Shown here one piece after another: positions 1 through 64,000 of a stretch of DNA of 64,000 nucleotides. Each line of letters begins with the position of its first letter. The stretch's first letter is position 1. This DNA is from an uncultured delta proteobacterium (GTDB lineage: Bacteria > Myxococcota_A > Polyangia > Polyangiales > Polyangiaceae), in contig CAVOKF010000003.1 of the NCBI GenBank assembly GCA_963696385.1, positions 704,001-768,000 on the forward strand, given 5' to 3'. The position numbers and the translations under genes are program-made. The notes under the pieces were generated by a model that had not been told where the DNA came from, did not search any database, and worked only from the letters and a program-made list of their open reading frames with translations.

Positions 1-17
1 AGAGGGTCCGCTCAAGC

Positions 18-953
18 CTACGCCTTGAGACTTCGCACTCCCGCCCGATGCACCTTGCCCGGAAGCGGATGACCGACGAGGCTCTCGGCGACGCGAGCGG
101 CTTCCACGAGGCAATCCAAATCGATGCCGGTTTGGACGCCCATTCCATGCAGCATGTACACGAGGTCCTCGGTCGCCAGGTTGCCGGCCGCGCCCGGCGC
201 GTACGGGCATCCTCCGAGGCCCCCGACGCTCGCGTCGAAGTCTCGAACCCCCATCTCGAGGCCGATGAGGACGTTCGCCAGTGCGGTCCCACGCGTGTCG
301 TGCATGTGCATCGCCAGATGGTGCGGCGAGATCTCCGCCAACATCATTTCCAAAATGTGCGCGGTCTGACGCGGCGTCCCCACACCAATCGTGTCCCCGA
401 GCGAGACCTGATAGCAGCCCATGTCGAGCAGCTTCGTCGCGATGACCACCGCACGGCGGGGATCCACCTCTCCCTCGTACGGGCAGCCCCACACGGTTGA
501 GACGTAACCACGCACGTTCATGCCTGCCGCATGCGCCGGAGCGATCGTGTCGTCGAACACGGCTAGCGTGTCGGCGACCGTCTTGTTCACATTCTTCTTG
601 TTGTGCGTCTCGCTTGCCGAGACAAACACCGCGATTTCGCGGATGCCCGCCGCACGTGCCCTTGCCAAGCCGACGGGGTTGGGGCAAAGCGCACTGAACG
701 CGACTCCCGGTGGCGGTACGGCGTGCTCCGCAACATCGTCCGCATCGGCCAGCTGTGGAATCCAGTTGGGTGCGACGAAGCTCGTGATTTCGATTCGCTT
801 GAGGCCCGCGGCGACGAGAGCGTCGATGAGCCGAAGTTTGCCTCGAACCGGCACCATCGATCGTTCGTTTTGCAGCCCGTCGCGTGGAGAGACCTCGTAG
901 AGCGATGCTCGGTCGGGGATGTGATCGAGAAGGCCCACTTCGTCTGGAACCAT
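18..953 (-). CDS. hydroxymethylglutaryl-CoA lyase
   Basis: Motifs EVSPRDGLQNE, SLGDTIGVGTP, HMHDTRG and GGLGGCPYAPGAAGNLATED; start placed at ATG 953 (ORF open to 980). Confidence 0.95.
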   Translation of the reverse strand: MVPDEVGLLDHIPDRASLYEVSPRDGLQNERSMVPVRGKLRLIDALVAAGLKRIEITSFVAPNWIPQLADADDVAEHAVPPPGVAFSALCPNPVGLARARAAGIREIAVFVSASETHNKKNVNKTVADTLAVFDDTIAPAHAAGMNVRGYVSTVWGCPYEGEVDPRRAVVIATKLLDMGCYQVSLGDTIGVGTPRQTAHILEMMLAEISPHHLAMHMHDTRGTALANVLIGLEMGVRDFDASVGGLGGCPYAPGAAGNLATEDLVYMLHGMGVQTGIDLDCLVEAARVAESLVGHPLPGKVHRAGVRSLKA

Positions 954-1182
954 AATTCCTTTCGTCCTGGTTCGGCGCAAGGTTCATGCGACTCACGGAG
1001 CGCGTGAGAAGGCGATACATTGGATGCATTTTGGACTCTTGGGGGCTGAGACGAGAACGAGGGCCCCCGCCGGCGGGGATGCGCAGCGGCCCGCCCACCG
1101 CCTGCGTCCCGAGGGTGGGGCCCGTCCCCCCTTGGCCCACGCCGCCTGGACGGTCTGTGGGCGTTGCATGTATCCTAAAGCT

Positions 1183-1995
1183 ATGAAGGGCGTTTCTGAC
1201 CGCGGCGGGTCTTCGGGGTTGCACGGGCGGCTCTCGGAAGTTTACTTTCCGGCCCTCGTCGCGGCGCAAACGGCCGCCCTTGCGCAGCGGTTGGGCGACC
1301 GAGCGACCATCGATGATCCTCTCTTCGGTCGAGCGAGCGGAATGGCCGAGATCGCGCCACGACTGGCCGAGATCGCAAGCTGGCTCGCGGTGCACGACGC
1401 TGCATTCGACAATTTCGGGTTCGTGACCGGATCCGACCGAGACGTAACGGAGGGAGCGCTCGCGCTCACCGTGAATGGCGCACGAGTACGCGTCCCGGTC
1501 GGCGTCGTCGCAGAGCGACGGCGCGAGCGCGAAGTCGAGGTCCGAGTCTATTACGCGACACGCGCGCTACGCAAAGCGCACGTGCCTCGGCGGGTGCTTC
1601 TGCCCAGCGACGATCGAACGGCTGTCCCGCCTCCCGTTGCAGCCCACCTCGAAGCGCTCGCCCGAGGCGACATCGCCGGGGTGGTATCGAGCTTCGAGCG
1701 CGGGGCCACTGTCCGCGGCGCGGACGGCGAGACGCACGCGAAGCTCGAACCAGGTGGCGGGCCCCTGGGTGCCTACTACGATCGATTGCTCGGAAGTGAA
1801 GGCAGCGTAGAGAGCCGAGGTCTGCAACTGCTCAAGAACGCGCGCGCAGACGACGGAAGGACGTGCGCCCTGGAGTATACGGTCGTGCGCTTTCGCGGAG
1901 TCGAAGTTCCAGCGCCAGCGGGGCTCGCGGTTTATGAGCGGGGAGAGAGCGGCCTTCTGCGGACCGTACGCGTATACGACGAACTGGAACTGTGA
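1183..1995 (+). CDS. hypothetical protein, probable tandem NTF2/SnoaL-like domains
   Basis: Long ORF with two similar halves (YFPAL...DDPLFGR...RVYY and HLEALARGD...GLAVYE...RVYDE) resembling SnoaL-like folds; start uncertain (1168 or 1183). Confidence 0.55.
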   Translation: MKGVSDRGGSSGLHGRLSEVYFPALVAAQTAALAQRLGDRATIDDPLFGRASGMAEIAPRLAEIASWLAVHDAAFDNFGFVTGSDRDVTEGALALTVNGARVRVPVGVVAERRREREVEVRVYYATRALRKAHVPRRVLLPSDDRTAVPPPVAAHLEALARGDIAGVVSSFERGATVRGADGETHAKLEPGGGPLGAYYDRLLGSEGSVESRGLQLLKNARADDGRTCALEYTVVRFRGVEVPAPAGLAVYERGESGLLRTVRVYDELEL

Positions 1996-2053
1996 CATCG
2001 TGACCGCGCCGCGGTCAAGGTGTCGGCCGGCGCTTCGTCGGCGGCGCCCCGCA

Positions 2054-3541
2054 TCAGACGCCCACAAGTCTCATCTGCCGCTTGCTCGTGGGCGTGAACG
2101 GAATTGCGTATTGTCCCGAGAAACAAGCATGACAGAGCGAGTTGCCATCGCCAACCCCCGCCAGCATCCCCTCGAGCGACAGATAGCCGAGTGAATCGGC
2201 AGTCACATAACGCGCAATTTCGTCGACGCTGTGACTCGATGCGATGAGCTCGCGGCGCGTCGGAGTATCGATGCCATAATAACAAGGCCACTGCGTCGGT
2301 GGGCTCGAGATGCGAAGATGCACTTCCTTCGCGCCCGCGTCGCGCACCATCTTGACGATTTTCCGCGAGGTCGTTCCACGAACGATCGAGTCGTCGATGA
2401 CGACGACGCGTTTTCCGCGAAGCACGGGGCCCACGGTGCTGAGCTTCAGACGAACGCCGAAATGACGAATGCTGTCTTGCGGTTCGATGAATGTGCGCCC
2501 GACATAGTGCGAGCGAATGAGTCCCATCTCGAACGCGAGACCCCGTTCCGCCGCATACCCGATCGCCGCAGGCACGCCCGAGTCCGGAACGGGAACGACG
2601 ACATCGGCCTCGACCGGGTGCTCGCGCGCGAGCTTGCGCCCGAACGCTTTCCTCACCTCGTAAACACTTTGACCCGCAAATTGCGAGTCGGGACGAGCAA
2701 AATACACGTATTCGAAAATGCACGCGCGATGAGGTGCGCTCGGCAACGGTCGCACCGACCGAATGCCGCTCGCATCGATGATCACCATCTCCCCGGGCTC
2801 AACGTCCCGGACGTACTCGGCGCCCATGAGTTCGAATGCGCACGGCTCGCTCGCCACGACGTGCGCGTCCTTCTTTGAAGGCAAGAGCCCGAGGCACAGC
2901 GGACGAATCCCCATCGGATCACGCACGGCGATGATCGCGTCCTCCGTCAAGAAAAGGAGCGAGTAGGCTCCTTTCACGCGAGTCAGCGCATCCGCGATTC
3001 GATCCTCGATAGAGATCTCCTGGCTCATGGCGACGAGGTGGACGAACACTTCCGTGTCCGTGTCGCTTTGGAAAATCGACCCCCGAGACTCGAGCTCCGC
3101 GCGGAGATCGTCGGCATTCGTTAGATTGCCGTTGTGGCAAACGGCGAGCGAGCCCCGTGCGTAGTCGACGGCGATCGGCTGCGCATTCTTGATGTGCGAG
3201 CCTCCCGCAGTCGAGTAGCGGACATGCCCAATCGCGCATCGACCAGGTAGTCTGGCCAGCTGGTCCTGAGTGAATGCGTCCTGAACGAGACCCATCGCCC
3301 GATGGGCATAGAGCTGTCTCTCGTCGCTCGTGACGATGCCGGCCGACTCCTGTCCGCGGTGCTGAAGCGCGTGCAGTCCGAGATACGTCATATTGGCGGC
3401 TTCTTGGTGTCCGAAAATTCCGAAAACGCCGCACTCGTCGTGAAAGTGATCGTCGTCGATCAGCGCACCCCCGGCAGTCCGATCGCAAGGTTCCCCGCGC
3501 GGAGGGTCGAGGACGACGAGGTGGCGCTTTGGATCCCGCAT
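2054..3541 (-). CDS. purF: amidophosphoribosyltransferase
   Basis: Propeptide followed by [27 protein letters not shown]-binding [13 protein letters not shown] and Fe-S cysteines ([24 protein letters not shown]). Confidence 0.97.
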
Positions 3542-3674
3542 CAACGCAACGAAACCTAACCGCCCGCCGAGCTGGCCGCTAGTGCACCGCAGTCGATGAA
3601 CCATCGAACAAGCGCTGCGCGATTGCTTCGCTTCACGATCGGCGGCGCACTAGACGAGTTCCTTGGGCTGCGAA

Positions 3675-4319
3675 TCACGTCTTGCCGCGATAGGTGGCCG
3701 TGATCGCGATCTCGTAGCGGGCATGGCGGTGCTCGATGCCGTCGAGGTCCACTGCGCGCATCGCGTCTCCAACGGCCGTCCTGCAACCTACAACGATCTT
3801 GCGGTCGCTGAACGAACGGCCGGTTCGGGGCAGACGGACGCGCACTTTATGGCGCGAGAAGCTCACATCGGCGACGTATTCGATCGTCCCGCTCGAGTCC
3901 GCCGCGGGGACGCACGCGAGCGACTGTTGGATGGCCTGCGAGAGCGCACGTTCAATTGACGCGACGTGGTCGCACTCCTCGGGCAACGTAACTCTTGGCC
4001 CCCGGTCGTGGCACCCGATGATGCGCGCCTCCGACAGCGTGACCGGCGTGGGCCCGGCTTCGACTGCCGAGGGCCCGGCATCACTCGCGACCGCCAAAGC
4101 GGACGCAACCGGCTCCGCGGAAGAGCCGTCGGTGGTCACCCGCGGCGGCCTTCGCCAGAGATACAGCCCGCTGCTCACCAGCACGAGTCCTGCGAGCAAC
4201 GCTGCGATCAGCTGCACGCGCACCGGACGATCCTCGGTGTGGTGCGACACGCCTCGACGGCGCGCCGGCGACCCGTAGGGATCGGACGGCGGATGCGATG
4301 GATCGCGCAATTCGCTCAT
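3675..4319 (-). CDS. hypothetical single-pass membrane protein
   Basis: One hydrophobic helix (VQLIAALLAGLVLVSSGLYLW), an Ala/Pro linker and a C-terminal domain with four Cys; co-oriented between the kinase and purF. Confidence 0.7.
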   Translation of the reverse strand: MSELRDPSHPPSDPYGSPARRRGVSHHTEDRPVRVQLIAALLAGLVLVSSGLYLWRRPPRVTTDGSSAEPVASALAVASDAGPSAVEAGPTPVTLSEARIIGCHDRGPRVTLPEECDHVASIERALSQAIQQSLACVPAADSSGTIEYVADVSFSRHKVRVRLPRTGRSFSDRKIVVGCRTAVGDAMRAVDLDGIEHRHARYEIAITATYRGKT

Positions 4320-4338
4320 GCGACGGCCTGCGACGTCC

Positions 4339-6051
4339 TCAGGAGTCGACGAGTGCGCGAACGCTGACGCCCGGCTCGTAGCGAGCGATGGTGGCCCCGA
4401 GCTCCAGCCCGTCCGGCATCATGGCTTGCACCTGACCCACCACCTGCTCAACGAGGTTGCGTGCCTCTTGGGAACCAGGACCGACCATGGCTACGCAGAA
4501 CCGTAGGGGGCCGCTACGTCCAGCGGTAACGGCAATGAGCGAGAGGAGAAACATGTCGGTGAGCTCCACAACGCGCGTCGCCGATCTCCGAAGTGCGAGC
4601 ATCTCCAGAATCGTTGGTCGGTCACTGACGAGACGGCTCGGCCCGCGGAGCTCATAGCGGGCCAGCGTCAGAGGGGCTTCGACCCAAACGGCAAACGCGG
4701 CGTCCTCATCGAGGGTGCGCAGCAATTGTTCGCGCACGAGCAACCCGGTGAGTCCATCGCGTCTCGACAGATACAGACGCGCTCGCCTGTGATTCGGACT
4801 GTCCTTTGCGTAGCTGACCAGCTTCAACCGGAGTTCGCCGAGCTGCACCTCGCCGCCGTGGAGCAAGTTGATGCTCTTTGCGCGTTCGTACATGTAATCG
4901 GCGTAACTGCCGTTGGTCGAGCCCGGATCCTCGACGATCCATGTCCCGTTCTGCCACTTGAGCTGCGCATGTTGCCCGCTGACCGTAGCTTCCGGCACGA
5001 TGAGGTCGTTGTCGGGGCGCCGGCCCACCGTCACGACGGGCTTGTCGAGACACAGGAGCTCACCGACGAACTCCGGCGCATTCGAGGCAAATGTAGCCAG
5101 CAACGCTTGCGACCCCGGAACGAACGATAGCGAAGCGCTGTGCCCGGGCGGCGGGCCCGCGTCGAGCCGCTCACGCGGAACCTGGATGGGATTCGTCGTC
5201 AGCGTGACGGGGTTGAAGAAACGCAAATGGCGCGCCGCGAGGCGCTGCTGGGGGTCCTCGGCAAAGCAGCGGAACACCTGCTTGATCTCGTCGATGCTCA
5301 ATCCAGCTGGGACATCGAACATGATCTGCTGACGCATCGTCTTGGAGCGCGGCTTGTAGCCAGGCTCGGGCACACGGCACGTCCACATTTCGAGCAGGGT
5401 CAAGCCAAGGGCGTATACGTCGTCTTCGGGACTGGCTCCTCCGGAGCGAATGCGCTCAGGGCTCATGTAATTGGGTGTTCCGCCGTCAGGCGGCGCACCC
5501 GGACGCCGCCCGCTCGCCCTGGCGCGCTCCTTGGCGAAGCCGAAGTCGAGCACGATGGCTTTTCCGAGCGATCCGTCTGGGCTCGTCGTCACCATGACGT
5601 TGCCTGGCTTCAAGTCTCCGTGAACGAGCCCTTGCTGGTGAATGGCGGCGACGCCCGACGCGACGTCGCTTGCGATCCGCCGGAATTCGTCGGAAGTGTA
5701 TCCGCCCTGGGCCTTCTTTCGACGGATGTGGGTGTGAAGCGTCTGCCCCGTGATGTACTCCATGACGAGGATGGGGCCGTACGGACTGGGGGCGAGATCG
5801 TGCACCCGGCAGACGTGCGGATCGCTGACCGAACGCGCGAGCAAGAGCTCGAGGCGAAGCGCCTCGTCATCGCCCGGCATGCGGGCTTCCTCGCGCACGA
5901 TCTTGAGAGCAACCGCCTGCTGCGTGGTTCGATCGTACGCAAGAAAGACTTCGCCCATCCCGCCCTTGCCGAGGCTCTGTCGAATCTCGTAGCGGTCGTT
6001 GACGACCGTTCCGTGCGTCAGCGGCGGCAGTCCGCTCCGGCCCTCGGTCAT
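4339..6051 (-). CDS. Ser/Thr protein kinase with FHA domain and degenerate GGDEF-like C-terminus
   Basis: GKGGMGEV, VALK, HGDLKPGN, DFG, GTPNYMSPE; FHA motifs VGRR, VSGQHA, DPGSTNG; then RDGLTGLL...AGRSGPLRF. Confidence 0.9.
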   Translation of the reverse strand: MTEGRSGLPPLTHGTVVNDRYEIRQSLGKGGMGEVFLAYDRTTQQAVALKIVREEARMPGDDEALRLELLLARSVSDPHVCRVHDLAPSPYGPILVMEYITGQTLHTHIRRKKAQGGYTSDEFRRIASDVASGVAAIHQQGLVHGDLKPGNVMVTTSPDGSLGKAIVLDFGFAKERARASGRRPGAPPDGGTPNYMSPERIRSGGASPEDDVYALGLTLLEMWTCRVPEPGYKPRSKTMRQQIMFDVPAGLSIDEIKQVFRCFAEDPQQRLAARHLRFFNPVTLTTNPIQVPRERLDAGPPPGHSASLSFVPGSQALLATFASNAPEFVGELLCLDKPVVTVGRRPDNDLIVPEATVSGQHAQLKWQNGTWIVEDPGSTNGSYADYMYERAKSINLLHGGEVQLGELRLKLVSYAKDSPNHRRARLYLSRRDGLTGLLVREQLLRTLDEDAAFAVWVEAPLTLARYELRGPSRLVSDRPTILEMLALRRSATRVVELTDMFLLSLIAVTAGRSGPLRFCVAMVGPGSQEARNLVEQVVGQVQAMMPDGLELGATIARYEPGVSVRALVDS

Positions 6052-6161
6052 CGTCGCCTCGACACTACCTCGCCTGGAATCACCTGCGACCCGCTCGGTC
6101 CAATTCTAGCGGAGCAACAGCGCGACCATCTTGCCACGCTTTTGCTCGTCTGTCGGGCGTC

Positions 6162-8912
6162 TCATGCCAGGCGAGCGTAGAGACTGTCGAGGGCCTCATC
6201 GAGACGGTCCATTTGCGCGCCGCCGGCCTGTCCGAGGTCCGGGCGTCCGCCGCCCGAGCCGCCGAGCAGCTGAGCGATCGCTTTTACCAGATCCCCGGCA
6301 TGATACCTAGCCGTCAACCCCTTGGAGACGGTCAGCACCAGCATGGCCTTGTCGCTGCCGGCGGCGCCGACCAGCACAACGGCCTCTCCGAGTTTGTCAC
6401 GCAGGCGCTCGGCCATTTCACGGAGCGTAGCGGCGTCGCTCGCCGAGATCTTCACCGCGAGCGCCTTACCTCCTGGCACGTTGCGTGCTGCTTTCACGAT
6501 CTCGTCGATGCCGCCAGCGCCGGCGCTGGCTCCACGATCCATCGCGCCAAGAGCGACCTGACGCCTCAATTCGGCGATTTCCCGTTCGAGCTGCTTTTCT
6601 TGCTCGACGAACCGTTCGAGCTTCTCGTTAAGATCGGCGGGCGACGCCTTGAGCGCGCGGGCTGCACGGCGAAGGGCGCTTTCGACCAATCGGGTGTAGG
6701 CCAGCGCATTGAGACCCGTCGCCGCCTCGATGCGGCGCACGCCCGCCGCGAGGCCTTGTTCGCTCACCACTTTGAAGAGTCCGACCTCTCCGAGCGACCG
6801 CGCGTGGGTCCCCCCGCAGAGTTCCACCGAGTCGTTCGTCATGGTCAGCATTCGTACAACGTCGCCGTATTTTTCCTCAAAAATGGCTACCGCGCCTCGA
6901 CGCCTTGCTTCGGCAATCGGAAGCACTTCCGTAAGAACCGGCGCGTCCGACAAGATTTTCGCGTTGACGAGGTCTTCGATCTTGACGATCTCCTCGTCAG
7001 TCAGCGGTTTGCCGTGCGCGAAGTCGAACCGGAGGCGGTCCGGGCCGACGAGCGACCCCTTCTGAGTCGCTTGCTCTCCCACGACCGTGCGAAGAGCCCA
7101 ATGCAACAGGTGGGTCGCCGTGTGATTGCGGCGCGTCGCTGCGCGTCGCTCCCGGTCCACTGCGAGGTACACCACGTCACCCGCCGCTAGGCCACCTTGA
7201 AGAATGCGCCCCCGGTGCGTAACGATCCCCGTCATCGGCTTCTGCGTGTCCCACACCTCGAATCGCATGGGCTCGATACCGCGACGCTCAATCATACCCC
7301 GATCGCCGACTTGCCCTCCCGACTCGCCGTAAAACGGCGTGACGTCGGTGACGACCGTGATCTCGTCGCCCTGCAGCGCTCGGTCCGCGATGCGCCCATC
7401 CTTGACGATCGCGAGAACCGTTGCCTCGGCGTCCTCCCGGTCGTAACCGACAAACCGGACGCCCGCTGACGACTGGCGCTGCAGCTGGGCCAAAATATCG
7501 TGCCAAACGTGCGACACCCTGGACTCATCGTTCAGCTTCAATCCCTCGCTCCTCGAACGTTGTTGCTCGAGAGCACGCTCATACGCGACGGCATCGACGC
7601 TGAGGCCGCGCTCCGAAGCGATGACTTCCGTCAAGTCGAACGGAAATCCGAACGTGTCGTAGAGTTTGAATGCAGTTTCGCCGCGGATGACGGACCCGCC
7701 CGCCGCCCGAACGCCTTCGATTTCTTCGTCGAGGATCCTCAGCCCCCAATCGACGGTTTCGCGGAAGCGCTCCTCCTCCCCTCGCGCCACACTCTCGACC
7801 AGTTCTTTGCGGCGCTCGAGCTCTGGATACTGATCCCTCATGGTCCGGACGACCTCGTGAGCCACCGTGTGAAGGAATGGTTGGCGGATTCCAAGTCGAT
7901 GACCGTGGCGGATGGCCCGACGCATCACGCGCCGGAGCACATAGGGGCGACCGGCTCGGTCGGGGAAGATTCCCTCCGAGATGAGAAAAGCGGTCGTTCG
8001 AGCGTGATCGGCGATGACCCTCATCGAGACGTCGTCGGCGGCTTGGGACGCTTCGTAACGCTTGCCGCTAAGCTCGCTCGCCTTGTCGACCAGAGTGCGT
8101 AGAAGGTCCGTGTCGTAGTTGCTTGCGACGCCCTGAAGCGCGCTCGAAACCCGCTCGAGCCCGGCCCCGGTGTCTACGCACGGCCACGGCAACGGTTCGA
8201 GCTTGGCTTGACCCGACGGGTCGACAGAGCGCTCAAACTGCATGAAAACAAGGTTCCACAGCTCCATCCACCCGCTGCCGTCGGAAGCGGGTTCCTGCCC
8301 GAAGGTGGAGTACGGCACGCCACCGCTGCCGACGTCTCCGTTGAACCAGTGAATTTCCGTGCACGGGCCGCACGGGCCCGTCTCCCCCATCTGCCAGAAG
8401 TTGTCGTTCATACCGAGGCCGATGATGCGTGCGTCGCTCAGTCCGGTGATCTTGCGCCACAGGGAGCGCGCCTCGTGGTCCGGGCCGAGACCCTGCTCAC
8501 CGCCGAAGACCGTGATCATCATCCTGGCTGGATCGAGCGCATAGACCCGCGTCAAAAGCTCCCATGCCAAGGCAATGGCGGTTTCTTTGAAGTAATCACC
8601 AAACGAAAAATTGCCGAGCATTTCGAAAAACGTGTGGTGACGAGCCGTCACGCCGACGTTTTCGAGATCGTTGTGCTTACCCGAAATCCGAATGCATTTC
8701 TGGCTCGAGGTCGCCCGCCCGTAGGCTCGGGTTTCCCTGCCAACAAAGACGTCTTTGAACTGGACCATCCCTGCGTTGGCGAACATCAGCGTGGGGTCGT
8801 TCTGCGGAACGAGCGGCGAGCTCGGGACGACTTCGTGTCCGTTCTCCTGAAAGAAATCGAGAAACGCTCGGCGAACCTCAGCGGAGGTGCGTGTCATGGG
8901 TCGCGTGCTCAT
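6162..8912 (-). CDS. alaS: alanine--tRNA ligase
   Basis: FANAGMVQFK, HHTFFEMLGNFSFGDYFK, DTGAGLER, editing motifs HTATH and ELCGGTH, C-terminal GGGRPD. Confidence 0.98.
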   Translation of the reverse strand: MSTRPMTRTSAEVRRAFLDFFQENGHEVVPSSPLVPQNDPTLMFANAGMVQFKDVFVGRETRAYGRATSSQKCIRISGKHNDLENVGVTARHHTFFEMLGNFSFGDYFKETAIALAWELLTRVYALDPARMMITVFGGEQGLGPDHEARSLWRKITGLSDARIIGLGMNDNFWQMGETGPCGPCTEIHWFNGDVGSGGVPYSTFGQEPASDGSGWMELWNLVFMQFERSVDPSGQAKLEPLPWPCVDTGAGLERVSSALQGVASNYDTDLLRTLVDKASELSGKRYEASQAADDVSMRVIADHARTTAFLISEGIFPDRAGRPYVLRRVMRRAIRHGHRLGIRQPFLHTVAHEVVRTMRDQYPELERRKELVESVARGEEERFRETVDWGLRILDEEIEGVRAAGGSVIRGETAFKLYDTFGFPFDLTEVIASERGLSVDAVAYERALEQQRSRSEGLKLNDESRVSHVWHDILAQLQRQSSAGVRFVGYDREDAEATVLAIVKDGRIADRALQGDEITVVTDVTPFYGESGGQVGDRGMIERRGIEPMRFEVWDTQKPMTGIVTHRGRILQGGLAAGDVVYLAVDRERRAATRRNHTATHLLHWALRTVVGEQATQKGSLVGPDRLRFDFAHGKPLTDEEIVKIEDLVNAKILSDAPVLTEVLPIAEARRRGAVAIFEEKYGDVVRMLTMTNDSVELCGGTHARSLGEVGLFKVVSEQGLAAGVRRIEAATGLNALAYTRLVESALRRAARALKASPADLNEKLERFVEQEKQLEREIAELRRQVALGAMDRGASAGAGGIDEIVKAARNVPGGKALAVKISASDAATLREMAERLRDKLGEAVVLVGAAGSDKAMLVLTVSKGLTARYHAGDLVKAIAQLLGGSGGGRPDLGQAGGAQMDRLDEALDSLYARLA

Positions 8913-8930
8913 AGCACGTCGTGGCTCGGC

Positions 8931-10664
8931 TCACGGATCGGACGCGGGCGAGTTAGGGGCGTTGTACGGGTTGTTTGGATCGTCCTCGGGCGCCGTATCG
9001 GTCGGGCCCGCACCGGCCTCGGTCGCAGTCGTGATCGAGGCTTGCACGACCGACGATGCGGGCGCTGCCGGCCCCATCGATTCAGCGTCCGCAGAGGCCG
9101 CCACGCCGAACGCCCATGCCGAGGCAGAGGAGCGCGATTCTCGTTGTTCGGCCACGGCTCGCCGCTGCGGCCGCAGCGGCGCGTTGCTCTTGGCTACGGG
9201 CGCCGCTCCCGGCGTAGGCACGGGAAGGATGGCATCGACCGCAGGCGTTCGGGGCGAGGCCGAGTCCAGGCGCGACGTCGGAGCCGCCGCCAACGTGGCA
9301 TCGGGCGGGCCCGCGTCGTGGGCGTGAACCCGAAACGTAGGCGCCCACCAAAACGCACCCATTCCGGCAGCGGCGCCGATGAGCGCCAGCCCGACCCATA
9401 AGCCGGCGCGACTCCGCTTCGGGATCTCGAGCGGCTCGTCGGGCGCAGACGACGGAACGACGCCCGATTCATCACCCAGCGCTTGCCTTGCCGGCGTGAC
9501 GCGCGCGTCCTTTCGCTTCGTCAAAGCGATGGCGCGCGCTTCCTCGTTGGCCGGATGCGAGCTTCGCCGGTCGCCGATGACCGTCGGAGCAAACGCGGCC
9601 TCCTCGCGCCCTTCTTCGTGTCGCGGGCCGCGTTCTCGTGACTCCGAGACGGCCTGGCTGACGAAAGTTCGCCGTCTTTCCGCCAACTCCGGAAGCGACA
9701 CACTGAGAAACGTGGCGACATCGTCACCGGTGGCGCTCTCGCCGAGGTCCTTCATGGCGCTTTCGATGGCTCGTTGCATGGCGCCGGCGGTCGGAAACCG
9801 ATCGTCCGGGCTCAGCGTGACCGAACGCTCCAGTACCGCGGCGACGGCTTCCGGAAGTCCTTGAGCACAGTTGGGCGCCTCGTCCGCCAAGAGTTTGCGA
9901 ATGACCTCGACGTCGTCATCGCCCTCGTTCGGCAACCGGCCGGCCACCAGCTCGTGCAGGCATACGCCGAGCGCCCAGACGTCCGCGCGCCGATCGACGC
10001 TACGGCCCTTCTTGACCTGCTCGGGGGCCATGTACTGGATCTTTCCTTTGACGATGCCGGTCCGCGTTTCGCCCTGTTTGCGGTTTTGAGCCTTGGCAAT
10101 TCCGAAGTCGATGACTTTGACGGCACCGCCGGTGCTCACCAAGATATTCTGAGGTGACACGTCGCGGTGCACGATCCCGATCGGCTCACCGAGCTCGTCT
10201 CTCAGCTCGTGAGCAGCGTGCAGCCCGGCGCAAGCGTCGGCCACGATGCGAAGCGCAGGGCCCATGGGCAACAGGCGGCCGCTTTTGGCCGCAAGCCTGC
10301 GGATCTTCGCAAGCGAATCGCCGTCGATCCACTCCATGACGATGAAAAGAACGTCCCTCTGCTCACCCAGGTCGAGAATTTGCGCGACGTTCGGATGCTG
10401 AATGCCCGAGGCGATGCGCGCTTCGTCGAGGAACATTTCCTGGAAGCGCGAATCTTCGAGAAGCTCGGTGCGGATCGTCTTGATCGCAAATAGCTTCTCG
10501 AAGCCTCGCTTGCCACGCAAGCGAGCGAGCCAAACCGTGGCCATGCCGCCGGACGCGATGGGGCATAGTAGTTCGTACCGATCGAGCCGGTCCCCCGCCC
10601 GCAAGACGTTCCCGACGGCCTCCATCGCGAGCTCATCATGGCCCTGTCGTAGCTGGCGAGCCAA
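8931..10664 (-). CDS. membrane-anchored Ser/Thr protein kinase
   Basis: IASGGMATVW, FAIK, HRDVSPQN, DFGIAK, GKIQYMAPE; TM helix GLWVGLALIGAAAGMGAFWW then Ala/Pro-rich tail; start may be slightly downstream. Confidence 0.93.
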   Translation of the reverse strand: MARQLRQGHDELAMEAVGNVLRAGDRLDRYELLCPIASGGMATVWLARLRGKRGFEKLFAIKTIRTELLEDSRFQEMFLDEARIASGIQHPNVAQILDLGEQRDVLFIVMEWIDGDSLAKIRRLAAKSGRLLPMGPALRIVADACAGLHAAHELRDELGEPIGIVHRDVSPQNILVSTGGAVKVIDFGIAKAQNRKQGETRTGIVKGKIQYMAPEQVKKGRSVDRRADVWALGVCLHELVAGRLPNEGDDDVEVIRKLLADEAPNCAQGLPEAVAAVLERSVTLSPDDRFPTAGAMQRAIESAMKDLGESATGDDVATFLSVSLPELAERRRTFVSQAVSESRERGPRHEEGREEAAFAPTVIGDRRSSHPANEEARAIALTKRKDARVTPARQALGDESGVVPSSAPDEPLEIPKRSRAGLWVGLALIGAAAGMGAFWWAPTFRVHAHDAGPPDATLAAAPTSRLDSASPRTPAVDAILPVPTPGAAPVAKSNAPLRPQRRAVAEQRESRSSASAWAFGVAASADAESMGPAAPASSVVQASITTATEAGAGPTDTAPEDDPNNPYNAPNSPASDP

Positions 10665-10703
10665 CGATTCGGGGACCGGCGGACACTCACCGAACCATCG
10701 AGG

Positions 10704-11606
10704 TCACAGCGAGGCGACGATGAGCCCTTCGCCGGCCCCGCGAAGTGCGCTCTGAACGGCACCGTCCACGGCCTCGTCCTGCAAGCGCCGGCGGGCCTCT
10801 TCCGAGATCGCCGACCCGGGTCCGATGATTGTAGCGGAACCGGAAACGGTCCCCTTGAGCGTCTGGTCGCGGCGGACCGTGAACTCGACCTCGGCGTGCA
10901 CCTGCAGGGTCCCGCCGAACTGGGCCTCGATCAATTGGGTCACGTTGCCGTCGAGCGTGATGACGGGCAGGTGCCGGGCCGCCGCCTGGCGATGCAGCGT
11001 GACGTCGTCGCGAACCACCGTTATTCCCTGGAGGTTCCGAGCGTGCGCCCGCGCCGCATCCAATAGCACCCGCCGCAGCTCGTCGCCCCGGATGCCGCTC
11101 CCGTTTCGCATCGCTCCGAGGACCAAAACGCAACGTGCGTCGGCCGCCCGCCGATGCGGCGACGAATCGCCGCTCCGCCCGAGGGCCGATCCCCGCGCGC
11201 GAAGGGCACCGATGGCGTCACGGATTCGAATCTTCACGCTTTGCGCGGTCTCGCTCGAAAGACGTTGATCGAGCGCCGTCTCCGCCGTGGCATCTCCGAG
11301 AACTTCGAGTGCCTCTACGACTGCGACGCGTACGGCCGGATGCGGATCATCGAGGGCGCGTTCGAGCGATTCTCGTGCACCCGCGGGTCGCGCGCGCCCG
11401 AGCTGCAGCGCCGCGCTGACCCGTACCCTAAAGTCGTCCGAATGTGCGAGCTCGTGCAAAGCGATTGTCGGGTCGCCGGCTTGCGACACCGAGCTTTGGA
11501 AAATGGTCGCCAGCGCCAGCACGGCGCAGCGGGCGAAGCGAACGAGCTGCCGACGGCATGGAACGCCCACGTAAAATGGCCCTTCCGTGAATCGCGTCGG
11601 CGTCAC
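10704..11606 (-). CDS. HEAT-repeat domain protein, likely exported
   Basis: Signal-like stretch then HEAT-like repeats DDFRVRVSAALQLG and ALDDPHPAVRVAVVEALEVLG; start overlaps upstream stop (GTGA). Confidence 0.7.
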   Translation of the reverse strand: MTPTRFTEGPFYVGVPCRRQLVRFARCAVLALATIFQSSVSQAGDPTIALHELAHSDDFRVRVSAALQLGRARPAGARESLERALDDPHPAVRVAVVEALEVLGDATAETALDQRLSSETAQSVKIRIRDAIGALRARGSALGRSGDSSPHRRAADARCVLVLGAMRNGSGIRGDELRRVLLDAARAHARNLQGITVVRDDVTLHRQAAARHLPVITLDGNVTQLIEAQFGGTLQVHAEVEFTVRRDQTLKGTVSGSATIIGPGSAISEEARRRLQDEAVDGAVQSALRGAGEGLIVASL

Positions 11607-12146
11607 TCCGCCAAGAGGTCCATCACCTCTTTTTCGATCTCCCTATCGTCGCCGTCGCGGTACCCGACGTGCGCGTACCGAACAACCCCCCTGCGATCGA
11701 CGAGGAACGTCGAAGGCATCGTCTCCGGCTTGTATCGGCGGGCGATGGATTTGTCCTCGTCCCACGCGATCGTGAACTTGGCCCCGTAGGTCGAGGCGAA
11801 CGCCGCGATTTTGTCCTTATCGTCGGGCTCGTCCTCGCTGATGCCGACGATGTGCAACCCGCGTGCCGAGTACTTCGCATTCAGATCCTCGAGCTTCGGG
11901 AACGATCGCTTGCAGGGGCCGCAATACGTTCCCCAGGAAATCGACAATCACGACCCGGCCGCGAAGCGCGCTCAAGGAGAACGCCGTGCGCGTCCCCGCG
12001 ACGGGCTTGACGGTAAAGTTCGGCGCCGGGTCTCCGACGAGCCCGGAGTCGTACGTGCGCTCCGCCATTGACCCTGATTCGTAACCGCCGCCGCACGCAG
12101 CGAGCAGGCATGCGACGAGAACCACGATCGGCAAGTCGACTGTCAC
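11603..12146 (-). CDS. TlpA-family thiol-disulfide redoxin lipoprotein (+1 frameshift near 11936)
   Basis: Lipobox LLAAC and APNF...LRGRVVIVDF in one frame, WGTYCGPC...MPSTFLVDRRG in the other; removing one C from GATTTCCTGG gives DFWGTYCGPC. Confidence 0.88.
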
Positions 12147-12327
12147 GCTATCGTTATGAAACGGGACAGTTGGCGCGCGCTCAAGCTCCGCGCGCCGCGC
12201 AGGCGCCGATCGCTACGATGGTGTACGCGGCAAGATCACCCAGGCGACGGGGGAGCGTCGTCTCACGAGGCGCAAGCGCCATCGCGGCTGTCCCGCCGGG
12301 CGCTCGTATGGCCGGGCTCGCCAAAGC

Positions 12328-13485
12328 GTGATTGGCCACCGCTTCCGAACTGAACGGAGATACCATCCGCGCCGGGTGTTGGTCATTCGAGAGGGCCGCG
12401 TGCTCGGCTACCGGTTGCTCGACGTGGCCGACGAAATTGATCTCGCGGCCGCGCAGAAGGTGGTCCAAAGCAGCGCATCGCGCCGCGGCGCCCTTACACG
12501 CGAAGCGGCCTTGTCCCTCGTCATGTCGGCGCCTCCGTTGGAGGTGACGCTTGGAACGCACATCGTCAACCTTCCGCGGTCGAGCGCCCGCCTGGAGGCC
12601 GACGTTTCGGCGCGGCTTTTTGACTACGGAGCCGTCTCCGTTTGTTTCGATATCCCGATTGCGCCCGGGACGGAGCTATCCTCGCTCGTGCCTCTTTGCG
12701 ACGAGCTGTACGAGTCCACCGAGCTCGATCGCTGCGCGCAAGAGCTCATCCCGGGGTTGCTCGATCGGCTCGGCACCGCGGTGCACCAGCGACACCAATG
12801 GGGCGGGATCGAGACCTATACAATCGTATTTGTCCGACATTTTGACGGCCAGCCTCGCGCAACGGAGGTCCTCGCGTCACCGACGCTCGCCAGTCTCGTG
12901 GTCGGTGAGCCGCCAACGCGCCATTTGTCGGCGGGGCAGAGGCAGGACGTGCTACAGCATGCCCACAGCTATTTCGAAGACGACCTGGTGGTCGTCGACT
13001 GGAACAGCGCGTTCGTGCTGGAGCCGTCGGGTAGTCACGACGTCCCCGACATCCTCGAGCTCGCGACCTCGCAGCTGCTCGAGCTTCAGTACTACGATGG
13101 TCTATTCGATGCCGAGCTCGCGCGGGTGCATCGACAGTTCAGCGCCGCGCGCGGTGAGCGCTTTGGAGCTGGTTTCCGAAACCCGTGGGTCGAGCTGGGC
13201 CATGGGGTGGTTCGCCGACTCCTTGAACTGACGGAGTTCGCGGAGCGTGTGGACAATGCTCTCAAAGTGACAGGCGACTTCTACCTCGCGCGCGTTTATG
13301 AGAGCGCGGTTCGCCGCTTTCGCATTCGCGCCTGGCAGTCCAGTATCGACGCCAAACAGGCGCTACTGGCGCAGGCATACAATCTGGTCCGTGGAGAGAT
13401 CGACGCGCGCCGAAGCACCGTGCTCGAGCTCGTCGTGATCGCCCTCATCGTCCTCGAAGTGCTGCTCGCGATTGTCCGGCGGTGA
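12328..13485 (+). CDS. hypothetical protein with C-terminal TM helix (RMD1/DUF155-like, tentative)
   Basis: 385-aa ORF; FDYGAVS, ELATSQLLELQYYD and DFYLARVY stretches, terminal TM VLELVVIALIVLEVLLAIV. Confidence 0.65.
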   Translation: MIGHRFRTERRYHPRRVLVIREGRVLGYRLLDVADEIDLAAAQKVVQSSASRRGALTREAALSLVMSAPPLEVTLGTHIVNLPRSSARLEADVSARLFDYGAVSVCFDIPIAPGTELSSLVPLCDELYESTELDRCAQELIPGLLDRLGTAVHQRHQWGGIETYTIVFVRHFDGQPRATEVLASPTLASLVVGEPPTRHLSAGQRQDVLQHAHSYFEDDLVVVDWNSAFVLEPSGSHDVPDILELATSQLLELQYYDGLFDAELARVHRQFSAARGERFGAGFRNPWVELGHGVVRRLLELTEFAERVDNALKVTGDFYLARVYESAVRRFRIRAWQSSIDAKQALLAQAYNLVRGEIDARRSTVLELVVIALIVLEVLLAIVRR

Positions 13486-13525
13486 CCCTCCGTTCCCGTC
13501 GGACGTATTTTGCTAGCCCACGGCG

Positions 13526-14935
13526 TTATTCGACGTGAATGCAGAGCGTTGTCGCGGCGGCCCCACCCAGGACGTCGAACGCTCGGACCGAGGCCATATA
13601 TTTCCCCGGCCGTTCGTAGTGGTGCTCGAGCGACAACGCGAGCGGCTGTCGGCCCCGGCTCGGACGCCAGGCACTCGATCCCACGTGCAGGCGCCCGTCC
13701 CGGTGATCCCAGTCGACGCACCAGCCGTCGAGCCACTGGGACCAATGGGTCACGACATCGCGCGTGCCACCGGGAACTCTGTCCGGGGCCATGGCGAAAT
13801 CGACGATCCGGATCGTCACCGCGAGACCAGAAACGCACGCGTCCGCTCGCAAAGCGCCTTCGACCTGGGATCCCGAGACGATTCCGACATGTTGCACGAT
13901 CCACGGACGGGCACCGCGAACGGCGAGGAGACGTTTGCGCGCGACGTGGAGTGCGATCGGCGAGACGTCGCCGACGATCCATCTTCGGCCGAGTTTCTCC
14001 GCCACAACCGCGGTGGTTCCCGATCCGACGAAGCAGTCCACGACCCGGTCGCCGCGGTTCGACGAGGCTCGGATGATGCGCGCCACGAGAGCCTCGTTCT
14101 TCTGAGTCGGGTACCCAACCTTTTCGCCCGAGAAGGACACGATCTGGATGCTGTTCAAGCGGTCGGCCTCGCTGCCGTTCCATACGTCCTCCATGGGGTA
14201 ACCCGAGCCCCGAGGCGGCGAACCGTCACGCCGCACGTACCCGGGCGCATACGGAATCAACTCCTTGTGAAACGTCTTGGGCTTGCCGCCCTTCGCGTAG
14301 AATAGGACCGTGTCATGATTCCGAATCCAGCCGCGCGTCTGCGACTTGAAGCCGCTGACCCACCCGATGCGCCAGACGATCTCGCGTTGAAAAGCGTCGG
14401 CGCCGAAAATTTCGTCGAGCAGCACCTTGGCGTAGTGCCCGACGTGCGCGTCGAGATGGACGTAGAGGCTGCCGCCCTGGGCGAGTAACCGGTGCAGAAG
14501 CGTCGCGGTATCGGAAAACCAAGCCAGCCAAGCGTCGAGTCCACGGGCGTCCTCATAGGCATGCACGGCAACCCGCGAAGCGCCAGCCGGGGCCCCGGGA
14601 ATGGAGGCGAGAAAATCGAAGGTCTCGCCGGTGTCGAACGGCGGGTCGATGTAGACGAGGTCGATCTTCTCCGAGAGCTCGTCAACCAGCGCCGGAAGGG
14701 CCGATGCACTGTCGCCCAATACGAACCGATTGACCTCGGCCGATGTACCATCGCCGTACATTTCCACGGACTGAATCGGGAAACGAGGTCGCTCCGGCCG
14801 CCCTCGCGCGCGGCGCGGGATTTTTCCCTTCCAAACAAGCTCCGCCACAGTTCTTTCCTTTACCCCTAGCCGAGCCTCGTTGGGCTCGGCGAGCGGCTCG
14901 ATTGCTGGCGGAGATCCGCTACCGTTGGGCCGCAC
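13526..14935 (-). CDS. beta-class amino (N6A/N4C) DNA methyltransferase, type III Mod-like, no partner nuclease nearby
   Basis: Motif IV IDLVYIDPPF precedes motif I VVDCFVGSGTT; YPTQK; C-terminal PGKY...VRAFDVLG segment as in Mod-like proteins. Confidence 0.9.
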   Translation of the reverse strand: MRPNGSGSPPAIEPLAEPNEARLGVKERTVAELVWKGKIPRRARGRPERPRFPIQSVEMYGDGTSAEVNRFVLGDSASALPALVDELSEKIDLVYIDPPFDTGETFDFLASIPGAPAGASRVAVHAYEDARGLDAWLAWFSDTATLLHRLLAQGGSLYVHLDAHVGHYAKVLLDEIFGADAFQREIVWRIGWVSGFKSQTRGWIRNHDTVLFYAKGGKPKTFHKELIPYAPGYVRRDGSPPRGSGYPMEDVWNGSEADRLNSIQIVSFSGEKVGYPTQKNEALVARIIRASSNRGDRVVDCFVGSGTTAVVAEKLGRRWIVGDVSPIALHVARKRLLAVRGARPWIVQHVGIVSGSQVEGALRADACVSGLAVTIRIVDFAMAPDRVPGGTRDVVTHWSQWLDGWCVDWDHRDGRLHVGSSAWRPSRGRQPLALSLEHHYERPGKYMASVRAFDVLGGAAATTLCIHVE

Positions 14936-14964
14936 GGATTTACGGACAAGGACACCCGACAGCC

Positions 14965-16203
14965 ATGCCCCAGCCTTGTGTCTCTCTTAACGATGCGCGC
15001 GCCCGCTACGATGAGATGAAACGAGCCTCGGCTGCGCTCGATCTGACCCGCGGCAAGCCATCGCCCGAGCAGCTCGACCTCTCCAACTCGCTCACGACCA
15101 TTCTCGCGACGAACGACTACCGGGCCGCCGACGGCACCGACTGTCGCAACTACGGTGGCCTCGACGGATTGCCGGAGGCAAGCGCCCTGTTCGCCGGTAT
15201 TCTGGAGGTGGCCCCCGACCGAGTCATGACGGCAGGCAACTCGAGCCTCGCGCTGATGTACGAGACGCTTGCCCATGCCGTTCTTCACGGGGTTCCCGAT
15301 GGGACCCGTCCGTGGCGCGACGAGCACCCCCAATTTCTCTGCCCCTCGCCGGGCTACGACCGACACTTTTCGATTTGTGAGGATCTCGGAATCCAGATGA
15401 TTCCGGTCGGCATGAATGCGGACGGTCCCGATATGGACGCCATCGAGCGCCTGGCGGCCGAAAGCGAGCGTGTCAAGGGCATGTGGATTGTTCCGAAATA
15501 CGGGAACCCGACCGGAGTTACACTCCGTGCCGAAGTCGTCGAACGATTGGCACGAATGAATACCGCCGCGGCGGACTTCCGTGTCATGTGGGACAATGCC
15601 TACGCGGTTCACGACCTCACCGACACACCCGAGCCCTTGGCTGACTGCCTCGGGGCGGGCGAAGCGGCCGGACATCCGAACAGGTTCTGGATCTATACGT
15701 CGCTCTCCAAAGTTACCTTCGCCGGCGCGAGCATCTCGGCCATGGCTTCCGGCCCACATAACCTCGCGTGGATGCGCAAGCACCATGCGAACGTCACGAT
15801 CGGGCCGGACAAACTGAACCAGCTTCGCCACGTTCGCTTTCTGAAAAATGCCGACGGCGTCCGAGCGCACATGAGGCGCCATGCCGCGATTCTTCGACCC
15901 AAGTTCGACCTCGTGCAAGCCGTTCTGGAGCGCTATCTCGGCCAGACCGACTTCGCGACGTGGACGAAGCCGAAGGGCGGCTATTTCGTCAGCCTCGACA
16001 CGCGGCCAGGCCGCGCGGCTCGCGTCGTTGCAATGGCCGGCGACGCGGGCGTCAAGCTCACGCCGGCTGGTTCGGCGTTTCCGTACAAAAAGGACCCGTT
16101 GGACCGCAACATTCGCATCGCACCGAGCTTCCCGTCGTTGGGGGAGCTTGAGCGTGCGATCGAAGTGCTCGCCGTCTCGATCATTTGCGCAAGCGGCGAG
16201 TGA
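14965..16203 (+). CDS. PLP-dependent aminotransferase class I/II (aspartate aminotransferase-like)
   Basis: LDLTRGKPSPEQLDLS, PGYDRHF, WDNAY, SLSKVTFAG (PLP Lys), NIRIAPSFP. Confidence 0.92.
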   Translation: MPQPCVSLNDARARYDEMKRASAALDLTRGKPSPEQLDLSNSLTTILATNDYRAADGTDCRNYGGLDGLPEASALFAGILEVAPDRVMTAGNSSLALMYETLAHAVLHGVPDGTRPWRDEHPQFLCPSPGYDRHFSICEDLGIQMIPVGMNADGPDMDAIERLAAESERVKGMWIVPKYGNPTGVTLRAEVVERLARMNTAAADFRVMWDNAYAVHDLTDTPEPLADCLGAGEAAGHPNRFWIYTSLSKVTFAGASISAMASGPHNLAWMRKHHANVTIGPDKLNQLRHVRFLKNADGVRAHMRRHAAILRPKFDLVQAVLERYLGQTDFATWTKPKGGYFVSLDTRPGRAARVVAMAGDAGVKLTPAGSAFPYKKDPLDRNIRIAPSFPSLGELERAIEVLAVSIICASGE

Positions 16204-16214
16204 CGGGTCGCAAA

Positions 16215-16234
16215 CCTCGGCCCTCGGGGCCAGG
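16215..16234. terminator. GC-rich hairpin between convergent aminotransferase and sigma genes
   Basis: cct-c-ggccc-tcg-gggcc-agg stem-loop flanked by aaa on the left and attt on the right. Confidence 0.4.
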
Positions 16235-16237
16235 ATT

Positions 16238-17539
16238 TCACTTTCCGATGTACGAGCCGAGGTCCCGCTCCTCGGAAATCGCTCGCAGCTTCTTCAGCGC
16301 GGCGGCTTCGATCTGACGAACGCGCTCGCGCGACAAGTTGAACGACTTGCCCACTTCCTCGAGCGTTTGCCCGGGGCCGCCGTCCATTCCAAAGCGGAGG
16401 CGCAGAAGCTGCTGTTCGCGCGGGGTCAGATGTTCGAGCAGCGCTCGAGTCTGGACGTGCATGCGCTCGCGCGCCAGCTGTTCGTCCGGCGCGGGCGATC
16501 GCTGATCGGCCACGAGGTCACCAAGCTGGCCACCGTCGCCGTCGTCGCCCAACGGGGCCTCCAGGCGAAGCGGTTCGCGCACAAGCCCCCGAATGGCCCG
16601 AACCTTGTCGAGAGGCAGGCCGCTCTCCCTCGCGAGCTCTTCGTCCGTTGGCTCTCGACGCCCCTGCTGCGCCATCGTTCGACGTACACGCTCGAGCTTG
16701 TGACGACTCTCGAGCAAGTGAACCGGAACTCGAATGGTTTTGCTCTGATCGGCCAGAGCTCGTGCCATCGCTTGGCGTACCCACCACGCGGCATACGTCG
16801 AGAAACGATGCCCACGGCGCCAATCGAATTTCTCGACGGCCCGAATGAGGCCGAGCTGGCCCTCCTGCACGAGATCATGCATGTCGAGGCCCTGGCCCAC
16901 GAAACGACGCGCGTACGTGACGACGAGACCGAAGTTGGCGCCCACGAATTCGTGCACCGCGCGTTGCGCTTCGCGCCGGCCCCGAGCAAAAGCTCTCCGG
17001 GCCCGTTCGTCGGCAGCGCGGGAGCGAAGAGCACGTGCCATTCGATCGAAAAGCGAGCGCTCGAAGCGTTCCGCACCGAGCTCGTTCGCAACGCGCGCAC
17101 GCCGACGACGGCTCCGCTCACGAGTGGCCTCGTCGCTGGCCGTGCGCGCCGTAGCCGCGGAAGCCGCCCAATCCAGCAATCGCGCGAGTCGTTCGACGTT
17201 CGACGGTTCGTCGGCGTCCTCGGCCGCGTTTCGTACGAGCGCGGAGGGCACGATGCGCCCGTCTCTCAGCTCCACCGCAAGAGCTCGCAGTGGACCCGCG
17301 GCGTTAGCGCTGCCGAGCAGCGCCTCGAGCGCGTCGCGCTCACCGCCTTCGATGCGTTGAGAAAGCTGTACTTCTTCCTCGTGTGTCAACACCCGCCTTC
17401 GCGTAGAGCGGGGAGGAGAGGCGGACGCCGAAGGGTGCGCGTCGTTCGCGACGGTGACGTCGGCGAGAGTATCGAGCTCGAGGGGACCTTGGTCGAGGTC
17501 CTCTCGCGCGGGAACGAGGGCAGTGCTAGGTACGTTCAC
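16238..17539 (-). CDS. RpoD-like sigma-70 factor lacking region 1.1 (alternative group 1/2-type paralog)
   Basis: Region 2 DLVQEGQLGLIRAVEKFD...FSTYAAWWVRQA, TIRVPVH; region 4 TLEEVGKSFNLSRERVRQIE; start uncertain (ORF open to 17665). Confidence 0.92.
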   Translation of the reverse strand: MNVPSTALVPAREDLDQGPLELDTLADVTVANDAHPSASASPPRSTRRRVLTHEEEVQLSQRIEGGERDALEALLGSANAAGPLRALAVELRDGRIVPSALVRNAAEDADEPSNVERLARLLDWAASAATARTASDEATRERSRRRRARVANELGAERFERSLFDRMARALRSRAADERARRAFARGRREAQRAVHEFVGANFGLVVTYARRFVGQGLDMHDLVQEGQLGLIRAVEKFDWRRGHRFSTYAAWWVRQAMARALADQSKTIRVPVHLLESRHKLERVRRTMAQQGRREPTDEELARESGLPLDKVRAIRGLVREPLRLEAPLGDDGDGGQLGDLVADQRSPAPDEQLARERMHVQTRALLEHLTPREQQLLRLRFGMDGGPGQTLEEVGKSFNLSRERVRQIEAAALKKLRAISEERDLGSYIGK

Positions 17540-17706
17540 GGTCGGCTGCTGGGGGCGGGGGTTGGGTAAGATGCCGAGCGATTGAGTAGGGTCGCTCCTC
17601 TTGGCGAACAACCATTGCTCTCGCCCGGCTCTTCCCCAAGGGGGACGCCAAACCTTAAGCATCACGGGCGATTTGGCCAGGGAAATGTGGCGGCCAAAGA
17701 CTTACA

Positions 17707-17750
17707 CGCAGACTTCTCGCAGAAATCGCAGAAAATCGCAGAAAATGCAG
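17707..17750. repeat. tandem direct repeats TCGCAGAAA(A), about 10-bp period, upstream of the sigma factor
   Basis: cgcagacttc tcgcagaaa tcgcagaaaa tcgcagaaaa tgcag, in an intergenic region. Confidence 0.75.
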
Positions 17751-17793
17751 GCCGAGCTCGGGAAGACCCCCCTTTGTCCCGGGGCGCTCTACC

Positions 17794-19098
17794 TTAGGGT
17801 GACGACGCTGAGGGTGACGACGCTCGCTTCGTCACGATGAGATGCGCGTGACCGTCCCGATCCGGGTAGCCATACCGAAAAGCCAAGTCACGGGCGGGCT
17901 GTTGCGCGAATAAGATCTTGAAATCATTCGCGTCTTTGCTGTCTATTAGCCCAAATGGGGCCGGCCCAGCAAACCGGCCGTAGGTCTCTTGGGATAGCCC
18001 CGCGGCGTCGGCGAACCGCGGGGGAATGCCCGTCGAGTCGGAGACCATCCACACGAGGTGTTGGATGAGCCACGCGCGCACTCGAGAAAAATGGTCGCTC
18101 CACAGAAGATGGCTGGCGGCCTTGGTCATCGCCGACACCATTCCCTTCTGGCTCAGGTGCAACAAAAGCGCCGGGGTGGCCGCGAGGTGATCGTCGTCCA
18201 AATTGAAGGCAAGATGCCGCAGTATCCTCACAGGTCCAGCATCACCCGCGGGTCGAAACTGCAACTCGGCATCCTCGAACAGAGCACGCAAGGCTTTCGG
18301 ATGATGCGCCTGCGCAACAATGTCGGCTTGAGTGACGTATGCGACCGATCCGTCCGGCCGAAGCTGAAAATATCTAAGACTTACAGGCTCGTATCCATAA
18401 ATCACGAGCGCAGCAAGCGTGAACAGCAGCTCGCCGGGCAGGTCGGTCTTCGACTCTTTCTCGAGGTTGTCCGTACGGGAATGCGCCTTCTCGAGCAGCC
18501 GCTCCAAGTGAGCCCGGTGAACCGCAAGCTCGAGCCCAAGACGCTCCGGCGCCAGCGCGTCGATCGCCCGTACATCCCCTGCAGGCTCGAGCGAAATCGT
18601 CGTTATTTCGGTCGCTTCGGGAAAGGTTGCCAACGCGCTCGCCAAATCGCCGCCCCCGAATGGGTACACGACCGTGGCCGGAAGATCCTTCGGACGCAGC
18701 GAAGCCAGAAATGGCTCCGCAGCCGCCACCCAGGTCTTCCTGTATTCGTCGTAGGCGCGAGCAAGCTCCTCGCAGTGTCTCGTCACCAAGGCGACGTCGA
18801 AGCGCGATGGAACCTCGCCGTCAGCACCGCACGCTGCGAGCCGAAACAGAATACGGGCCTGTTCAATGAACTCAGCGCCTTGGGCGGCCGCGTCCGGTTC
18901 GTCGATCCCGCTCCGGGCGTCGAGGGCCGCGTCGTTCGAGGTCGTCGTGCGGGCGCTTGCCGCGAGCGAGCCGTCGCCGGCCTCCCTGTCCGCGGGCGAC
19001 GCGCTCGTGAGCGGGCCCACGGGCGGGGTGAGCTCCGGCGCGCCCGCACGAGCGCACGCGCAAACGAGAACCCCGAGGATGAGCGCCACGCGTTTCAT
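17794..19098 (-). CDS. hypothetical exported lipoprotein
   Basis: MKRVALILGVLVCAC signal; stretches VVYPFGGGD, SLEPAG, KAASHLLW, SDSTGIP, FRYGY; start overlaps the permease stop (ATGA). Confidence 0.8.
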   Translation of the reverse strand: MKRVALILGVLVCACARAGAPELTPPVGPLTSASPADREAGDGSLAASARTTTSNDAALDARSGIDEPDAAAQGAEFIEQARILFRLAACGADGEVPSRFDVALVTRHCEELARAYDEYRKTWVAAAEPFLASLRPKDLPATVVYPFGGGDLASALATFPEATEITTISLEPAGDVRAIDALAPERLGLELAVHRAHLERLLEKAHSRTDNLEKESKTDLPGELLFTLAALVIYGYEPVSLRYFQLRPDGSVAYVTQADIVAQAHHPKALRALFEDAELQFRPAGDAGPVRILRHLAFNLDDDHLAATPALLLHLSQKGMVSAMTKAASHLLWSDHFSRVRAWLIQHLVWMVSDSTGIPPRFADAAGLSQETYGRFAGPAPFGLIDSKDANDFKILFAQQPARDLAFRYGYPDRDGHAHLIVTKRASSPSASSP

Positions 19099-20505
19099 TG
19101 AGATCTCTCCTGAGCACGCATCCGCGCGCGGAAAAAAGCGTAGGCGGGAAGGCCGGTCGCGACGATTGCGGCGCCGATCAACGCTTCGCGCATGCCCCGC
19201 TCGAGCACGCTCGAGAGCACCCAAACGTTCATCGCAACGAACAGCGCGGGAGCCACCGGGTATCCGGGAACTCGGAACGGACGAGGCCAATCCGCCCGAC
19301 GAATGCGGAGTACAAAAACAGCCGCAACTGTCAGAGTCGAAAACGCGATGATCGCGAACATTGCGAAGGTAAGAAGCTGCTCGAACCGCCCACTGAAGAG
19401 CTCCGCGACCGCCACGATGGCTTGGACTGCGAGAGCGACGATAGGAACGCGCGCCGGGCCGTGCACCCGTCCGAGCGGGCCAAAGAATAAACCGTCAGCG
19501 GCCATGGCGTGATAGAGCCGCGGCCCCACGAGCACCGTCGCCTGAAGGGAACTCAAGATGCATAGCGCGACGAGCGGCGCGAGCAGGCCTGCGGCAAGTG
19601 CCCCCCCGAGCCGCGACGCCGTGACGCGAGCCGGATCGGTGGTTTGGCGGAGCTCCGCAACGGGCAATGCGCGCAAATATGTGGCGTTGACCAGGACATA
19701 CAGCAGAATGCAAGTGGCGGTGCCGACGGCGAGCCCCCACCCTAGACTCCGAGCCGGATCCCGCATCTCGCCCGTGATGTACGTCGCCGCGTTCCAACCG
19801 CTGTACGCGAAAAGGACGGGGATCAGGGCGACGGCCATACCGGCCGGGTGACCGGTCCCGAGGCTTTGGTGCATGCCGGGCACGAGCACGGGGCGCGCAA
19901 GCAGGCCGAGTCCGAGCAAGAATCGCAAACGCGGCGAGCTTCGTGGCGGTGAGTGCGTTGAGAATGACTCTGCCAGGTTGCAGACCGAATGCGTTGAGGA
20001 GGGTCAGGCCGCCAATCGCAAACGTCCCAATCGCCGTCGATGCGGATGGCCCGAGGTCGCACATCCCGGCGACGCTGTTTCCGAAACCGGAAGCCAGCGC
20101 CGCGATGGATCCAGGAAACGCGATCCAGAAACTCGTCCAGCCGCTCAGAAACCCGATTGGAGAGCCATAAGCTTCCGTCAGATACACATATTCCCCCCCC
20201 GAGCGCGGGAACATCCCACCAAGTTCGCCATTGCTCAATGCCCCGGACAGGGCAATTGCGCCCCCAATGATCCAGGTCCCGATGAACGCGGCCGGCGAAC
20301 TCACGTCGGCCGCAACGAATGGACTCACGAGAAAAATCCCGGCGCCCACGATGCTCCCCACCACGAGAAGCGACGCGTCGACCACGCCGAAGCCACGCCT
20401 CGCCGGGTCTCCGTGGTTCGACGGAGAGAGCGGCTCGAGCGGTGGAACGTGGCGATCCGAAGCGTCTTGACGGTTCGAACCGCTCGAAGGGATGAAGAAG
20501 CGCAC
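19095..20505 (-). CDS. APC-family amino acid permease (+1 frameshift near 19922)
   Basis: GSIVGAGIF, ELGGMFPRSGGEYVYL in one frame; FAYSGWNAATYITGE, RPFRVPGYP in the other; start position approximate. Confidence 0.88.
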
Positions 20506-20664
20506 CCAGCGCGAAGTACACGAAGTCGCTGAGACCCACAAAAAAGCGGACTCCCGGGTCGTGCGCACGTCCGCATCGGCCAATCGAACGAGCTTTCCGG
20601 GGAGAGATGCCGGTAGCGCAAATCGGGCGCGCTCGGTCCGGTCCGGACTAAGATGGGCTGAACC

Positions 20665-21552
20665 ATGCGCTTGCGCACGTTCGCCCCGCTGCTTTTGCTT
20701 GTCACCCCAATCGCGACGCCCGCCTGCGCAAAACCAGGGGGCGACTGCAGCGAAACGCCCGGGAGCTGCGCGAACAAGACCTCTCATCTCGTGTGCGTCA
20801 AAGGCAAGTATGTGCTCGAGACATGCAAGGGGCCGGGCGGCTGTGCCGACGACACGGCGCTCGTGTGCGACAGCACCCGCGCAGACATCGGCGACGGATG
20901 CGGACACGACGGCGCGCGCGCATGCAGCACCGACGGCAGCAAAGAGCTGCGATGCCGCGATGGCCAATTCGCCGTGGAATGGAGTTGCCGGGGCGGGTGC
21001 ACCCTCGACGCCAGCAAGAATCCCAAGTGCACCCCGACGGGGGAGGTCGGCGACCTGTGCCGAACCGACTCAATCGTTTGCGACGGCAAAGGCAAAACGC
21101 AGCTCTCGTGCGTCGAAGGCAAGCTCGCAGCGACGCGCACGTGTCACGGCGCGCTGGGCTGCCAGACCGCACCGGGCGGAGGGGTACGATGCGACCGCAC
21201 TCAGGCGCTCGAAGGGGAAGATTGCCGCGAAGAGGGTGCGGGCGCGTGCGATATGACCCGAAAGAACGTGCTTGTCTGCCAAGGCGGCCACTTCAAGACT
21301 CAGCTGCACTGCCTCGGCCCGTTGGGCTGCGAGCTCCCCGGAAACTACAGTGAACGCTGCGACAAGAGCATCGTCGAACTCGACGAGCCCTGTACGGAAG
21401 AGGGCGCCATTTCCTGCTCGACGGACGGCAAGCAAGTCAAGTGCACCGACGGCAAATTCTCTATCGACAAGAAATGGAAGCCCGCGAAGGGCGAGACATG
21501 CAGCGTGCGCTACCGAATGAGCCTCGAGACGGAAAAGTTCGAAGCGCGCTGA
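20665..21552 (+). CDS. cysteine-rich repeat lipoprotein
   Basis: Signal ending TPAC; 29 Cys arranged as four six-Cys repeats plus a partial fifth. Confidence 0.85.
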   Translation: MRLRTFAPLLLLVTPIATPACAKPGGDCSETPGSCANKTSHLVCVKGKYVLETCKGPGGCADDTALVCDSTRADIGDGCGHDGARACSTDGSKELRCRDGQFAVEWSCRGGCTLDASKNPKCTPTGEVGDLCRTDSIVCDGKGKTQLSCVEGKLAATRTCHGALGCQTAPGGGVRCDRTQALEGEDCREEGAGACDMTRKNVLVCQGGHFKTQLHCLGPLGCELPGNYSERCDKSIVELDEPCTEEGAISCSTDGKQVKCTDGKFSIDKKWKPAKGETCSVRYRMSLETEKFEAR

Positions 21553-21573
21553 GTCGACTCCACGTCCTGCGCT

Positions 21574-22345
21574 TCACGGCCACGAAACGGAGTACCCCAG
21601 CCAGGAGTACACCGCACGCCCGAGATATTCCCGCAGCGCCGTCGAACTCTCGGCCAGCGAATCCGCGCGCGGCAACCACGAACCCGTGAAACGGGTCGGA
21701 TCGTACGACCTGAAGTCGACCGGCCACGTATCGAAATCGAGGCCGGCGCGGCGAACGCAGCCGGCCGCTCGCTTCAGGTGGAACGCACTCGTCACGAGCA
21801 ACAGCCGAGTCCATCCTTTCAGCCGAACGATGCGAGCCACTTCGATCGCGTTCTCGTGCGTGTTACGGCTTCGGTCGTCGACCGCAATGCGGTCGGCTGC
21901 GATGCCCCATGATTCGAGCTGCCGTTCGAGAACGACCGACTCGGGCAAGGGGTTGTCCTCGGCGGCGCGCCCTCCCGCCAAAAGCGCGTAGCGAGCGCGT
22001 CCGGTTCTCAGGGAGATCGAACCCGGCAAGCAGACGGTCGGCGGCATCGGTGTAGTTGGGAACTGCGGGCTTCTGGTCGACCACCCCGCCCAGCACGATG
22101 ACCGCGTCGTACGGCGCCGTCCAGCGAGCCGTCGCTCGCGCAGATGACTCCAGCCCGCGCAAGAGTGCATTGGCCACCGGCTCCGTGCTGAAGAGATACA
22201 GAATTGCCAGCCCGGAAGCTGGAGCGGCGAGCGTCAGCCGCGCGACCTTCCTACTTGCCCCCCAGAGGCCCGCGGCGCCGAGGGCCAACGCCCACACGAG
22301 CGGCGTCGCGAGCGTGTCGACCGTCTTGGATAGGAAAAAAAACAC
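21574..22345 (-). CDS. YdcF/ElyC (DUF218) family protein (+1 frameshift near 22012)
   Basis: MFFFLSK, DAVIVLGG, DRL in one frame; SRNTHENA, LLVTSAFHLKRA, REYLG in the other. Confidence 0.88.
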
Positions 22346-22388
22346 CGCCTTGGCAAGCTTAGCGTGGGCTCGTTGTCGCGATCCCGGC

Positions 22389-23180
22389 TCACGACCTCCT
22401 CAAGCCCGTCGCGTTCGTCAGCAACATCTCTCGGACTGCAGCGGCCCGCTCGCGTGCGACCGGGACCCGCACACCACGCCCGGCATCCGCGACGCTGGCA
22501 CCCACGAAGAGCTTGGTTTCGTGACCGTCGCGTTCGAGTTCCTTGATGTGCGTCGCGTTGACCAGCCAATTTCGGTGTACGCGCACGAACGCCCGCCCGA
22601 ACGAGGTCTCGACGGCAGCCAACGACAAATCGATGTCGAACAAGCCGTGAGTCGTGTGCACGAACGTCAGCCGGTCCGCTGCTTCGAATGCCCAGATTTC
22701 ATGCGGCTGCAGGAACACGAGGCTGCGTTTTCGGCGAGCGACGATGCGGGGTGGCCCGTTGCTCGGCACGCGCGCTTCGGCGCGGTGATGATGCAACCGC
22801 CGAAGACATTGACCTACGCGGTCTTCGCTGAACGGCTTGAGCAGGTAATCGACGGCGCCGAGATCGAACGCCGCGAGCGCATGCTCATCGAATGCCGTCG
22901 CGAAAACGAACATCGGCGCCGTCGGCTGGTCTGCGACCTCCCGCACGAGGGTGAGCCCGGTTTCGCCAGGCGACGCACCCTCAAGCGAAATGTCCACGAA
23001 CACGACGTCGACGCCGACCCCCAAGGCGTCGACCGCGAGCGCCTGCCGTGCCTCGTCCATGCTCCCGACGGCGCCGACGACCTCCGCGAGTCCGGACGAT
23101 TCGAGCAATTCGACCAAGTAGTTGCGCGCAGGCCACTCGTCTTCGACGACGAGAGCGCGCAGCGGAGGCGGTACCGACAC
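22389..23180 (-). CDS. LytTR-family response regulator
   Basis: REC motifs VVEDE, VFVDI, FATAF, DYLLKP; LytTR FVRVHRNWLVN. Confidence 0.93.
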   Translation of the reverse strand: MSVPPPLRALVVEDEWPARNYLVELLESSGLAEVVGAVGSMDEARQALAVDALGVGVDVVFVDISLEGASPGETGLTLVREVADQPTAPMFVFATAFDEHALAAFDLGAVDYLLKPFSEDRVGQCLRRLHHHRAEARVPSNGPPRIVARRKRSLVFLQPHEIWAFEAADRLTFVHTTHGLFDIDLSLAAVETSFGRAFVRVHRNWLVNATHIKELERDGHETKLFVGASVADAGRGVRVPVARERAAAVREMLLTNATGLRRS

Positions 23181-23183
23181 GAG

Positions 23184-24311
23184 CTACTCGCCCGCGCCAG
23201 CGATTTCGACAATCGCCCGCGTTCCTGTGCTCGATGACTCGAACCGAAGCGATGCGTGTGACGCTTCGAGCTCGAGCCGACGCCGCACCGACTGCAGGCC
23301 GAAGGCCCCCTCACGGACGTCGGCCTCATGCATGCCGGGGCCATTGTCCTCGATGATGCACACGAGAGAACCACCCGCACCCCCGGATGCGCGGATCACC
23401 ACTTCGCCTGCGCCGTCGGGTCGTCGCAGCGCGCCGTGTTTGACGGCATTCTCGACGAGCGGCTGCAGAAGCATGCGGGGAATCATCGCGCCTGCGCTTT
23501 CCGGAGCCACGTCCCAACCGAAACGAAGGACGCCGTGATGGCGCGCTTCGAGGATCTGCGCGTATCTCCGCAGCCACGCAATCTGCTTGTCGAGGCGCTG
23601 CGTCTCACTCGTTTCCTGTACCGCGTCGCGCAGCAGGTCGCCCAGACACACCAGCAAGTGCCTGGCTTCGCGCGGCTCCTCGGTGACCAGTCCCGCGATC
23701 GCATTCAGCGTATTAAGCAGGAAGTGCGGCTCGAGGTGCAATCGCAGAGTCGAAAGCTCCGCTTGCGTTCGCAAATGCTGGGCTTCAAGGGAGCGGACCC
23801 CGGCGCTCTCCACAGCGAACGGGTACACAAACGCCAACGTCCAAATGCCGAAGTACAGCTGCGCGTTGATGGCGCCGAAGAGAACCGAGCGCAGGAGACT
23901 CGCCCCATTCGGGTGATGCAGCCGAAGCTCCGGCACGTGCATCGCGACGACCCCGTAGAGCAGCCCGAAGACACAACCGATGCCGGTGACGATGATCACG
24001 CCGGCGCCGAGGCCCTGCGTCGCGCTCATCCGCCGTCGAACCGACCAGGCGAACGAAGCCGACAGCGCCAGCATGAGGATCGACAGCTCAAAGGACATGA
24101 AAATCAGCTGCGCGACAATGCGAGCCGTCTCACGTCCGGCGATAAAGTCTTTCGCGACCTGCAGAACCATCACGCCCGCGACGACCAGCGCACCGAGGAC
24201 GCGGCGGGGCCGAACGAGCGGCGGCGTACGCACCGAAATCGCTCGTGCTTGGACCACCCGCTCATCGAGCCGAGACGCGGTCGAAAATGAACCGGCGCTT
24301 GGCACGATCAT
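23184..24311 (-). CDS. LytS-type sensor histidine kinase
   Basis: Four TM segments, then LEPHFLLNTLNAI, LQPLVENAVKHG, EDNGPG, FGLQSVRRRL. Confidence 0.92.
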   Translation of the reverse strand: MIVPSAGSFSTASRLDERVVQARAISVRTPPLVRPRRVLGALVVAGVMVLQVAKDFIAGRETARIVAQLIFMSFELSILMLALSASFAWSVRRRMSATQGLGAGVIIVTGIGCVFGLLYGVVAMHVPELRLHHPNGASLLRSVLFGAINAQLYFGIWTLAFVYPFAVESAGVRSLEAQHLRTQAELSTLRLHLEPHFLLNTLNAIAGLVTEEPREARHLLVCLGDLLRDAVQETSETQRLDKQIAWLRRYAQILEARHHGVLRFGWDVAPESAGAMIPRMLLQPLVENAVKHGALRRPDGAGEVVIRASGGAGGSLVCIIEDNGPGMHEADVREGAFGLQSVRRRLELEASHASLRFESSSTGTRAIVEIAGAGE

Positions 24312-24315
24312 GGCT
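24300..24315 (+). promoter_or_regulatory. candidate sigma-54 (-24/-12) promoter for the efflux operon
   Basis: TGGCACGATCATGGCT has correct GG-N10-GC spacing and one mismatch to TGGCACGNNNNTTGCW; 140 bp upstream of tolC but overlaps the kinase start codon. Confidence 0.35.
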
Positions 24316-24455
24316 TCGATTCTACATTGCCACGGCGCCCGCTGCTGCGCTGCCGGTCGGTAGGCCACCGCGCCTCGTCCGAACATTTTCACGGGTCGTC
24401 GTTTGCGACGAGGTGCCGGCGATACCTAAGGCATCGTATCCTCGCGCCATTCGAT

Positions 24456-25919
24456 ATGTGGACCCGACGTCTAGTCTGCACGCTCTCCACCCTTGCGCCC
24501 ATCGTGTTCGGTCTCGATTCGGCCATCGCTCAGGAGGGCGTCCCGGCTTCCGAACCCCCGCAGCCGCGACACGGCGAGACGCCTGCGTCGAGCGCACCGC
24601 CGACCGGTCCCGCAGCGACCCGCATTGTGAATTTGCAGGCGCTGGAGCGCTTCGCCGTCACGCGTCAACCGCAAATGCTCGTGGCGCAAGCGCAAATCAG
24701 CATCGCCCAAGGGAATGTCGAGCAGGCCCGATCGCCGTTTCTCCCCCAAATCGCCGCCGTCGCGCAGTACTCGTACGGCAACTCGATTCGACCGTACGCC
24801 GTCACGACCTCGACCCCAACGAGCGGCACGGGAACGGGAACGGGTACGGGTACGACCACGACGATGACGACCACCTCCACCGGAGGTACGAGCCTATCGT
24901 TCTCGAGCGCCTCGGGGTTCTGGGACTTCGGACTGAGCGGCACGCAGCTCATCTACGACTTCGGCCAGACCGCTGGAAGGTACCGATCTGCCAAGGAGAC
25001 TCTCGAGTCGCAACGCTTCGCGGAAAGGACGACGCTGCTGCAGGTGCTTCTCGCCGTTCGGCGGGCTTACTTCACCGCCCGCGCGAACAAGGAGTTGGTG
25101 GATGTCCAGCGCGACACGCTTCGCGATCAGGAGAGCCATCTCACGCAGGTGCAAGGAATGGTCCAGGTCGGCACGCAACCTCAAATCGCGCTCGTGACGC
25201 AGAAGGCGGCGGTCGCCAACGCCCAAGTGCAGCTCATCACCGCACAAAACAACTACGAAACGGCCAAGGCGCAGCTCAACCAAGCCGCCGGAGTCACGGG
25301 CGGAACCGACTACGATGTGGGTAACGAACTCGTCCCTCCGGTCGATGACGAGGAGCAGCCGCTCGACACGCTCGTGAATAAGGCCATGCAGGCGCGACCG
25401 GAGCTGGCGACACTGGAACGACAGCGTTCGGCGCAGGAAGCTTCCGTCAGCGCCGCGAAGGGGGGCTACGGACCCACCCTGTCCGCGACGGGCAGCGTGG
25501 CCGAAGAGGGCCTCGCGCTCGATGGCTTGCAGCCGGCGTGGAGTGTCGGCGGGCTCATCTCGTGGCCGATTTTCCAAGGCGGGCTCACCTATGGCCAAGT
25601 CCACTCCGCCGAGGCGACGCTCTCGAGTATCGAAGCGCAGCGAACGCTCGAAGAGCTTCAGGTGCGGCTCGACGTCGATTCGGCGCAGCTCGCAGTGCGC
25701 GCCGGCAAGGCGACCATCGGCGCCTCGGAAGACGCCGTGGCCAATGCCCGAGACCAATTGCGGCTGGCCGAGCAACGCTATGCGACCGGAGTCGGAAACA
25801 TCATCGAGCTCGACGACGCACAAGTCGCTTATACAGCAGCGGCAGCACAACTCGTTCAGGCGCGCTATGCCCTCGCGACCGCTCGAGCCCAGCTTCTCGC
25901 CGCCTTGGGACGAACATGA
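24456..25919 (+). CDS. TolC-family outer-membrane efflux protein
   Basis: Signal peptide, two OEP repeats (QLIYDFG, VRRAYF, WPIFQGG, RYATGVG); first gene of the efflux operon. Confidence 0.92.
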   Translation: MWTRRLVCTLSTLAPIVFGLDSAIAQEGVPASEPPQPRHGETPASSAPPTGPAATRIVNLQALERFAVTRQPQMLVAQAQISIAQGNVEQARSPFLPQIAAVAQYSYGNSIRPYAVTTSTPTSGTGTGTGTGTTTTMTTTSTGGTSLSFSSASGFWDFGLSGTQLIYDFGQTAGRYRSAKETLESQRFAERTTLLQVLLAVRRAYFTARANKELVDVQRDTLRDQESHLTQVQGMVQVGTQPQIALVTQKAAVANAQVQLITAQNNYETAKAQLNQAAGVTGGTDYDVGNELVPPVDDEEQPLDTLVNKAMQARPELATLERQRSAQEASVSAAKGGYGPTLSATGSVAEEGLALDGLQPAWSVGGLISWPIFQGGLTYGQVHSAEATLSSIEAQRTLEELQVRLDVDSAQLAVRAGKATIGASEDAVANARDQLRLAEQRYATGVGNIIELDDAQVAYTAAAAQLVQARYALATARAQLLAALGRT

Positions 25920-27193
25920 TTCATGACAATCCGATGACCGTCGGCTCTCCAGGAGGAACCGCGATCTCGCCGCCCAGGCGCTCTCCGTGGATGCGGCTCG
26001 GTCTCGTAGCCCTGCTCGCCGCGACCGTCGCCGGCACGACGTGGATGGTGCGCGCGCGCGAGCGAGCGAGCGCCACGCAAGCCGCAGGAGCTGCCCGCGC
26101 CGCGGCGGAGCGGCAGACCCCCGTGCTGACGGCGCCGGTGGTGGAGCGCGACGTTTCCGTTTGGCGTGAAGGCCTGGGCAACGTCAGTGCCTTCTACACC
26201 GTCACGGTGAAGACTCTGGTCGACGGACGCATCGACCGGGTCCTTTTCAAAGAGGGCCAGAAGGTCAAGAAGGGCGACGTTCTTATCCAGATTGACCCTC
26301 GCCCGTTTGAGATTCAATTGCTGTCCGCCCAAGCCGCGCTCGAGCGCGACCAGGCCCAGCTGAAGAACGGACAGGTCAACGCGGATCGATACAAGACGCT
26401 GAGCCAGCAGAACCTCATTGCAGTGCAGCAATACACCGACCAGGCGGCGACGGTCGCGCAGCTCGACGGACAGGTCAAAGGGGACCAAGCGGCCATCGAC
26501 ACCGCGAAGCTGAACTTGGACTACGCGCGAATCACGTCGCCGATCGACGGCGTGGTCGGCATCCGCCTCGTGGATCCGGGCAACGTCGTCCACGCGAGCG
26601 ACACGGGGGGCCTCGTTGTGCTGACCCAGCTCGACCCCATCGCCGTGTTCTTTACGTTGCCCGAAGACGATCTCCCGACCATCAGCAAGGCCATGGCGGC
26701 GGGCCCGCTCACCGTCGACGCGTACAGCCGCGACGGCGCGACCCGGCTCGCCGAAGGCAAACTCCTCGTGATCGACAATCAAATCAATCAGGCCACGGCC
26801 ACGCTTCGATTGAAGGCCGTGTTCGACAATCCGCAGAACATTCTTTGGCCCAACGCTTTCGTCAAGGCCCGCCTGCACATCGCGACGCGCCGCAAGGCGG
26901 TCGTCATGCCCGCCGCAGCGATCCAGCGCGGGCCTCAGGGCATGTTCGTGTACGTGGCCACTGCCGAGGGGACCGCCGCCGCGCGGCCTGTCGAAATTGC
27001 ACTCACGCAAGGAGAAATCGCGGTCGTAGCCAAGGGGGTCAACGTCGGCGACCAAATCGTCGTCGAAGGGCAGGCCCAGCTCCGTCCGGGAGCCAAAATC
27101 GCTGCCAAGCCCGCGCCTGCCTCGTTGGCCTCCGGTTCGGCTTCTGGGTCGCCCCCGGGCGGCGCCGGAGACCCCGGAGGGCCCTCGCCTTGA
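25916..27193 (+). CDS. mdtA: RND efflux periplasmic adaptor, MdtA-like
   Basis: VDGRIDRVLFKEGQKVKKGD...IDPRPF, ITSPIDG...LVDPGNVV, IDNQINQATAT; ATGA overlap with tolC. Confidence 0.9.
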   Translation: MIHDNPMTVGSPGGTAISPPRRSPWMRLGLVALLAATVAGTTWMVRARERASATQAAGAARAAAERQTPVLTAPVVERDVSVWREGLGNVSAFYTVTVKTLVDGRIDRVLFKEGQKVKKGDVLIQIDPRPFEIQLLSAQAALERDQAQLKNGQVNADRYKTLSQQNLIAVQQYTDQAATVAQLDGQVKGDQAAIDTAKLNLDYARITSPIDGVVGIRLVDPGNVVHASDTGGLVVLTQLDPIAVFFTLPEDDLPTISKAMAAGPLTVDAYSRDGATRLAEGKLLVIDNQINQATATLRLKAVFDNPQNILWPNAFVKARLHIATRRKAVVMPAAAIQRGPQGMFVYVATAEGTAAARPVEIALTQGEIAVVAKGVNVGDQIVVEGQAQLRPGAKIAAKPAPASLASGSASGSPPGGAGDPGGPSP

Positions 27194-30100
27194 GCGGGGT
27201 GTCCGAGCCGTTCATCCGGAGGCCGGTCGCCACGACTCTTCTGATGGTCGGCCTCTTGCTGGCCGGGGTGGTCGCCTTCGCGCAATTACCCGTCGCCGCG
27301 CTGCCTCAAGTCGACTACCCGACCATCGTCGTCTCGACGGCACTGCCCGGCGGCAGCGCCGCGACGATGGCGTCCGCCGTGACGACGCCCCTCGAACGCC
27401 AGTTCGGCCAGATGCCCGCGCTCACGCAGATGACGAGCGTGTCGAGCTTCGGCTATTCGCAGGTCACGCTGCAGTTCGATCTGGACCGCAGCATCGACGC
27501 CGCGCAGCAAGACGTCCAGGCCGCCATCAATGCCGCTTCGAGCCTGCTTCCCCCGCAGCTGCCGACCCCGCCCACGTATTCGAAAAGCAACCCCGCGGAC
27601 CAGCCGATCCTCACTCTGGCGATCAGCTCGGAAGTCCTGCCGCTGGAAGACGTCGACGACTACGCCGACTCGATCCTCGCGCAAAAAATCTCTCAAGTTT
27701 CCGGTGTGGGCCTCGTGACGATCAACGGCGGGCAAAAGCCGGCGGTGCGCGTGCAGATCGATCCCGAAGCACTGGCAGGGACCGTTCTGACGATGGAGGA
27801 CGTACGCCAGTCCTTGGTCGCCGCGAACATCAACGAGCCGAAAGGCAATCTCGACGGTCCGCGACAAGACTACGTGTTGTCCACGAACGATCAGCTCTAC
27901 AAAGCCAACGGATTCAAGCCACTGGTCATCGCGTATGTGAACGGATCGCCGGTACGCCTCGAAGACGTTGCGACGGTCGTCGATGGCGTCGAAAATTCTC
28001 AGCTCGCGGGATGGTCTGGCGACAAGCGCGCCATCATTTTGAACGTGCAGAGGCAGCCCGGCGCGAACGTCATCCAAGTTGCCGACCGCGTGAAGGCCTT
28101 GCTCCCTCACCTGACCGCGTCGCTGCCGCAAGGACTGGACGTCAAGGTCCTGAGCGACCGGACCGAAACCGTCCGCGCCTCCGTGGAGGACGTCGAACGG
28201 ACACTCGTCATCACGATCGGACTGGTGGTCGCGGTCATCTTCCTTTTCTTGCGCAGCGTACGCGCGACCCTCATTCCAAGCGTCGCGGTGCCCCTGTCGT
28301 TGATCGGCACGTTCGGCGTGATGTACATCGTTGGTTACAGCCTGAACAATCTGTCGCTGATGGCGCTCACGATCGCGACGGGCTTTGTCGTCGACGACGC
28401 CATCGTCATGATCGAGAACATCGCCCGCTACATCGAGGAGGGCGAGAAGCCGTTCGACGCGGCCCTCAAAGGGGCGGGCCAGATCGGCTTTACCATCGTT
28501 TCCTTGACCGTGTCCCTGATCGCAGTGCTCATCCCCCTTCTCTTCATGGGAGGGCTCATCGGACGCCTGTTCCGAGAGTTCGCGGTCACTCTGGCGGCCT
28601 CGATCGCGGTGTCGGCACTTCTCTCGCTCACGCTCACGGCCATGATGTGCGCGCACCTGCTTCGCCCCGAGCCCAAGGCAGAGGCGAGGAGTACCCTGTA
28701 TCGCTGGTCGGAAGCGGGATTCGATCGCGCGCTTGCGCTTTACGACAGCGGGTTGAAGTTCGTGTTGCGCCATCGGCTCGCAACACTGCTCGTCACCATC
28801 GGCACGTTCGTTTTGACGATCGTCCTGGCGGTCGACGTTCCCAAGGGCTTCTTTCCACAGCAAGACACCGGCGCCATTTTGGGGGTGACCGAAGCCTCGC
28901 CCGACGTGTCGTTCACGAAGATGATGGCGCTGCAACGCGAGGCGGCCGATGCCGTCCTGACCGACCCCGACGTCCTGAATGTTGCCTCGTTCATCGGGTC
29001 GGATGGCACGAACCCAACGACGAACAGCGGGCGGCTGTCGATCACGCTCAAGCCCCTCGCGGATCGCGGGGCGAACGCCGACGCCATCATCGCGCGTCTG
29101 CAGCCCAAACTGGCGCGAATCGACGGACTGACGTCATTTCTGCAGTCCGTCCAGGACTTGCAAATCGACAGCCGCGTCAGCCGGACACAGTTCCAGTACA
29201 CGCTCGAAGATGCCGACCCGAAGGAGCTCACCCAGTGGGCGCCGAGACTTTTGACCGAGCTGCGCAAAGAGCACGTCCTCACGGACGTGACCAGCGATCA
29301 GGAAGAATCCGGACTCCAGGTGTCTCTCACCATCGACCGCGACACGGCATCGCGGCTCGGAATCTCGCTGCAGACCATCGACGACACACTGTACGACGCC
29401 TTCGGGCAGCGCCAGGTTTCGATTATTTTTACCCAACTCAACCTGTACCGCGTCATCCTCGAAGTGAAGCCCGATCTGGCCCGCTCCTCGCAGGCACTCG
29501 ACAGACTCTTCGTGCGATCGATCAATGGGACGCCCACACCACTCAGCGCCATGGTCCACTGGTCCACGACAACGGCGTCACTCGCGATCAACCATCAAGG
29601 ACAGTTCCCGGCGGTGACGATTTCGTTCAACCTTGCCGGCGGGCAATCCCTGGGTGACGCCGTGACGGCGATTCATGACGCGCAGCGTCGGATCGGCATT
29701 CCTCCGAGCGTTCACGCCGAATTCGTCGGAACTGCGCAGGCCTTCAACCAGTCGCTCGCGAGCGAACCGGTGCTGATCCTCGCCGCAGTGATCACGGTCT
29801 ATATCGTTCTCGGAGTGCTCTACGAGAGCTACATCCATCCGATTACGATCTTGTCGACGCTGCCGTCCGCCGGCGTCGGGGCCCTGCTTGCGCTGTACGT
29901 CTGCAAGACGGACTTCAGCGTGATCGCGCTCATCGGCATCATTCTGCTCATCGGCATCGTCAAGAAGAACGCGATCATGATGATCGACTTCGCGCTCGAA
30001 GCGGAGCGACAGCATGGGATGTCGCCCGAAGCGTCGATTCATCAGGCGTGTCTGCTCCGCTTCCGCCCCATCATGATGACGACGATGGCGGCACTGCTCG

Positions 30101-30303
30101 GGGGGCTACCGCTCGCGCTCGGAACGGGGATGGGCTCGGAGCTCCGGCGGCCTCTCGGTATCACCATCGTCGGAGGACTGCTTATCTCGCAGGTGCTGAC
30201 GCTCTACACGACGCCCGTCGTTTACCTTTACATGGACCGACTGGGCGAGTGGCTATCGAAGGCCGCCGGCCGCCGGCCCGCGGAGGTTCAAGCGCTGCCG
30301 TGA
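27190..30303 (+). CDS. mdtB: RND efflux permease, MdtB-like
   Basis: FIRRPVATTLLM, LERQFGQMP, GFVVDDAIVMIEN, GIVKKNAIMMIDF, RFRPIMMTT. Confidence 0.93.
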   Translation: MSGVSEPFIRRPVATTLLMVGLLLAGVVAFAQLPVAALPQVDYPTIVVSTALPGGSAATMASAVTTPLERQFGQMPALTQMTSVSSFGYSQVTLQFDLDRSIDAAQQDVQAAINAASSLLPPQLPTPPTYSKSNPADQPILTLAISSEVLPLEDVDDYADSILAQKISQVSGVGLVTINGGQKPAVRVQIDPEALAGTVLTMEDVRQSLVAANINEPKGNLDGPRQDYVLSTNDQLYKANGFKPLVIAYVNGSPVRLEDVATVVDGVENSQLAGWSGDKRAIILNVQRQPGANVIQVADRVKALLPHLTASLPQGLDVKVLSDRTETVRASVEDVERTLVITIGLVVAVIFLFLRSVRATLIPSVAVPLSLIGTFGVMYIVGYSLNNLSLMALTIATGFVVDDAIVMIENIARYIEEGEKPFDAALKGAGQIGFTIVSLTVSLIAVLIPLLFMGGLIGRLFREFAVTLAASIAVSALLSLTLTAMMCAHLLRPEPKAEARSTLYRWSEAGFDRALALYDSGLKFVLRHRLATLLVTIGTFVLTIVLAVDVPKGFFPQQDTGAILGVTEASPDVSFTKMMALQREAADAVLTDPDVLNVASFIGSDGTNPTTNSGRLSITLKPLADRGANADAIIARLQPKLARIDGLTSFLQSVQDLQIDSRVSRTQFQYTLEDADPKELTQWAPRLLTELRKEHVLTDVTSDQEESGLQVSLTIDRDTASRLGISLQTIDDTLYDAFGQRQVSIIFTQLNLYRVILEVKPDLARSSQALDRLFVRSINGTPTPLSAMVHWSTTTASLAINHQGQFPAVTISFNLAGGQSLGDAVTAIHDAQRRIGIPPSVHAEFVGTAQAFNQSLASEPVLILAAVITVYIVLGVLYESYIHPITILSTLPSAGVGALLALYVCKTDFSVIALIGIILLIGIVKKNAIMMIDFALEAERQHGMSPEASIHQACLLRFRPIMMTTMAALLGGLPLALGTGMGSELRRPLGITIVGGLLISQVLTLYTTPVVYLYMDRLGEWLSKAAGRRPAEVQALP

Positions 30304-33300
30304 GTCTGTCGTCGCCATTCATACGACGGCCCGTGGCGACGTCGTTGCTCGCCGCCGCAATCTTGCTCGCCGGGACTCTGGCCTATACCCACCTGGCGGT
30401 CGCCCCCCTGCCGCGGGTCGACTTCCCCACCATTCAGGTGCAAGCCCAGCTTCCCGGCGCGAGCCCCGAAACGATGGCGTCGTCGGTGGCGACGCCGCTC
30501 GAGCGACGGTTCGGTCGTATCGCGGGACTGACCGAGATGACGTCCACCAGCACTCTGGGCTCGACCTCCATCACCCTGCAATTCGATCTCCAACTCAACG
30601 TCGATGCGGCGGCGCGCGACGTCCAAGCCGCCATCGCCGCGGCGGGAGGCGAGCTGCCCCCCAACCTGCCCCTCAAGCCGACCTATCGAAAGGTGAACCC
30701 TGCGGATGCGCCCATCCTGATCGTCGCACTGACGAGCGACACGCTACCGCTATCGCAAGTCTTCGACACCGCAAACACCATTTTCGCGCAAAAGATTTCG
30801 CAGGTCGCGGGCGTCGGACAGGTATTCGTCGGGGGCGGCCAACAGCCCGCGGTGCGCATTCAAGTCGATCCCGAGTCGCTCGCCAGCATGGGACTCGGTA
30901 CGAACACGATCCGGACGGCCGTCAATGCCGCAACGGCCGACGAAGCCAAGGGCACGTTCGTGGGGCCGTCTCAAGCCGCGACGCTCGAGGCCAACGATCA
31001 GCTCCTCGATGCAAAAAACTACAAGCCGCTCGTCATCGCACAGAGCCCGGGTGCGACCGCGCAGCTGGGCGATCTGGCTCGCGTCTTCGAAAGCGTCGAG
31101 AACGATCGCGTGGCCGGTTGGGCGGACGGCAAGCGAGCCGTGCTGCTCATCGTTCGCAAGCAGCCGGACGCGAACATCATCGAAACGAACGAGCGCGTCA
31201 TGAAGCTTCTGCCGCAGCTCGCGCAATCCGTGTCGCCGGCCATCGACATCCAGGTGAGCAGCGATCGGACCCAGACGATCCGTGCCTCCGTTCAGGACGT
31301 CGAGCGCACCCTCATCATCAGCGTCGGCCTCGTCGTGTGCGTCGTCTTCGCGTTCCTGCGCTCTGGCCGAGCGACCCTCGTACCGGCCGTTGCGGTGCCG
31401 TTATCGCTCATCGGGACCTTCGGCGTCATGTGGCTGCTCCACTACAGCATCGACAATTTGTCGCTGATGGCGCTCACGATCTCGACGGGGTTCGTCGTCG
31501 ACGACGCGATCGTTGTGACCGAGAACATCATGAGGACCATCGATCGCGGAGAGCCGCCGATGCGTGCCGCGCTCATCGGCGCCTCGGAGATCGGGTTCAC
31601 GATCGTCTCGATCACCATCTCGCTATTGGCGGTGTTCGTACCGATTCTGCTCATGGGCGGAATCGTGGGCCGGCTGTTCCGCGAGTTCGCCGTGACGCTT
31701 AGCGTCGCGGTCGCCGCGTCGGCTGTCGTTTCATTGACGCTGACCCCGATGATGTGCTCTCGCATGATTCGCGACGAACGTCACACGGCGCACGGAACGC
31801 TGTACCGACTGTCCGAGCGCGCATTCGACTTGGCGCAAGCCTTCTATGAACGTGGGCTGCGCTGGGCGCTCGACCACCGGATCACGATGCTGTTCGTCAC
31901 GTTCGGAACGGTAGCGCTCAACGTCGCGCTCTTCTTCATCGTCCCGCCAGGGCTCTTCCCGCAACAGGATACCGGACTGCTGATCGCCACGACCGACGCC
32001 GGTCAAGACGTTTCTTTCCCGCGAATGATGCAGCTGCAGACCCAGGTGAACCGCGTCTTGACCGCGGATCCAGACGTCGATCATTACGTCGCGTTCATCG
32101 GGTCCGGCGGCCTCGGCACGAGCAACACGGGAAGTGCGTTCATCACGCTCAAACCACTTCCGCCGCGCGTGTTCAGCGCCGACCAGGTTTTGGGACGGCT
32201 TCGCGCTCGGCTCTCACATATCGCTGGAATCATGACGTACATGCAATCGCGCCAGGACGTGAGCGTGGGCGGACGTCTCAGTCGAACGCAATATCAGTAT
32301 ACGATCCAGGACGGCAACCTGGACGAGTTACGGACATGGGCACCGCGCCTATTCGACACGGTGCGCAAGCTGCCTCAAGTGAAGGACGTCTCGACCGATC
32401 AGCAAAGCGCAGGCCTGCAGCTCGACGTCACCTTGGATCGCGACACGGCCTCGAGACTCGGTATCACCGCGCAGGCCGTGGACTCCGCGCTTTACGACGC
32501 GTTCGGCCAAGAGTTCGTGGCGACGACGTTTACCCAGCTCAACGAGTACCACGTCGTCTTGGAGGTCGCCGGCGCATACCGTAGCGACCCCGGGGCGCTC
32601 GACATGATTTACGTTCCAAGCCCCACCACGGGCGCTGCGGTTCCGCTCTCGGCTATCGCAAAGACCTCGACCAGCACGACGGCGTTGTCGGTCAACCATC
32701 AAGGTCAATTCCCCTCGGTGACGATCTCGTTCAACCTCTCGCCCGGCGTCGCCCTCGGCGACGCCGTGGTCGCGATCGAGAAGGCGCAGGTCGCGATGCA
32801 TCTGCCGCCGAGCGTCTTGCCGGCATTCCAGGGAACCGCCCAGGCGTTCAAGGCATCGTTTGCCAACGAGCCCCTCCTGGTGGGAGCGGCACTCATCACC
32901 GTCTATATCGTGCTCGGCGTGCTCTACGAGAGTTACGTCCATCCGATCACGATCCTGTCGACCATTCCGTCGGCGGGGATCGGCGCGCTGATCGCGCTAC
33001 TGGTCACCGGCGGCCAGCTCGACGTCATCGCCATCGTGGGACTTCTTCTCCTCATCGGGATCGTGAAGAAAAACGCGATCCTGATGGTCGATTTTGCCAT
33101 CGAAGCGCAGCGCAAGGAGGGTACCGCGCCCGACGTGGCCATTCTCCACGCGGGGCTATTGCGATTTCGGCCCATCCTGATGACGACATGCGCCGCGCTG
33201 TTCGGCGCGCTGCCGCTCGCGTTCGGGCATGGCCTCGGTTCCGAGTTCCGTCGGCCCTTGGGGGTTGCCATCGTGGGAGGACTCATCGCTTCTCAGGCGC

Positions 33301-33419
33301 TGACGCTTTACACGACGCCGGTCGTCTATCTTTCGCTCGAACGCTGGCGGCGCGGGCGGTCGCGCCCACGCCGGGCGCCGCGACCGAAGGGGGCCCGCGC
33401 CGTTGCGCAACCGTCATGA
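30300..33419 (+). CDS. mdtC: RND efflux permease, MdtC-like
   Basis: FIRRPVATSLL, LERRFGRIAG, GFVVDDAIVVTEN, GIVKKNAILMVDF; GTGA overlap with mdtB. Confidence 0.93.
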   Translation: MSLSSPFIRRPVATSLLAAAILLAGTLAYTHLAVAPLPRVDFPTIQVQAQLPGASPETMASSVATPLERRFGRIAGLTEMTSTSTLGSTSITLQFDLQLNVDAAARDVQAAIAAAGGELPPNLPLKPTYRKVNPADAPILIVALTSDTLPLSQVFDTANTIFAQKISQVAGVGQVFVGGGQQPAVRIQVDPESLASMGLGTNTIRTAVNAATADEAKGTFVGPSQAATLEANDQLLDAKNYKPLVIAQSPGATAQLGDLARVFESVENDRVAGWADGKRAVLLIVRKQPDANIIETNERVMKLLPQLAQSVSPAIDIQVSSDRTQTIRASVQDVERTLIISVGLVVCVVFAFLRSGRATLVPAVAVPLSLIGTFGVMWLLHYSIDNLSLMALTISTGFVVDDAIVVTENIMRTIDRGEPPMRAALIGASEIGFTIVSITISLLAVFVPILLMGGIVGRLFREFAVTLSVAVAASAVVSLTLTPMMCSRMIRDERHTAHGTLYRLSERAFDLAQAFYERGLRWALDHRITMLFVTFGTVALNVALFFIVPPGLFPQQDTGLLIATTDAGQDVSFPRMMQLQTQVNRVLTADPDVDHYVAFIGSGGLGTSNTGSAFITLKPLPPRVFSADQVLGRLRARLSHIAGIMTYMQSRQDVSVGGRLSRTQYQYTIQDGNLDELRTWAPRLFDTVRKLPQVKDVSTDQQSAGLQLDVTLDRDTASRLGITAQAVDSALYDAFGQEFVATTFTQLNEYHVVLEVAGAYRSDPGALDMIYVPSPTTGAAVPLSAIAKTSTSTTALSVNHQGQFPSVTISFNLSPGVALGDAVVAIEKAQVAMHLPPSVLPAFQGTAQAFKASFANEPLLVGAALITVYIVLGVLYESYVHPITILSTIPSAGIGALIALLVTGGQLDVIAIVGLLLLIGIVKKNAILMVDFAIEAQRKEGTAPDVAILHAGLLRFRPILMTTCAALFGALPLAFGHGLGSEFRRPLGVAIVGGLIASQALTLYTTPVVYLSLERWRRGRSRPRRAPRPKGARAVAQPS

Positions 33420-33729
33420 GCCCACGAGCTGTCGGCGCGGTCTACCTTTTCGCCCGGGGGTGGAGCCCTGGACAGCACCCGTATTTTTCGTCATCGAGCC
33501 GGCTCCCGCACCGCTAAGCGACCCGCTTCAGGCCGTGAACATCGACTCACTTGGCGAGCAACGCTAACATGCGCTGCTCCGCCGACCAATGGGGCCCGTC
33601 GTTCGCCCGCCCGGTTCGACGACATGGCTCGTGATGTTCTCCACTTGCCGCGCGCGCGCTGCGCGTCCGAATGAGGCGCCTCTGGACGGCCGCGCGTACG
33701 AAAATAGGGCGTACGCCGGCAACGAACCG

Positions 33730-34743
33730 TTACGGACTGCGCATGGCTCGCGCAGTCACCGCACCGCTTGACGACTCGACCTGCAGATGGACTCCGTTGG
33801 ACTCGCCGCGAAGACCGGTGCGCGGTACGGGTGTCAAACTCGGGCTTCCGCTGCGCCGGGACAGCGATTGCATCCTGCGAAGCGCCGATGCGTTGGCGAC
33901 GACCGCAATCAACGACACTGCGACGAGTATCGGAAGCGACGTGGCCCATACGGGAAGCGCGGAATCACGTGTGAACCACGCCCACGGCACCATCAGAGCC
34001 GTCGCGACACACATGCAGACTGCGCGTTCGGGCCGTCGCATAACCCCCGGGGGGACAGGCAAACCCATCGCCTCGGCCTTCGCGCTGCTGTAACTCACCA
34101 TGAAGGAACCTGCGATAGCGAGCAGCGTCATGACCAGACCGAAGGTGAACCCACGAAAATCGACGGTGAGACCGCCCAGCAGGAAGAACTCCTGATAGCG
34201 ATCGCCCGTGGCGTCGAGGAGCGCCCCGGCCGCCGAGGCCGTATGGCTCCGCCGAGCGACGATGCCGTCGAGGGCGTCGCCTAGGGACGCGATGACGATG
34301 ACCAAGGCGGCGGGTCCAAACTGGCCGAAGCCCAAAAAAACCCCGCCGACACACCCCAGCGCGATGCACGACACGGTGATCGCGTTCGCCGATATTCCGA
34401 CCGCGACCAGGCGCTGCGCCACGGAATCAAGCACCCGGAGTACCGCACTACAGGCTGCCTCCGGAAGGACGAGGGATGCGCGGGATGCACTTCGCGGCTG
34501 CGGTTGCGTAACGGTGCCCTGAAACTGGGTGGCCATCGTCGTATTCACGCCCGAAGCGTAAGATGCCGCTTCGCCTCCACCTATCGCTTTTTTTGCTGCA
34601 GACGAGCCGCGCGCATCCAGCGACGAGGGGCGCACGGGAAGCGACGAGCCGCTGCTCAAGATGGGCCCCGATTGACCCGTCGGCTTGTTCCCCTGCGAAG
34701 CGAGCTCCGGACGGACATCGGTGGGCGACACTCCTTCAGTCAT
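33730..34743 (-). CDS. CDP-alcohol phosphatidyltransferase (PgsA/PIP-synthase-like)
   Basis: Signature DALDGIVAR...GALLDATGDR; SFMVSYSSAKAE and RRPER; long low-complexity N-terminal extension. Confidence 0.88.
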   Translation of the reverse strand: MTEGVSPTDVRPELASQGNKPTGQSGPILSSGSSLPVRPSSLDARGSSAAKKAIGGGEAASYASGVNTTMATQFQGTVTQPQPRSASRASLVLPEAACSAVLRVLDSVAQRLVAVGISANAITVSCIALGCVGGVFLGFGQFGPAALVIVIASLGDALDGIVARRSHTASAAGALLDATGDRYQEFFLLGGLTVDFRGFTFGLVMTLLAIAGSFMVSYSSAKAEAMGLPVPPGVMRRPERAVCMCVATALMVPWAWFTRDSALPVWATSLPILVAVSLIAVVANASALRRMQSLSRRSGSPSLTPVPRTGLRGESNGVHLQVESSSGAVTARAMRSP

Positions 34744-35250
34744 CGTAGTGCGGGCGGCGCGAGGTCGATGCATCACCTATCCGAGTCCATGCAAGAGTCG
34801 GTGCATCCATGCAGGTGGCACAATCGCACAGGAATGCGCGCTCTGTCGCGTGGAAGCCGAATGAGCTCGTACAAACCTCGCTGCATGCAACCTCGGGTAC
34901 GCGGCATGCGTGTAAACGCCCGTACTCTCGTCCTATGCGACGCAAACCCTCTATGCGAGGAAAACGAGCCGGTCGAGTGCCCAGCGCCGCCAGAAGCGCC
35001 TCTACGGGGAGCCCATTAATTCGATCGACTTCGGTCCTTGTCTTGGGCGATAGTGATTCATTTGTCGTCGTGCCGGTGGGTACGACACGGCGAGATATCC
35101 GACCGAGCCGAAAACGCTCGCATCGATCCCATCGAACCGCGCAACCATCCTCGCACCCTCGTCCCTTCAAGCGGATCGTCGATGTTCCGGGTGGGCCCCG
35201 GGCTCGGCGCGCGTCTTGCGCGGCACAAGATCGGACCCTAAGCGTCATCC

Positions 35251-35814
35251 ATGGCGACCGAGTCGCTCGTTCACATCGCAGTCCTACGGAACGTCAGCCC
35301 ACGGCGGGGCGTCCTGACCATTCTCGGGGCGAGCGCCGCAACGCTCGCGGCCCTTTTGGTGGTCATCTACGGACACGGCCGCACCGAATCTCCGCCCGCT
35401 TGGATTGCATGGCTGCCCGCCGTCAATGCGTTCCTCAATGCGACGAGCGCCGCGCTGCTCATTGCGGGGGCGCTTGCGGTCCGCCGACGCGCATTTGCAC
35501 AGCATGCGCGGTTCATGCTCGCGGCGCTGTTCGCATCTGCCCTATTTCTTGTCTCGTACATCCTCTATCACGCGGTGCGCGGCGACACGCGGTTCCTGGG
35601 GCATGGCGCGGTGCGGCTCGCCTATTTCTTCGTTCTCGTCTCGCACGTCGTCTTGTCCGCGCTCGTGCTGCCGCTCATTTTTTCTAGCCTGTTCTTTTCT
35701 CTGTCGGGCCGCTTCCGTAATCACAGAAACATTTCCCGCTATACCCTTCCGGTCTGGCTCTACGTCTCAGTCACCGGTGTGGTCGTCTTCGTGATGTTGC
35801 GTCTCTACGGGTGA
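35251..35814 (+). CDS. DUF420-family membrane protein
   Basis: LPAVNAFLNATS, LFLVSYILYH, SHVVLS, WLYVSVTGV. Confidence 0.88.
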   Translation: MATESLVHIAVLRNVSPRRGVLTILGASAATLAALLVVIYGHGRTESPPAWIAWLPAVNAFLNATSAALLIAGALAVRRRAFAQHARFMLAALFASALFLVSYILYHAVRGDTRFLGHGAVRLAYFFVLVSHVVLSALVLPLIFSSLFFSLSGRFRNHRNISRYTLPVWLYVSVTGVVVFVMLRLYG

Positions 35815-36696
35815 TCGAATCGTGCGGCGGCTGCGGCCACTGGCCACTTTTCTTTGGTCTCGCCGCGCGACGTGGTACCTACGCCGAATATCATCGATAT
35901 CGGCCGTAGGCACCGGGGTCTTCATCCTGAGCGATTCGAGCGTTTGCACCAAGATTGTGCCGATGGCGAGATTGCGAAACCATTTGCGATCGGCCGGGAT
36001 GACAAACCAGGGCGCGTTGTCCGTGCTCGTCCGGCTGAGGGCTTCGTCGTAGGCCTTCACGTACTCGGGCCATAATTTCCGCTCGATATAATCGGCCTCG
36101 CTAATTTTCCACTGACGCTTCGGATCGACCAGGCGTTGCTTGAAACGCCGAAGCTGCTCTTCATCGCTGATGTGCAGAAAGAATTTGAGGATGTGCGTGC
36201 CACCTTGAGCAAGATTTTTTTCGAAGTCGTTGATCCGGTCGTAGCGCTTCGACCAGACGTCTTTGGGGACGAGCCCGTGGACACGCGCGACCAGCACGTC
36301 TTCGTAGTGTGACCGATTGAAGACCACGACCTCGCCCCTCGCAGGCGCGTGTTGGTGCGCGCGCCACAAAAAGTCATGCGAAGCCTCGAGCGTGGAGGGC
36401 ACTTTGAACGCGTGCACGCGAGCACCCTGTGGGTTCATGGCGCCGAGAACGTGACGAATCGTACCGTCTTTGCCCGCGGCATCCAGCCCCTGCAAGCAGA
36501 TCAGAAGCGAGCGCCGGTTCTCGGCGTAAATCAAATACTGGAGCTCAGCGAGCCGCTGCACGCATCTTGCAAGATCGTCTTGCGAGGACGCCTTGCTATC
36601 GTGTGGTGCCTTGAAGCCCGGATCGATCGAAGAGAGATCGACCTTGCTCCCTGGCATTACCATCAAGTGCTTGCGATAGTCCATGTTCGACGCCAT
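35767..36696 (-). CDS. ppk2: polyphosphate kinase 2 (class III-like polyP:nucleotide phosphotransferase)
   Basis: LQGLDAAGKDG, HDFLWR, FNRSHYEDV, KFFLHIS, APWFVIPAD; RBS AAGGAG before ATG 36696. Confidence 0.93.
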   Translation of the reverse strand: MASNMDYRKHLMVMPGSKVDLSSIDPGFKAPHDSKASSQDDLARCVQRLAELQYLIYAENRRSLLICLQGLDAAGKDGTIRHVLGAMNPQGARVHAFKVPSTLEASHDFLWRAHQHAPARGEVVVFNRSHYEDVLVARVHGLVPKDVWSKRYDRINDFEKNLAQGGTHILKFFLHISDEEQLRRFKQRLVDPKRQWKISEADYIERKLWPEYVKAYDEALSRTSTDNAPWFVIPADRKWFRNLAIGTILVQTLESLRMKTPVPTADIDDIRRRYHVARRDQRKVASGRSRRTIRSPVETQHHEDDHTGD

Positions 36697-36716
36697 GACG
36701 CTCTCCTTCGGGTGGG

Positions 36717-37355
36717 TCAAGGTCGCCAGCGCTCCGCGTCGCGTTCAGGATCTCGACGACTCCCGGCGTCCAACGCGCCGTGATCGAGTTCACGGACGAC
36801 TCTGGCGGGCACGCCAGCAACGAGCGTGTTGGGCGCGACATCGCGCGTGACCACGGCGCCGGCAGCGACCACCGCGCCTTTGCCAACGCGGACACCCGGC
36901 AAGATCGTAACGCACGATGCGATCCACGCGCCGTCGCCGATGTCAATTGGCGCCATAACGGTCAACCCGCAACGGAAGTCGGGCGAGCCGATCTCATGGT
37001 TTCGCGTCAACAGGACCACGTGGTGCCCCAGACGCACCCGATTGCCGATGCGCACATGGGCTCCAAGGTCGACGTGAAGCGGGCCGGTAATGAATGTATC
37101 CGCGCCGATCGACAGGTGTTCAACGCTCGTCCCGGCTCCGGTGAGTTCGAGCGGGCCCATGAGGAGGGAGCGTGCGCCGATTCGAACGCCGGTGGCCCGA
37201 ACGACCGCGGTACGGGTGCGATTGAAGCTGAACTGCGGAAGGGCGCGTGAAATGACTCGGCCGATCGCCTTGCGCGGATCAAACCCGATCTCCTCGAGAA
37301 CGCGTTCGCGCATGGCCCTGAGGCGCTCCGGCACTCTCGAACCAACGGGTGGCAT
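36717..37355 (-). CDS. hexapeptide-repeat (LbH) O-acetyltransferase, maltose acetyltransferase-like
   Basis: LLTRNHEIG, IGDGAWIA, ILPGVRVGKGAVVAAGAVVTRDV...AGVPAR; start approximate. Confidence 0.88.
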   Translation of the reverse strand: MPPVGSRVPERLRAMRERVLEEIGFDPRKAIGRVISRALPQFSFNRTRTAVVRATGVRIGARSLLMGPLELTGAGTSVEHLSIGADTFITGPLHVDLGAHVRIGNRVRLGHHVVLLTRNHEIGSPDFRCGLTVMAPIDIGDGAWIASCVTILPGVRVGKGAVVAAGAVVTRDVAPNTLVAGVPARVVRELDHGALDAGSRRDPERDAERWRP

Positions 37356-37467
37356 TTTTTGCCATGAACCATGAACTCGTCGCAAGCGCAAGGCCGGTGT
37401 GGCCCACTTGATGGCGACCTCGTCGTATGTTGCAGTTTCCCCCCTCGGAGGTCACGCTTGCTACTTC

Positions 37468-37908
37468 GTGATTCCGATCGCCCCTAGCGCCGCCCGTTCG
37501 AACGCCCATCCGGCCGTTCTCTTCGACGGGGTCTGCAAACTCTGCGATGCCGCGGTGCTCTTCTTGATCGACCGGGATCCTCGCGCGATCTTGAGGTTTG
37601 CGTCGCTCCAATCCGACACCGCACGCGAATTGCTCGAGAGCGTCGGCGGGACGGTGGAAACCGACCCGCCCAAGAGCATCCTCCTGGTGGAGAATGGACG
37701 GGTGTACGAACGATCTACGGCCGCGCTGCGCATCGCCCGCCACTTGGAGGGCGCCTGGAAGCTCTTGGGCCTGCTCCTCGTCGTTCCCGCTCCGGTGCGA
37801 GACCTCGTCTATCGATGGATCGCGTCCAACCGGTACCGTTGGTTCGGACGGTCGCCGACCTGCCGGGTCCCCACGCCGCAGATCCGCGCTCGGTTTCTCG
37901 ACGGATAG
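37468..37908 (+). CDS. DCC1-like thiol-disulfide oxidoreductase (DUF393)
   Basis: VLFDGVCKLC, FASLQS, RDLVYRWIASNRYRWFG. Confidence 0.9.
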   Translation: MIPIAPSAARSNAHPAVLFDGVCKLCDAAVLFLIDRDPRAILRFASLQSDTARELLESVGGTVETDPPKSILLVENGRVYERSTAALRIARHLEGAWKLLGLLLVVPAPVRDLVYRWIASNRYRWFGRSPTCRVPTPQIRARFLDG

Positions 37909-38152
37909 CGTGTTCAACGGCCGTCGCAGAGCGATTCGAGGCTACGAAGGCCACGCGGTCGCGTAGGACGTACGTGGAGCGAGGCCGACCGACGCGTCGA
38001 ACCGGGCAGCAGGCCGTTGAACACGCTTTGAGCCGGGTGATCCGCTTGCCGGCACGCGCGAGCGCGATGGCGGAATGCGGTCGGGGTGACTCCTTCTCCG
38101 TTGCACGTCGCGTTCCGCGACAAATGACCACCGCCGCCCTCCGACGAAGTCG

Positions 38153-39236
38153 TCACCGGCTCAGCTCGAGAAGCAGATCGGCAATCCGGTTCGCATTTTT
38201 GTCCATGTCGAAGCAATCCTCGCCGACGCGTCTCGAGGACCGCCCCATGCGAGCACGTAGGTCCGGAGATGCCGCGAGACGCTCGAGGCGGTCCCGCAGC
38301 GCTTCGGCGTCGCCCGATTCGATGACGAAGCCGCTCTGCCCGTCCGTGATCGCCTCGGGAATGGCCGCGACGCGGGTGGTTACAATCGGAAGGCTCGAGG
38401 CCATGGCCTCGGAAAGAACGACTCCGAAGCAATCCGCACGGGTCGGGAAAGCGAACACGTCCGCTTCGGCATAAAGCGCGAGCAGAATCGGGCGAATGAG
38501 GCTTAATCCCGCGATAGCTCCACACGCCATCCCCGGTTGGAATGTCCGCGTTCGTCACCATGTGGAGCTCGCACGACCGTCGAAGATGCTTCCGGAAGAC
38601 GTCCAACAGGAGATCGCCCCCTTTGCGTACGAAATCGCCGCCCACGAAGAGAATGCGCATCGGACCGGGACGCCGGGGACCCCTCGTGCTCGGGTCCGGG
38701 AAGTTCGAAAGTGTCGTGCCCGGGGGGATGACCGAGACCGCATCCGCCGCGACTCCGTAATCGCGAACCAGCGAATCCTTGGCCCACTGCGACCACGTCG
38801 TAACCGTGCGCGCCCGCCGCATGACTGCGCGGTGGACGAGCAGCTTGGCACGCTCGACCCAACGGTTCTGCTTCTTGTGCCCGTACCAGGCCCCGAGCTC
38901 GTCGTAGTTCAGAGGAGTCGCGTCCAGCGACAGCATCGTCGGAATCGCGCGCATGTAGTCCAGCGACAGCAGGCCAATCATCGACGTGTGAACGAAGAGC
39001 GCGTCAAGCGGTCGCCTCCGATGCGCGCCGGCAATCTGGCGCCGCGCACGGACGTTTCCTCGCAGCGCATAGCTCTTGCCGAGCAGAGGGACGCGTCCGA
39101 ACCCTTCGTCGTCGAAGGAGACCTCGAGCCATTCGCACTCGATGTCGCCACGCTTCGAGAGGGCTTGCCGAAGGCTCATGCCGTACGCGACGTGACCAAG
39201 TGCCTGTTCGAGGACAAATCCGACGCGCGGCTTCAT
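38153..39236 (-). CDS. GT4 glycosyltransferase (+1 frameshift near 38486)
   Basis: ILFVGGDFVRKGG in one frame; ADVFAFPTRADCFGVVLSEAMASSLP in the other. Confidence 0.9.
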
Positions 39237-39426
39237 GTCGGCCGTGTCGAATCTACTGCAGTCACGGCTCGAATCAACGCGCACGGCCAAGTCCGCAAGC
39301 AACCTGCTGTAGACGAAACCCCCGCGTGCGGACTGGCCGGGGAGCGAGAGATTCCAATTCACGAGACACAAGCTGCCGTGCTTCTTGCGTTGAGTAACGT
39401 TGGCGACTAAAAAGACTCTTGCACAT

Positions 39427-40038
39427 ATGCGTTGGTCAGCGCGACGCCCGTTCTTGGTGGCGGGCTTGCTCGCCGCAGGGTTTGCCGCGAGCGGCTGCGC
39501 CGGCCCAGGCGCGTATGTTTGGTTCGAGTCCCTGCCGCCGGACACGGGACCGGCCAGTCACGAGTACCTCATTGGCATCGGCGACGTCGTCAGCATCCAC
39601 GTGTTCGGCCATGAAGAGATGACTCTCCGCCAACGCGTGCGGTCCGATGGCCGGGTGTCGGTGCTGCTGATCGGGGACGTCGAGGCCAAAGGAAAGCACC
39701 CGAGCGCGCTTAAAGCGGAGCTCGAAGGACGGTTGAAGGACTATTTCGTATCCCCCAGCGTGGTGGTCAACATCGAAGAAACGCAACCGCTGACCGTGCT
39801 GCTGATGGGCGAGGTTGCGCGACCCGGCGCTTATGCGCTCGATTTGGATCCGCGCCTGGCCCACGCGTTGGCGCTCGGCGGTGGCCTGACCGATTATGCA
39901 TCGCGGTCGAGCATCTTCGTCGTACGAAGCGACCCGACTCCGATGCGAATCCGATTCCGGTTCGAGTCCATTTACCGGAACATCGGAGGCGCAGGGGAAT
40001 TCCAACTGCATCGCGGGGACCTTGTGGAGGTCGAGTAG
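39427..40038 (+). CDS. short polysaccharide export OPX/Wza-like lipoprotein
   Basis: Lipobox ASGC; Poly_export YLIGIGD...VRSDGRVS...GDVEAKG; SLBB GEVARPG...ALALGGG; ends GDLVEVE with no OM helix. Confidence 0.9.
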   Translation: MRWSARRPFLVAGLLAAGFAASGCAGPGAYVWFESLPPDTGPASHEYLIGIGDVVSIHVFGHEEMTLRQRVRSDGRVSVLLIGDVEAKGKHPSALKAELEGRLKDYFVSPSVVVNIEETQPLTVLLMGEVARPGAYALDLDPRLAHALALGGGLTDYASRSSIFVVRSDPTPMRIRFRFESIYRNIGGAGEFQLHRGDLVEVE

Positions 40039-40056
40039 CGCCGATCGCGCCCAATC

Positions 40057-41403
40057 ATGATCGCTCCCATCGTCCTGGTCGCCCAGTACAGAGGCACGAT
40101 CGACGTGTCCGACACGACGAGGGTCGACATGCGCGTGTCCCAACCGGCGCTGGTCATCACGGAGTCCTTACCGAACAACCCGCCCAATCCACCACAAAGG
40201 AAAGTCCTCATCGCAGCGGACCTTTCGACGAACCCTGTCGCCCGACTGGGCCTGCGCGACGCCCGGTGGGACTTCGGTTTGAGCTACACCCCCTCTCTGA
40301 CACTTCCGGACGTCGAGCTTGGCTTCAACTCGGAGGGACGGGGGGCCGACAATCCCCCTTTCCTGGCGATGCACAACGTGAACTCGGCGTTCGCATGGCA
40401 CAATCGCTTCACGCGGATAACGATTCGGGAAGCGGCAAGTTACGGCGAACTGCTCGACACACTGCCGGCAACGTCCGTGGCTGCCGCAACACCGGCCAGT
40501 ACGACACAGGGCGGCTCGCAGATGGGTACAGCGCAGGCCGGCCCGCCTTCGATGGCCATGTCGAGCACCTCGCTCACCCAACAGCTGCTCGTGGCGAAGG
40601 CTCTTGCGTACGGCTCGTCGGCCACGACGGCGAGCCTCGCCACCCAAGTCGGACGACGCGCGACTTTGTCGGTGTCGGGTGGCTTCCAAGTCGGTGGCGG
40701 ACTCAACTCGGAGTCATGGACGCAGATTGGATCGGAGCGCGGTCCCAACGCATCCGCGTCGTTTAGCTTCACTTTTTCCCGCCTCGATAGCCTCGGCGTG
40801 ACGGCGTCGGCCGAGGAGATCTACACGACCGTTTGCGCGCAGCTCGGAAACACCGGACCCCCGGTCCTTTGCCAGAAATATGCCCCCGACGGCCAGCTTG
40901 TTGCGACTTTTTCCCACAGGCTATCTCGCACGGCCGGGCTATCGTTCACGGCGGGGGCGGCCGGTTATTATGATGTAACGACCACGGACGAAGAGGAAAT
41001 CGTGATTCAACCCGTCGGAACGGCGACGCTCAGTGGGACCTTCGGCCCTCACGGCACGAGATCCTTTTCGCTGTCGGTCGCACTCGCTCCCTACATCGAC
41101 CCTATCACGGGATCACCCCGAGACCGGATCCAGGGCACGGGAAACCTCTCCGCGCCGCTTCCGAATCGGTTGGCCCTCAATGTAACGGCCGGGGTGCTGG
41201 AATCGGTTCCGTGGCCCACGGCCGACCCCAACCCACTCACCTCGATCACGTGCATGGCCGAGGTGCGAAGGCGCCTCAATCCGCGACTTGATGTCGCGAT
41301 CGGCGCGCAGGTCCTCTGGCAGAGCCAAATCGGCTATCCTAGCGTTGGTTCCGAGATCGGTTACATTTCTGTGTCGGCCACTTCGCCTACCCTCCGTTTC
41401 TAG
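40057..41403 (+). CDS. probable outer-membrane beta-barrel partner of the OPX protein
   Basis: Many amphipathic beta strands (FGLSYTP, SASFSFTF, GLSFTAG), terminal Phe, position between OPX and co-polymerase. Confidence 0.7.
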   Translation: MIAPIVLVAQYRGTIDVSDTTRVDMRVSQPALVITESLPNNPPNPPQRKVLIAADLSTNPVARLGLRDARWDFGLSYTPSLTLPDVELGFNSEGRGADNPPFLAMHNVNSAFAWHNRFTRITIREAASYGELLDTLPATSVAAATPASTTQGGSQMGTAQAGPPSMAMSSTSLTQQLLVAKALAYGSSATTASLATQVGRRATLSVSGGFQVGGGLNSESWTQIGSERGPNASASFSFTFSRLDSLGVTASAEEIYTTVCAQLGNTGPPVLCQKYAPDGQLVATFSHRLSRTAGLSFTAGAAGYYDVTTTDEEEIVIQPVGTATLSGTFGPHGTRSFSLSVALAPYIDPITGSPRDRIQGTGNLSAPLPNRLALNVTAGVLESVPWPTADPNPLTSITCMAEVRRRLNPRLDVAIGAQVLWQSQIGYPSVGSEIGYISVSATSPTLRF

Positions 41404-41446
41404 CCCACAGCCACACGAACACTCGCGAGCCGCGATAGCCCTGGCC

Positions 41447-42991
41447 ATGGTCCAACAAGGTCCCAATTTCGGCGTGGATCGCGGCTTTTCGGACGAAGTC
41501 GAACCGGAAGGATTTAACCTCGAGCGTCTGATCGAACTCGGCGGGTTCATGCTTCGCGCCACGCGGCGACGAATCAAGCTTGCGCTCCTGACTTTCGTCC
41601 TCGTAGCCGCGGCGGGCGTCACCATCGCGGCTACGATGCCGAAGGCGTACGTGGCGCGGGTGAAGCTGCTCGCCCAGCGAGGGTCGGCCTTTCGAGAGCT
41701 GAGTAGCCCCCACCCGGGCATGGAGGCGGCTTACAACCCGACGAAAACGGTGGCCGCACTGATCCTGGGGCACGACAATCTGGTGGCGCTCGCCAAGGAT
41801 TCGAACCTCGTCGAGCGGTTTGAAGCGACGCGTTCGCCTGCCCTGCGGCTCAAGGACCGTCTCATGAGCCGGCTTTTCTCGCCGCCCTCCGCGGAGGACA
41901 GACTCCTGGGAATGGTTTACACGCTCGAGAAGCAGGTGGATGTGACACTCGACGAAGCGAACGTCACGATCACGGTCGAGTGGCCGAACCCGCAAATCGC
42001 GTACGACCTCGTCACACTTGTGCAGAAAAACTTCCTCGAAGCGCGCTACGACAGCGACGTTGCCGAGATCAACGACAGCCTGAGCGTCCTCGAAGACCAC
42101 GCGAAAACAGAGCTGGGGCACGTCGACGCGAAACTCGACGAGTATCAGAAGATCGAAGACGACAGGGCCGCGCGCCGTCGCGCTGCGGAAAAGCCCACGG
42201 CGGCCTCGCAAGTCTTCGTGATGCCTAGCCCCCGGAGCGGCGTTGGCGCTCAATCGTCTTTGCCGACCGATCCCGAACCCGCAAAAGCCCTGGAACAAGT
42301 CAGGCACCACATTCGCTCCCTCGAGGACGACCGGCAGCGCGAGGTGGACTCGGTGAGACAGCAGCTCATGCAGGCACAGCTGACGCTTACGCCCATGCAC
42401 CCGACCGTGATCGCGCTGCAACAGCAGCTCGCGGTCCTCAACCAACCGTCCCCGGAACTCACGCAACTCAGAGCGGACGAGCGCTCGGTCATGGCGCAGA
42501 TTGCGCCGCCGTTGCCGACGCTACCGAGCGTCTCAGTTCCGTCCGCCCCGGCGGCGGCTCCACCGTCGGGAACGAACGGCCTGGGCCTCTTGGCCGCAAG
42601 CGGACCTTCGGACGCGGGCGAGTCCGCTTCAAAGCCCCGCCTCGGGTCCGACAAGGACGCCAAAGTCGAGTTGGCGGAGAGCGAACTGTCGTCGGCGATA
42701 CGAGCCTACGAGGACGTGTTGTCTCGCATCGATTCGGCCAAGGTCGAGCTCGACATCACGCGCGCGGGCTACAAGCATCGCTACACGGTCATCGCTCCCC
42801 CCGAGGTGCCACGGACCCCCAAGAAGGCCACCGCACGGGCTCTTGGCGCCGCGTCGATCATTTTTGCTGCGCTTCTCGCTATTTTGTTGGCGACGGGCTT
42901 GGACATGCTGCCCGGAAAGATCATCGAGCCGTGGCAGGTTCGGCGACGTCTGAAGCTCGACGTCATCGGCGAACTCGATAATCCTTCGTAA
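41447..42991 (+). CDS. polysaccharide co-polymerase (PCP/Wzc periplasmic type, no kinase domain)
   Basis: N-terminal TM plus PKAY, coiled coil with HPTV, VIAPPEVPRTP before C-terminal TM, short tail LDVIGEL. Confidence 0.85.
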   Translation: MVQQGPNFGVDRGFSDEVEPEGFNLERLIELGGFMLRATRRRIKLALLTFVLVAAAGVTIAATMPKAYVARVKLLAQRGSAFRELSSPHPGMEAAYNPTKTVAALILGHDNLVALAKDSNLVERFEATRSPALRLKDRLMSRLFSPPSAEDRLLGMVYTLEKQVDVTLDEANVTITVEWPNPQIAYDLVTLVQKNFLEARYDSDVAEINDSLSVLEDHAKTELGHVDAKLDEYQKIEDDRAARRRAAEKPTAASQVFVMPSPRSGVGAQSSLPTDPEPAKALEQVRHHIRSLEDDRQREVDSVRQQLMQAQLTLTPMHPTVIALQQQLAVLNQPSPELTQLRADERSVMAQIAPPLPTLPSVSVPSAPAAAPPSGTNGLGLLAASGPSDAGESASKPRLGSDKDAKVELAESELSSAIRAYEDVLSRIDSAKVELDITRAGYKHRYTVIAPPEVPRTPKKATARALGAASIIFAALLAILLATGLDMLPGKIIEPWQVRRRLKLDVIGELDNPS

Positions 42992-43091
42992 GGCGCGGGC
43001 GGTGCTCGACTCGTCCGGAGGACCCGTGTAAGAGTTGGTTTGGGCTCGGTGTTTCGCATACCGAGGACAAGACGCTCGTGACGAGGTTCGC

Positions 43092-43610
43092 GTGAAGGCT
43101 GATCAGGCTCCCTCGACAGCCCTGGTGCCGTTGGGTTCGCACCAGTCGGTGAACGTCTGGGACGACGTTCGCCTGCAGAAGCTTTGGCTCGGCGTAGAGC
43201 GGCGTGAATGGCGGTCGCTTGCCGTCATCAGCGCGAGCAAATCGGTCGAGACCATCCAGATCGCTGAACTGCTCGCACAACTCGCCTGGCGGTACCGCGG
43301 TCAGCCGTCCGGGGTTTGCGACTTGCGCGACCTCAGCATGCGCCTCATCGACTACGAGGTTCAGGAGATGCGCGCTCGCCTCGACGAGGGCATGAGGCTC
43401 GTGGTCGCCCTGCGATCGATTTTCGAAAATCCCACGTCGAGCTCGATTGCCAAACAGACGGACGCTGTCGTCCTGTGTATCGCCCTCGGCGAGACGAATT
43501 TCAAAGCTGCCGAAGAGACCATCGCGGCGGTCGGACGCGAGCGCGTCGTCGGATCCATCATTTTGCGACCTCGCCTCGCGAAACGCCGGACTCTGGTGAA
43601 CGGTCGATGA
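43092..43610 (+). CDS. stand-alone BY-kinase-like pseudokinase
   Basis: RSLAVISASKSVETIQIA at the Walker A position (no GKS/T); TDAVVLCIALGET...VVGSII resembles the BYK C-terminus; directly follows the PCP gene. Confidence 0.7.
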   Translation: MKADQAPSTALVPLGSHQSVNVWDDVRLQKLWLGVERREWRSLAVISASKSVETIQIAELLAQLAWRYRGQPSGVCDLRDLSMRLIDYEVQEMRARLDEGMRLVVALRSIFENPTSSSIAKQTDAVVLCIALGETNFKAAEETIAAVGRERVVGSIILRPRLAKRRTLVNGR

Positions 43611-45755
43611 CGGCGGCCCCATTCCGCACGTCGTCGCGCCGGATTGGAAGAACTTGGGGGGTTGCAGCCCTGGGCATCCTGTGCGCGGCTTGCCCCGAAA
43701 CCCCGACGCGCACACCCGACGTAGCCCCGAGCAAGGCGCCGGAGCGGTGGGAGGTCGCCGAGTCGGCGTACGACGGCGCGATCAAGGCCGGGTGGCAAGA
43801 GTCCGGCTCGGCACCCAGAGACCTGAGCGCGGCCGGTCCGGCGAAGATCCACTTCGGTACCTCGGGCGAATGGGTGCTCACCAATCCCGGGCTCGACGGT
43901 CACTACAGCGGGCTGCTCTTTCGCGTCAAGGAGCCGGCCGGCGAAGGGGAGTTTCTGCAGGTTCGCCTTGGCTCGGACGATCGGCGCACCTTCCCCAACA
44001 TTAAGCTGAAGCCTGATCACCGCACGGAGATCGGCGACGGCTGGGCGCAAGTGTTCGTCCCGATGTCGGAGCTGAATCCAGCCGGAGCGCGGTTCGACCG
44101 CCTCATCTTCCAGCCCTTTCGGCCCTTCGCGGACGAGTGGGTGCCGATCGACGGCGTCGGGCTCGCCAAGGCCTCGGTCCCACCGAGCGTGGTCCAGGCT
44201 ACCGGTACCGCCAGCAGCAGCGCCGCTGCACCGAACGGCCGGCGGGTGCGATCTCGGATCGCCTGCGAGACAAAGGCCACCAAGATCAGCCCGTACATCT
44301 ACGGCATCGCCTTCGGCGACGACGGCTGGGACAGGATGCGCGTTACCGCTCGGCGCTGGGGCGGCAATCCGACGACTCGTTACAACTGGGAGACCCACTT
44401 CTCGAATGCGGCCCAGGATTGGTTCTTCGAGAATCGTTCCGGCGGTCCTTACACCGAATTTCTGTCGAGCAGCGCCGCGCATCAGGCCGCCTCCGCGCTC
44501 ACGATTCCGATGATCGGCTGGGTCGCAAAAGACGGAACGTCGTATTCGTTTCCGGTATCGGTGTTCGGGCCCCAGAACAAGACGGACCCGTGGCGTCTGG
44601 ATGCCGGCAACGGAGTCAGTCCATCCGGCGCGAACATCGCGCCTGGACCCCCCACTCGAACCAGTTCGCAAGCTCCCCCGGATTGGGCCAAGCGCTGGGT
44701 CGCGACCATCCGCGCGAACGACGCCAAGGCGGGAAGGCGGAGCGTTTACGAGTACATTCTCGACAACGAGCCGATGCTTTGGCACGCCACGCACCGCGAC
44801 GTCCATCCCGACCCAGTCGGGTACGACGAGCTCCTCGACCGCACCATTCAGTACGCGAGCGCCATCCGAGAAGGGGATTCTGACGCTCTCATCGCCGGTC
44901 CGGCCGAATGGGGATGGTCCGGCTATTTTTACTCTGCCCTGGATCTCGCTGGCGCTGGCCGCCGCGCGGACCGTCTGGCCCATGGGGACGTGCCGCTCGT
45001 GGCCTGGTACTTGCGTAAGCTCCACGAACGCGAGCAGAAGACGGGGACGCGCCTCCTGGACGTGCTCGATTTGCACTATTACCCACAGGCCTCCAACGTG
45101 TACGCAGGCGGCGTAGGAGGCTCGGACCGAGAGACCCAGCTTTTGCGGCTACGCTCCACGAGAAGTCTCTGGGATCCCACGTACGTCGACGAATCATGGA
45201 TCAAGGATACGATTCGCCTCTTGCCGCGAATGAGAGAATGGGTCGACACGAACTATCCTGGCAGAGGGATATCGATCGGCGAGTGGAACTTCGGCGGCGA
45301 GAAGGACATTACGGGCGCTCTCGCAACGGCCGAAGTGCTCGGGCGGTTCGCCCAGTTCGGCGTCACCTCGGCATTCTATTGGACGGCACCTCCTTGGGGC
45401 TCCCCTTCGAGCGTCGCATTCCTCGCCTATCGCAATTTCGATGGAAAAGGGGGCCATTTCCTCGACTGGTACGTCCCAACGACCTCCCCAGAGGGGGTAT
45501 CGCTCTTCGCCTCGCGAGATTCGGAGGGGAAGCACGTCGTCGTCGTGGCCATCAACATGTCGCCCAGTGCGCCGGTCGTCGCCGATCTCGGATCTGATCG
45601 GCTGCGGGACGATCACCTCTTGGCAGACCTACGTGTACGCCAGCGGCTCCCCGGGACTCGCGCTTCAAGCGAGCTCGGTGCCGGATGCCGGGGCCGCGGC
45701 CGAATGGCCGCTGCCCCCGTGGTCGATCGCAGTCCTCGACATCCACCTGCGATAG
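43607..45755 (+). CDS. glycoside hydrolase family 44 lipoprotein (+1 frameshift near 45590)
   Basis: ISPYIYG, RRWGGNPTTRYNW, LDNEPMLW, DVLDLHYYP, TRSLWDPTYVDESWI, ISIGEWN; true C-terminus (LPPWSIAVLDI) lies in the shifted frame. Confidence 0.9.
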
Positions 45756-45770
45756 GGGGGCGTTAGCCAT

Positions 45771-46703
45771 ATGGTTGCAAGACGGCTTCGGACGGCTCCC
45801 CTTGCTCTTGTCCTGCTGCGTTTGAGCCTTGGCTGCGAACAAGGCCACCCCAGTGCGACGCCGTCCTCCCCCGGCTCCTCCCAGGGCGCGTCCTCCTCCG
45901 GTTCCGGCTCCTCGCAGGGCGCGGCCTCCTCCGGCTCCTCCAAGAATGCCTTCTCCGACGCCGCATCCCAGAGCGTCGCAAGTGGTGCAAACGTGATTTT
46001 CTCGGACGATTTTGCGAGCTCGACGTTGAGTGCGAGCTGGATCGCCCTCAGCCGGCACGGCGACTACGGCAACAATGAACTCCAATGCTATGTGCCCGCC
46101 GCCGCGTCTCTGACCGGCGGGGGCTTGGCGATCGAGTCACTGGCCGCCACCCAGACCTGCGGCGACTCAACGCACGCACCAACTCCCTCGGCCTACACCT
46201 CGGGCATGATCCAGTGGACCAACTTTCACTTTACGTACGGAACGGTGGCATTCAAGGCCAAGATGGCCGGTGGCCAAGGCACTTGGCCGGCCATCTGGCT
46301 CCTGGGGGCAAACTGCCAGGCTTCGAACGTGTTAACATCCGACAACGTCGGAAGCTGCGACTGGCCAACCCCCGGCTCGGACGAAATTGATATCACCGAG
46401 ATAGTTAATAGCGATCACGTGCACGTGAACCAGGCGTTGCACAGCGGCGCCACCAACACCAACTGCACGGCATCCACCACGGACGTAACCCAAAATTTTC
46501 ACGTGTACCGCCTCGTGTGGACCGCTCGGTCGCTCGTGTGGTCCATCGACGGAGCCGAGACCTGTACATTTTCGACCGGAGTCCCGTCGACGCCGATGTT
46601 CGTCATCATCAACACAGCTCTCGGCGGAGTAGGGGGCCCCGTGAGTTCCTCTACCCTGCCCCAAACCATGAACGTCGATTACATTACGGTGACCCAGCCA
46701 TGA
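45771..46703 (+). CDS. glycoside hydrolase family 16 lipoprotein
   Basis: Lipobox LSLGC, Ser/Gly linker, YTSG, WPAIWLL, catalytic EIDITE, FHVYRLVW. Confidence 0.9.
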   Translation: MVARRLRTAPLALVLLRLSLGCEQGHPSATPSSPGSSQGASSSGSGSSQGAASSGSSKNAFSDAASQSVASGANVIFSDDFASSTLSASWIALSRHGDYGNNELQCYVPAAASLTGGGLAIESLAATQTCGDSTHAPTPSAYTSGMIQWTNFHFTYGTVAFKAKMAGGQGTWPAIWLLGANCQASNVLTSDNVGSCDWPTPGSDEIDITEIVNSDHVHVNQALHSGATNTNCTASTTDVTQNFHVYRLVWTARSLVWSIDGAETCTFSTGVPSTPMFVIINTALGGVGGPVSSSTLPQTMNVDYITVTQP

Positions 46704-46723
46704 TGGCATCGCGCGCCGCGCGT

Positions 46724-47725
46724 CTACCTGCCCAAGACACTTTTCGCAACCGCAAATCCTCGCGCACCGAGCGCCGCGCGAAGCGCTGAAATCCACAGCA
46801 TCCTCGAGCGCAGTGCACCCAGGGGTGCCTCCAGCGCCGTGGCCAACACGCGGTAGGCGGCCAGCCTTCGGCTGCGATGCGCGGCTTCGTTCACCGCATA
46901 GGCCTCAAAATGCGAGACGAAGGCTCGATCCTGCATGCCTCCGGTCCCGAGCCCGCGCCGCGCCCCTTTCGCGCACGCCTCGCTCAATATGGCCCTCACT
47001 TCCTTCGCGTTCCGGCGAATGCCCGCAAGCGCGACAGACATCTGTTGCCCGTGAACGCGGTAGCCATACAGAGCGAGCGGCGTGTACGCGAATCCACCTT
47101 CGATGGCGAGATCAAGCCACATCGCCAGATCCAGCGCCATCGCGATGTCGCGCCGATATCCACCGCACGCCCGATACGGCGCGGCCCGAATCATCGTCCC
47201 AGAATGGACGGGCCTTGCGTGGCCGTCGAAGATCAATCTCAATGCTTGCGCTGGGCCGCGCACAGTCTCCTCGCCAAACGACCTGTCGACAGTACTCTCA
47301 TTCGGACCGATCAATTCGACGCCGGAAAAACAAAAAGCGACCTGAGGGTGCCGCCTCATCAGGTCGATCTGAGTTGCAAACGCGTCCGGTCGAACAGCGA
47401 GATCGTCGGCGGAGATCACCATGAGAAGCTCGCCGCGCGAAAGCCGCTCCGTACCCTCGATCAACGATCGGGCGAAGCCCGCGTTTTTTTCGTGCGCCAC
47501 GAGCCTGACGCGGGCATCCAATTCCGCGAATCTGCGAACGACGCTTACCGAATCATCCTTCGAGCAATCGTCAATCACGATTAGTTCGAAATCTGAAAAG
47601 CTCTGCGCTAAAATGGATTCTATGCATCCCTTCAAGTAGCGCTCGTAATTGTAATTCAGAACGACGACTGAAAGGGTCGGCGTCGTCTCGCTTTTTCCAT
47701 TCACGTCTCGGTCCGTTTCCGTCAT
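46724..47725 (-). CDS. GT2 glycosyltransferase
   Basis: SVVVLNYNYERYL, ELIVIDDCSKD, ISADD, DLAMWL. Confidence 0.9.
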   Translation of the reverse strand: MTETDRDVNGKSETTPTLSVVVLNYNYERYLKGCIESILAQSFSDFELIVIDDCSKDDSVSVVRRFAELDARVRLVAHEKNAGFARSLIEGTERLSRGELLMVISADDLAVRPDAFATQIDLMRRHPQVAFCFSGVELIGPNESTVDRSFGEETVRGPAQALRLIFDGHARPVHSGTMIRAAPYRACGGYRRDIAMALDLAMWLDLAIEGGFAYTPLALYGYRVHGQQMSVALAGIRRNAKEVRAILSEACAKGARRGLGTGGMQDRAFVSHFEAYAVNEAAHRSRRLAAYRVLATALEAPLGALRSRMLWISALRAALGARGFAVAKSVLGR

Positions 47726-47817
47726 GGCCCCCACATGGTTCGCATCGTCGCTGGACTCGGACGCACCGCGTGCGACCGGCGGACGACTGCCCGAAAGGTC
47801 AGGGCAAGAGCCAGGCA

Positions 47818-48615
47818 TCAATACCACTCCTCCCAACGATCGAAGACGCCGGTCATCAGCGCGGTGAAGATCAAATCTCCGTCGAAGCGCGTGACGAACG
47901 TGCGCGGAATCGTTCCGACTGGACGGGTTTCCTCCGCCTGAGCGTACACGACTTCGTACCCCACTTGGCGAGCTGCTTGCGCCGCTGAGGCCGGCCAGTT
48001 CAGCGATTGTCCGAAGGGTATCGCAAAGGTCTCCACCTTGATACCCAATCGATCTTCAATGACGCGTCTCGACGACCCCAATTCATCCATGATCCGAGGC
48101 AAGTCGAGATGTGTGAAGTCCGGATGGGTGGCCGAATGACTGCCGACTTCGACCCCCGCGGCGATCAGACGCTCAAGGTCCCGCCAACCGAGAAACACGT
48201 CATCGCCCCAAGGTCCCTTGCCGTCCGACCAATCCGAAACCACAAACAGCGACCATGGTATATTGTAGTCGGCTAGAATCGGCGCGGCGTTGCACATGAC
48301 GCTGCGGAGCCCGTCGTCGAAGGTAATCGCCACGTCCTTGGGGCCGCCGCCATCGCGCGCCAGATCCGAAGCGGGAACGAACCGCAGCCCAGCGCCAAGA
48401 GCCAGTTCGATGTGCCGTCTGAAGTGAGCCGGGCTGACGTCGTTCACGCCAAAGAGCGGCTGACCGACCGAATGGTAACAAAGAATCCTCCCGACTTTTC
48501 GTTCTCGCCGCCTACCCCACAAGGCCAGGGCATTGCGCTCGCAATACATCCGAGCGCTGGCCACATGCTGTCGCCGGAGACCCGTTTTACGAATCAGACC
48601 CGTCAATGTCTGCAT
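47818..48615 (-). CDS. polysaccharide deacetylase (CE4/NodB)
   Basis: ILCYHSV, ITFDDG, EVGSHSATH, FAIPFG. Confidence 0.9.
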   Translation of the reverse strand: MQTLTGLIRKTGLRRQHVASARMYCERNALALWGRRRERKVGRILCYHSVGQPLFGVNDVSPAHFRRHIELALGAGLRFVPASDLARDGGGPKDVAITFDDGLRSVMCNAAPILADYNIPWSLFVVSDWSDGKGPWGDDVFLGWRDLERLIAAGVEVGSHSATHPDFTHLDLPRIMDELGSSRRVIEDRLGIKVETFAIPFGQSLNWPASAAQAARQVGYEVVYAQAEETRPVGTIPRTFVTRFDGDLIFTALMTGVFDRWEEWY

Positions 48616-48642
48616 GTCGGCGCTCCCTGGCGCGGGCGGTCC

Positions 48643-49587
48643 CTAGGCATCGAGCTTTCCGGTCTCCCCCATGCGACGAAGCTTCGCACCGTCGACGTGG
48701 CCAACGTCCCCGGGGAGCCGCAGGCCATCGTAAAAGCCCTTGAGATGCGCCGCCCAATGTCGTATCCCGCGCGGTCGCTCGAGCCGGGCCATTTGAGCGA
48801 GCAATTTCCACGTCATCTCGCCGTGCTCGAGCGCGAAGTAGCCAGCGGCTCGCACGTCTCCGCGACGCACAAAGCGCCCCCAGTTCACACCGAGCCCATG
48901 GTCGTATTCGACGAAGAGTCTCAACGCATCCGAGTGCGATCGAAATCCATTGGTATGTATGACTTCGATATCGGGGTCAGCTATCCATTTGGCACCGCTT
49001 GCAAACACTTTGTAGGAGAGCGACGAGTCGTTGCTCTTTACCGCAGGGCGATTGGGCCCGAGGAGTTCATCGAAGCCGCCAATTCGACACAAAAATGCCT
49101 TGCGAGCGCTCATGTTGGCGCCCGCGCTGACCATCGCAACTCGACGTCGGCCGCGCTGTCGCTGCCAATCGAACGACGGCAGAAACTCAGGATACGATCC
49201 GCTTTGGCTCTCAGCACCTGGCGGCGCCTTCAGCTGTCCGAAGATGAACTGCAAGTTCGAATCTCGCTCGAACGCCACCAAGATGCGCTCGATCCACGTG
49301 GGCTGTGGGCAGCAGTCGTCGTCCAGAAACGCAACCAGGGGCGCCTGCGCGATCGCCGCGCCGAAATTTCGGGCAGGACACGCGCCCGGCCGCGGCATGC
49401 GGTGATGCTGAAAGCGCCCGTCCTGCATCGCCTCGACCACGTTCAAACTGTCCTTGGTGTCGCTCTGGTCCATGGCAAGAACCTGAACGTCTCGGTCCGC
49501 AGCAGCGACCCGCACGGCTTTCAGGCATTCCGCCAGATGCGTTGCGCGATTGCGGGTGGGGATAACAATCGAGATCGTCGGTGCCAT
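48643..49587 (-). CDS. GT2 glycosyltransferase
   Basis: SIVIPTRNR, ARNFG, AFLDDD, GANM, GGFDELLG. Confidence 0.9.
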   Translation of the reverse strand: MAPTISIVIPTRNRATHLAECLKAVRVAAADRDVQVLAMDQSDTKDSLNVVEAMQDGRFQHHRMPRPGACPARNFGAAIAQAPLVAFLDDDCCPQPTWIERILVAFERDSNLQFIFGQLKAPPGAESQSGSYPEFLPSFDWQRQRGRRRVAMVSAGANMSARKAFLCRIGGFDELLGPNRPAVKSNDSSLSYKVFASGAKWIADPDIEVIHTNGFRSHSDALRLFVEYDHGLGVNWGRFVRRGDVRAAGYFALEHGEMTWKLLAQMARLERPRGIRHWAAHLKGFYDGLRLPGDVGHVDGAKLRRMGETGKLDA

Positions 49588-49798
49588 GGGAATGTCGCGA
49601 TTTCAGTCGCTTCGAGACAAGCCGATCGTTGGCTAGCCTAGCACGCTTACAGCCCTGTCGTCGCTCGCGAGAATCGGTCCCTCCTCACGTCCGAGAGAGC
49701 CTCCCGACCGTGGGTCACGAGCTCGCGGCGCGAGAAGGTGCCCGGGGACTGCACCCGGACGTGGTCGGCGCGAAGGAAGGGCGATGAGCGACGGGTGC

Positions 49799-51391
49799 TC
49801 ACTTGCGGTCCACCTTCCTCGACAGCGCCTCTCGCAGAAGCGCTACCTGATCTTTGCCAAGGCCGCCGACCGCCCATAGGCACAGGCCGTACGACGTCAC
49901 CGCCACGGGAGCGGCTACGAACGCCCACACGCGCGACAGCGACAGCGCCACGGCACCCATGACCCCACCGGCGACCAGACCGCGCACCATGCCGAGCGCC
50001 AGGCCACGATCGAAAATCCCCGCGGGCGCGAGCCAGACCCCTGCCACTACCATGAGCAGCTCACTCACGACGCTCGCCACACACACGCCGAGCCCGCCGT
50101 TGCCCATCCGTGACTGGAACCACGGAATGAGCAACGGATCGACCACACTACTTACAACGACGCAGAGGAACTGGGCTGCTGCCCACGCCTTTTGGCGCCC
50201 GGCAGCCAGGATCGAAATCCCAAGTGGCATGCTGACGTACATCAGCAGAAGAAAAGCAGAGAGAACGACGAGGTTCGCCTGGGCCGGACCATACGACTTT
50301 CGGCTAAAAAGCAGAATGCCGAGACCCGGATAGAGCGCACAACTGAGCGAAATGGGAATGGCGAGAACGATTGTTGCCCGAAGCGCGCTGCGGACGGTTT
50401 GCATGTAGCCCGCACGATCCCCGGCGTGCAGTCGCGACAAAGTGGGGTAAAGAGCGCCCACGATGAGGCTTGCGGGAAGAACGAGAGCGCCGATCAGCCG
50501 GCGCGCCACGGCGTGCCATCCCACCACTTCTGCTGGCGCGAGCTTCGACAGCAGGACGGCGTCGACGTTCGGTTGCAGTGCCATCGAGAAACCAAAGAGT
50601 AGAAATGGCGTGCCCTGAGTGACCAGAACCCGTAAGGCATCGCGGTCCGGTCGCAACCGTCCTACCCCGACCGACCCCAGAACGCGCGCAACGAGTAGCA
50701 ACACGATCGCTGAGGCCGCGGCTTGCGCCAAGAGCACTGCCCGGAGGCCCCCTCCGAGCCACAGCGTGGGCACAACGAATACGACGGCGAGCAACTGCTG
50801 CGCAACCTGACCGTACGCTCCGATGTCGGTTCGCTCGAACCCCCTCACCGTATCCTGGCACGCGCTCGTCAGGGTTTGAAAGAAGCATTGGGTTACGACG
50901 AGTGCCAGGACCAGTTGGAACTCGCGCGGATATCGCACGGCGGCGGAGCCCGCCGTCAACAAGCCGTAAACGACGAGTGCGACAGCAAAGCGCCAGAGCA
51001 AGGCCGTCCCGAGCAGCGCCCCGGCGCCGGAGCGATCGCGCGCGACGTTTCCGGTCAGAACGGCACCTTGACCCCATTCGACCACCAAAAATCCGAACGA
51101 GGTGAGCATCCAAGCCACGTAGATACGACCGAAGTCGCTGGCTCCCAGATAGCGAGCCATCACGGCCGTCAACAAGATCGAAAGCGGAGTCCCGACGACC
51201 TGCGCACCAAGTGAGACAAGCGTATTGCGGAGCACCAGGCGCCGTGGATTCGAGGAGACCGATTTCGCCGTCAAGAAGCCACCCCGCCCGCTGTCGTGCT
51301 CGCCCGAAACGATCTCCGATCCACCCTCATGTTCACCCGAAAGATCCCATAAGCGCATGAGCCTTGACGAGGGATTTCTTCTCTGCACCAC
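49799..51391 (-). CDS. wzx: Wzx-type flippase
   Basis: More than ten TM segments; ARYLGASDFG, DAVLLSKL...VGW, ALYPTLSRL, LLIPW...GGLG; true start probably downstream of the ORF start. Confidence 0.88.
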   Translation of the reverse strand: MVQRRNPSSRLMRLWDLSGEHEGGSEIVSGEHDSGRGGFLTAKSVSSNPRRLVLRNTLVSLGAQVVGTPLSILLTAVMARYLGASDFGRIYVAWMLTSFGFLVVEWGQGAVLTGNVARDRSGAGALLGTALLWRFAVALVVYGLLTAGSAAVRYPREFQLVLALVVTQCFFQTLTSACQDTVRGFERTDIGAYGQVAQQLLAVVFVVPTLWLGGGLRAVLLAQAAASAIVLLLVARVLGSVGVGRLRPDRDALRVLVTQGTPFLLFGFSMALQPNVDAVLLSKLAPAEVVGWHAVARRLIGALVLPASLIVGALYPTLSRLHAGDRAGYMQTVRSALRATIVLAIPISLSCALYPGLGILLFSRKSYGPAQANLVVLSAFLLLMYVSMPLGISILAAGRQKAWAAAQFLCVVVSSVVDPLLIPWFQSRMGNGGLGVCVASVVSELLMVVAGVWLAPAGIFDRGLALGMVRGLVAGGVMGAVALSLSRVWAFVAAPVAVTSYGLCLWAVGGLGKDQVALLREALSRKVDRK

Positions 51392-51735
51392 GGCGGCTTC
51401 GGGCCGAGATCCACGACCGGATGGTCCGCCGAGCCGGCTTTCGGTTCACGCCTCCGTTGTGCATCGGACCCGACCGATCGCCCATGCACGGCCGCGCCCC
51501 GAGCAGCGTCCCGTGCCAAAAGCGGTTCGATCGCGGCATCGTGCGAGCCATCCAACGAGGAGAGGCGGAAGCGAACGACGGCCGGCGAGCCCCGGCGCCC
51601 CCGTGCCGCATTTGAACCCAACCCCGGCCCACCTTGAAGTATCCTGAAGGCCCTTTTCCGCGAGCCGCGCACCCCCGCGCGCCGCGAGATGTCATCCATC
51701 CCAGACGCATCGAGATCTGCGAAACCACGAAGCAC

Positions 51736-52608
51736 ATGGACATCTCTTTGGTGATATGCACGCGGAATCGCGCCTCTCAGCTCTCCGAAGCCTTGCGTCG
51801 ACTGGAGCGAATCGAGTCCGAAATACCCTGGGAGCTTGTCATCGTCGACAATGGATCGACCGACTCGACGGCCTCCGTTCTTCGGGAATTCCAATCGCGA
51901 GGCGGCTTGCGCGCCCGCGCGATCCTGGTTTTCGAAGGGCATCCCGGGCTCGGGCGCGCACGGAACACAGGCTGGAGAAAGGCGTCCGGGAAGATCATCG
52001 CGTTTTCCGACGACGACTGCTATCCGCAAGAGGACTACATCAGTCGTATGGTGGAGTGCTTTGCAGAGCGCGAGGTCGGATTCATCGGCGGGCGGGTGCT
52101 CTTGTTCGACAACACCGACATTCGGTTGACCATCCAGGAGCTGGGCGAACGAGTTGACCTTTTGCCGAGAACGTTCATCCGGGCGGGCCTGATTCAGGGC
52201 GCGAATTTTGCCGTGCGACGGGAGGTTCTCGAAGCCATCGGCGGATTCGACGATCGCTTCGGTGCGGGGACTCCGTTCGCATGCGAGGACGTCGACTTGC
52301 TTGCTCGCGCTTCGGCGCTCGGGTGGAAGGGCGCGTACGATCCACGGCCGGTCGTTTATCACCATCATGGTCGCAAATCGTGGCGATTCGAGGGTCGACG
52401 ACTCCTGAAGACATACGATATCGCGCGCGGAGCCTACTACACGAAGACGATACTCAATCGGCCCATGTCGCGCGTCTACCTACTCCGTTGGCTGGACTTG
52501 ATGACGAAGCAGAGTCCATTTCGCACCTTCCGCGAACTGGTGGGCGGCCTTCGGTTCCTTGTGGCTGAGTTCGCGTCGCATCAGGAGACCGGGGTCCCCA
52601 GGTCCTGA
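51736..52608 (+). CDS. GT2 glycosyltransferase
   Basis: ISLVICTRNR, VDNGSTD, ARNTG, AFSDDD, GGFDDRFG, EDVD. Confidence 0.92.
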   Translation: MDISLVICTRNRASQLSEALRRLERIESEIPWELVIVDNGSTDSTASVLREFQSRGGLRARAILVFEGHPGLGRARNTGWRKASGKIIAFSDDDCYPQEDYISRMVECFAEREVGFIGGRVLLFDNTDIRLTIQELGERVDLLPRTFIRAGLIQGANFAVRREVLEAIGGFDDRFGAGTPFACEDVDLLARASALGWKGAYDPRPVVYHHHGRKSWRFEGRRLLKTYDIARGAYYTKTILNRPMSRVYLLRWLDLMTKQSPFRTFRELVGGLRFLVAEFASHQETGVPRS

Positions 52609-52749
52609 GCAACGCCGTTTCCTGAACCGTGGCGATCGGGCGGGGCCCTTCCCAAGCTCGAGTCCCGGATGCGGCCGGTGTCCTGTGGGCGGGCGCAAGC
52701 CCACCCGAATGATGGGTCGGCGCCACGCCCCGGGCGGGCGCCCTCCTGC

Positions 52750-53841
52750 TCATCCGGCTGTGGGCACCGAACCATCGGACGCCGCGGCGCGACCGTCGAG
52801 CGACGCTTGGATCGCCCCGCTCACGTCGCCGCAAAATTTGTCGAGCGTATGGTGCTTCTCCACATAGGCTCGCGCGGCCCGCCCCATGGCGCTGGCGCGG
52901 TCCGGATCGTTCCACAGAGACACGATCGCCGCGCGCAGCGCAGAGGCATCCCCAACAGGAACGAACAGACCCGTCACCCCTTCCTGGATCACGTCCACCT
53001 GTCCTTTCGTGCGGGAGCAGATGACCGGCTTGCCCATAGCCATTGCTTCGAGGATTACGTTGACGCCGTTGTCCGTGTCCGTTCGGCTTAGCGGCACGAC
53101 CACGAACCGCGACTTCGCGTACGTTTCACGAAGGTCGGTGAGCGGCAGACGGCCGACGGTCACGTTGTCGCTTGCAAGACGGGCAAAGACTTCGGCGCTC
53201 ACGCGGTGTCCGAAGCCGAAACGATCCACTCGCACGTGATCGGTTGCGATGTGGCAACGGAGGTCGGTACCGCGTAGGGCATCGAGCAGTGTCGGATAAT
53301 CACGCATTTCGGCCCCTGCGCTGCTTATCATTTCGATCGACCGCTCACGCGGGCTCCAAAACAGCTGGTCGACGAAGTGCTTCACGAGGTAGATCTTGTC
53401 CGGGGCGATCCGAAGCCGCTCGATCGCGTAGGTCCGCTGCACCGAGCTCCAGGTCACAATCGCCTGAAGCCCGCTGCCAAACGCCTCAAGGACTGTCCGG
53501 ACGCTCGGTCTGGAAAACCAATAAAGCATCGCTACATGCGGCTTGCTTCCAGGCGAGAAACGATCGAGCGCCATCAAGGCCAAGGAGACGCGCTCGCTCC
53601 ATGTCACGATCACGTCGTATTCCTCGCGACGACGGCTCACTTCGGCCGCAAGCCTTGCCCATCCAGGAATCCTCGGTGCCATGAGGCGAGGTTTTACGTC
53701 ACCGAGAATCGATTCGTCGTACCGTCTTTCGAACAGATCGTCGAACAACTGCCAGCGGGGTGCAGTGGCCCCGGTGGCATCGCGCGGGGGACGGTCTGTC
53801 GTGCGGCCCTGTACGGCCAGAGCCATTCGTCGTCTCGTCAC
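52750..53841 (-). CDS. GT4 glycosyltransferase
   Basis: SAGAEMRDYPTL, FVVVPL...GVNVILEAMAMGKPVI, GLFVPVGD. Confidence 0.9.
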   Translation of the reverse strand: MTRRRMALAVQGRTTDRPPRDATGATAPRWQLFDDLFERRYDESILGDVKPRLMAPRIPGWARLAAEVSRRREEYDVIVTWSERVSLALMALDRFSPGSKPHVAMLYWFSRPSVRTVLEAFGSGLQAIVTWSSVQRTYAIERLRIAPDKIYLVKHFVDQLFWSPRERSIEMISSAGAEMRDYPTLLDALRGTDLRCHIATDHVRVDRFGFGHRVSAEVFARLASDNVTVGRLPLTDLRETYAKSRFVVVPLSRTDTDNGVNVILEAMAMGKPVICSRTKGQVDVIQEGVTGLFVPVGDASALRAAIVSLWNDPDRASAMGRAARAYVEKHHTLDKFCGDVSGAIQASLDGRAAASDGSVPTAG

Positions 53842-53893
53842 TCAAACGCCTCCCTATTCTCGGGATCCATACTCACAGACAGCACTCGGCGCC

Positions 53894-54710
53894 TCAAGTG
53901 CCGCCCTCGCCCGATCGCAACAGAGCCCGCCCGAGAACCAGCAGGAACTTCGGGTCGCGCACGAGATAGCGATACGACAAGCGTCGCGGCTCACGACATA
54001 GGCGAAAGAGCCACTCGAGCCCCGACCGTGCCATCCAGCGTGGAGCGCGAGGCGCTGTACCAGCTAGGAAGTCCAGCGAAGCGCCGACGCCGAGCAAGAC
54101 CGCCGGGCGTAGGTCGTCGCGAGCACGGTCGATCCGAGATCTCCTGCTTTGGCGCCCCGAACGCGACGAGCACAAGGTCAGGGTGCGCCGCCCGGACGCG
54201 CTCGACGACGTGGGCCTGACGCCCGAGCGGTTCGTCCGCATCGAAACGGGGAGAATCGACGCCAACGATCTTGAGATCGGGAAGCTGCTCTCCGAGCCTC
54301 TGGCGCGCCATCTCGCCGACGCCGGGCGCGCCACCCAGGAGATACACGCCCCACCCGCGGGCGGCCGATCGGGCCAGGAGGAGCGGAACGAAGTCGGATC
54401 CGGCAACCCGCTCCGGAATGGGAGAACGAAGCAAATGGGACGCCCAAACAATCGGCATGCCGTCCGCAATGCAGAGATCCGCCCGGCCGTAAGCCGATCG
54501 CATGGCGGGATCTTCGTGAGCAATCATCACGTGGTCGACGTTCGGCGTAAACACCGCACCGCCCCTGCCCTTCGCGATGAGCGCCTCGACCACGTCCAGA
54601 GCCTCGCCTTGCGTGACCGAGTCGATCCGCACCGGGCCAAGCTGCAGGAACCGCCTCGGGCTCACCGAGCTAGCTCCGGCTCCGTCGAGCGCCCCGCGGG
54701 CCGGTGTCAT
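53894..54710 (-). CDS. WecG/TagA/CpsF-family glycosyltransferase (+1 frameshift near 54136)
   Basis: FTPNVDH, ADGMP, ERVAGSD, AFGAPKQE in one frame; GVGASLDF, GLEWLFRL...EPRRL in the other. Confidence 0.92.
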
Positions 54711-55333
54711 GTCTCGGAATCCAAGGGCGCAGGCCTTTCTCCCGCCAAGCGCGACGAGACAGAAGGGACCGGCGCTTGAACGATGGAGTCTGGCGGAACC
54801 GACGTTCGGACAAAACAGTTCGCCGTAACCTTCGAACGTGCACCGAGTGTGATCGGTCCCACGATCGTGCTTCCTGCCCCCACGTGAACACCGGTCGCAA
54901 CGACCGGCGCCCCAATCTTTCCACTGCGCGGGTCCGCACTCATTCCGAGCGTAACGTTCTGGAAGAGTATCGCTCCACGCTCGACGCGCGCGGCGCGACT
55001 GACCGCGAGGCCCATGCCATGAACGAGCACAATCCCGGGCTCGAACTGCGCTTGCCAATGAATGTCGGATCCGTAGGCGTGACGAATCAGCCTCGAGGCG
55101 ATCTGAGGTGCAAGGGGAAGTCCGGCTTCGACGAAAAAGCGCATGGTTCGGTACGCTGCCAGCATCTGAAAGCCGACACGGGTCACGAGGTCTCTCGCCA
55201 ATACCGATTCACCAGGGAACCGCTCGGCCCCGTATTTCGCGTCGTAATAGCAGAGCATTCTATGGTCTTCGCGAACCGCGTCCACCATAGCGCGCCATGC
55301 GCGGACGATACCCACCGGCCCGGGACGAGTCAC
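54707..55333 (-). CDS. serine O-acetyltransferase (CysE)-like LbH acyltransferase
   Basis: YGSDIH...GIVLVHGMG...FQNVTLG...APVV...VGAGS; coupled to neighbours by GTGA and ATGA overlaps. Confidence 0.85.
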   Translation of the reverse strand: MTRPGPVGIVRAWRAMVDAVREDHRMLCYYDAKYGAERFPGESVLARDLVTRVGFQMLAAYRTMRFFVEAGLPLAPQIASRLIRHAYGSDIHWQAQFEPGIVLVHGMGLAVSRAARVERGAILFQNVTLGMSADPRSGKIGAPVVATGVHVGAGSTIVGPITLGARSKVTANCFVRTSVPPDSIVQAPVPSVSSRLAGERPAPLDSET

Positions 55334-56163
55334 GGGGACAAACCCGCGCCGCTCGCCTTGCGACGTTGAACGGCCTCTACGTGATCCATGAGCTCGCGAA
55401 TCGAGCGCACGGCTCTCACCTGGTCCTCCGCCAACGCGACGCCGATCTCTTCCTCGAGTGCCACGATGAGGCGCAGTGCGCCGAGGGAATCCCATTGCGG
55501 GATCTGGCCCGGGCCATCCTGCACGTCCGGAACACGGGATAGACCGAGCACGTGCATGACGAGCGCCGGCACGTCCCGTGGGAGGACGTCCGCGTGGTTG
55601 TCGCGATCCAACCGTGTCCGCGCGGGATTCCCCTCCACGACTGCGCCATCGGGAACGTCACCGGAGACTACGCTCCCAGCCCGCACCACCACGCCGCACC
55701 CAATCGTCGACCCCGGAAGAACGACGACGCGGTGGCCAAGCGTAGAGCCCTTGCCGACGCACACGCGCTTCGGAGCGGCGTTGCTCCTGAAATCCTCGGC
55801 CACGTGAAAGTTCGAGTCCAAGATGATCGAGAAGGCGCCGATTGACACGCCGTCCTGAATCTCCATTTCGCCGATGCACGAAATAGCTGCGCCTGCTCCG
55901 ATGCGAACTCGATTCCCAATGCGAAGGCTGCCGCTGACGAAAAGGTGCGACCGAACGGGACGGCTATTCAGCCGGAAATCGTCGCCGATGAGCAACGTCC
56001 CTGAATTGTGCACGAACGGGGAGCCGCCAAGCGCGGGCCGAGCGCCCACTCCAGTGCACCGGCGCAACCGGTATCGATCGACGGTTTCGGTGTAGCGGTC
56101 GCGCAGATGCCCGATCCAACCGCTGCCGCCCGCTCGGCTCCTCGCCATCGGCGTTAGCGTCAC
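55330..56163 (-). CDS. LbH acyltransferase fused to C-terminal acyl carrier protein
   Basis: Hexapeptide repeats with ILDSNFH and GNPAR, then ACP helices with phosphopantetheine motif QWDSLGALRLIVALEE (Ser at 55486-55488). Confidence 0.88.
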   Translation of the reverse strand: MTLTPMARSRAGGSGWIGHLRDRYTETVDRYRLRRCTGVGARPALGGSPFVHNSGTLLIGDDFRLNSRPVRSHLFVSGSLRIGNRVRIGAGAAISCIGEMEIQDGVSIGAFSIILDSNFHVAEDFRSNAAPKRVCVGKGSTLGHRVVVLPGSTIGCGVVVRAGSVVSGDVPDGAVVEGNPARTRLDRDNHADVLPRDVPALVMHVLGLSRVPDVQDGPGQIPQWDSLGALRLIVALEEEIGVALAEDQVRAVRSIRELMDHVEAVQRRKASGAGLSP

Positions 56164-58544
56164 GCGATGAGCTCCAGAGAAATGGCCTCGGGGATCGGAA
56201 ATTCGCGGCGGGTGTCCCAAATAAAGCGCGTGGGCAGTTCGCGCTGGAAGCTCGAACGTTCCCAAAATTCAAGACAAGGCTTGTTCTTCGGGGTCGTTAC
56301 CAGGTCCGCGATGACGACGTCCAGCGACAGCTTCCTGGCGGTGTCCACGGCGATGTGCGCCATCGTCTCCTCGACACGACGACCCATGACCCGGCAACTC
56401 AGAACGAAGTCGACGACACGCGCAGCGCCTCCCTGCGCCTCCAAACTGAGGACGCCTGTCAAGCCGGCATCGCCCAGGCGGTCCGACACCGACAGTGCCC
56501 ACAGCCAACGCCCCTTCTGCGTTGCCCATGCGAGCAGCTCGCCCTCCGTCAGCCGCCGGGTGGCCAGGTTCATCTGATTGGTTTTGTTCAGTAGCTGCGT
56601 CGCGCGCGACAGGTTCGCGGCGTTCAACGGCTCGGCGCGGACACGTATTCCGAGGCCCTTGAGCCACTCGTCGAGGGAGCCAACCTGAGCGCGGAGCTCC
56701 TCACGCTTGCGGTCCGACGCATACATTTCGGTGCGGACGGCGTCCTCCGCACTGCGCGTCGGAGTGTCGAAGCAGCGCAGCGACAGGAGCGTGCTTGCGT
56801 AGGCGAGCTTATCGTCCGGCCAATCCGGAACGAATACTTCGGGCAACGCCTCACGCACCCGCGCCCGCTCGAAAGGATTGTCGTCGATGAACACCGTCGA
56901 CTGGAGCCCCAGGTTCACACTGGATACGATTTCGGCGACGTTCTTGGCCTTGTCTTGCCAGTTGATCCGCCACGCGACGAAATCATCCTCTTTCAGGACC
57001 ATCGCGGCGTGATTGCGAATCGCCTCGAGTGCGACGGTCTCTTCGTTTTTGCTCACCATGGCGAGCAAAATGCCACGCCGCTTGAGGCTCTTTAGCGCGC
57101 GTTGAAAGTCGACGAACGCCTCTCCGACGCTGTCGTGACCGCCGAGGCGCAGTTGTTCCCAGCCGACGTCGCCGACGATTCCACCCCAAAGCGTGTCGTC
57201 GAGATCGACCACGACGAGCTTGCGCGTCAGGCCGGTCATGCTGGCGATTGCAGCTCTGATGTCCCCGGCTGCCTGTTCGAAGACCCCCGAGTGAAAGGGG
57301 ACCTTGCCCATGTACCAAAGCTTGGCGCTGTACGCGCCGCGGCCGACGTGTTCGAACCATCGCTGGGCGTTGAGTACGAAGATGCTCGGCGCCCCATCGA
57401 GCTGCGCGACGAGCCGATGATTGATGGCGTAGAGAGCGCGCGTTATCCCATGAGGGCGTGAATCGGCGAGACCCAACCCCCGCCGCCACGGCGCAACCGT
57501 CCACGAAGGCACGAACGCGAACCGGTACGATTGCAGGCCCTCCCGCAGCAGTTTGACGAAGGCGTCGACTTCCGAGAGAAGGACTTCCTCCTCGACCTGC
57601 TCGAACTCCAGAACGCGAGCGAAGGAGGGCAAAACGCCTTCGGGTCGGGTCCATACAACCGCGTAGTCGTGCTCCGAGTTCCTCGCCGACATCAGCGTGG
57701 GGACGACTTGACCGTAAGGCGCAACTGTCGCAGCAACCGGAGCGCTCTCGCCACCGGCTTCGAGGAAACGAGCCAACTCGTCGATCGTGAAATCCGACAC
57801 GAGAAGACCCCGATGAGCCGCCTCAGGACGTGCGCCGCCTGATGCTTTTGCGGTCCCGTTCTGGAGCCCCCGGTCACCCTCGACCTCCCGCATCGAGGCG
57901 CCGTTCGCGCCGACCGCTCCCGTCGATTGGACGACGGCGGCGCCACGGTCGAGATACCGAAGAACACGCGCCGGGTTGCCTCCGGCAACGACCCTCGGCG
58001 GCACCTCGCCGGTGACGACGCTGCCGGCGGTGATGACGGCGCCATGACCGATACGGGCGCCCGGCAGCACCGTCACGCGACTCGCCAGCCACACGCCGTC
58101 GCCAATCTCGACCGGCTCCGCGCCGATGCCCTCAGGGCCTTCGGGGTCCCCCAGTTCGGTGTCCGAGACGATGCAGTACGGGCCGATGGCGACACGGTCA
58201 CCGATCGTGACGCGGAGGTTCGCGCTGATGACGCTGCCAAAGTTGATGGACCCTTGCCCACCGATGCGAATGGCGCCGTTGGGGCCCGTCATAAGTTCGA
58301 CGGGGGCGAAGTCGCATACCAGCTTCGTGCGGCTGCCGATGTCGATGCGCCCCCGGTTGTCGACATGGACCCGGCCGATCACGCGAACCCAAGCGCCAAC
58401 GGTATTGCAGTTTCGAAACTGCAAGCGACCGGAAGCGGCTTCGGCGATGTATGCGGCGTCCTCCCTCAGGCGTGTCAAAAGAGCCTGGTCGCGCTGACGG
58501 ACCAGCCGCTCGCGCAGGAGAGAAAGAAACTGGTTCACGGCCAT
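56160..58544 (-). CDS. LbH acyltransferase fused to FkbH-like (HAD-IIIC) glyceryl-ACP synthase
   Basis: N-terminal hexapeptide domain ending GGNPAR; then VVDLDDTLWGG, SKN, INWQDK, FIDDNPFER, KTNQMN, LSCRVMGR. Confidence 0.92.
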   Translation of the reverse strand: MAVNQFLSLLRERLVRQRDQALLTRLREDAAYIAEAASGRLQFRNCNTVGAWVRVIGRVHVDNRGRIDIGSRTKLVCDFAPVELMTGPNGAIRIGGQGSINFGSVISANLRVTIGDRVAIGPYCIVSDTELGDPEGPEGIGAEPVEIGDGVWLASRVTVLPGARIGHGAVITAGSVVTGEVPPRVVAGGNPARVLRYLDRGAAVVQSTGAVGANGASMREVEGDRGLQNGTAKASGGARPEAAHRGLLVSDFTIDELARFLEAGGESAPVAATVAPYGQVVPTLMSARNSEHDYAVVWTRPEGVLPSFARVLEFEQVEEEVLLSEVDAFVKLLREGLQSYRFAFVPSWTVAPWRRGLGLADSRPHGITRALYAINHRLVAQLDGAPSIFVLNAQRWFEHVGRGAYSAKLWYMGKVPFHSGVFEQAAGDIRAAIASMTGLTRKLVVVDLDDTLWGGIVGDVGWEQLRLGGHDSVGEAFVDFQRALKSLKRRGILLAMVSKNEETVALEAIRNHAAMVLKEDDFVAWRINWQDKAKNVAEIVSSVNLGLQSTVFIDDNPFERARVREALPEVFVPDWPDDKLAYASTLLSLRCFDTPTRSAEDAVRTEMYASDRKREELRAQVGSLDEWLKGLGIRVRAEPLNAANLSRATQLLNKTNQMNLATRRLTEGELLAWATQKGRWLWALSVSDRLGDAGLTGVLSLEAQGGAARVVDFVLSCRVMGRRVEETMAHIAVDTARKLSLDVVIADLVTTPKNKPCLEFWERSSFQRELPTRFIWDTRREFPIPEAISLELIA

Positions 58545-58719
58545 TAATCCAGTAGCGTCTGCATGGGCTCAGATCAAGGCCGTGCGTGCGCACCCTCGTT
58601 GCCTCTGCAGGGCTCATCTTGTCGCCCACGGCATCGATGGCGTATCCTCCGAGATTGCGCGCTCCGGCGTAGCGGTGAGGCGGGATGCGACGCCGGCCCG
58701 ACGAGCAAGGAGACACCTT

Positions 58720-59868
58720 ATGACCGCCGAACCGCCGCACACGGCGCCCACCGTTGGCGCAAACCCGACCGAGGCCAGGCCCACGGTAAGCGTGGTTCTC
58801 GCGACCTACAATCGTCTCGACTCCCTTCTCCGGCTGCTGTCGTGTCTGACCGGTCAGACGCTGTCGCCCAGCCGGTTCGAGGTCGTCGTCGTGGACGACG
58901 GATCGACGATCCCGGTACGCGAGCACGTGACAGCGCGACGGTATCCGTTCCCGGTGTCGGTTCTCGAGCAGATCAACGCTGGGCCATCGGCGGCACGCCA
59001 CCGCGGCGTCCTCCAGGCGCGCGGCGACGTTTTGGTGCTCGTCGACGACGACATGGATCTGCCCTCGCACTTTCTGGAGACTCACCTCCGGTATCACACG
59101 AGCGGCCGCCCTACGGCGGTCTTCGGCCGCTACGTCTCGGATCCAAACATCGGTGCCAAGGCCCTCTTCGAGCGCTATCACGGCTTGAAGTGGGACGAGC
59201 TCTCGCGCGCCGTGGCGAGCGGACGGGTCAAAGTGGATGGGACCCTTCTGGCAACTGGCAACGCATCGATGCGTCGGCAAGACTACCTCCGAGTGGGAGG
59301 GCTCGATCTGTCCTTGCCGCGCGCAGAGGACGTGGCCCTTGGGCTGGATCTCGAGGAGCTCGGCGTCGATCTCGTCTTCTCGGACGCCGCCTACTCCGTG
59401 CATTTGTCGGACCATTCTCAGCCTGAAAAATGGCGGGCGCGGGCGCTCCTGCACGGGAGGCTCGAACCACGAATCGCACGCAAGCATCCAGCGATGGCGC
59501 ACGCCGACCCATGGAGGTTTGCCTTCTCGCTTCCTTTGGCCGGTCGCGTCCTTTGCCTGCCTGCCTTACTCGCTCCGTCGCTCGGCGAGAAGGTCGCGAC
59601 CCTCACCTACGAGGCCGCCGAACGCGCCGATGAGCTCGGCTTCGAGCGCCTCGCCATGCGCGCAACCGGACTCGTATTCGGGATGGAATATTTCCGCGGG
59701 TTGCGGCAAGAAGCCGGGTCGATCCGCGGGGTCGCCACGGGTTGTCTCAACTTCCTAAGAAAGGCCGCCGCCTCCGATCGACCCGTCGCGGGAGTGCCGC
59801 CCTGGCTGGCACGCGGCGTCCGCGCCCTTACCGACGGCTGGGATCGGCCGACGGACTCTGCCGATTAG
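58720..59868 (+). CDS. GT2 glycosyltransferase
   Basis: RBS AAGGAG; SVVLATYNR, VVVDDGS, LVDDD, TGNAS, AEDVALG. Confidence 0.9.
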   Translation: MTAEPPHTAPTVGANPTEARPTVSVVLATYNRLDSLLRLLSCLTGQTLSPSRFEVVVVDDGSTIPVREHVTARRYPFPVSVLEQINAGPSAARHRGVLQARGDVLVLVDDDMDLPSHFLETHLRYHTSGRPTAVFGRYVSDPNIGAKALFERYHGLKWDELSRAVASGRVKVDGTLLATGNASMRRQDYLRVGGLDLSLPRAEDVALGLDLEELGVDLVFSDAAYSVHLSDHSQPEKWRARALLHGRLEPRIARKHPAMAHADPWRFAFSLPLAGRVLCLPALLAPSLGEKVATLTYEAAERADELGFERLAMRATGLVFGMEYFRGLRQEAGSIRGVATGCLNFLRKAAASDRPVAGVPPWLARGVRALTDGWDRPTDSAD

Positions 59869-61346
59869 GGCGACTGCAGGTAGCTTGGGTCCGCCCCGGG
59901 CCCCTCGAGAGCCTGCATGAACGCCACCAGATCACGCTGATCGAGGTCGGTCAAGCCGATCGGGTGGATCTCGGACGTGCCCGGATACCCACTGATGTTG
60001 CCCCCCATGTTGAAGAACGCGACGACTGCCGCGAGCGAGCCCATTTGGCCCGTATGCATCCATGTCGGCCTCATGCTCACGCACCGCAGCGTCGGCGTCC
60101 GAAAGGCGCCTAGCCTCTGCGGCGAGACCGTCGCCGGCAAGCGTCCGTCGCTCCCGTCACTGAAGATACCCAACGAATTGAGCGGGTCAGCGATGGCCTC
60201 AGCGATCCCTGTGGCGGCCCCCTGATCGTTCGCGTCGATGAATGCTTGCTGCACAATCTGCGGCTCTAGCCCGACGTTGTGAAACTGTTGGTCGGACATG
60301 AAAGGGCCAGCATGACACTGGACGCAACCACCTTTCCCGACAAACACGGCGGCCCCTCGCTGGGCAGAGCGGGACACGGCCGTCGTACTTCCGTGCATCC
60401 ACGCATCGAAGGGGGACGGGCCACACGTCAGAAGGCGCTCGAAAGCGCCGATCGCCTTTCCGGCATTGACCACCACGGTGGTGACGGCCAATTGGTTGCT
60501 CGCCGTCATGCCATCGAATTCGGCGTGGTCTCCCGGCATGCCATGGTACGTCCCGTCGCATACCGGCTGCGGTGCAGCAGGATTCTGCGGCTGGCACCCA
60601 GTCAACTGGGCGCTGAGCACCGGGAACTGGCTCGCGTCGTCCAACGGCGGCATCGGACCGAAGAGCGCCTCGTAGTCGGCCTGATAGCGCGCGAAAATTT
60701 GCTCCGCCGCATAGAGGCGCGAACTGTTCATCTCCACGACGGTCTCCAGCGGGCCGAAGATCTGGTTGTAGAGCGCATCCCGCCGGCCGTCCCACATAAG
60801 AAGCGTCGCCTGGCCTACGTCGAGCAGCGGCAAGGCGCGCCGCCGACCCCAACCGGCTCCAAGAGAAATCTGGCGCTGAAACGACCTCGTATCCGAGAAA
60901 CCGCTGGTGGGAATGTGACACCCGGCGCAGGCCACACGGCCGGTCTGACCGACCGTTCCCAGAGTGTCCGGACTGCCATCGTTGTCGGTATCCAGGAGAG
61001 GCCCTGAGAACGACGGATCGTAGAATAACCTTTGACCCAGAGCTGCCGCCGCTGGACTGTCCGCAAAGCGATTGGTCGCATCCGGCGGAGACGGGGGCAA
61101 CGGGTCCGGGGAGAGAGCTTGCAGCGCGGACCACTGATCCGCGCTAATCACGGCATCCGGGTCGTCCGCGTCCGAGGCCGCTTCCTCGAGATCCCCGTCG
61201 ACGGCCGCTGCGTCACTCGTTGCCGCGTCCTCCGCCACGTCATCGCGCGGTCCGTCGGCGCCTTCAGCCACGGCGGCGGCCCGATTCGTCCCCGACGAGC
61301 CGCATCCGATCGCGCCGCACGCGAGCGTCATCAGTGTCGCGTTCAA
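59865..61346 (-). CDS. di-heme cytochrome c peroxidase / MauG-family lipoprotein
   Basis: Lipobox GAIGC; LGQRLFYD, CAGCH, WDGR, CVQCH, FHNVG, FRTPTLR, MHTG. Confidence 0.92.
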   Translation of the reverse strand: MNATLMTLACGAIGCGSSGTNRAAAVAEGADGPRDDVAEDAATSDAAAVDGDLEEAASDADDPDAVISADQWSALQALSPDPLPPSPPDATNRFADSPAAAALGQRLFYDPSFSGPLLDTDNDGSPDTLGTVGQTGRVACAGCHIPTSGFSDTRSFQRQISLGAGWGRRRALPLLDVGQATLLMWDGRRDALYNQIFGPLETVVEMNSSRLYAAEQIFARYQADYEALFGPMPPLDDASQFPVLSAQLTGCQPQNPAAPQPVCDGTYHGMPGDHAEFDGMTASNQLAVTTVVVNAGKAIGAFERLLTCGPSPFDAWMHGSTTAVSRSAQRGAAVFVGKGGCVQCHAGPFMSDQQFHNVGLEPQIVQQAFIDANDQGAATGIAEAIADPLNSLGIFSDGSDGRLPATVSPQRLGAFRTPTLRCVSMRPTWMHTGQMGSLAAVVAFFNMGGNISGYPGTSEIHPIGLTDLDQRDLVAFMQALEGPGADPSYLQSP

Positions 61347-63523
61347 TAGGCGCCGCACGGCAACTGAGTCTCGTCCCAGGTTGGAGCCGCCGCACCACTC
61401 TTGAACGCGAGGTCATCAAAATGACGCTTGGTCTCCTCGCATTGATGCGCGTAGAGGAAAGAGTATGGCCGCGCCTGATAGCAGATGAGCTCGTCCGGAG
61501 CCCCTTCGTGATACAGCACGTCGCCGAAGGTCACGGTCACCGCCCCCTGCAGCGTGAAGCCACTGGGAAACAGCGAGCAACCAGCAGGCGTTCCGTCGAG
61601 GAAAACGTACATCCGTTGCGAGGACACGTAGAGGTCGAAGCGCGTCATCCGGTCGACCCCCGCATGCTCGAACGGCGGCTCGGTGGGTATCGTGACGCTT
61701 CCCGGCTGAGCCATGTCGTAATCGATGAAGCGATGCTCAGAGGCCTGGTTGTTCACGTCCCAGGGACTGCCGTTGACCAATCCATGAATCGCTTCGGCTT
61801 CAATGCGCATCGACGGCCCAAGAATCGGTTGAATCAGAAGCGTGTTGTTGTTCGGGAGCGACAGTGCTTCTTGAACGGGAGCGTCCTGATCGGAGATGAT
61901 GAGCTGGGGGTAACGTCGGTCCGTACTGACGATGTCCACGGACATCGTGGCATGCAGGAACGTGGTGGGGTCCGCATCGATGTTCGCCTTTTGAAGAGCG
62001 GTAAAGCGCACTTTGCCCGTCGTGTCCTGGGCGTAGTCATCGTAGGCTACCCAGAGCTGTCCCAGCACCTGCCCATAGGTGAAGACCATGACGCCGCCCG
62101 GCTCATCGAGCCGATATGCGCTGAAGTCAAAAGCGGAGGACTGCCAGCGCCCACAGTTGAAGTCCGTGCAGCCTGGAACGGCGGTGACTGTGCCGAAGTC
62201 GCTGCCGACCGTGAAGCCCTGATACCAGTCCCAATCGGCAGGATCGTGCGGCGCTGGGGCGACCTGAATGAACGAACGTGCCACGGGAATCGGGGAAGCG
62301 GTCGGGGTCCGCAACGCCGAAGCACCGCCGTCGACGAAGAAGGTCTCGATCGGAATGCCGGGCCGGTCGTACTGGCCGTTGACAAAGACTTCGCCCGCAG
62401 GCGTTGCCTCCGTCAAGTCGGCAAGGGTCAAGAACGTCTGGTGCGGCGGGGCGTCGAGATGCTGAGGCGAAAGGAAGCCCTGAAACGGACACCCCGAGGC
62501 AAGAGCTTCCACGACGAGCGTGGTCGGCTGCGTGATCCCCGACCACTCAAGGTGCCAGAGCGGACCGGTTGCGCCTTGCGTGGTCGCACGGTTGTAGCGC
62601 TCTTGCCCCACCGCAAGTTCGACGTGTGAGTCGGGCGGCTGGTACGTCACCGCCATCAGAGGCTTCGTTTCGGCCGCCTGGGCCGTGAGCACCTGAAAGG
62701 CCGCCGCGGGCGCGGTCGTGTCCCCGGAGTGCGAGGCGAGATCGGCGCTGGCGAAATAGTACCTTGCGTATTGAGTCCAATCCTGCCCCGGTTGGACCGC
62801 GGCCGTCTGGGACGAGTATACCGTGCTCGTCGCGGCGCTCGCCGCGGCCGGCGCGTAGAATACGATACCGTCGTCGCGCCAGCCCTGGCTCAGAAACGCT
62901 TGCCGCTCGCTCGCGTCGGTCGTGTACACTTTGAGGCGACTCTCCCTCCAGCCGACCTCACCGCCGGTCGTGTACCCAGCAACCGCGTAGACGGGCACGC
63001 GATCCGCGCCCGGCGAAACGTACACGTAGCCGAGAGTCGGGTCTGTGCTGACTTCGCCCGTCCACGAATACTGCCCAGACGCGGTGACGAGACCCGAGTT
63101 GTTGGAGGTGAGATTCGTCGGCAAGTCGTAGGTCTGACGCACGCCTGCGCAGCGGTAGATGGCATTCTGTATGGACACCGATCCGTCGGGATTGACTGTG
63201 ATGTCTTGATCGTTGGGTAAGGGGTAGACCCGGTAATCGATGGCTCCGTCGAACGGATCGAAGTCGATCCCTACGGAGTCTTCCCTCTGCGTCGCCGTCA
63301 CATTCGTCAGCGGCGCCAGCGAGGGCAGCTTCGTCGCAACGCCCCCTTCGATTTGCGCGATGATGGTGCCAAAGCTCGTCGCCCCCGAGTCGACCTGAGG
63401 CTGCGTCACCGTGGTGCTCGCGACCACATCCGGGACCGCACCGCCGTCGCGTGGCGCCGAACCCTCCGACGACGAGCAACCGAAAATGCTCAGACCGATC
63501 AGCCAGTGCCAGTTCTCTCTCAT
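61343..63523 (-). CDS. large hypothetical lipoprotein with DUF5648-like repeat
   Basis: Lipobox IFGC; VPVY...YTTDASER...GWRDDGIVFY repeat-like motif; stop overlaps the peroxidase start. Confidence 0.8.
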   Translation of the reverse strand: MRENWHWLIGLSIFGCSSSEGSAPRDGGAVPDVVASTTVTQPQVDSGATSFGTIIAQIEGGVATKLPSLAPLTNVTATQREDSVGIDFDPFDGAIDYRVYPLPNDQDITVNPDGSVSIQNAIYRCAGVRQTYDLPTNLTSNNSGLVTASGQYSWTGEVSTDPTLGYVYVSPGADRVPVYAVAGYTTGGEVGWRESRLKVYTTDASERQAFLSQGWRDDGIVFYAPAAASAATSTVYSSQTAAVQPGQDWTQYARYYFASADLASHSGDTTAPAAAFQVLTAQAAETKPLMAVTYQPPDSHVELAVGQERYNRATTQGATGPLWHLEWSGITQPTTLVVEALASGCPFQGFLSPQHLDAPPHQTFLTLADLTEATPAGEVFVNGQYDRPGIPIETFFVDGGASALRTPTASPIPVARSFIQVAPAPHDPADWDWYQGFTVGSDFGTVTAVPGCTDFNCGRWQSSAFDFSAYRLDEPGGVMVFTYGQVLGQLWVAYDDYAQDTTGKVRFTALQKANIDADPTTFLHATMSVDIVSTDRRYPQLIISDQDAPVQEALSLPNNNTLLIQPILGPSMRIEAEAIHGLVNGSPWDVNNQASEHRFIDYDMAQPGSVTIPTEPPFEHAGVDRMTRFDLYVSSQRMYVFLDGTPAGCSLFPSGFTLQGAVTVTFGDVLYHEGAPDELICYQARPYSFLYAHQCEETKRHFDDLAFKSGAAAPTWDETQLPCGAY

Positions 63524-63743
63524 CGATCGAGATCTTCCCCCGTGCTCGGCTAGCCTGCCTCATACCGGCCCCGAATCCAAGTCCTGTCAACCGCGTGCCT
63601 CGACCGCCGTTCGCGGTTGATGTGTTACTCCAGACTCCAAGACCGGCGGCGACGACTCTAGGGCCGTGTCCCCCCCACAGGACGCGACGCCATCGTACCG
63701 CTCGGGCCCTTGCACACCGCAGAATCGTAACCCCGACGGCCTC

Positions 63744-63923
63744 TCACTCGATCGAAACCAACTGGGGGTACCAGCGTAGGCACATAACCGCCCACACGAC
63801 GATGAACGCGAGGACGATTCCCTGCGCGCGGCGCAGGGCACTCCGTGGCCTCCGCGCCCTCGCCAAGCGCATGGGAACGGCGAAACTGACCAGCACGATC
63901 GATAAAATGATGAGCTTTGCCAC
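63744..63923 (-). CDS. small two-TM membrane protein (59 aa), absent from the ORF track
   Basis: GTG start after GGGGGAG RBS; MAKLIILSIVLVSFAVPMRLARARRPRSALRRAQGIVLAFIVVWAVMCLRWYPQLVSIE; two hydrophobic helices around an Arg-rich loop. Confidence 0.8.
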   Translation of the reverse strand: MAKLIILSIVLVSFAVPMRLARARRPRSALRRAQGIVLAFIVVWAVMCLRWYPQLVSIE

Positions 63924-63938
63924 CGACTCCCCCCACTC

Positions 63939-64000
63939 CTACCGAACTCCGGCCGGCGGTGTCGGATTAGGTGCGTTCCATACGCCTGCGATTTGTGGCA
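63939..64000 (-). CDS. probable 3' end of an upstream gene running off the window
   Basis: Open frame PQIAGVWNAPNPTPPAGVR ending in TAG 15 nt before the small gene; product not identifiable. Confidence 0.4.
   Translation of the reverse strand, partial: PQIAGVWNAPNPTPPAGVR

Follow-up and report, generated by a model that had tools for sequence, protein, structure and literature searches.

What would an acyl-loading enzyme and an acyl carrier do in an exopolysaccharide locus when each is fused to a hexapeptide (LbH) domain? The window, by which we mean the whole stretch of 64,000 nucleotides analyzed, raises this question with four coupled minus-strand genes, for an LbH-FkbH fusion, an LbH-ACP fusion, a CysE/EpsC-like acetyltransferase and a WecG/EpsA-like transferase, and a GT4 gene downstream:

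56160..58544, minus strand: gene 1, LbH-FkbH fusion, 794 aa, P0001 (Hexapep and FkbH domain matches)
55330..56163, minus strand: gene 2, LbH-ACP fusion, 277 aa (Hexapep and PP-binding matches)
54707..55333, minus strand: gene 3, CysE/EpsC-like LbH O-acetyltransferase, 208 aa (EpsC/CysE profile scores)
53894..54710, minus strand: gene 4, WecG/TagA/CpsF (GT26), EpsA-like (PF03808)
52750..53841, minus strand: GT4 glycosyltransferase, weakly EpsE-like

From sequence comparison, we propose that the gene pair 1 and 2 of this soil myxobacterium probably loads a three-carbon acid on a built-in carrier and passes it to a sugar.

The four genes form an intact operon in an Eps-type locus

A preliminary description had four minus-strand genes joined by 4-bp overlaps and followed by a GT4, and reading the sequence confirmed this arrangement. 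The overlaps are GTGA at 56163-56160 (genes 1 and 2), GTGA at 55333-55330 (genes 2 and 3) and ATGA at 54710-54707 (genes 3 and 4). Gene 2 begins with GTG and has an in-frame ATG alternative at 56148, gene 3 also begins with GTG, and the start codon of gene 4 is the ATG at 54710.

In the window, a frame break near position 54136 leaves WecG in two pieces, as it would be if the operon were decaying and non-functional in its source organism. The base at 54136 is absent from the contigs of all four public runs (three studies, possible source sample included), which are otherwise identical there, and WecG is intact in a 94%-identical relative (L001). Because of these two observations, we attribute the break to an assembly error that introduced a spurious extra base, and we reject WecG as a pseudogene. 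With the frameshift refuted, and with the remaining genes open and their catalytic residues conserved, decay is highly improbable.

Divergent from gene 1 lies an EpsD-like GT2 gene, and the remainder of the Eps-type locus spans 39400..51391:

58582..59868, plus strand: divergent GT2, EpsD-like (310 bits vs a cut-off of 370)
49799-51391, minus strand: Wzx
48643-49587, minus strand: GT2
47818-48615, minus strand: deacetylase
46724-47836, minus strand: GT2
45771-46703, plus strand: GH16
43316-45766, plus strand: EpsB-like GH44
41288-42991, plus strand: EpsV-like PCP
40057-41403, plus strand: EpsX-like
39400-40038, plus strand: EpsY-like OPX

For most of these genes the best NCBIfam matches are Eps models, with no score reaching the equivalog cut-off; no NCBIfam Eps model matches gene 1 or gene 2. 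Gene 3 stays under the cut-offs of the EpsC (94 bits) and CysE (85 bits) profiles. Its identity to E. coli CysE is 31%, and D143 and H158 of that enzyme correspond in the alignment to gene 3 residues D90 and H105. Judged by profile similarity, the locus and the Eps pathway of Myxococcus xanthus are homologous, and the Eps-like neighbors bear out the polysaccharide context that had been assigned to the four-gene set.

Gene 1 carries a full FkbH and gene 2 a carrier domain

The products of genes 1 and 2 divide into the following domains:

57900..58544, minus strand: gene 1 residues 1-215, N-terminal cap and Trp-type LbH domain (Asn101 and Trp152 kept)
57225..57812, minus strand: gene 1 residues 245-440, FkbH N-terminal-type domain (PF21211 matched in unfused homologs)
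56751..57224, minus strand: gene 1 residues 441-598, HAD-IIIC phosphatase domain (conserved residues and model vs 3slr)
56163..56648, minus strand: gene 1 residues 633-794, GNAT-fold C-terminal domain with Cys717 (structure match to GNAT chains)
55579..56163, minus strand: gene 2 residues 1-195, His-type LbH domain (His120 and Ser72-His73 invariant)
55333..55578, minus strand: gene 2 residues 196-277, acyl carrier protein domain (Ser226 in W-D-S-L-G)

Gene 1 had been described as a hexapeptide domain joined to a full FkbH with DLDDTLW and the Cys of SCRVMGR, and the profile matches agree. Hexapep (PF00132) scores 38.4 bits at residues 145-179, within a region (residues 86-200) that is LacA/WbbJ/WcaF-like in profile searches, and TIGR01686 scores 283.3 bits against a cut-off of 146.65 and is covered nearly end to end (residues 440-768, profile positions 2-321 of 323). 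DLDDTLW begins at residue 447 and SCRVMGR at residue 716. The HAD residues D447, D449, T451, S498, K499, N500, K532, D554 and D555 are kept in 120-121 of 121 homologs, and both the nucleophile motif and Cys717 (in SCRVMGR) are invariant (121/121). The HAD domain model fits PDB 3slr with an rmsd of 1.6 over 155 columns, the 3slr alignment beginning at residue 363, and the C-terminal model matches GNAT chains (Foldseek E 4e-7 to 1e-5, TM on target 0.53-0.69). PF21211 has no match in gene 1 itself at E<=0.01.

Gene 2 likewise has the second hexapeptide domain (32.7 bits) and the ACP with WDSL that had been claimed for it. The PP-binding match (PF00550) is marginal, at 22.8 bits against a cut-off of 20.8 and over profile positions 30-67 only; WDSL begins at residue 224, and the Ser, Trp and Gly of the motif are each present in 120/120 family members. 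A gene for an Sfp-type PPTase directly follows the LbH-ACP gene in L006, and the source genome has one PPTase.

The acyl group and its possible consumers

In a tree of FkbH homologs, the fused FkbH domains form one group (support 92/92) nested in a clade (100/100) whose FkbH genes come from other phyla, lie in glycan loci and are preceded by an ACP. The stem of this glycan-associated clade is long (1.51 changes per column), and the tree holds homologs only, with no characterized FkbH among them, so the substrate may not be 1,3-bisphosphoglycerate. The architecture would then be the same, but the FkbH-like domain of the glycan clade would load another phosphorylated or activated hydroxy-acid and the decoration would not be glycerate. 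The long separation from other FkbH homologs speaks for this, as do the varied tailoring genes beside clade members in other phyla (methyltransferase, VOC/glyoxalase, MaoC-SDR fusions and GNAT). On the other side, TIGR01686 is matched over its length with a score almost double the cut-off, neither the HAD nucleophile motif nor the Cys varies, and the window operon has no tailoring enzyme. We regard a different acid as unlikely, though the foremost of the rivals, and infer from the sequence family that the acyl group is probably glycerate.

No PKS, dehydrogenase or MBOAT partner had been seen in the window, and the wider search gave the same picture: the source genome has no KS in frames >824 aa (no modular PKS) and no MBOAT, and the window's contig has no 3-hydroxyacyl-CoA dehydrogenase. 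A FabH-like consumer enzyme was not found, and the genome's FkbH count is one. Beside other FkbH homologs of the phylum, MBOAT genes occur in 5/16 loci.

The two LbH domains probably divide one active site

For LbH acetyltransferases, passages of PMC3046976 describe a conserved Trp, supplied by the adjacent subunit, that faces a catalytic His on a protruding loop. At the LacA His115 column the gene 1 family has no His (0/24) and has L, V, A or G in 24/24, while Trp occupies the Trp139 column in 119/119 and Asn the Asn85 column in 117/119. The gene 2 family is the reverse: His120, in a column adjacent to LacA His115, is present in 120/120 and His73 in 115/115 (Ser72-His73 is invariant), and the Trp139 and Asn85 columns have no Trp and no Asn among 20 sequences. 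Thus, the gene 1 domain keeps Asn101 and Trp152 without a conserved catalytic-loop His, and the gene 2 domain has the His without the Trp and Asn.

Natural fusions show the same pairing. Among 18 relatives examined with multiple stretches, 15 are tandem LbH-LbH proteins with one half of each type (orders 11 vs 4); in 3 relatives a lone LbH retains all of Asn, His and Trp. In two genomes (G075 and G175), free Trp-type and His-type LbH genes adjoin behind AMP-binding and ACP genes. Fusion partners of the His type, among the best 150 representatives, are ACP, ACP-ACP, ACP plus AMP-binding, and GNAT plus ACP. These data suggest complementary half-site paralogs rather than two independent acyltransferases, in a loader-swappable module served either by an adenylating enzyme or by FkbH. 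A beta-helix assembly of three subunits is not easily reconciled with two LbH domains per chain. Gene 1 has an invariant Asp128 and Glu or Asp at residue 130, some loop His occurs in 16/121 of its homologs, and a His lies 1-3 residues upstream in 3/15 Trp-type tandem halves; its LbH domain may act as a transferase by itself.

Could these domains instead be ordinary acetyl-CoA O-acetyltransferases, or mere trimerization scaffolds, with the FkbH-ACP product consumed by an enzyme encoded elsewhere? Their top scores are on acetyl-CoA-dependent families (LacA, WbbJ, WcaF and Maa), and the Trp of gene 1 is described, in passages of PMC3046976, as typical of acetyl-CoA users. However, neither domain has a complete canonical site, and a separate WcaF-like LbH in the window (36717-37391) has both His and Trp. 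Both types are also fused together in the 15 tandem proteins, the His type is repeatedly joined to carrier domains and loaders, and the MBOAT, FabH-like or PKS consumer needed here was not found. This explanation is quite improbable. Of the proposal that the fused LbH domains are acyltransferases, the fusions proved real and conserved; the part that made them two ordinary transferases did not hold, since each keeps half a site.

Neighborhoods point to a sugar acceptor

The domain-architecture search found Hexapep in 118/120 of the best gene 1 homologs and an LbH-ACP gene adjoining LbH-FkbH in 11/11 related fusion loci (L001-L006, L012, L013 and L043-L045). The module is rare: of 401 genomes sampled from the phylum, 3 have full fusions, and a search of one genome from the same genus found none. 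A literature search turned up no description of the LbH-FkbH plus LbH-ACP architecture.

Glycan genes lie within 10 kb in 10/12 fusion loci, so co-occurrence with glycan loci stood for most and failed for two: within 10 kb, L004 has housekeeping genes, a methyltransferase and an aldo-keto reductase, and L013 has CHAT-TPR, GH57 and lectin genes. These two loci, and the unfused LbH-pair modules L062/L063, set among AsnB-like, adenylating, ACP and alpha/beta-hydrolase genes with no glycan setting, would fit a lipid, small-molecule or protein acceptor, the Eps-type position being incidental or regulatory. We give this a low probability, slightly below that of a different acid. Against it, besides the 10 glycan-associated loci, translational coupling ties the pair to EpsC- and EpsA-like genes, and EpsD-, EpsC- and EpsA-like genes stand beside it in the window, L001, L043 and L044 (the EpsD-like GT2 travels with it in the latter three); both copies in G195 have this EpsD/EpsC/EpsA-like set. 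The closest solved relatives of both LbH domains are sugar O-acetyltransferases. A sugar acceptor is what we infer.

Proposed mechanism

We propose that genes 1 and 2 encode a self-contained carrier-protein-dependent acyl-transfer module within an Eps-type Wzx/Wzy locus of Polyangiaceae, and we put the probability of the mechanism as a whole at a little over one half (about 0.55). By family membership, the FkbH part (FkbH_N-type, HAD and GNAT-fold with Cys717) would take 1,3-bisphosphoglycerate, strip its 3-phosphate and hold glycerate as a thioester on Cys717. The glyceryl group would then move to the phosphopantetheine on Ser226 of the gene 2 ACP domain. The residue pattern and the gene fusions suggest that the paralogous LbH domains form one hetero-oligomeric beta-helix core that ties loader to carrier, its active sites being complete only at contacts between the gene 2 His loop and the Trp/Asn face of gene 1. 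Such a split site would accept the acyl-pantetheine arm instead of acyl-CoA and esterify a sugar hydroxyl. Transfer would be cytoplasmic, onto a nucleotide sugar or an undecaprenyl-linked repeat unit presumably made by the adjoining EpsA-, EpsD- and EpsE-like transferases, and EpsC-like gene 3 probably contributes ordinary O-acetyl groups.

Comparison with known systems

Glyceryl-ACP loaders of the FkbH type that are served by stand-alone ACPs include FkbH/FkbJ (FK520) and OzmB/OzmE (oxazolomycin). Mad7/Mad8 and Mad14/Mad12 of tetromadurin belong here too (passages of PMC7489565). Like them, the module has a full TIGR01686, the HAD DxDxT, an invariant Cys and a carrier gene next door. Unlike them, it has no dehydrogenases, O-methyltransferase, FabH-like enzyme or PKS, its loader and carrier are each LbH-fused in a glycan locus, and its FkbH clade lies apart in the tree from ACP-FkbH-reductase proteins adjoining KS-AT genes.

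Campylobacter jejuni cj1302 has been linked to glyceroyl-modified pseudaminic acid. It too is an FkbH-domain gene within a glycan-modification locus, a flagellin glycosylation island, but the passages of PMC7099621 that describe it mention neither LbH fusions nor a functional test. The M. xanthus Eps pathway, listed in part of PMC7484181 as EpsA, EpsB, EpsC, EpsD, EpsE, EpsV, EpsY and Wzx, has no counterparts of genes 1 and 2 in that list.

The trimeric LbH sugar O-acetyltransferases LacA (GAT), Maa, NeuO and OatWY share the hexapeptide beta-helix and are the best solved relatives. Their site pairs a loop His with the opposing Trp of the adjacent subunit (passages of PMC3046976), whereas the module divides His and Trp/Asn between two paralogs; thus, a homotrimer with a canonical site is not expected here, and a tethered acyl-pantetheine probably takes the place of acetyl-CoA as donor. 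LpxA/LpxD of lipid A synthesis are alike in principle, as LbH enzymes that move a carrier-protein acyl group to a sugar, but membership was rejected (TIGR01852 24 bits vs a cut-off of 231, NF002060 33 vs 207), and the module differs in its fused carrier, its predicted short, hydroxylated acyl group and its site split between two chains. In Dlt and MBOAT-SGNH systems, as in the module, a carrier protein or thioester donor feeds envelope-polymer acylation; unlike these, the source genome has no MBOAT, and transfer by the module would be cytoplasmic, by soluble LbH domains.

Operon and polysaccharide locus

Genes 1 and 2, called here the module, encode an LbH-FkbH and an LbH-ACP fusion. The four coupled minus-strand genes and the GT4 gene behind them are present as the preliminary description claimed, and the junction letters of the operon, read from the sequence, are GTGA, GTGA and ATGA.

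56160-58544, minus strand: gene 1, LbH-FkbH, 794 aa (Hexapep + TIGR01686)
55330-56163, minus strand: gene 2, LbH-ACP, 277 aa from GTG, with an in-frame ATG at 56148 (Hexapep + PP-binding)
54707-55333, minus strand: gene 3, CysE/EpsC-like LbH protein (profile matches)
Next, minus strand: gene 4, WecG/TagA/CpsF transferase, then a GT4 gene (profile matches)

The motifs quoted for the module were also located: DLDDTLW at residue 447 and SCRVMGR at residue 716 of gene 1, and WDSL at residue 224 of gene 2. The host genome (6.9 Mb in 8 contigs, 96.4% complete) has Polyangiaceae MAGs as its nearest named relatives. Eps-type genes bear out the proposed polysaccharide setting, and the Wzx/Wzy locus to which they belong spans about 36.7-59.9 kb of the window. 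The top NCBIfam matches of the locus genes are Myxococcus xanthus Eps proteins, with every score under the equivalog cut-off (see table); judged by sequence, these genes are homologous to the M. xanthus Eps proteins, not equivalent to them. Genes 1 and 2 matched no Eps model in NCBIfam. Passages of PMC7484181 list the M. xanthus Eps proteins and describe EpsC as homologous to serine O-acetyltransferases, with a possible part in O-acetylating EPS precursors. A gene for a di-haem MauG/CCP-like peroxidase lies just outside the module in the window (59865-61358, minus strand) and in L005, the locus of a relative (18750-20084).

Table. Scores of locus genes against M. xanthus Eps models, with model cut-offs (bits)
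EpsY: 178; cut-off 320
EpsV: 216; cut-off 800
EpsB (GH44): 692; cut-off 1250
EpsD: 310; cut-off 370
EpsA: 153 + 75; cut-off 500
EpsC: 94; cut-off 150
EpsE: 58; cut-off 400
Wzx_EPS: 66; cut-off 800

The WecG gene is divided in the window between two frames near 54136. That it is a pseudogene was ruled out: WecG is intact in the 94%-identical relative L001, and at 54136 the contigs of 4/4 public runs (one possibly the source sample, three from two other studies) are exactly one letter shorter and otherwise agree with the window there. The break in frame is thus an error of assembly. DNA nearly identical to window 53700-54700 (share of words 0.62-0.98) occurs in soil, wetland and peat metagenome contigs from several studies. 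Two other genes seem to be interrupted: the ORF at 37914-39545 (minus strand) encloses, in a different frame, a fragment of a GT1 domain (38153-38554), and an amino-acid permease ORF (19095-20003, minus strand) covers profile positions 179-400 only. Given the indel at 54136, both may also be assembly indels.

FkbH and carrier parts of the module

Gene 1 had been read as a hexapeptide domain joined to a full FkbH, and TIGR01686 (FkbH) matches it nearly end to end (score 283.3 bits, cut-off 146.65; gene 1 residues 440-768 on profile positions 2-321 of 323). The DxDxT of HAD motif I (D447, D449, T451) is kept in 121/121 gene 1 sequences, as is C717 within SCRVMGR, and the residues of further HAD motifs (S498, K499, N500, K532, D554, D555) are kept in 120-121 of the 121. 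We take C717 to be the glyceryl-thioester carrier, with a role as in OzmB. Residues 441-794 were modelled with AlphaFold2 from an alignment of 26 rows (mean pLDDT 85.8) as two domains: a HAD domain that matches Bacteroides fragilis BF1531 in its phosphatase part (3slr; 155 columns at rmsd 1.6), then a GNAT-fold domain (Foldseek E 4e-7 to 1e-5), in which Cys717 lies. Passages of PMC7489565 describe glyceryl-thioester chemistry for the FkbH family.

The reading of gene 2 as an LbH domain followed by an ACP with WDSL also stands: PF00550 passes narrowly (22.8 against 20.8 bits, profile positions 30-67 only), and W224, S226 and G228 are kept in 120/120 gene 2 sequences. The host genome has one PPTase, on a contig other than the window's; in the relative's locus L006, an Sfp-type PPTase directly follows the module.

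An FkbH could instead supply a PKS extender unit. This was rejected for the host genome, which has a single FkbH domain; its KS domains are limited to frames of at most 824 aa (the nearest at C3:692009, on the window's contig and outside the window), so there is no modular PKS, and the same contig has no match to 3-hydroxyacyl-CoA dehydrogenase (3HCDH). A Dlt-like route through an MBOAT protein was likewise rejected for the host genome, in which, at 96.4% completeness, PF03062 has no match. Among the scanned window ORFs we found no companion dehydrogenase, O-methyltransferase, FabH-like enzyme or PKS, in line with the earlier remark that PKS, dehydrogenase and MBOAT genes are absent from the window.

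Conservation and distribution

Both fusions recur. A word-indexed search yielded 1475 relatives of gene 1; Hexapep is annotated in 118 of the best 120, nearly all of 720-910 aa, so the LbH-FkbH fusion is a family and not an accident. Its named members are from Polyangiaceae, Myxococcaceae and Aggregicoccus. Relatives of gene 2 number 343; Hexapep is annotated in all of the best 120, most of which are about 250-290 aa long. In 11/11 fetched loci with a full-length fusion (L001-L006, L012, L013, L043, L044, L045), the LbH-ACP gene adjoins the LbH-FkbH gene, downstream in 10 and divergently in 1. The two fusions and this gene order indicate that FkbH loader, carrier and transferase belong together.

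The window, L001 and both module copies of genome G195 have EpsD-, EpsC- and EpsA-like genes along with the pair. The expected co-occurrence with glycan loci holds for 10/12 fusion loci (window counted), which have glycan genes within 10 kb; it fails for L004 and L013, where none lies within 10 kb of the fusion. An FkbH-like match at E <= 1e-30 is present in 41/401 sampled genomes of the phylum, and full fusions only in the host genome, G390 and G195 (twice); the sole same-genus genome in the sample has none. The distribution of the module within the phylum is thus sporadic. A homolog 56% identical (WP_153866068.1) belongs to Aggregicoccus sp. 17bor-14, which may be culturable.

FkbH-like proteins that have no LbH fusion, about 565 aa long and 46-60% identical to gene 1 across residues 240-790, are spread over many phyla (Planctomycetota, Chlorobiota, Nitrospirota, Acidobacteriota, Rhodothermota and others), where their genes sit in glycan loci. 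Neighbouring genes encode glycosyltransferases, sugar aminotransferases, NeuB, deacetylases, hexapeptide or GNAT transferases, methyltransferases, VOC proteins and MaoC-SDR fusions, and 10/11 of the small ORFs immediately upstream have an (L)DS(L/I) motif like that of an ACP. The MaoC-dehydratase/SDR fusion follows the unfused FkbH gene in L019, L016, L021 and L025, loci of several other phyla, and could convert glyceryl-ACP to another three-carbon acyl group.

A phylogeny was computed for 42 FkbH domains, none dropped. The 12 LbH-fused rows form a single group (support 92/92) nested in a 100/100 clade with the unfused glycan-locus proteins; their sister is from an Alphaproteobacteria MAG with a separate hexapeptide gene after the FkbH gene. 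The stem of the glycan-locus clade is long (1.51) and sets it apart from two other FkbH groups of the same phylum, one often beside MBOAT genes (5/16 loci), the other consisting of ACP-FkbH-reductase proteins beside adenylation-reductase or KS-AT genes (3/16). As none of the 42 domains is experimentally characterised, the glycerate assignment for gene 1 is based on family membership and conserved catalytic residues.

In the five distant loci with MBOAT neighbours (L047, L048, L051, L057, L061), the FkbH homologs are about 600-740 aa long, and the arrangement resembles a Dlt-like route in which FkbH would do the loading. The proteins of the other group (L058 3705-8348, L059 4598-9253, L060 4161-8864), which form their own 100/100 clade, have about 1550 aa, with Pfam PP-binding and terminal reductase domains and an FkbH-like region found by tblastn. 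They adjoin adenylation-reductase proteins and, in L058, also a KS-AT protein.

A putative active site divided between two LbH domains

In every crystallised LbH member the catalytic His lies in a loop that protrudes, and acetyl-CoA users also have a conserved Trp opposite it, supplied by the adjacent subunit (a passage of PMC3046976, on the NeuO structure). The active-site residues of LacA are His115, Asn85 and Trp139 (passages of PMC12775004). The best matches of the gene 1 LbH domain (residues 86-200) are LacA-, WbbJ-, WcaF- and Maa-type O-acetyltransferases. An alignment with LacA and Maa of E. coli K-12 took in 24 LbH domains of the gene 1 family and 20 of the gene 2 family. In the LacA His115 column the gene 1 family has Leu, Val, Ala or Gly (His in 0/24) and it has no conserved His; the gene 2 family has an invariant His120 (120/120), one column off. 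The LacA Trp139 column holds Trp152 in 119/119 of the gene 1 family and Trp in 0/20 of the gene 2 family, of which 3/120 have a Trp anywhere nearby. Asn occupies the LacA Asn85 column in 117/119 of the gene 1 family versus 0/20 of the gene 2 family. Of the two fused transferase domains in the preliminary description, both exist, each with a complementary half (Trp-type in gene 1, His-type in gene 2) and not a complete site. Because His and Trp/Asn are divided in this way, a homotrimer of either domain would have no canonical site, whereas a mixed assembly could; the pattern argues for a hetero-oligomer over a homotrimer with three equal sites.

The two types also occur together elsewhere. In two genomes of the same family but a different genus, G075 and G175, genes for an AsnB-like protein, an adenylating enzyme and a free-standing ACP come directly before two free LbH genes, Trp-type (230-233 aa) and then His-type (181-227 aa), and FkbH is absent. 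This variant module, with its AsnB-like amidotransferase, spans 7367-12871 of L062 and 2568-8254 of L063; an alpha/beta hydrolase gene follows in L062 and a cytochrome b561 gene in L063, and these are not glycan loci. Searching 1.84 billion representatives with gene 2 gave 14153 matches at 1e-3, 788 at 1e-10 and 85 at 1e-30, and the best 150 include LbH-ACP, LbH-ACP-ACP, LbH-ACP-adenylation and GNAT-LbH-ACP proteins. In P0272, P0281, P0322, P0334 and P0347, an Acetyltransf_6 (FemAB-like GNAT) domain precedes the His-type LbH-ACP; P0347 (1203 aa) has two GNAT stretches. Eighteen multi-stretch relatives were examined; 15 of them join two LbH domains in tandem, one of each type, in one order in 11 and in the reverse order in 4. 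Their His-type halves have His in 15/15 and Trp in 0/15, and their Trp-type halves Trp in 14/15 and Asn in 12/15. In the remaining three the only LbH carries all of Asn, His and Trp, the state expected of an undivided ancestor. Free gene pairs, fusion partners and tandem chains support reading the two LbH types as a functional pair.

Some observations speak against a clean split: three Trp-type tandem halves have a His 1-3 residues upstream, and 16/121 gene 1 homologs have some loop His. Asp128 and Glu/Asp130 of the gene 1 LbH are conserved and might act as base. Two LbH domains per chain have no simple fit to a three-fold assembly. For the tandem protein P0262, a model from its sequence alone (mean pLDDT 39) was too low in confidence for domain packing to be read. 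The unfused LbH neighbours of FkbH in other phyla are mixed (some with His and no Trp, one with both, two with Trp and no clear His) and count neither for nor against the half-site idea.

Proposed mechanism and comparison with known systems

For a module with the observed domain make-up, conservation, linkage and half-site pattern, we propose a specific four-step mechanism, moderately probable and the most likely of those considered, in which the acyl group, acceptor, oligomer and donor switch are what we infer. FkbH chemistry would build a glyceryl thioester on Cys717, and the GNAT-fold domain would move the glyceryl onto the pantetheine at Ser226 of gene 2. Both LbH domains would form a mixed beta-helix core that holds loader and carrier and has composite His/Trp-Asn sites. 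With the acyl-pantetheine arm replacing acyl-CoA as donor, these sites would form an ester on a sugar hydroxyl in the cytoplasm, ahead of Wzx flipping. Since the operon has no tailoring enzyme, unmodified glyceryl is the simplest product.

More broadly, and tentatively, with a probability of roughly one in three (0.35), the module would be an obligate hetero-oligomeric LbH acyltransferase with complete sites only where His-only and Trp-Asn-only paralogs meet. Its core would tether loader and carrier into a mini assembly line that puts glycerate on EPS, and the LbH pair would serve as a portable acyl-ACP transferase for either FkbH or adenylating loaders, occurring as free genes, fusions and tandem chains.

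Bacterial polysaccharides carry glyceroyl and other short hydroxy-acyl decorations. The literature searched, which excluded most subscription journals, named no gene that installs them and held no description of an FkbH/ACP pair decorating glycans, of a loader and carrier fused to LbH domains or of an LbH active site divided between two paralogs; the double fusion, which the preliminary description gave as not known to be characterised, likewise had no published description there. The FkbH papers found concern natural products only, apart from one mention of cj1302, an fkbH-domain gene in the Campylobacter flagellin glycosylation island (in a passage of PMC7099621). The module is a compact two-protein candidate for installing short hydroxy-acyl decorations. 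If the proposal is true, it gives an example of a beta-helix acyltransferase site shared out over two genes and bears on the engineering of acylated polysaccharides. A split site would also affect annotation, because each protein alone is named 'acetyltransferase' or 'HAD-IIIC family phosphatase'.

Every part is known in kind (FkbH loaders, ACPs, LbH sugar acyltransferases), and the module is a real, conserved, uncharacterised combination of these kinds. Methoxymalonyl/hydroxymalonyl-ACP and tetronate pathways have companion enzymes and a PKS, whereas the scanned window ORFs include none; Dlt-like acylation employs an MBOAT protein, which has no match in the host genome. LpxA and LpxD are LbH enzymes that use acyl-ACP, but the LbH domains of genes 1 and 2 are not members of these families (24 bits vs 231, 33 vs 207). 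Compared with LacA/Maa-type enzymes, the gene 1 LbH is missing the loop His and the gene 2 LbH the opposing Trp. At the edge of the locus itself, a WcaF-like LbH acetyltransferase (36717-37391, minus strand) keeps both catalytic His and Trp, whereas the fused LbH domains of genes 1 and 2 have half each.
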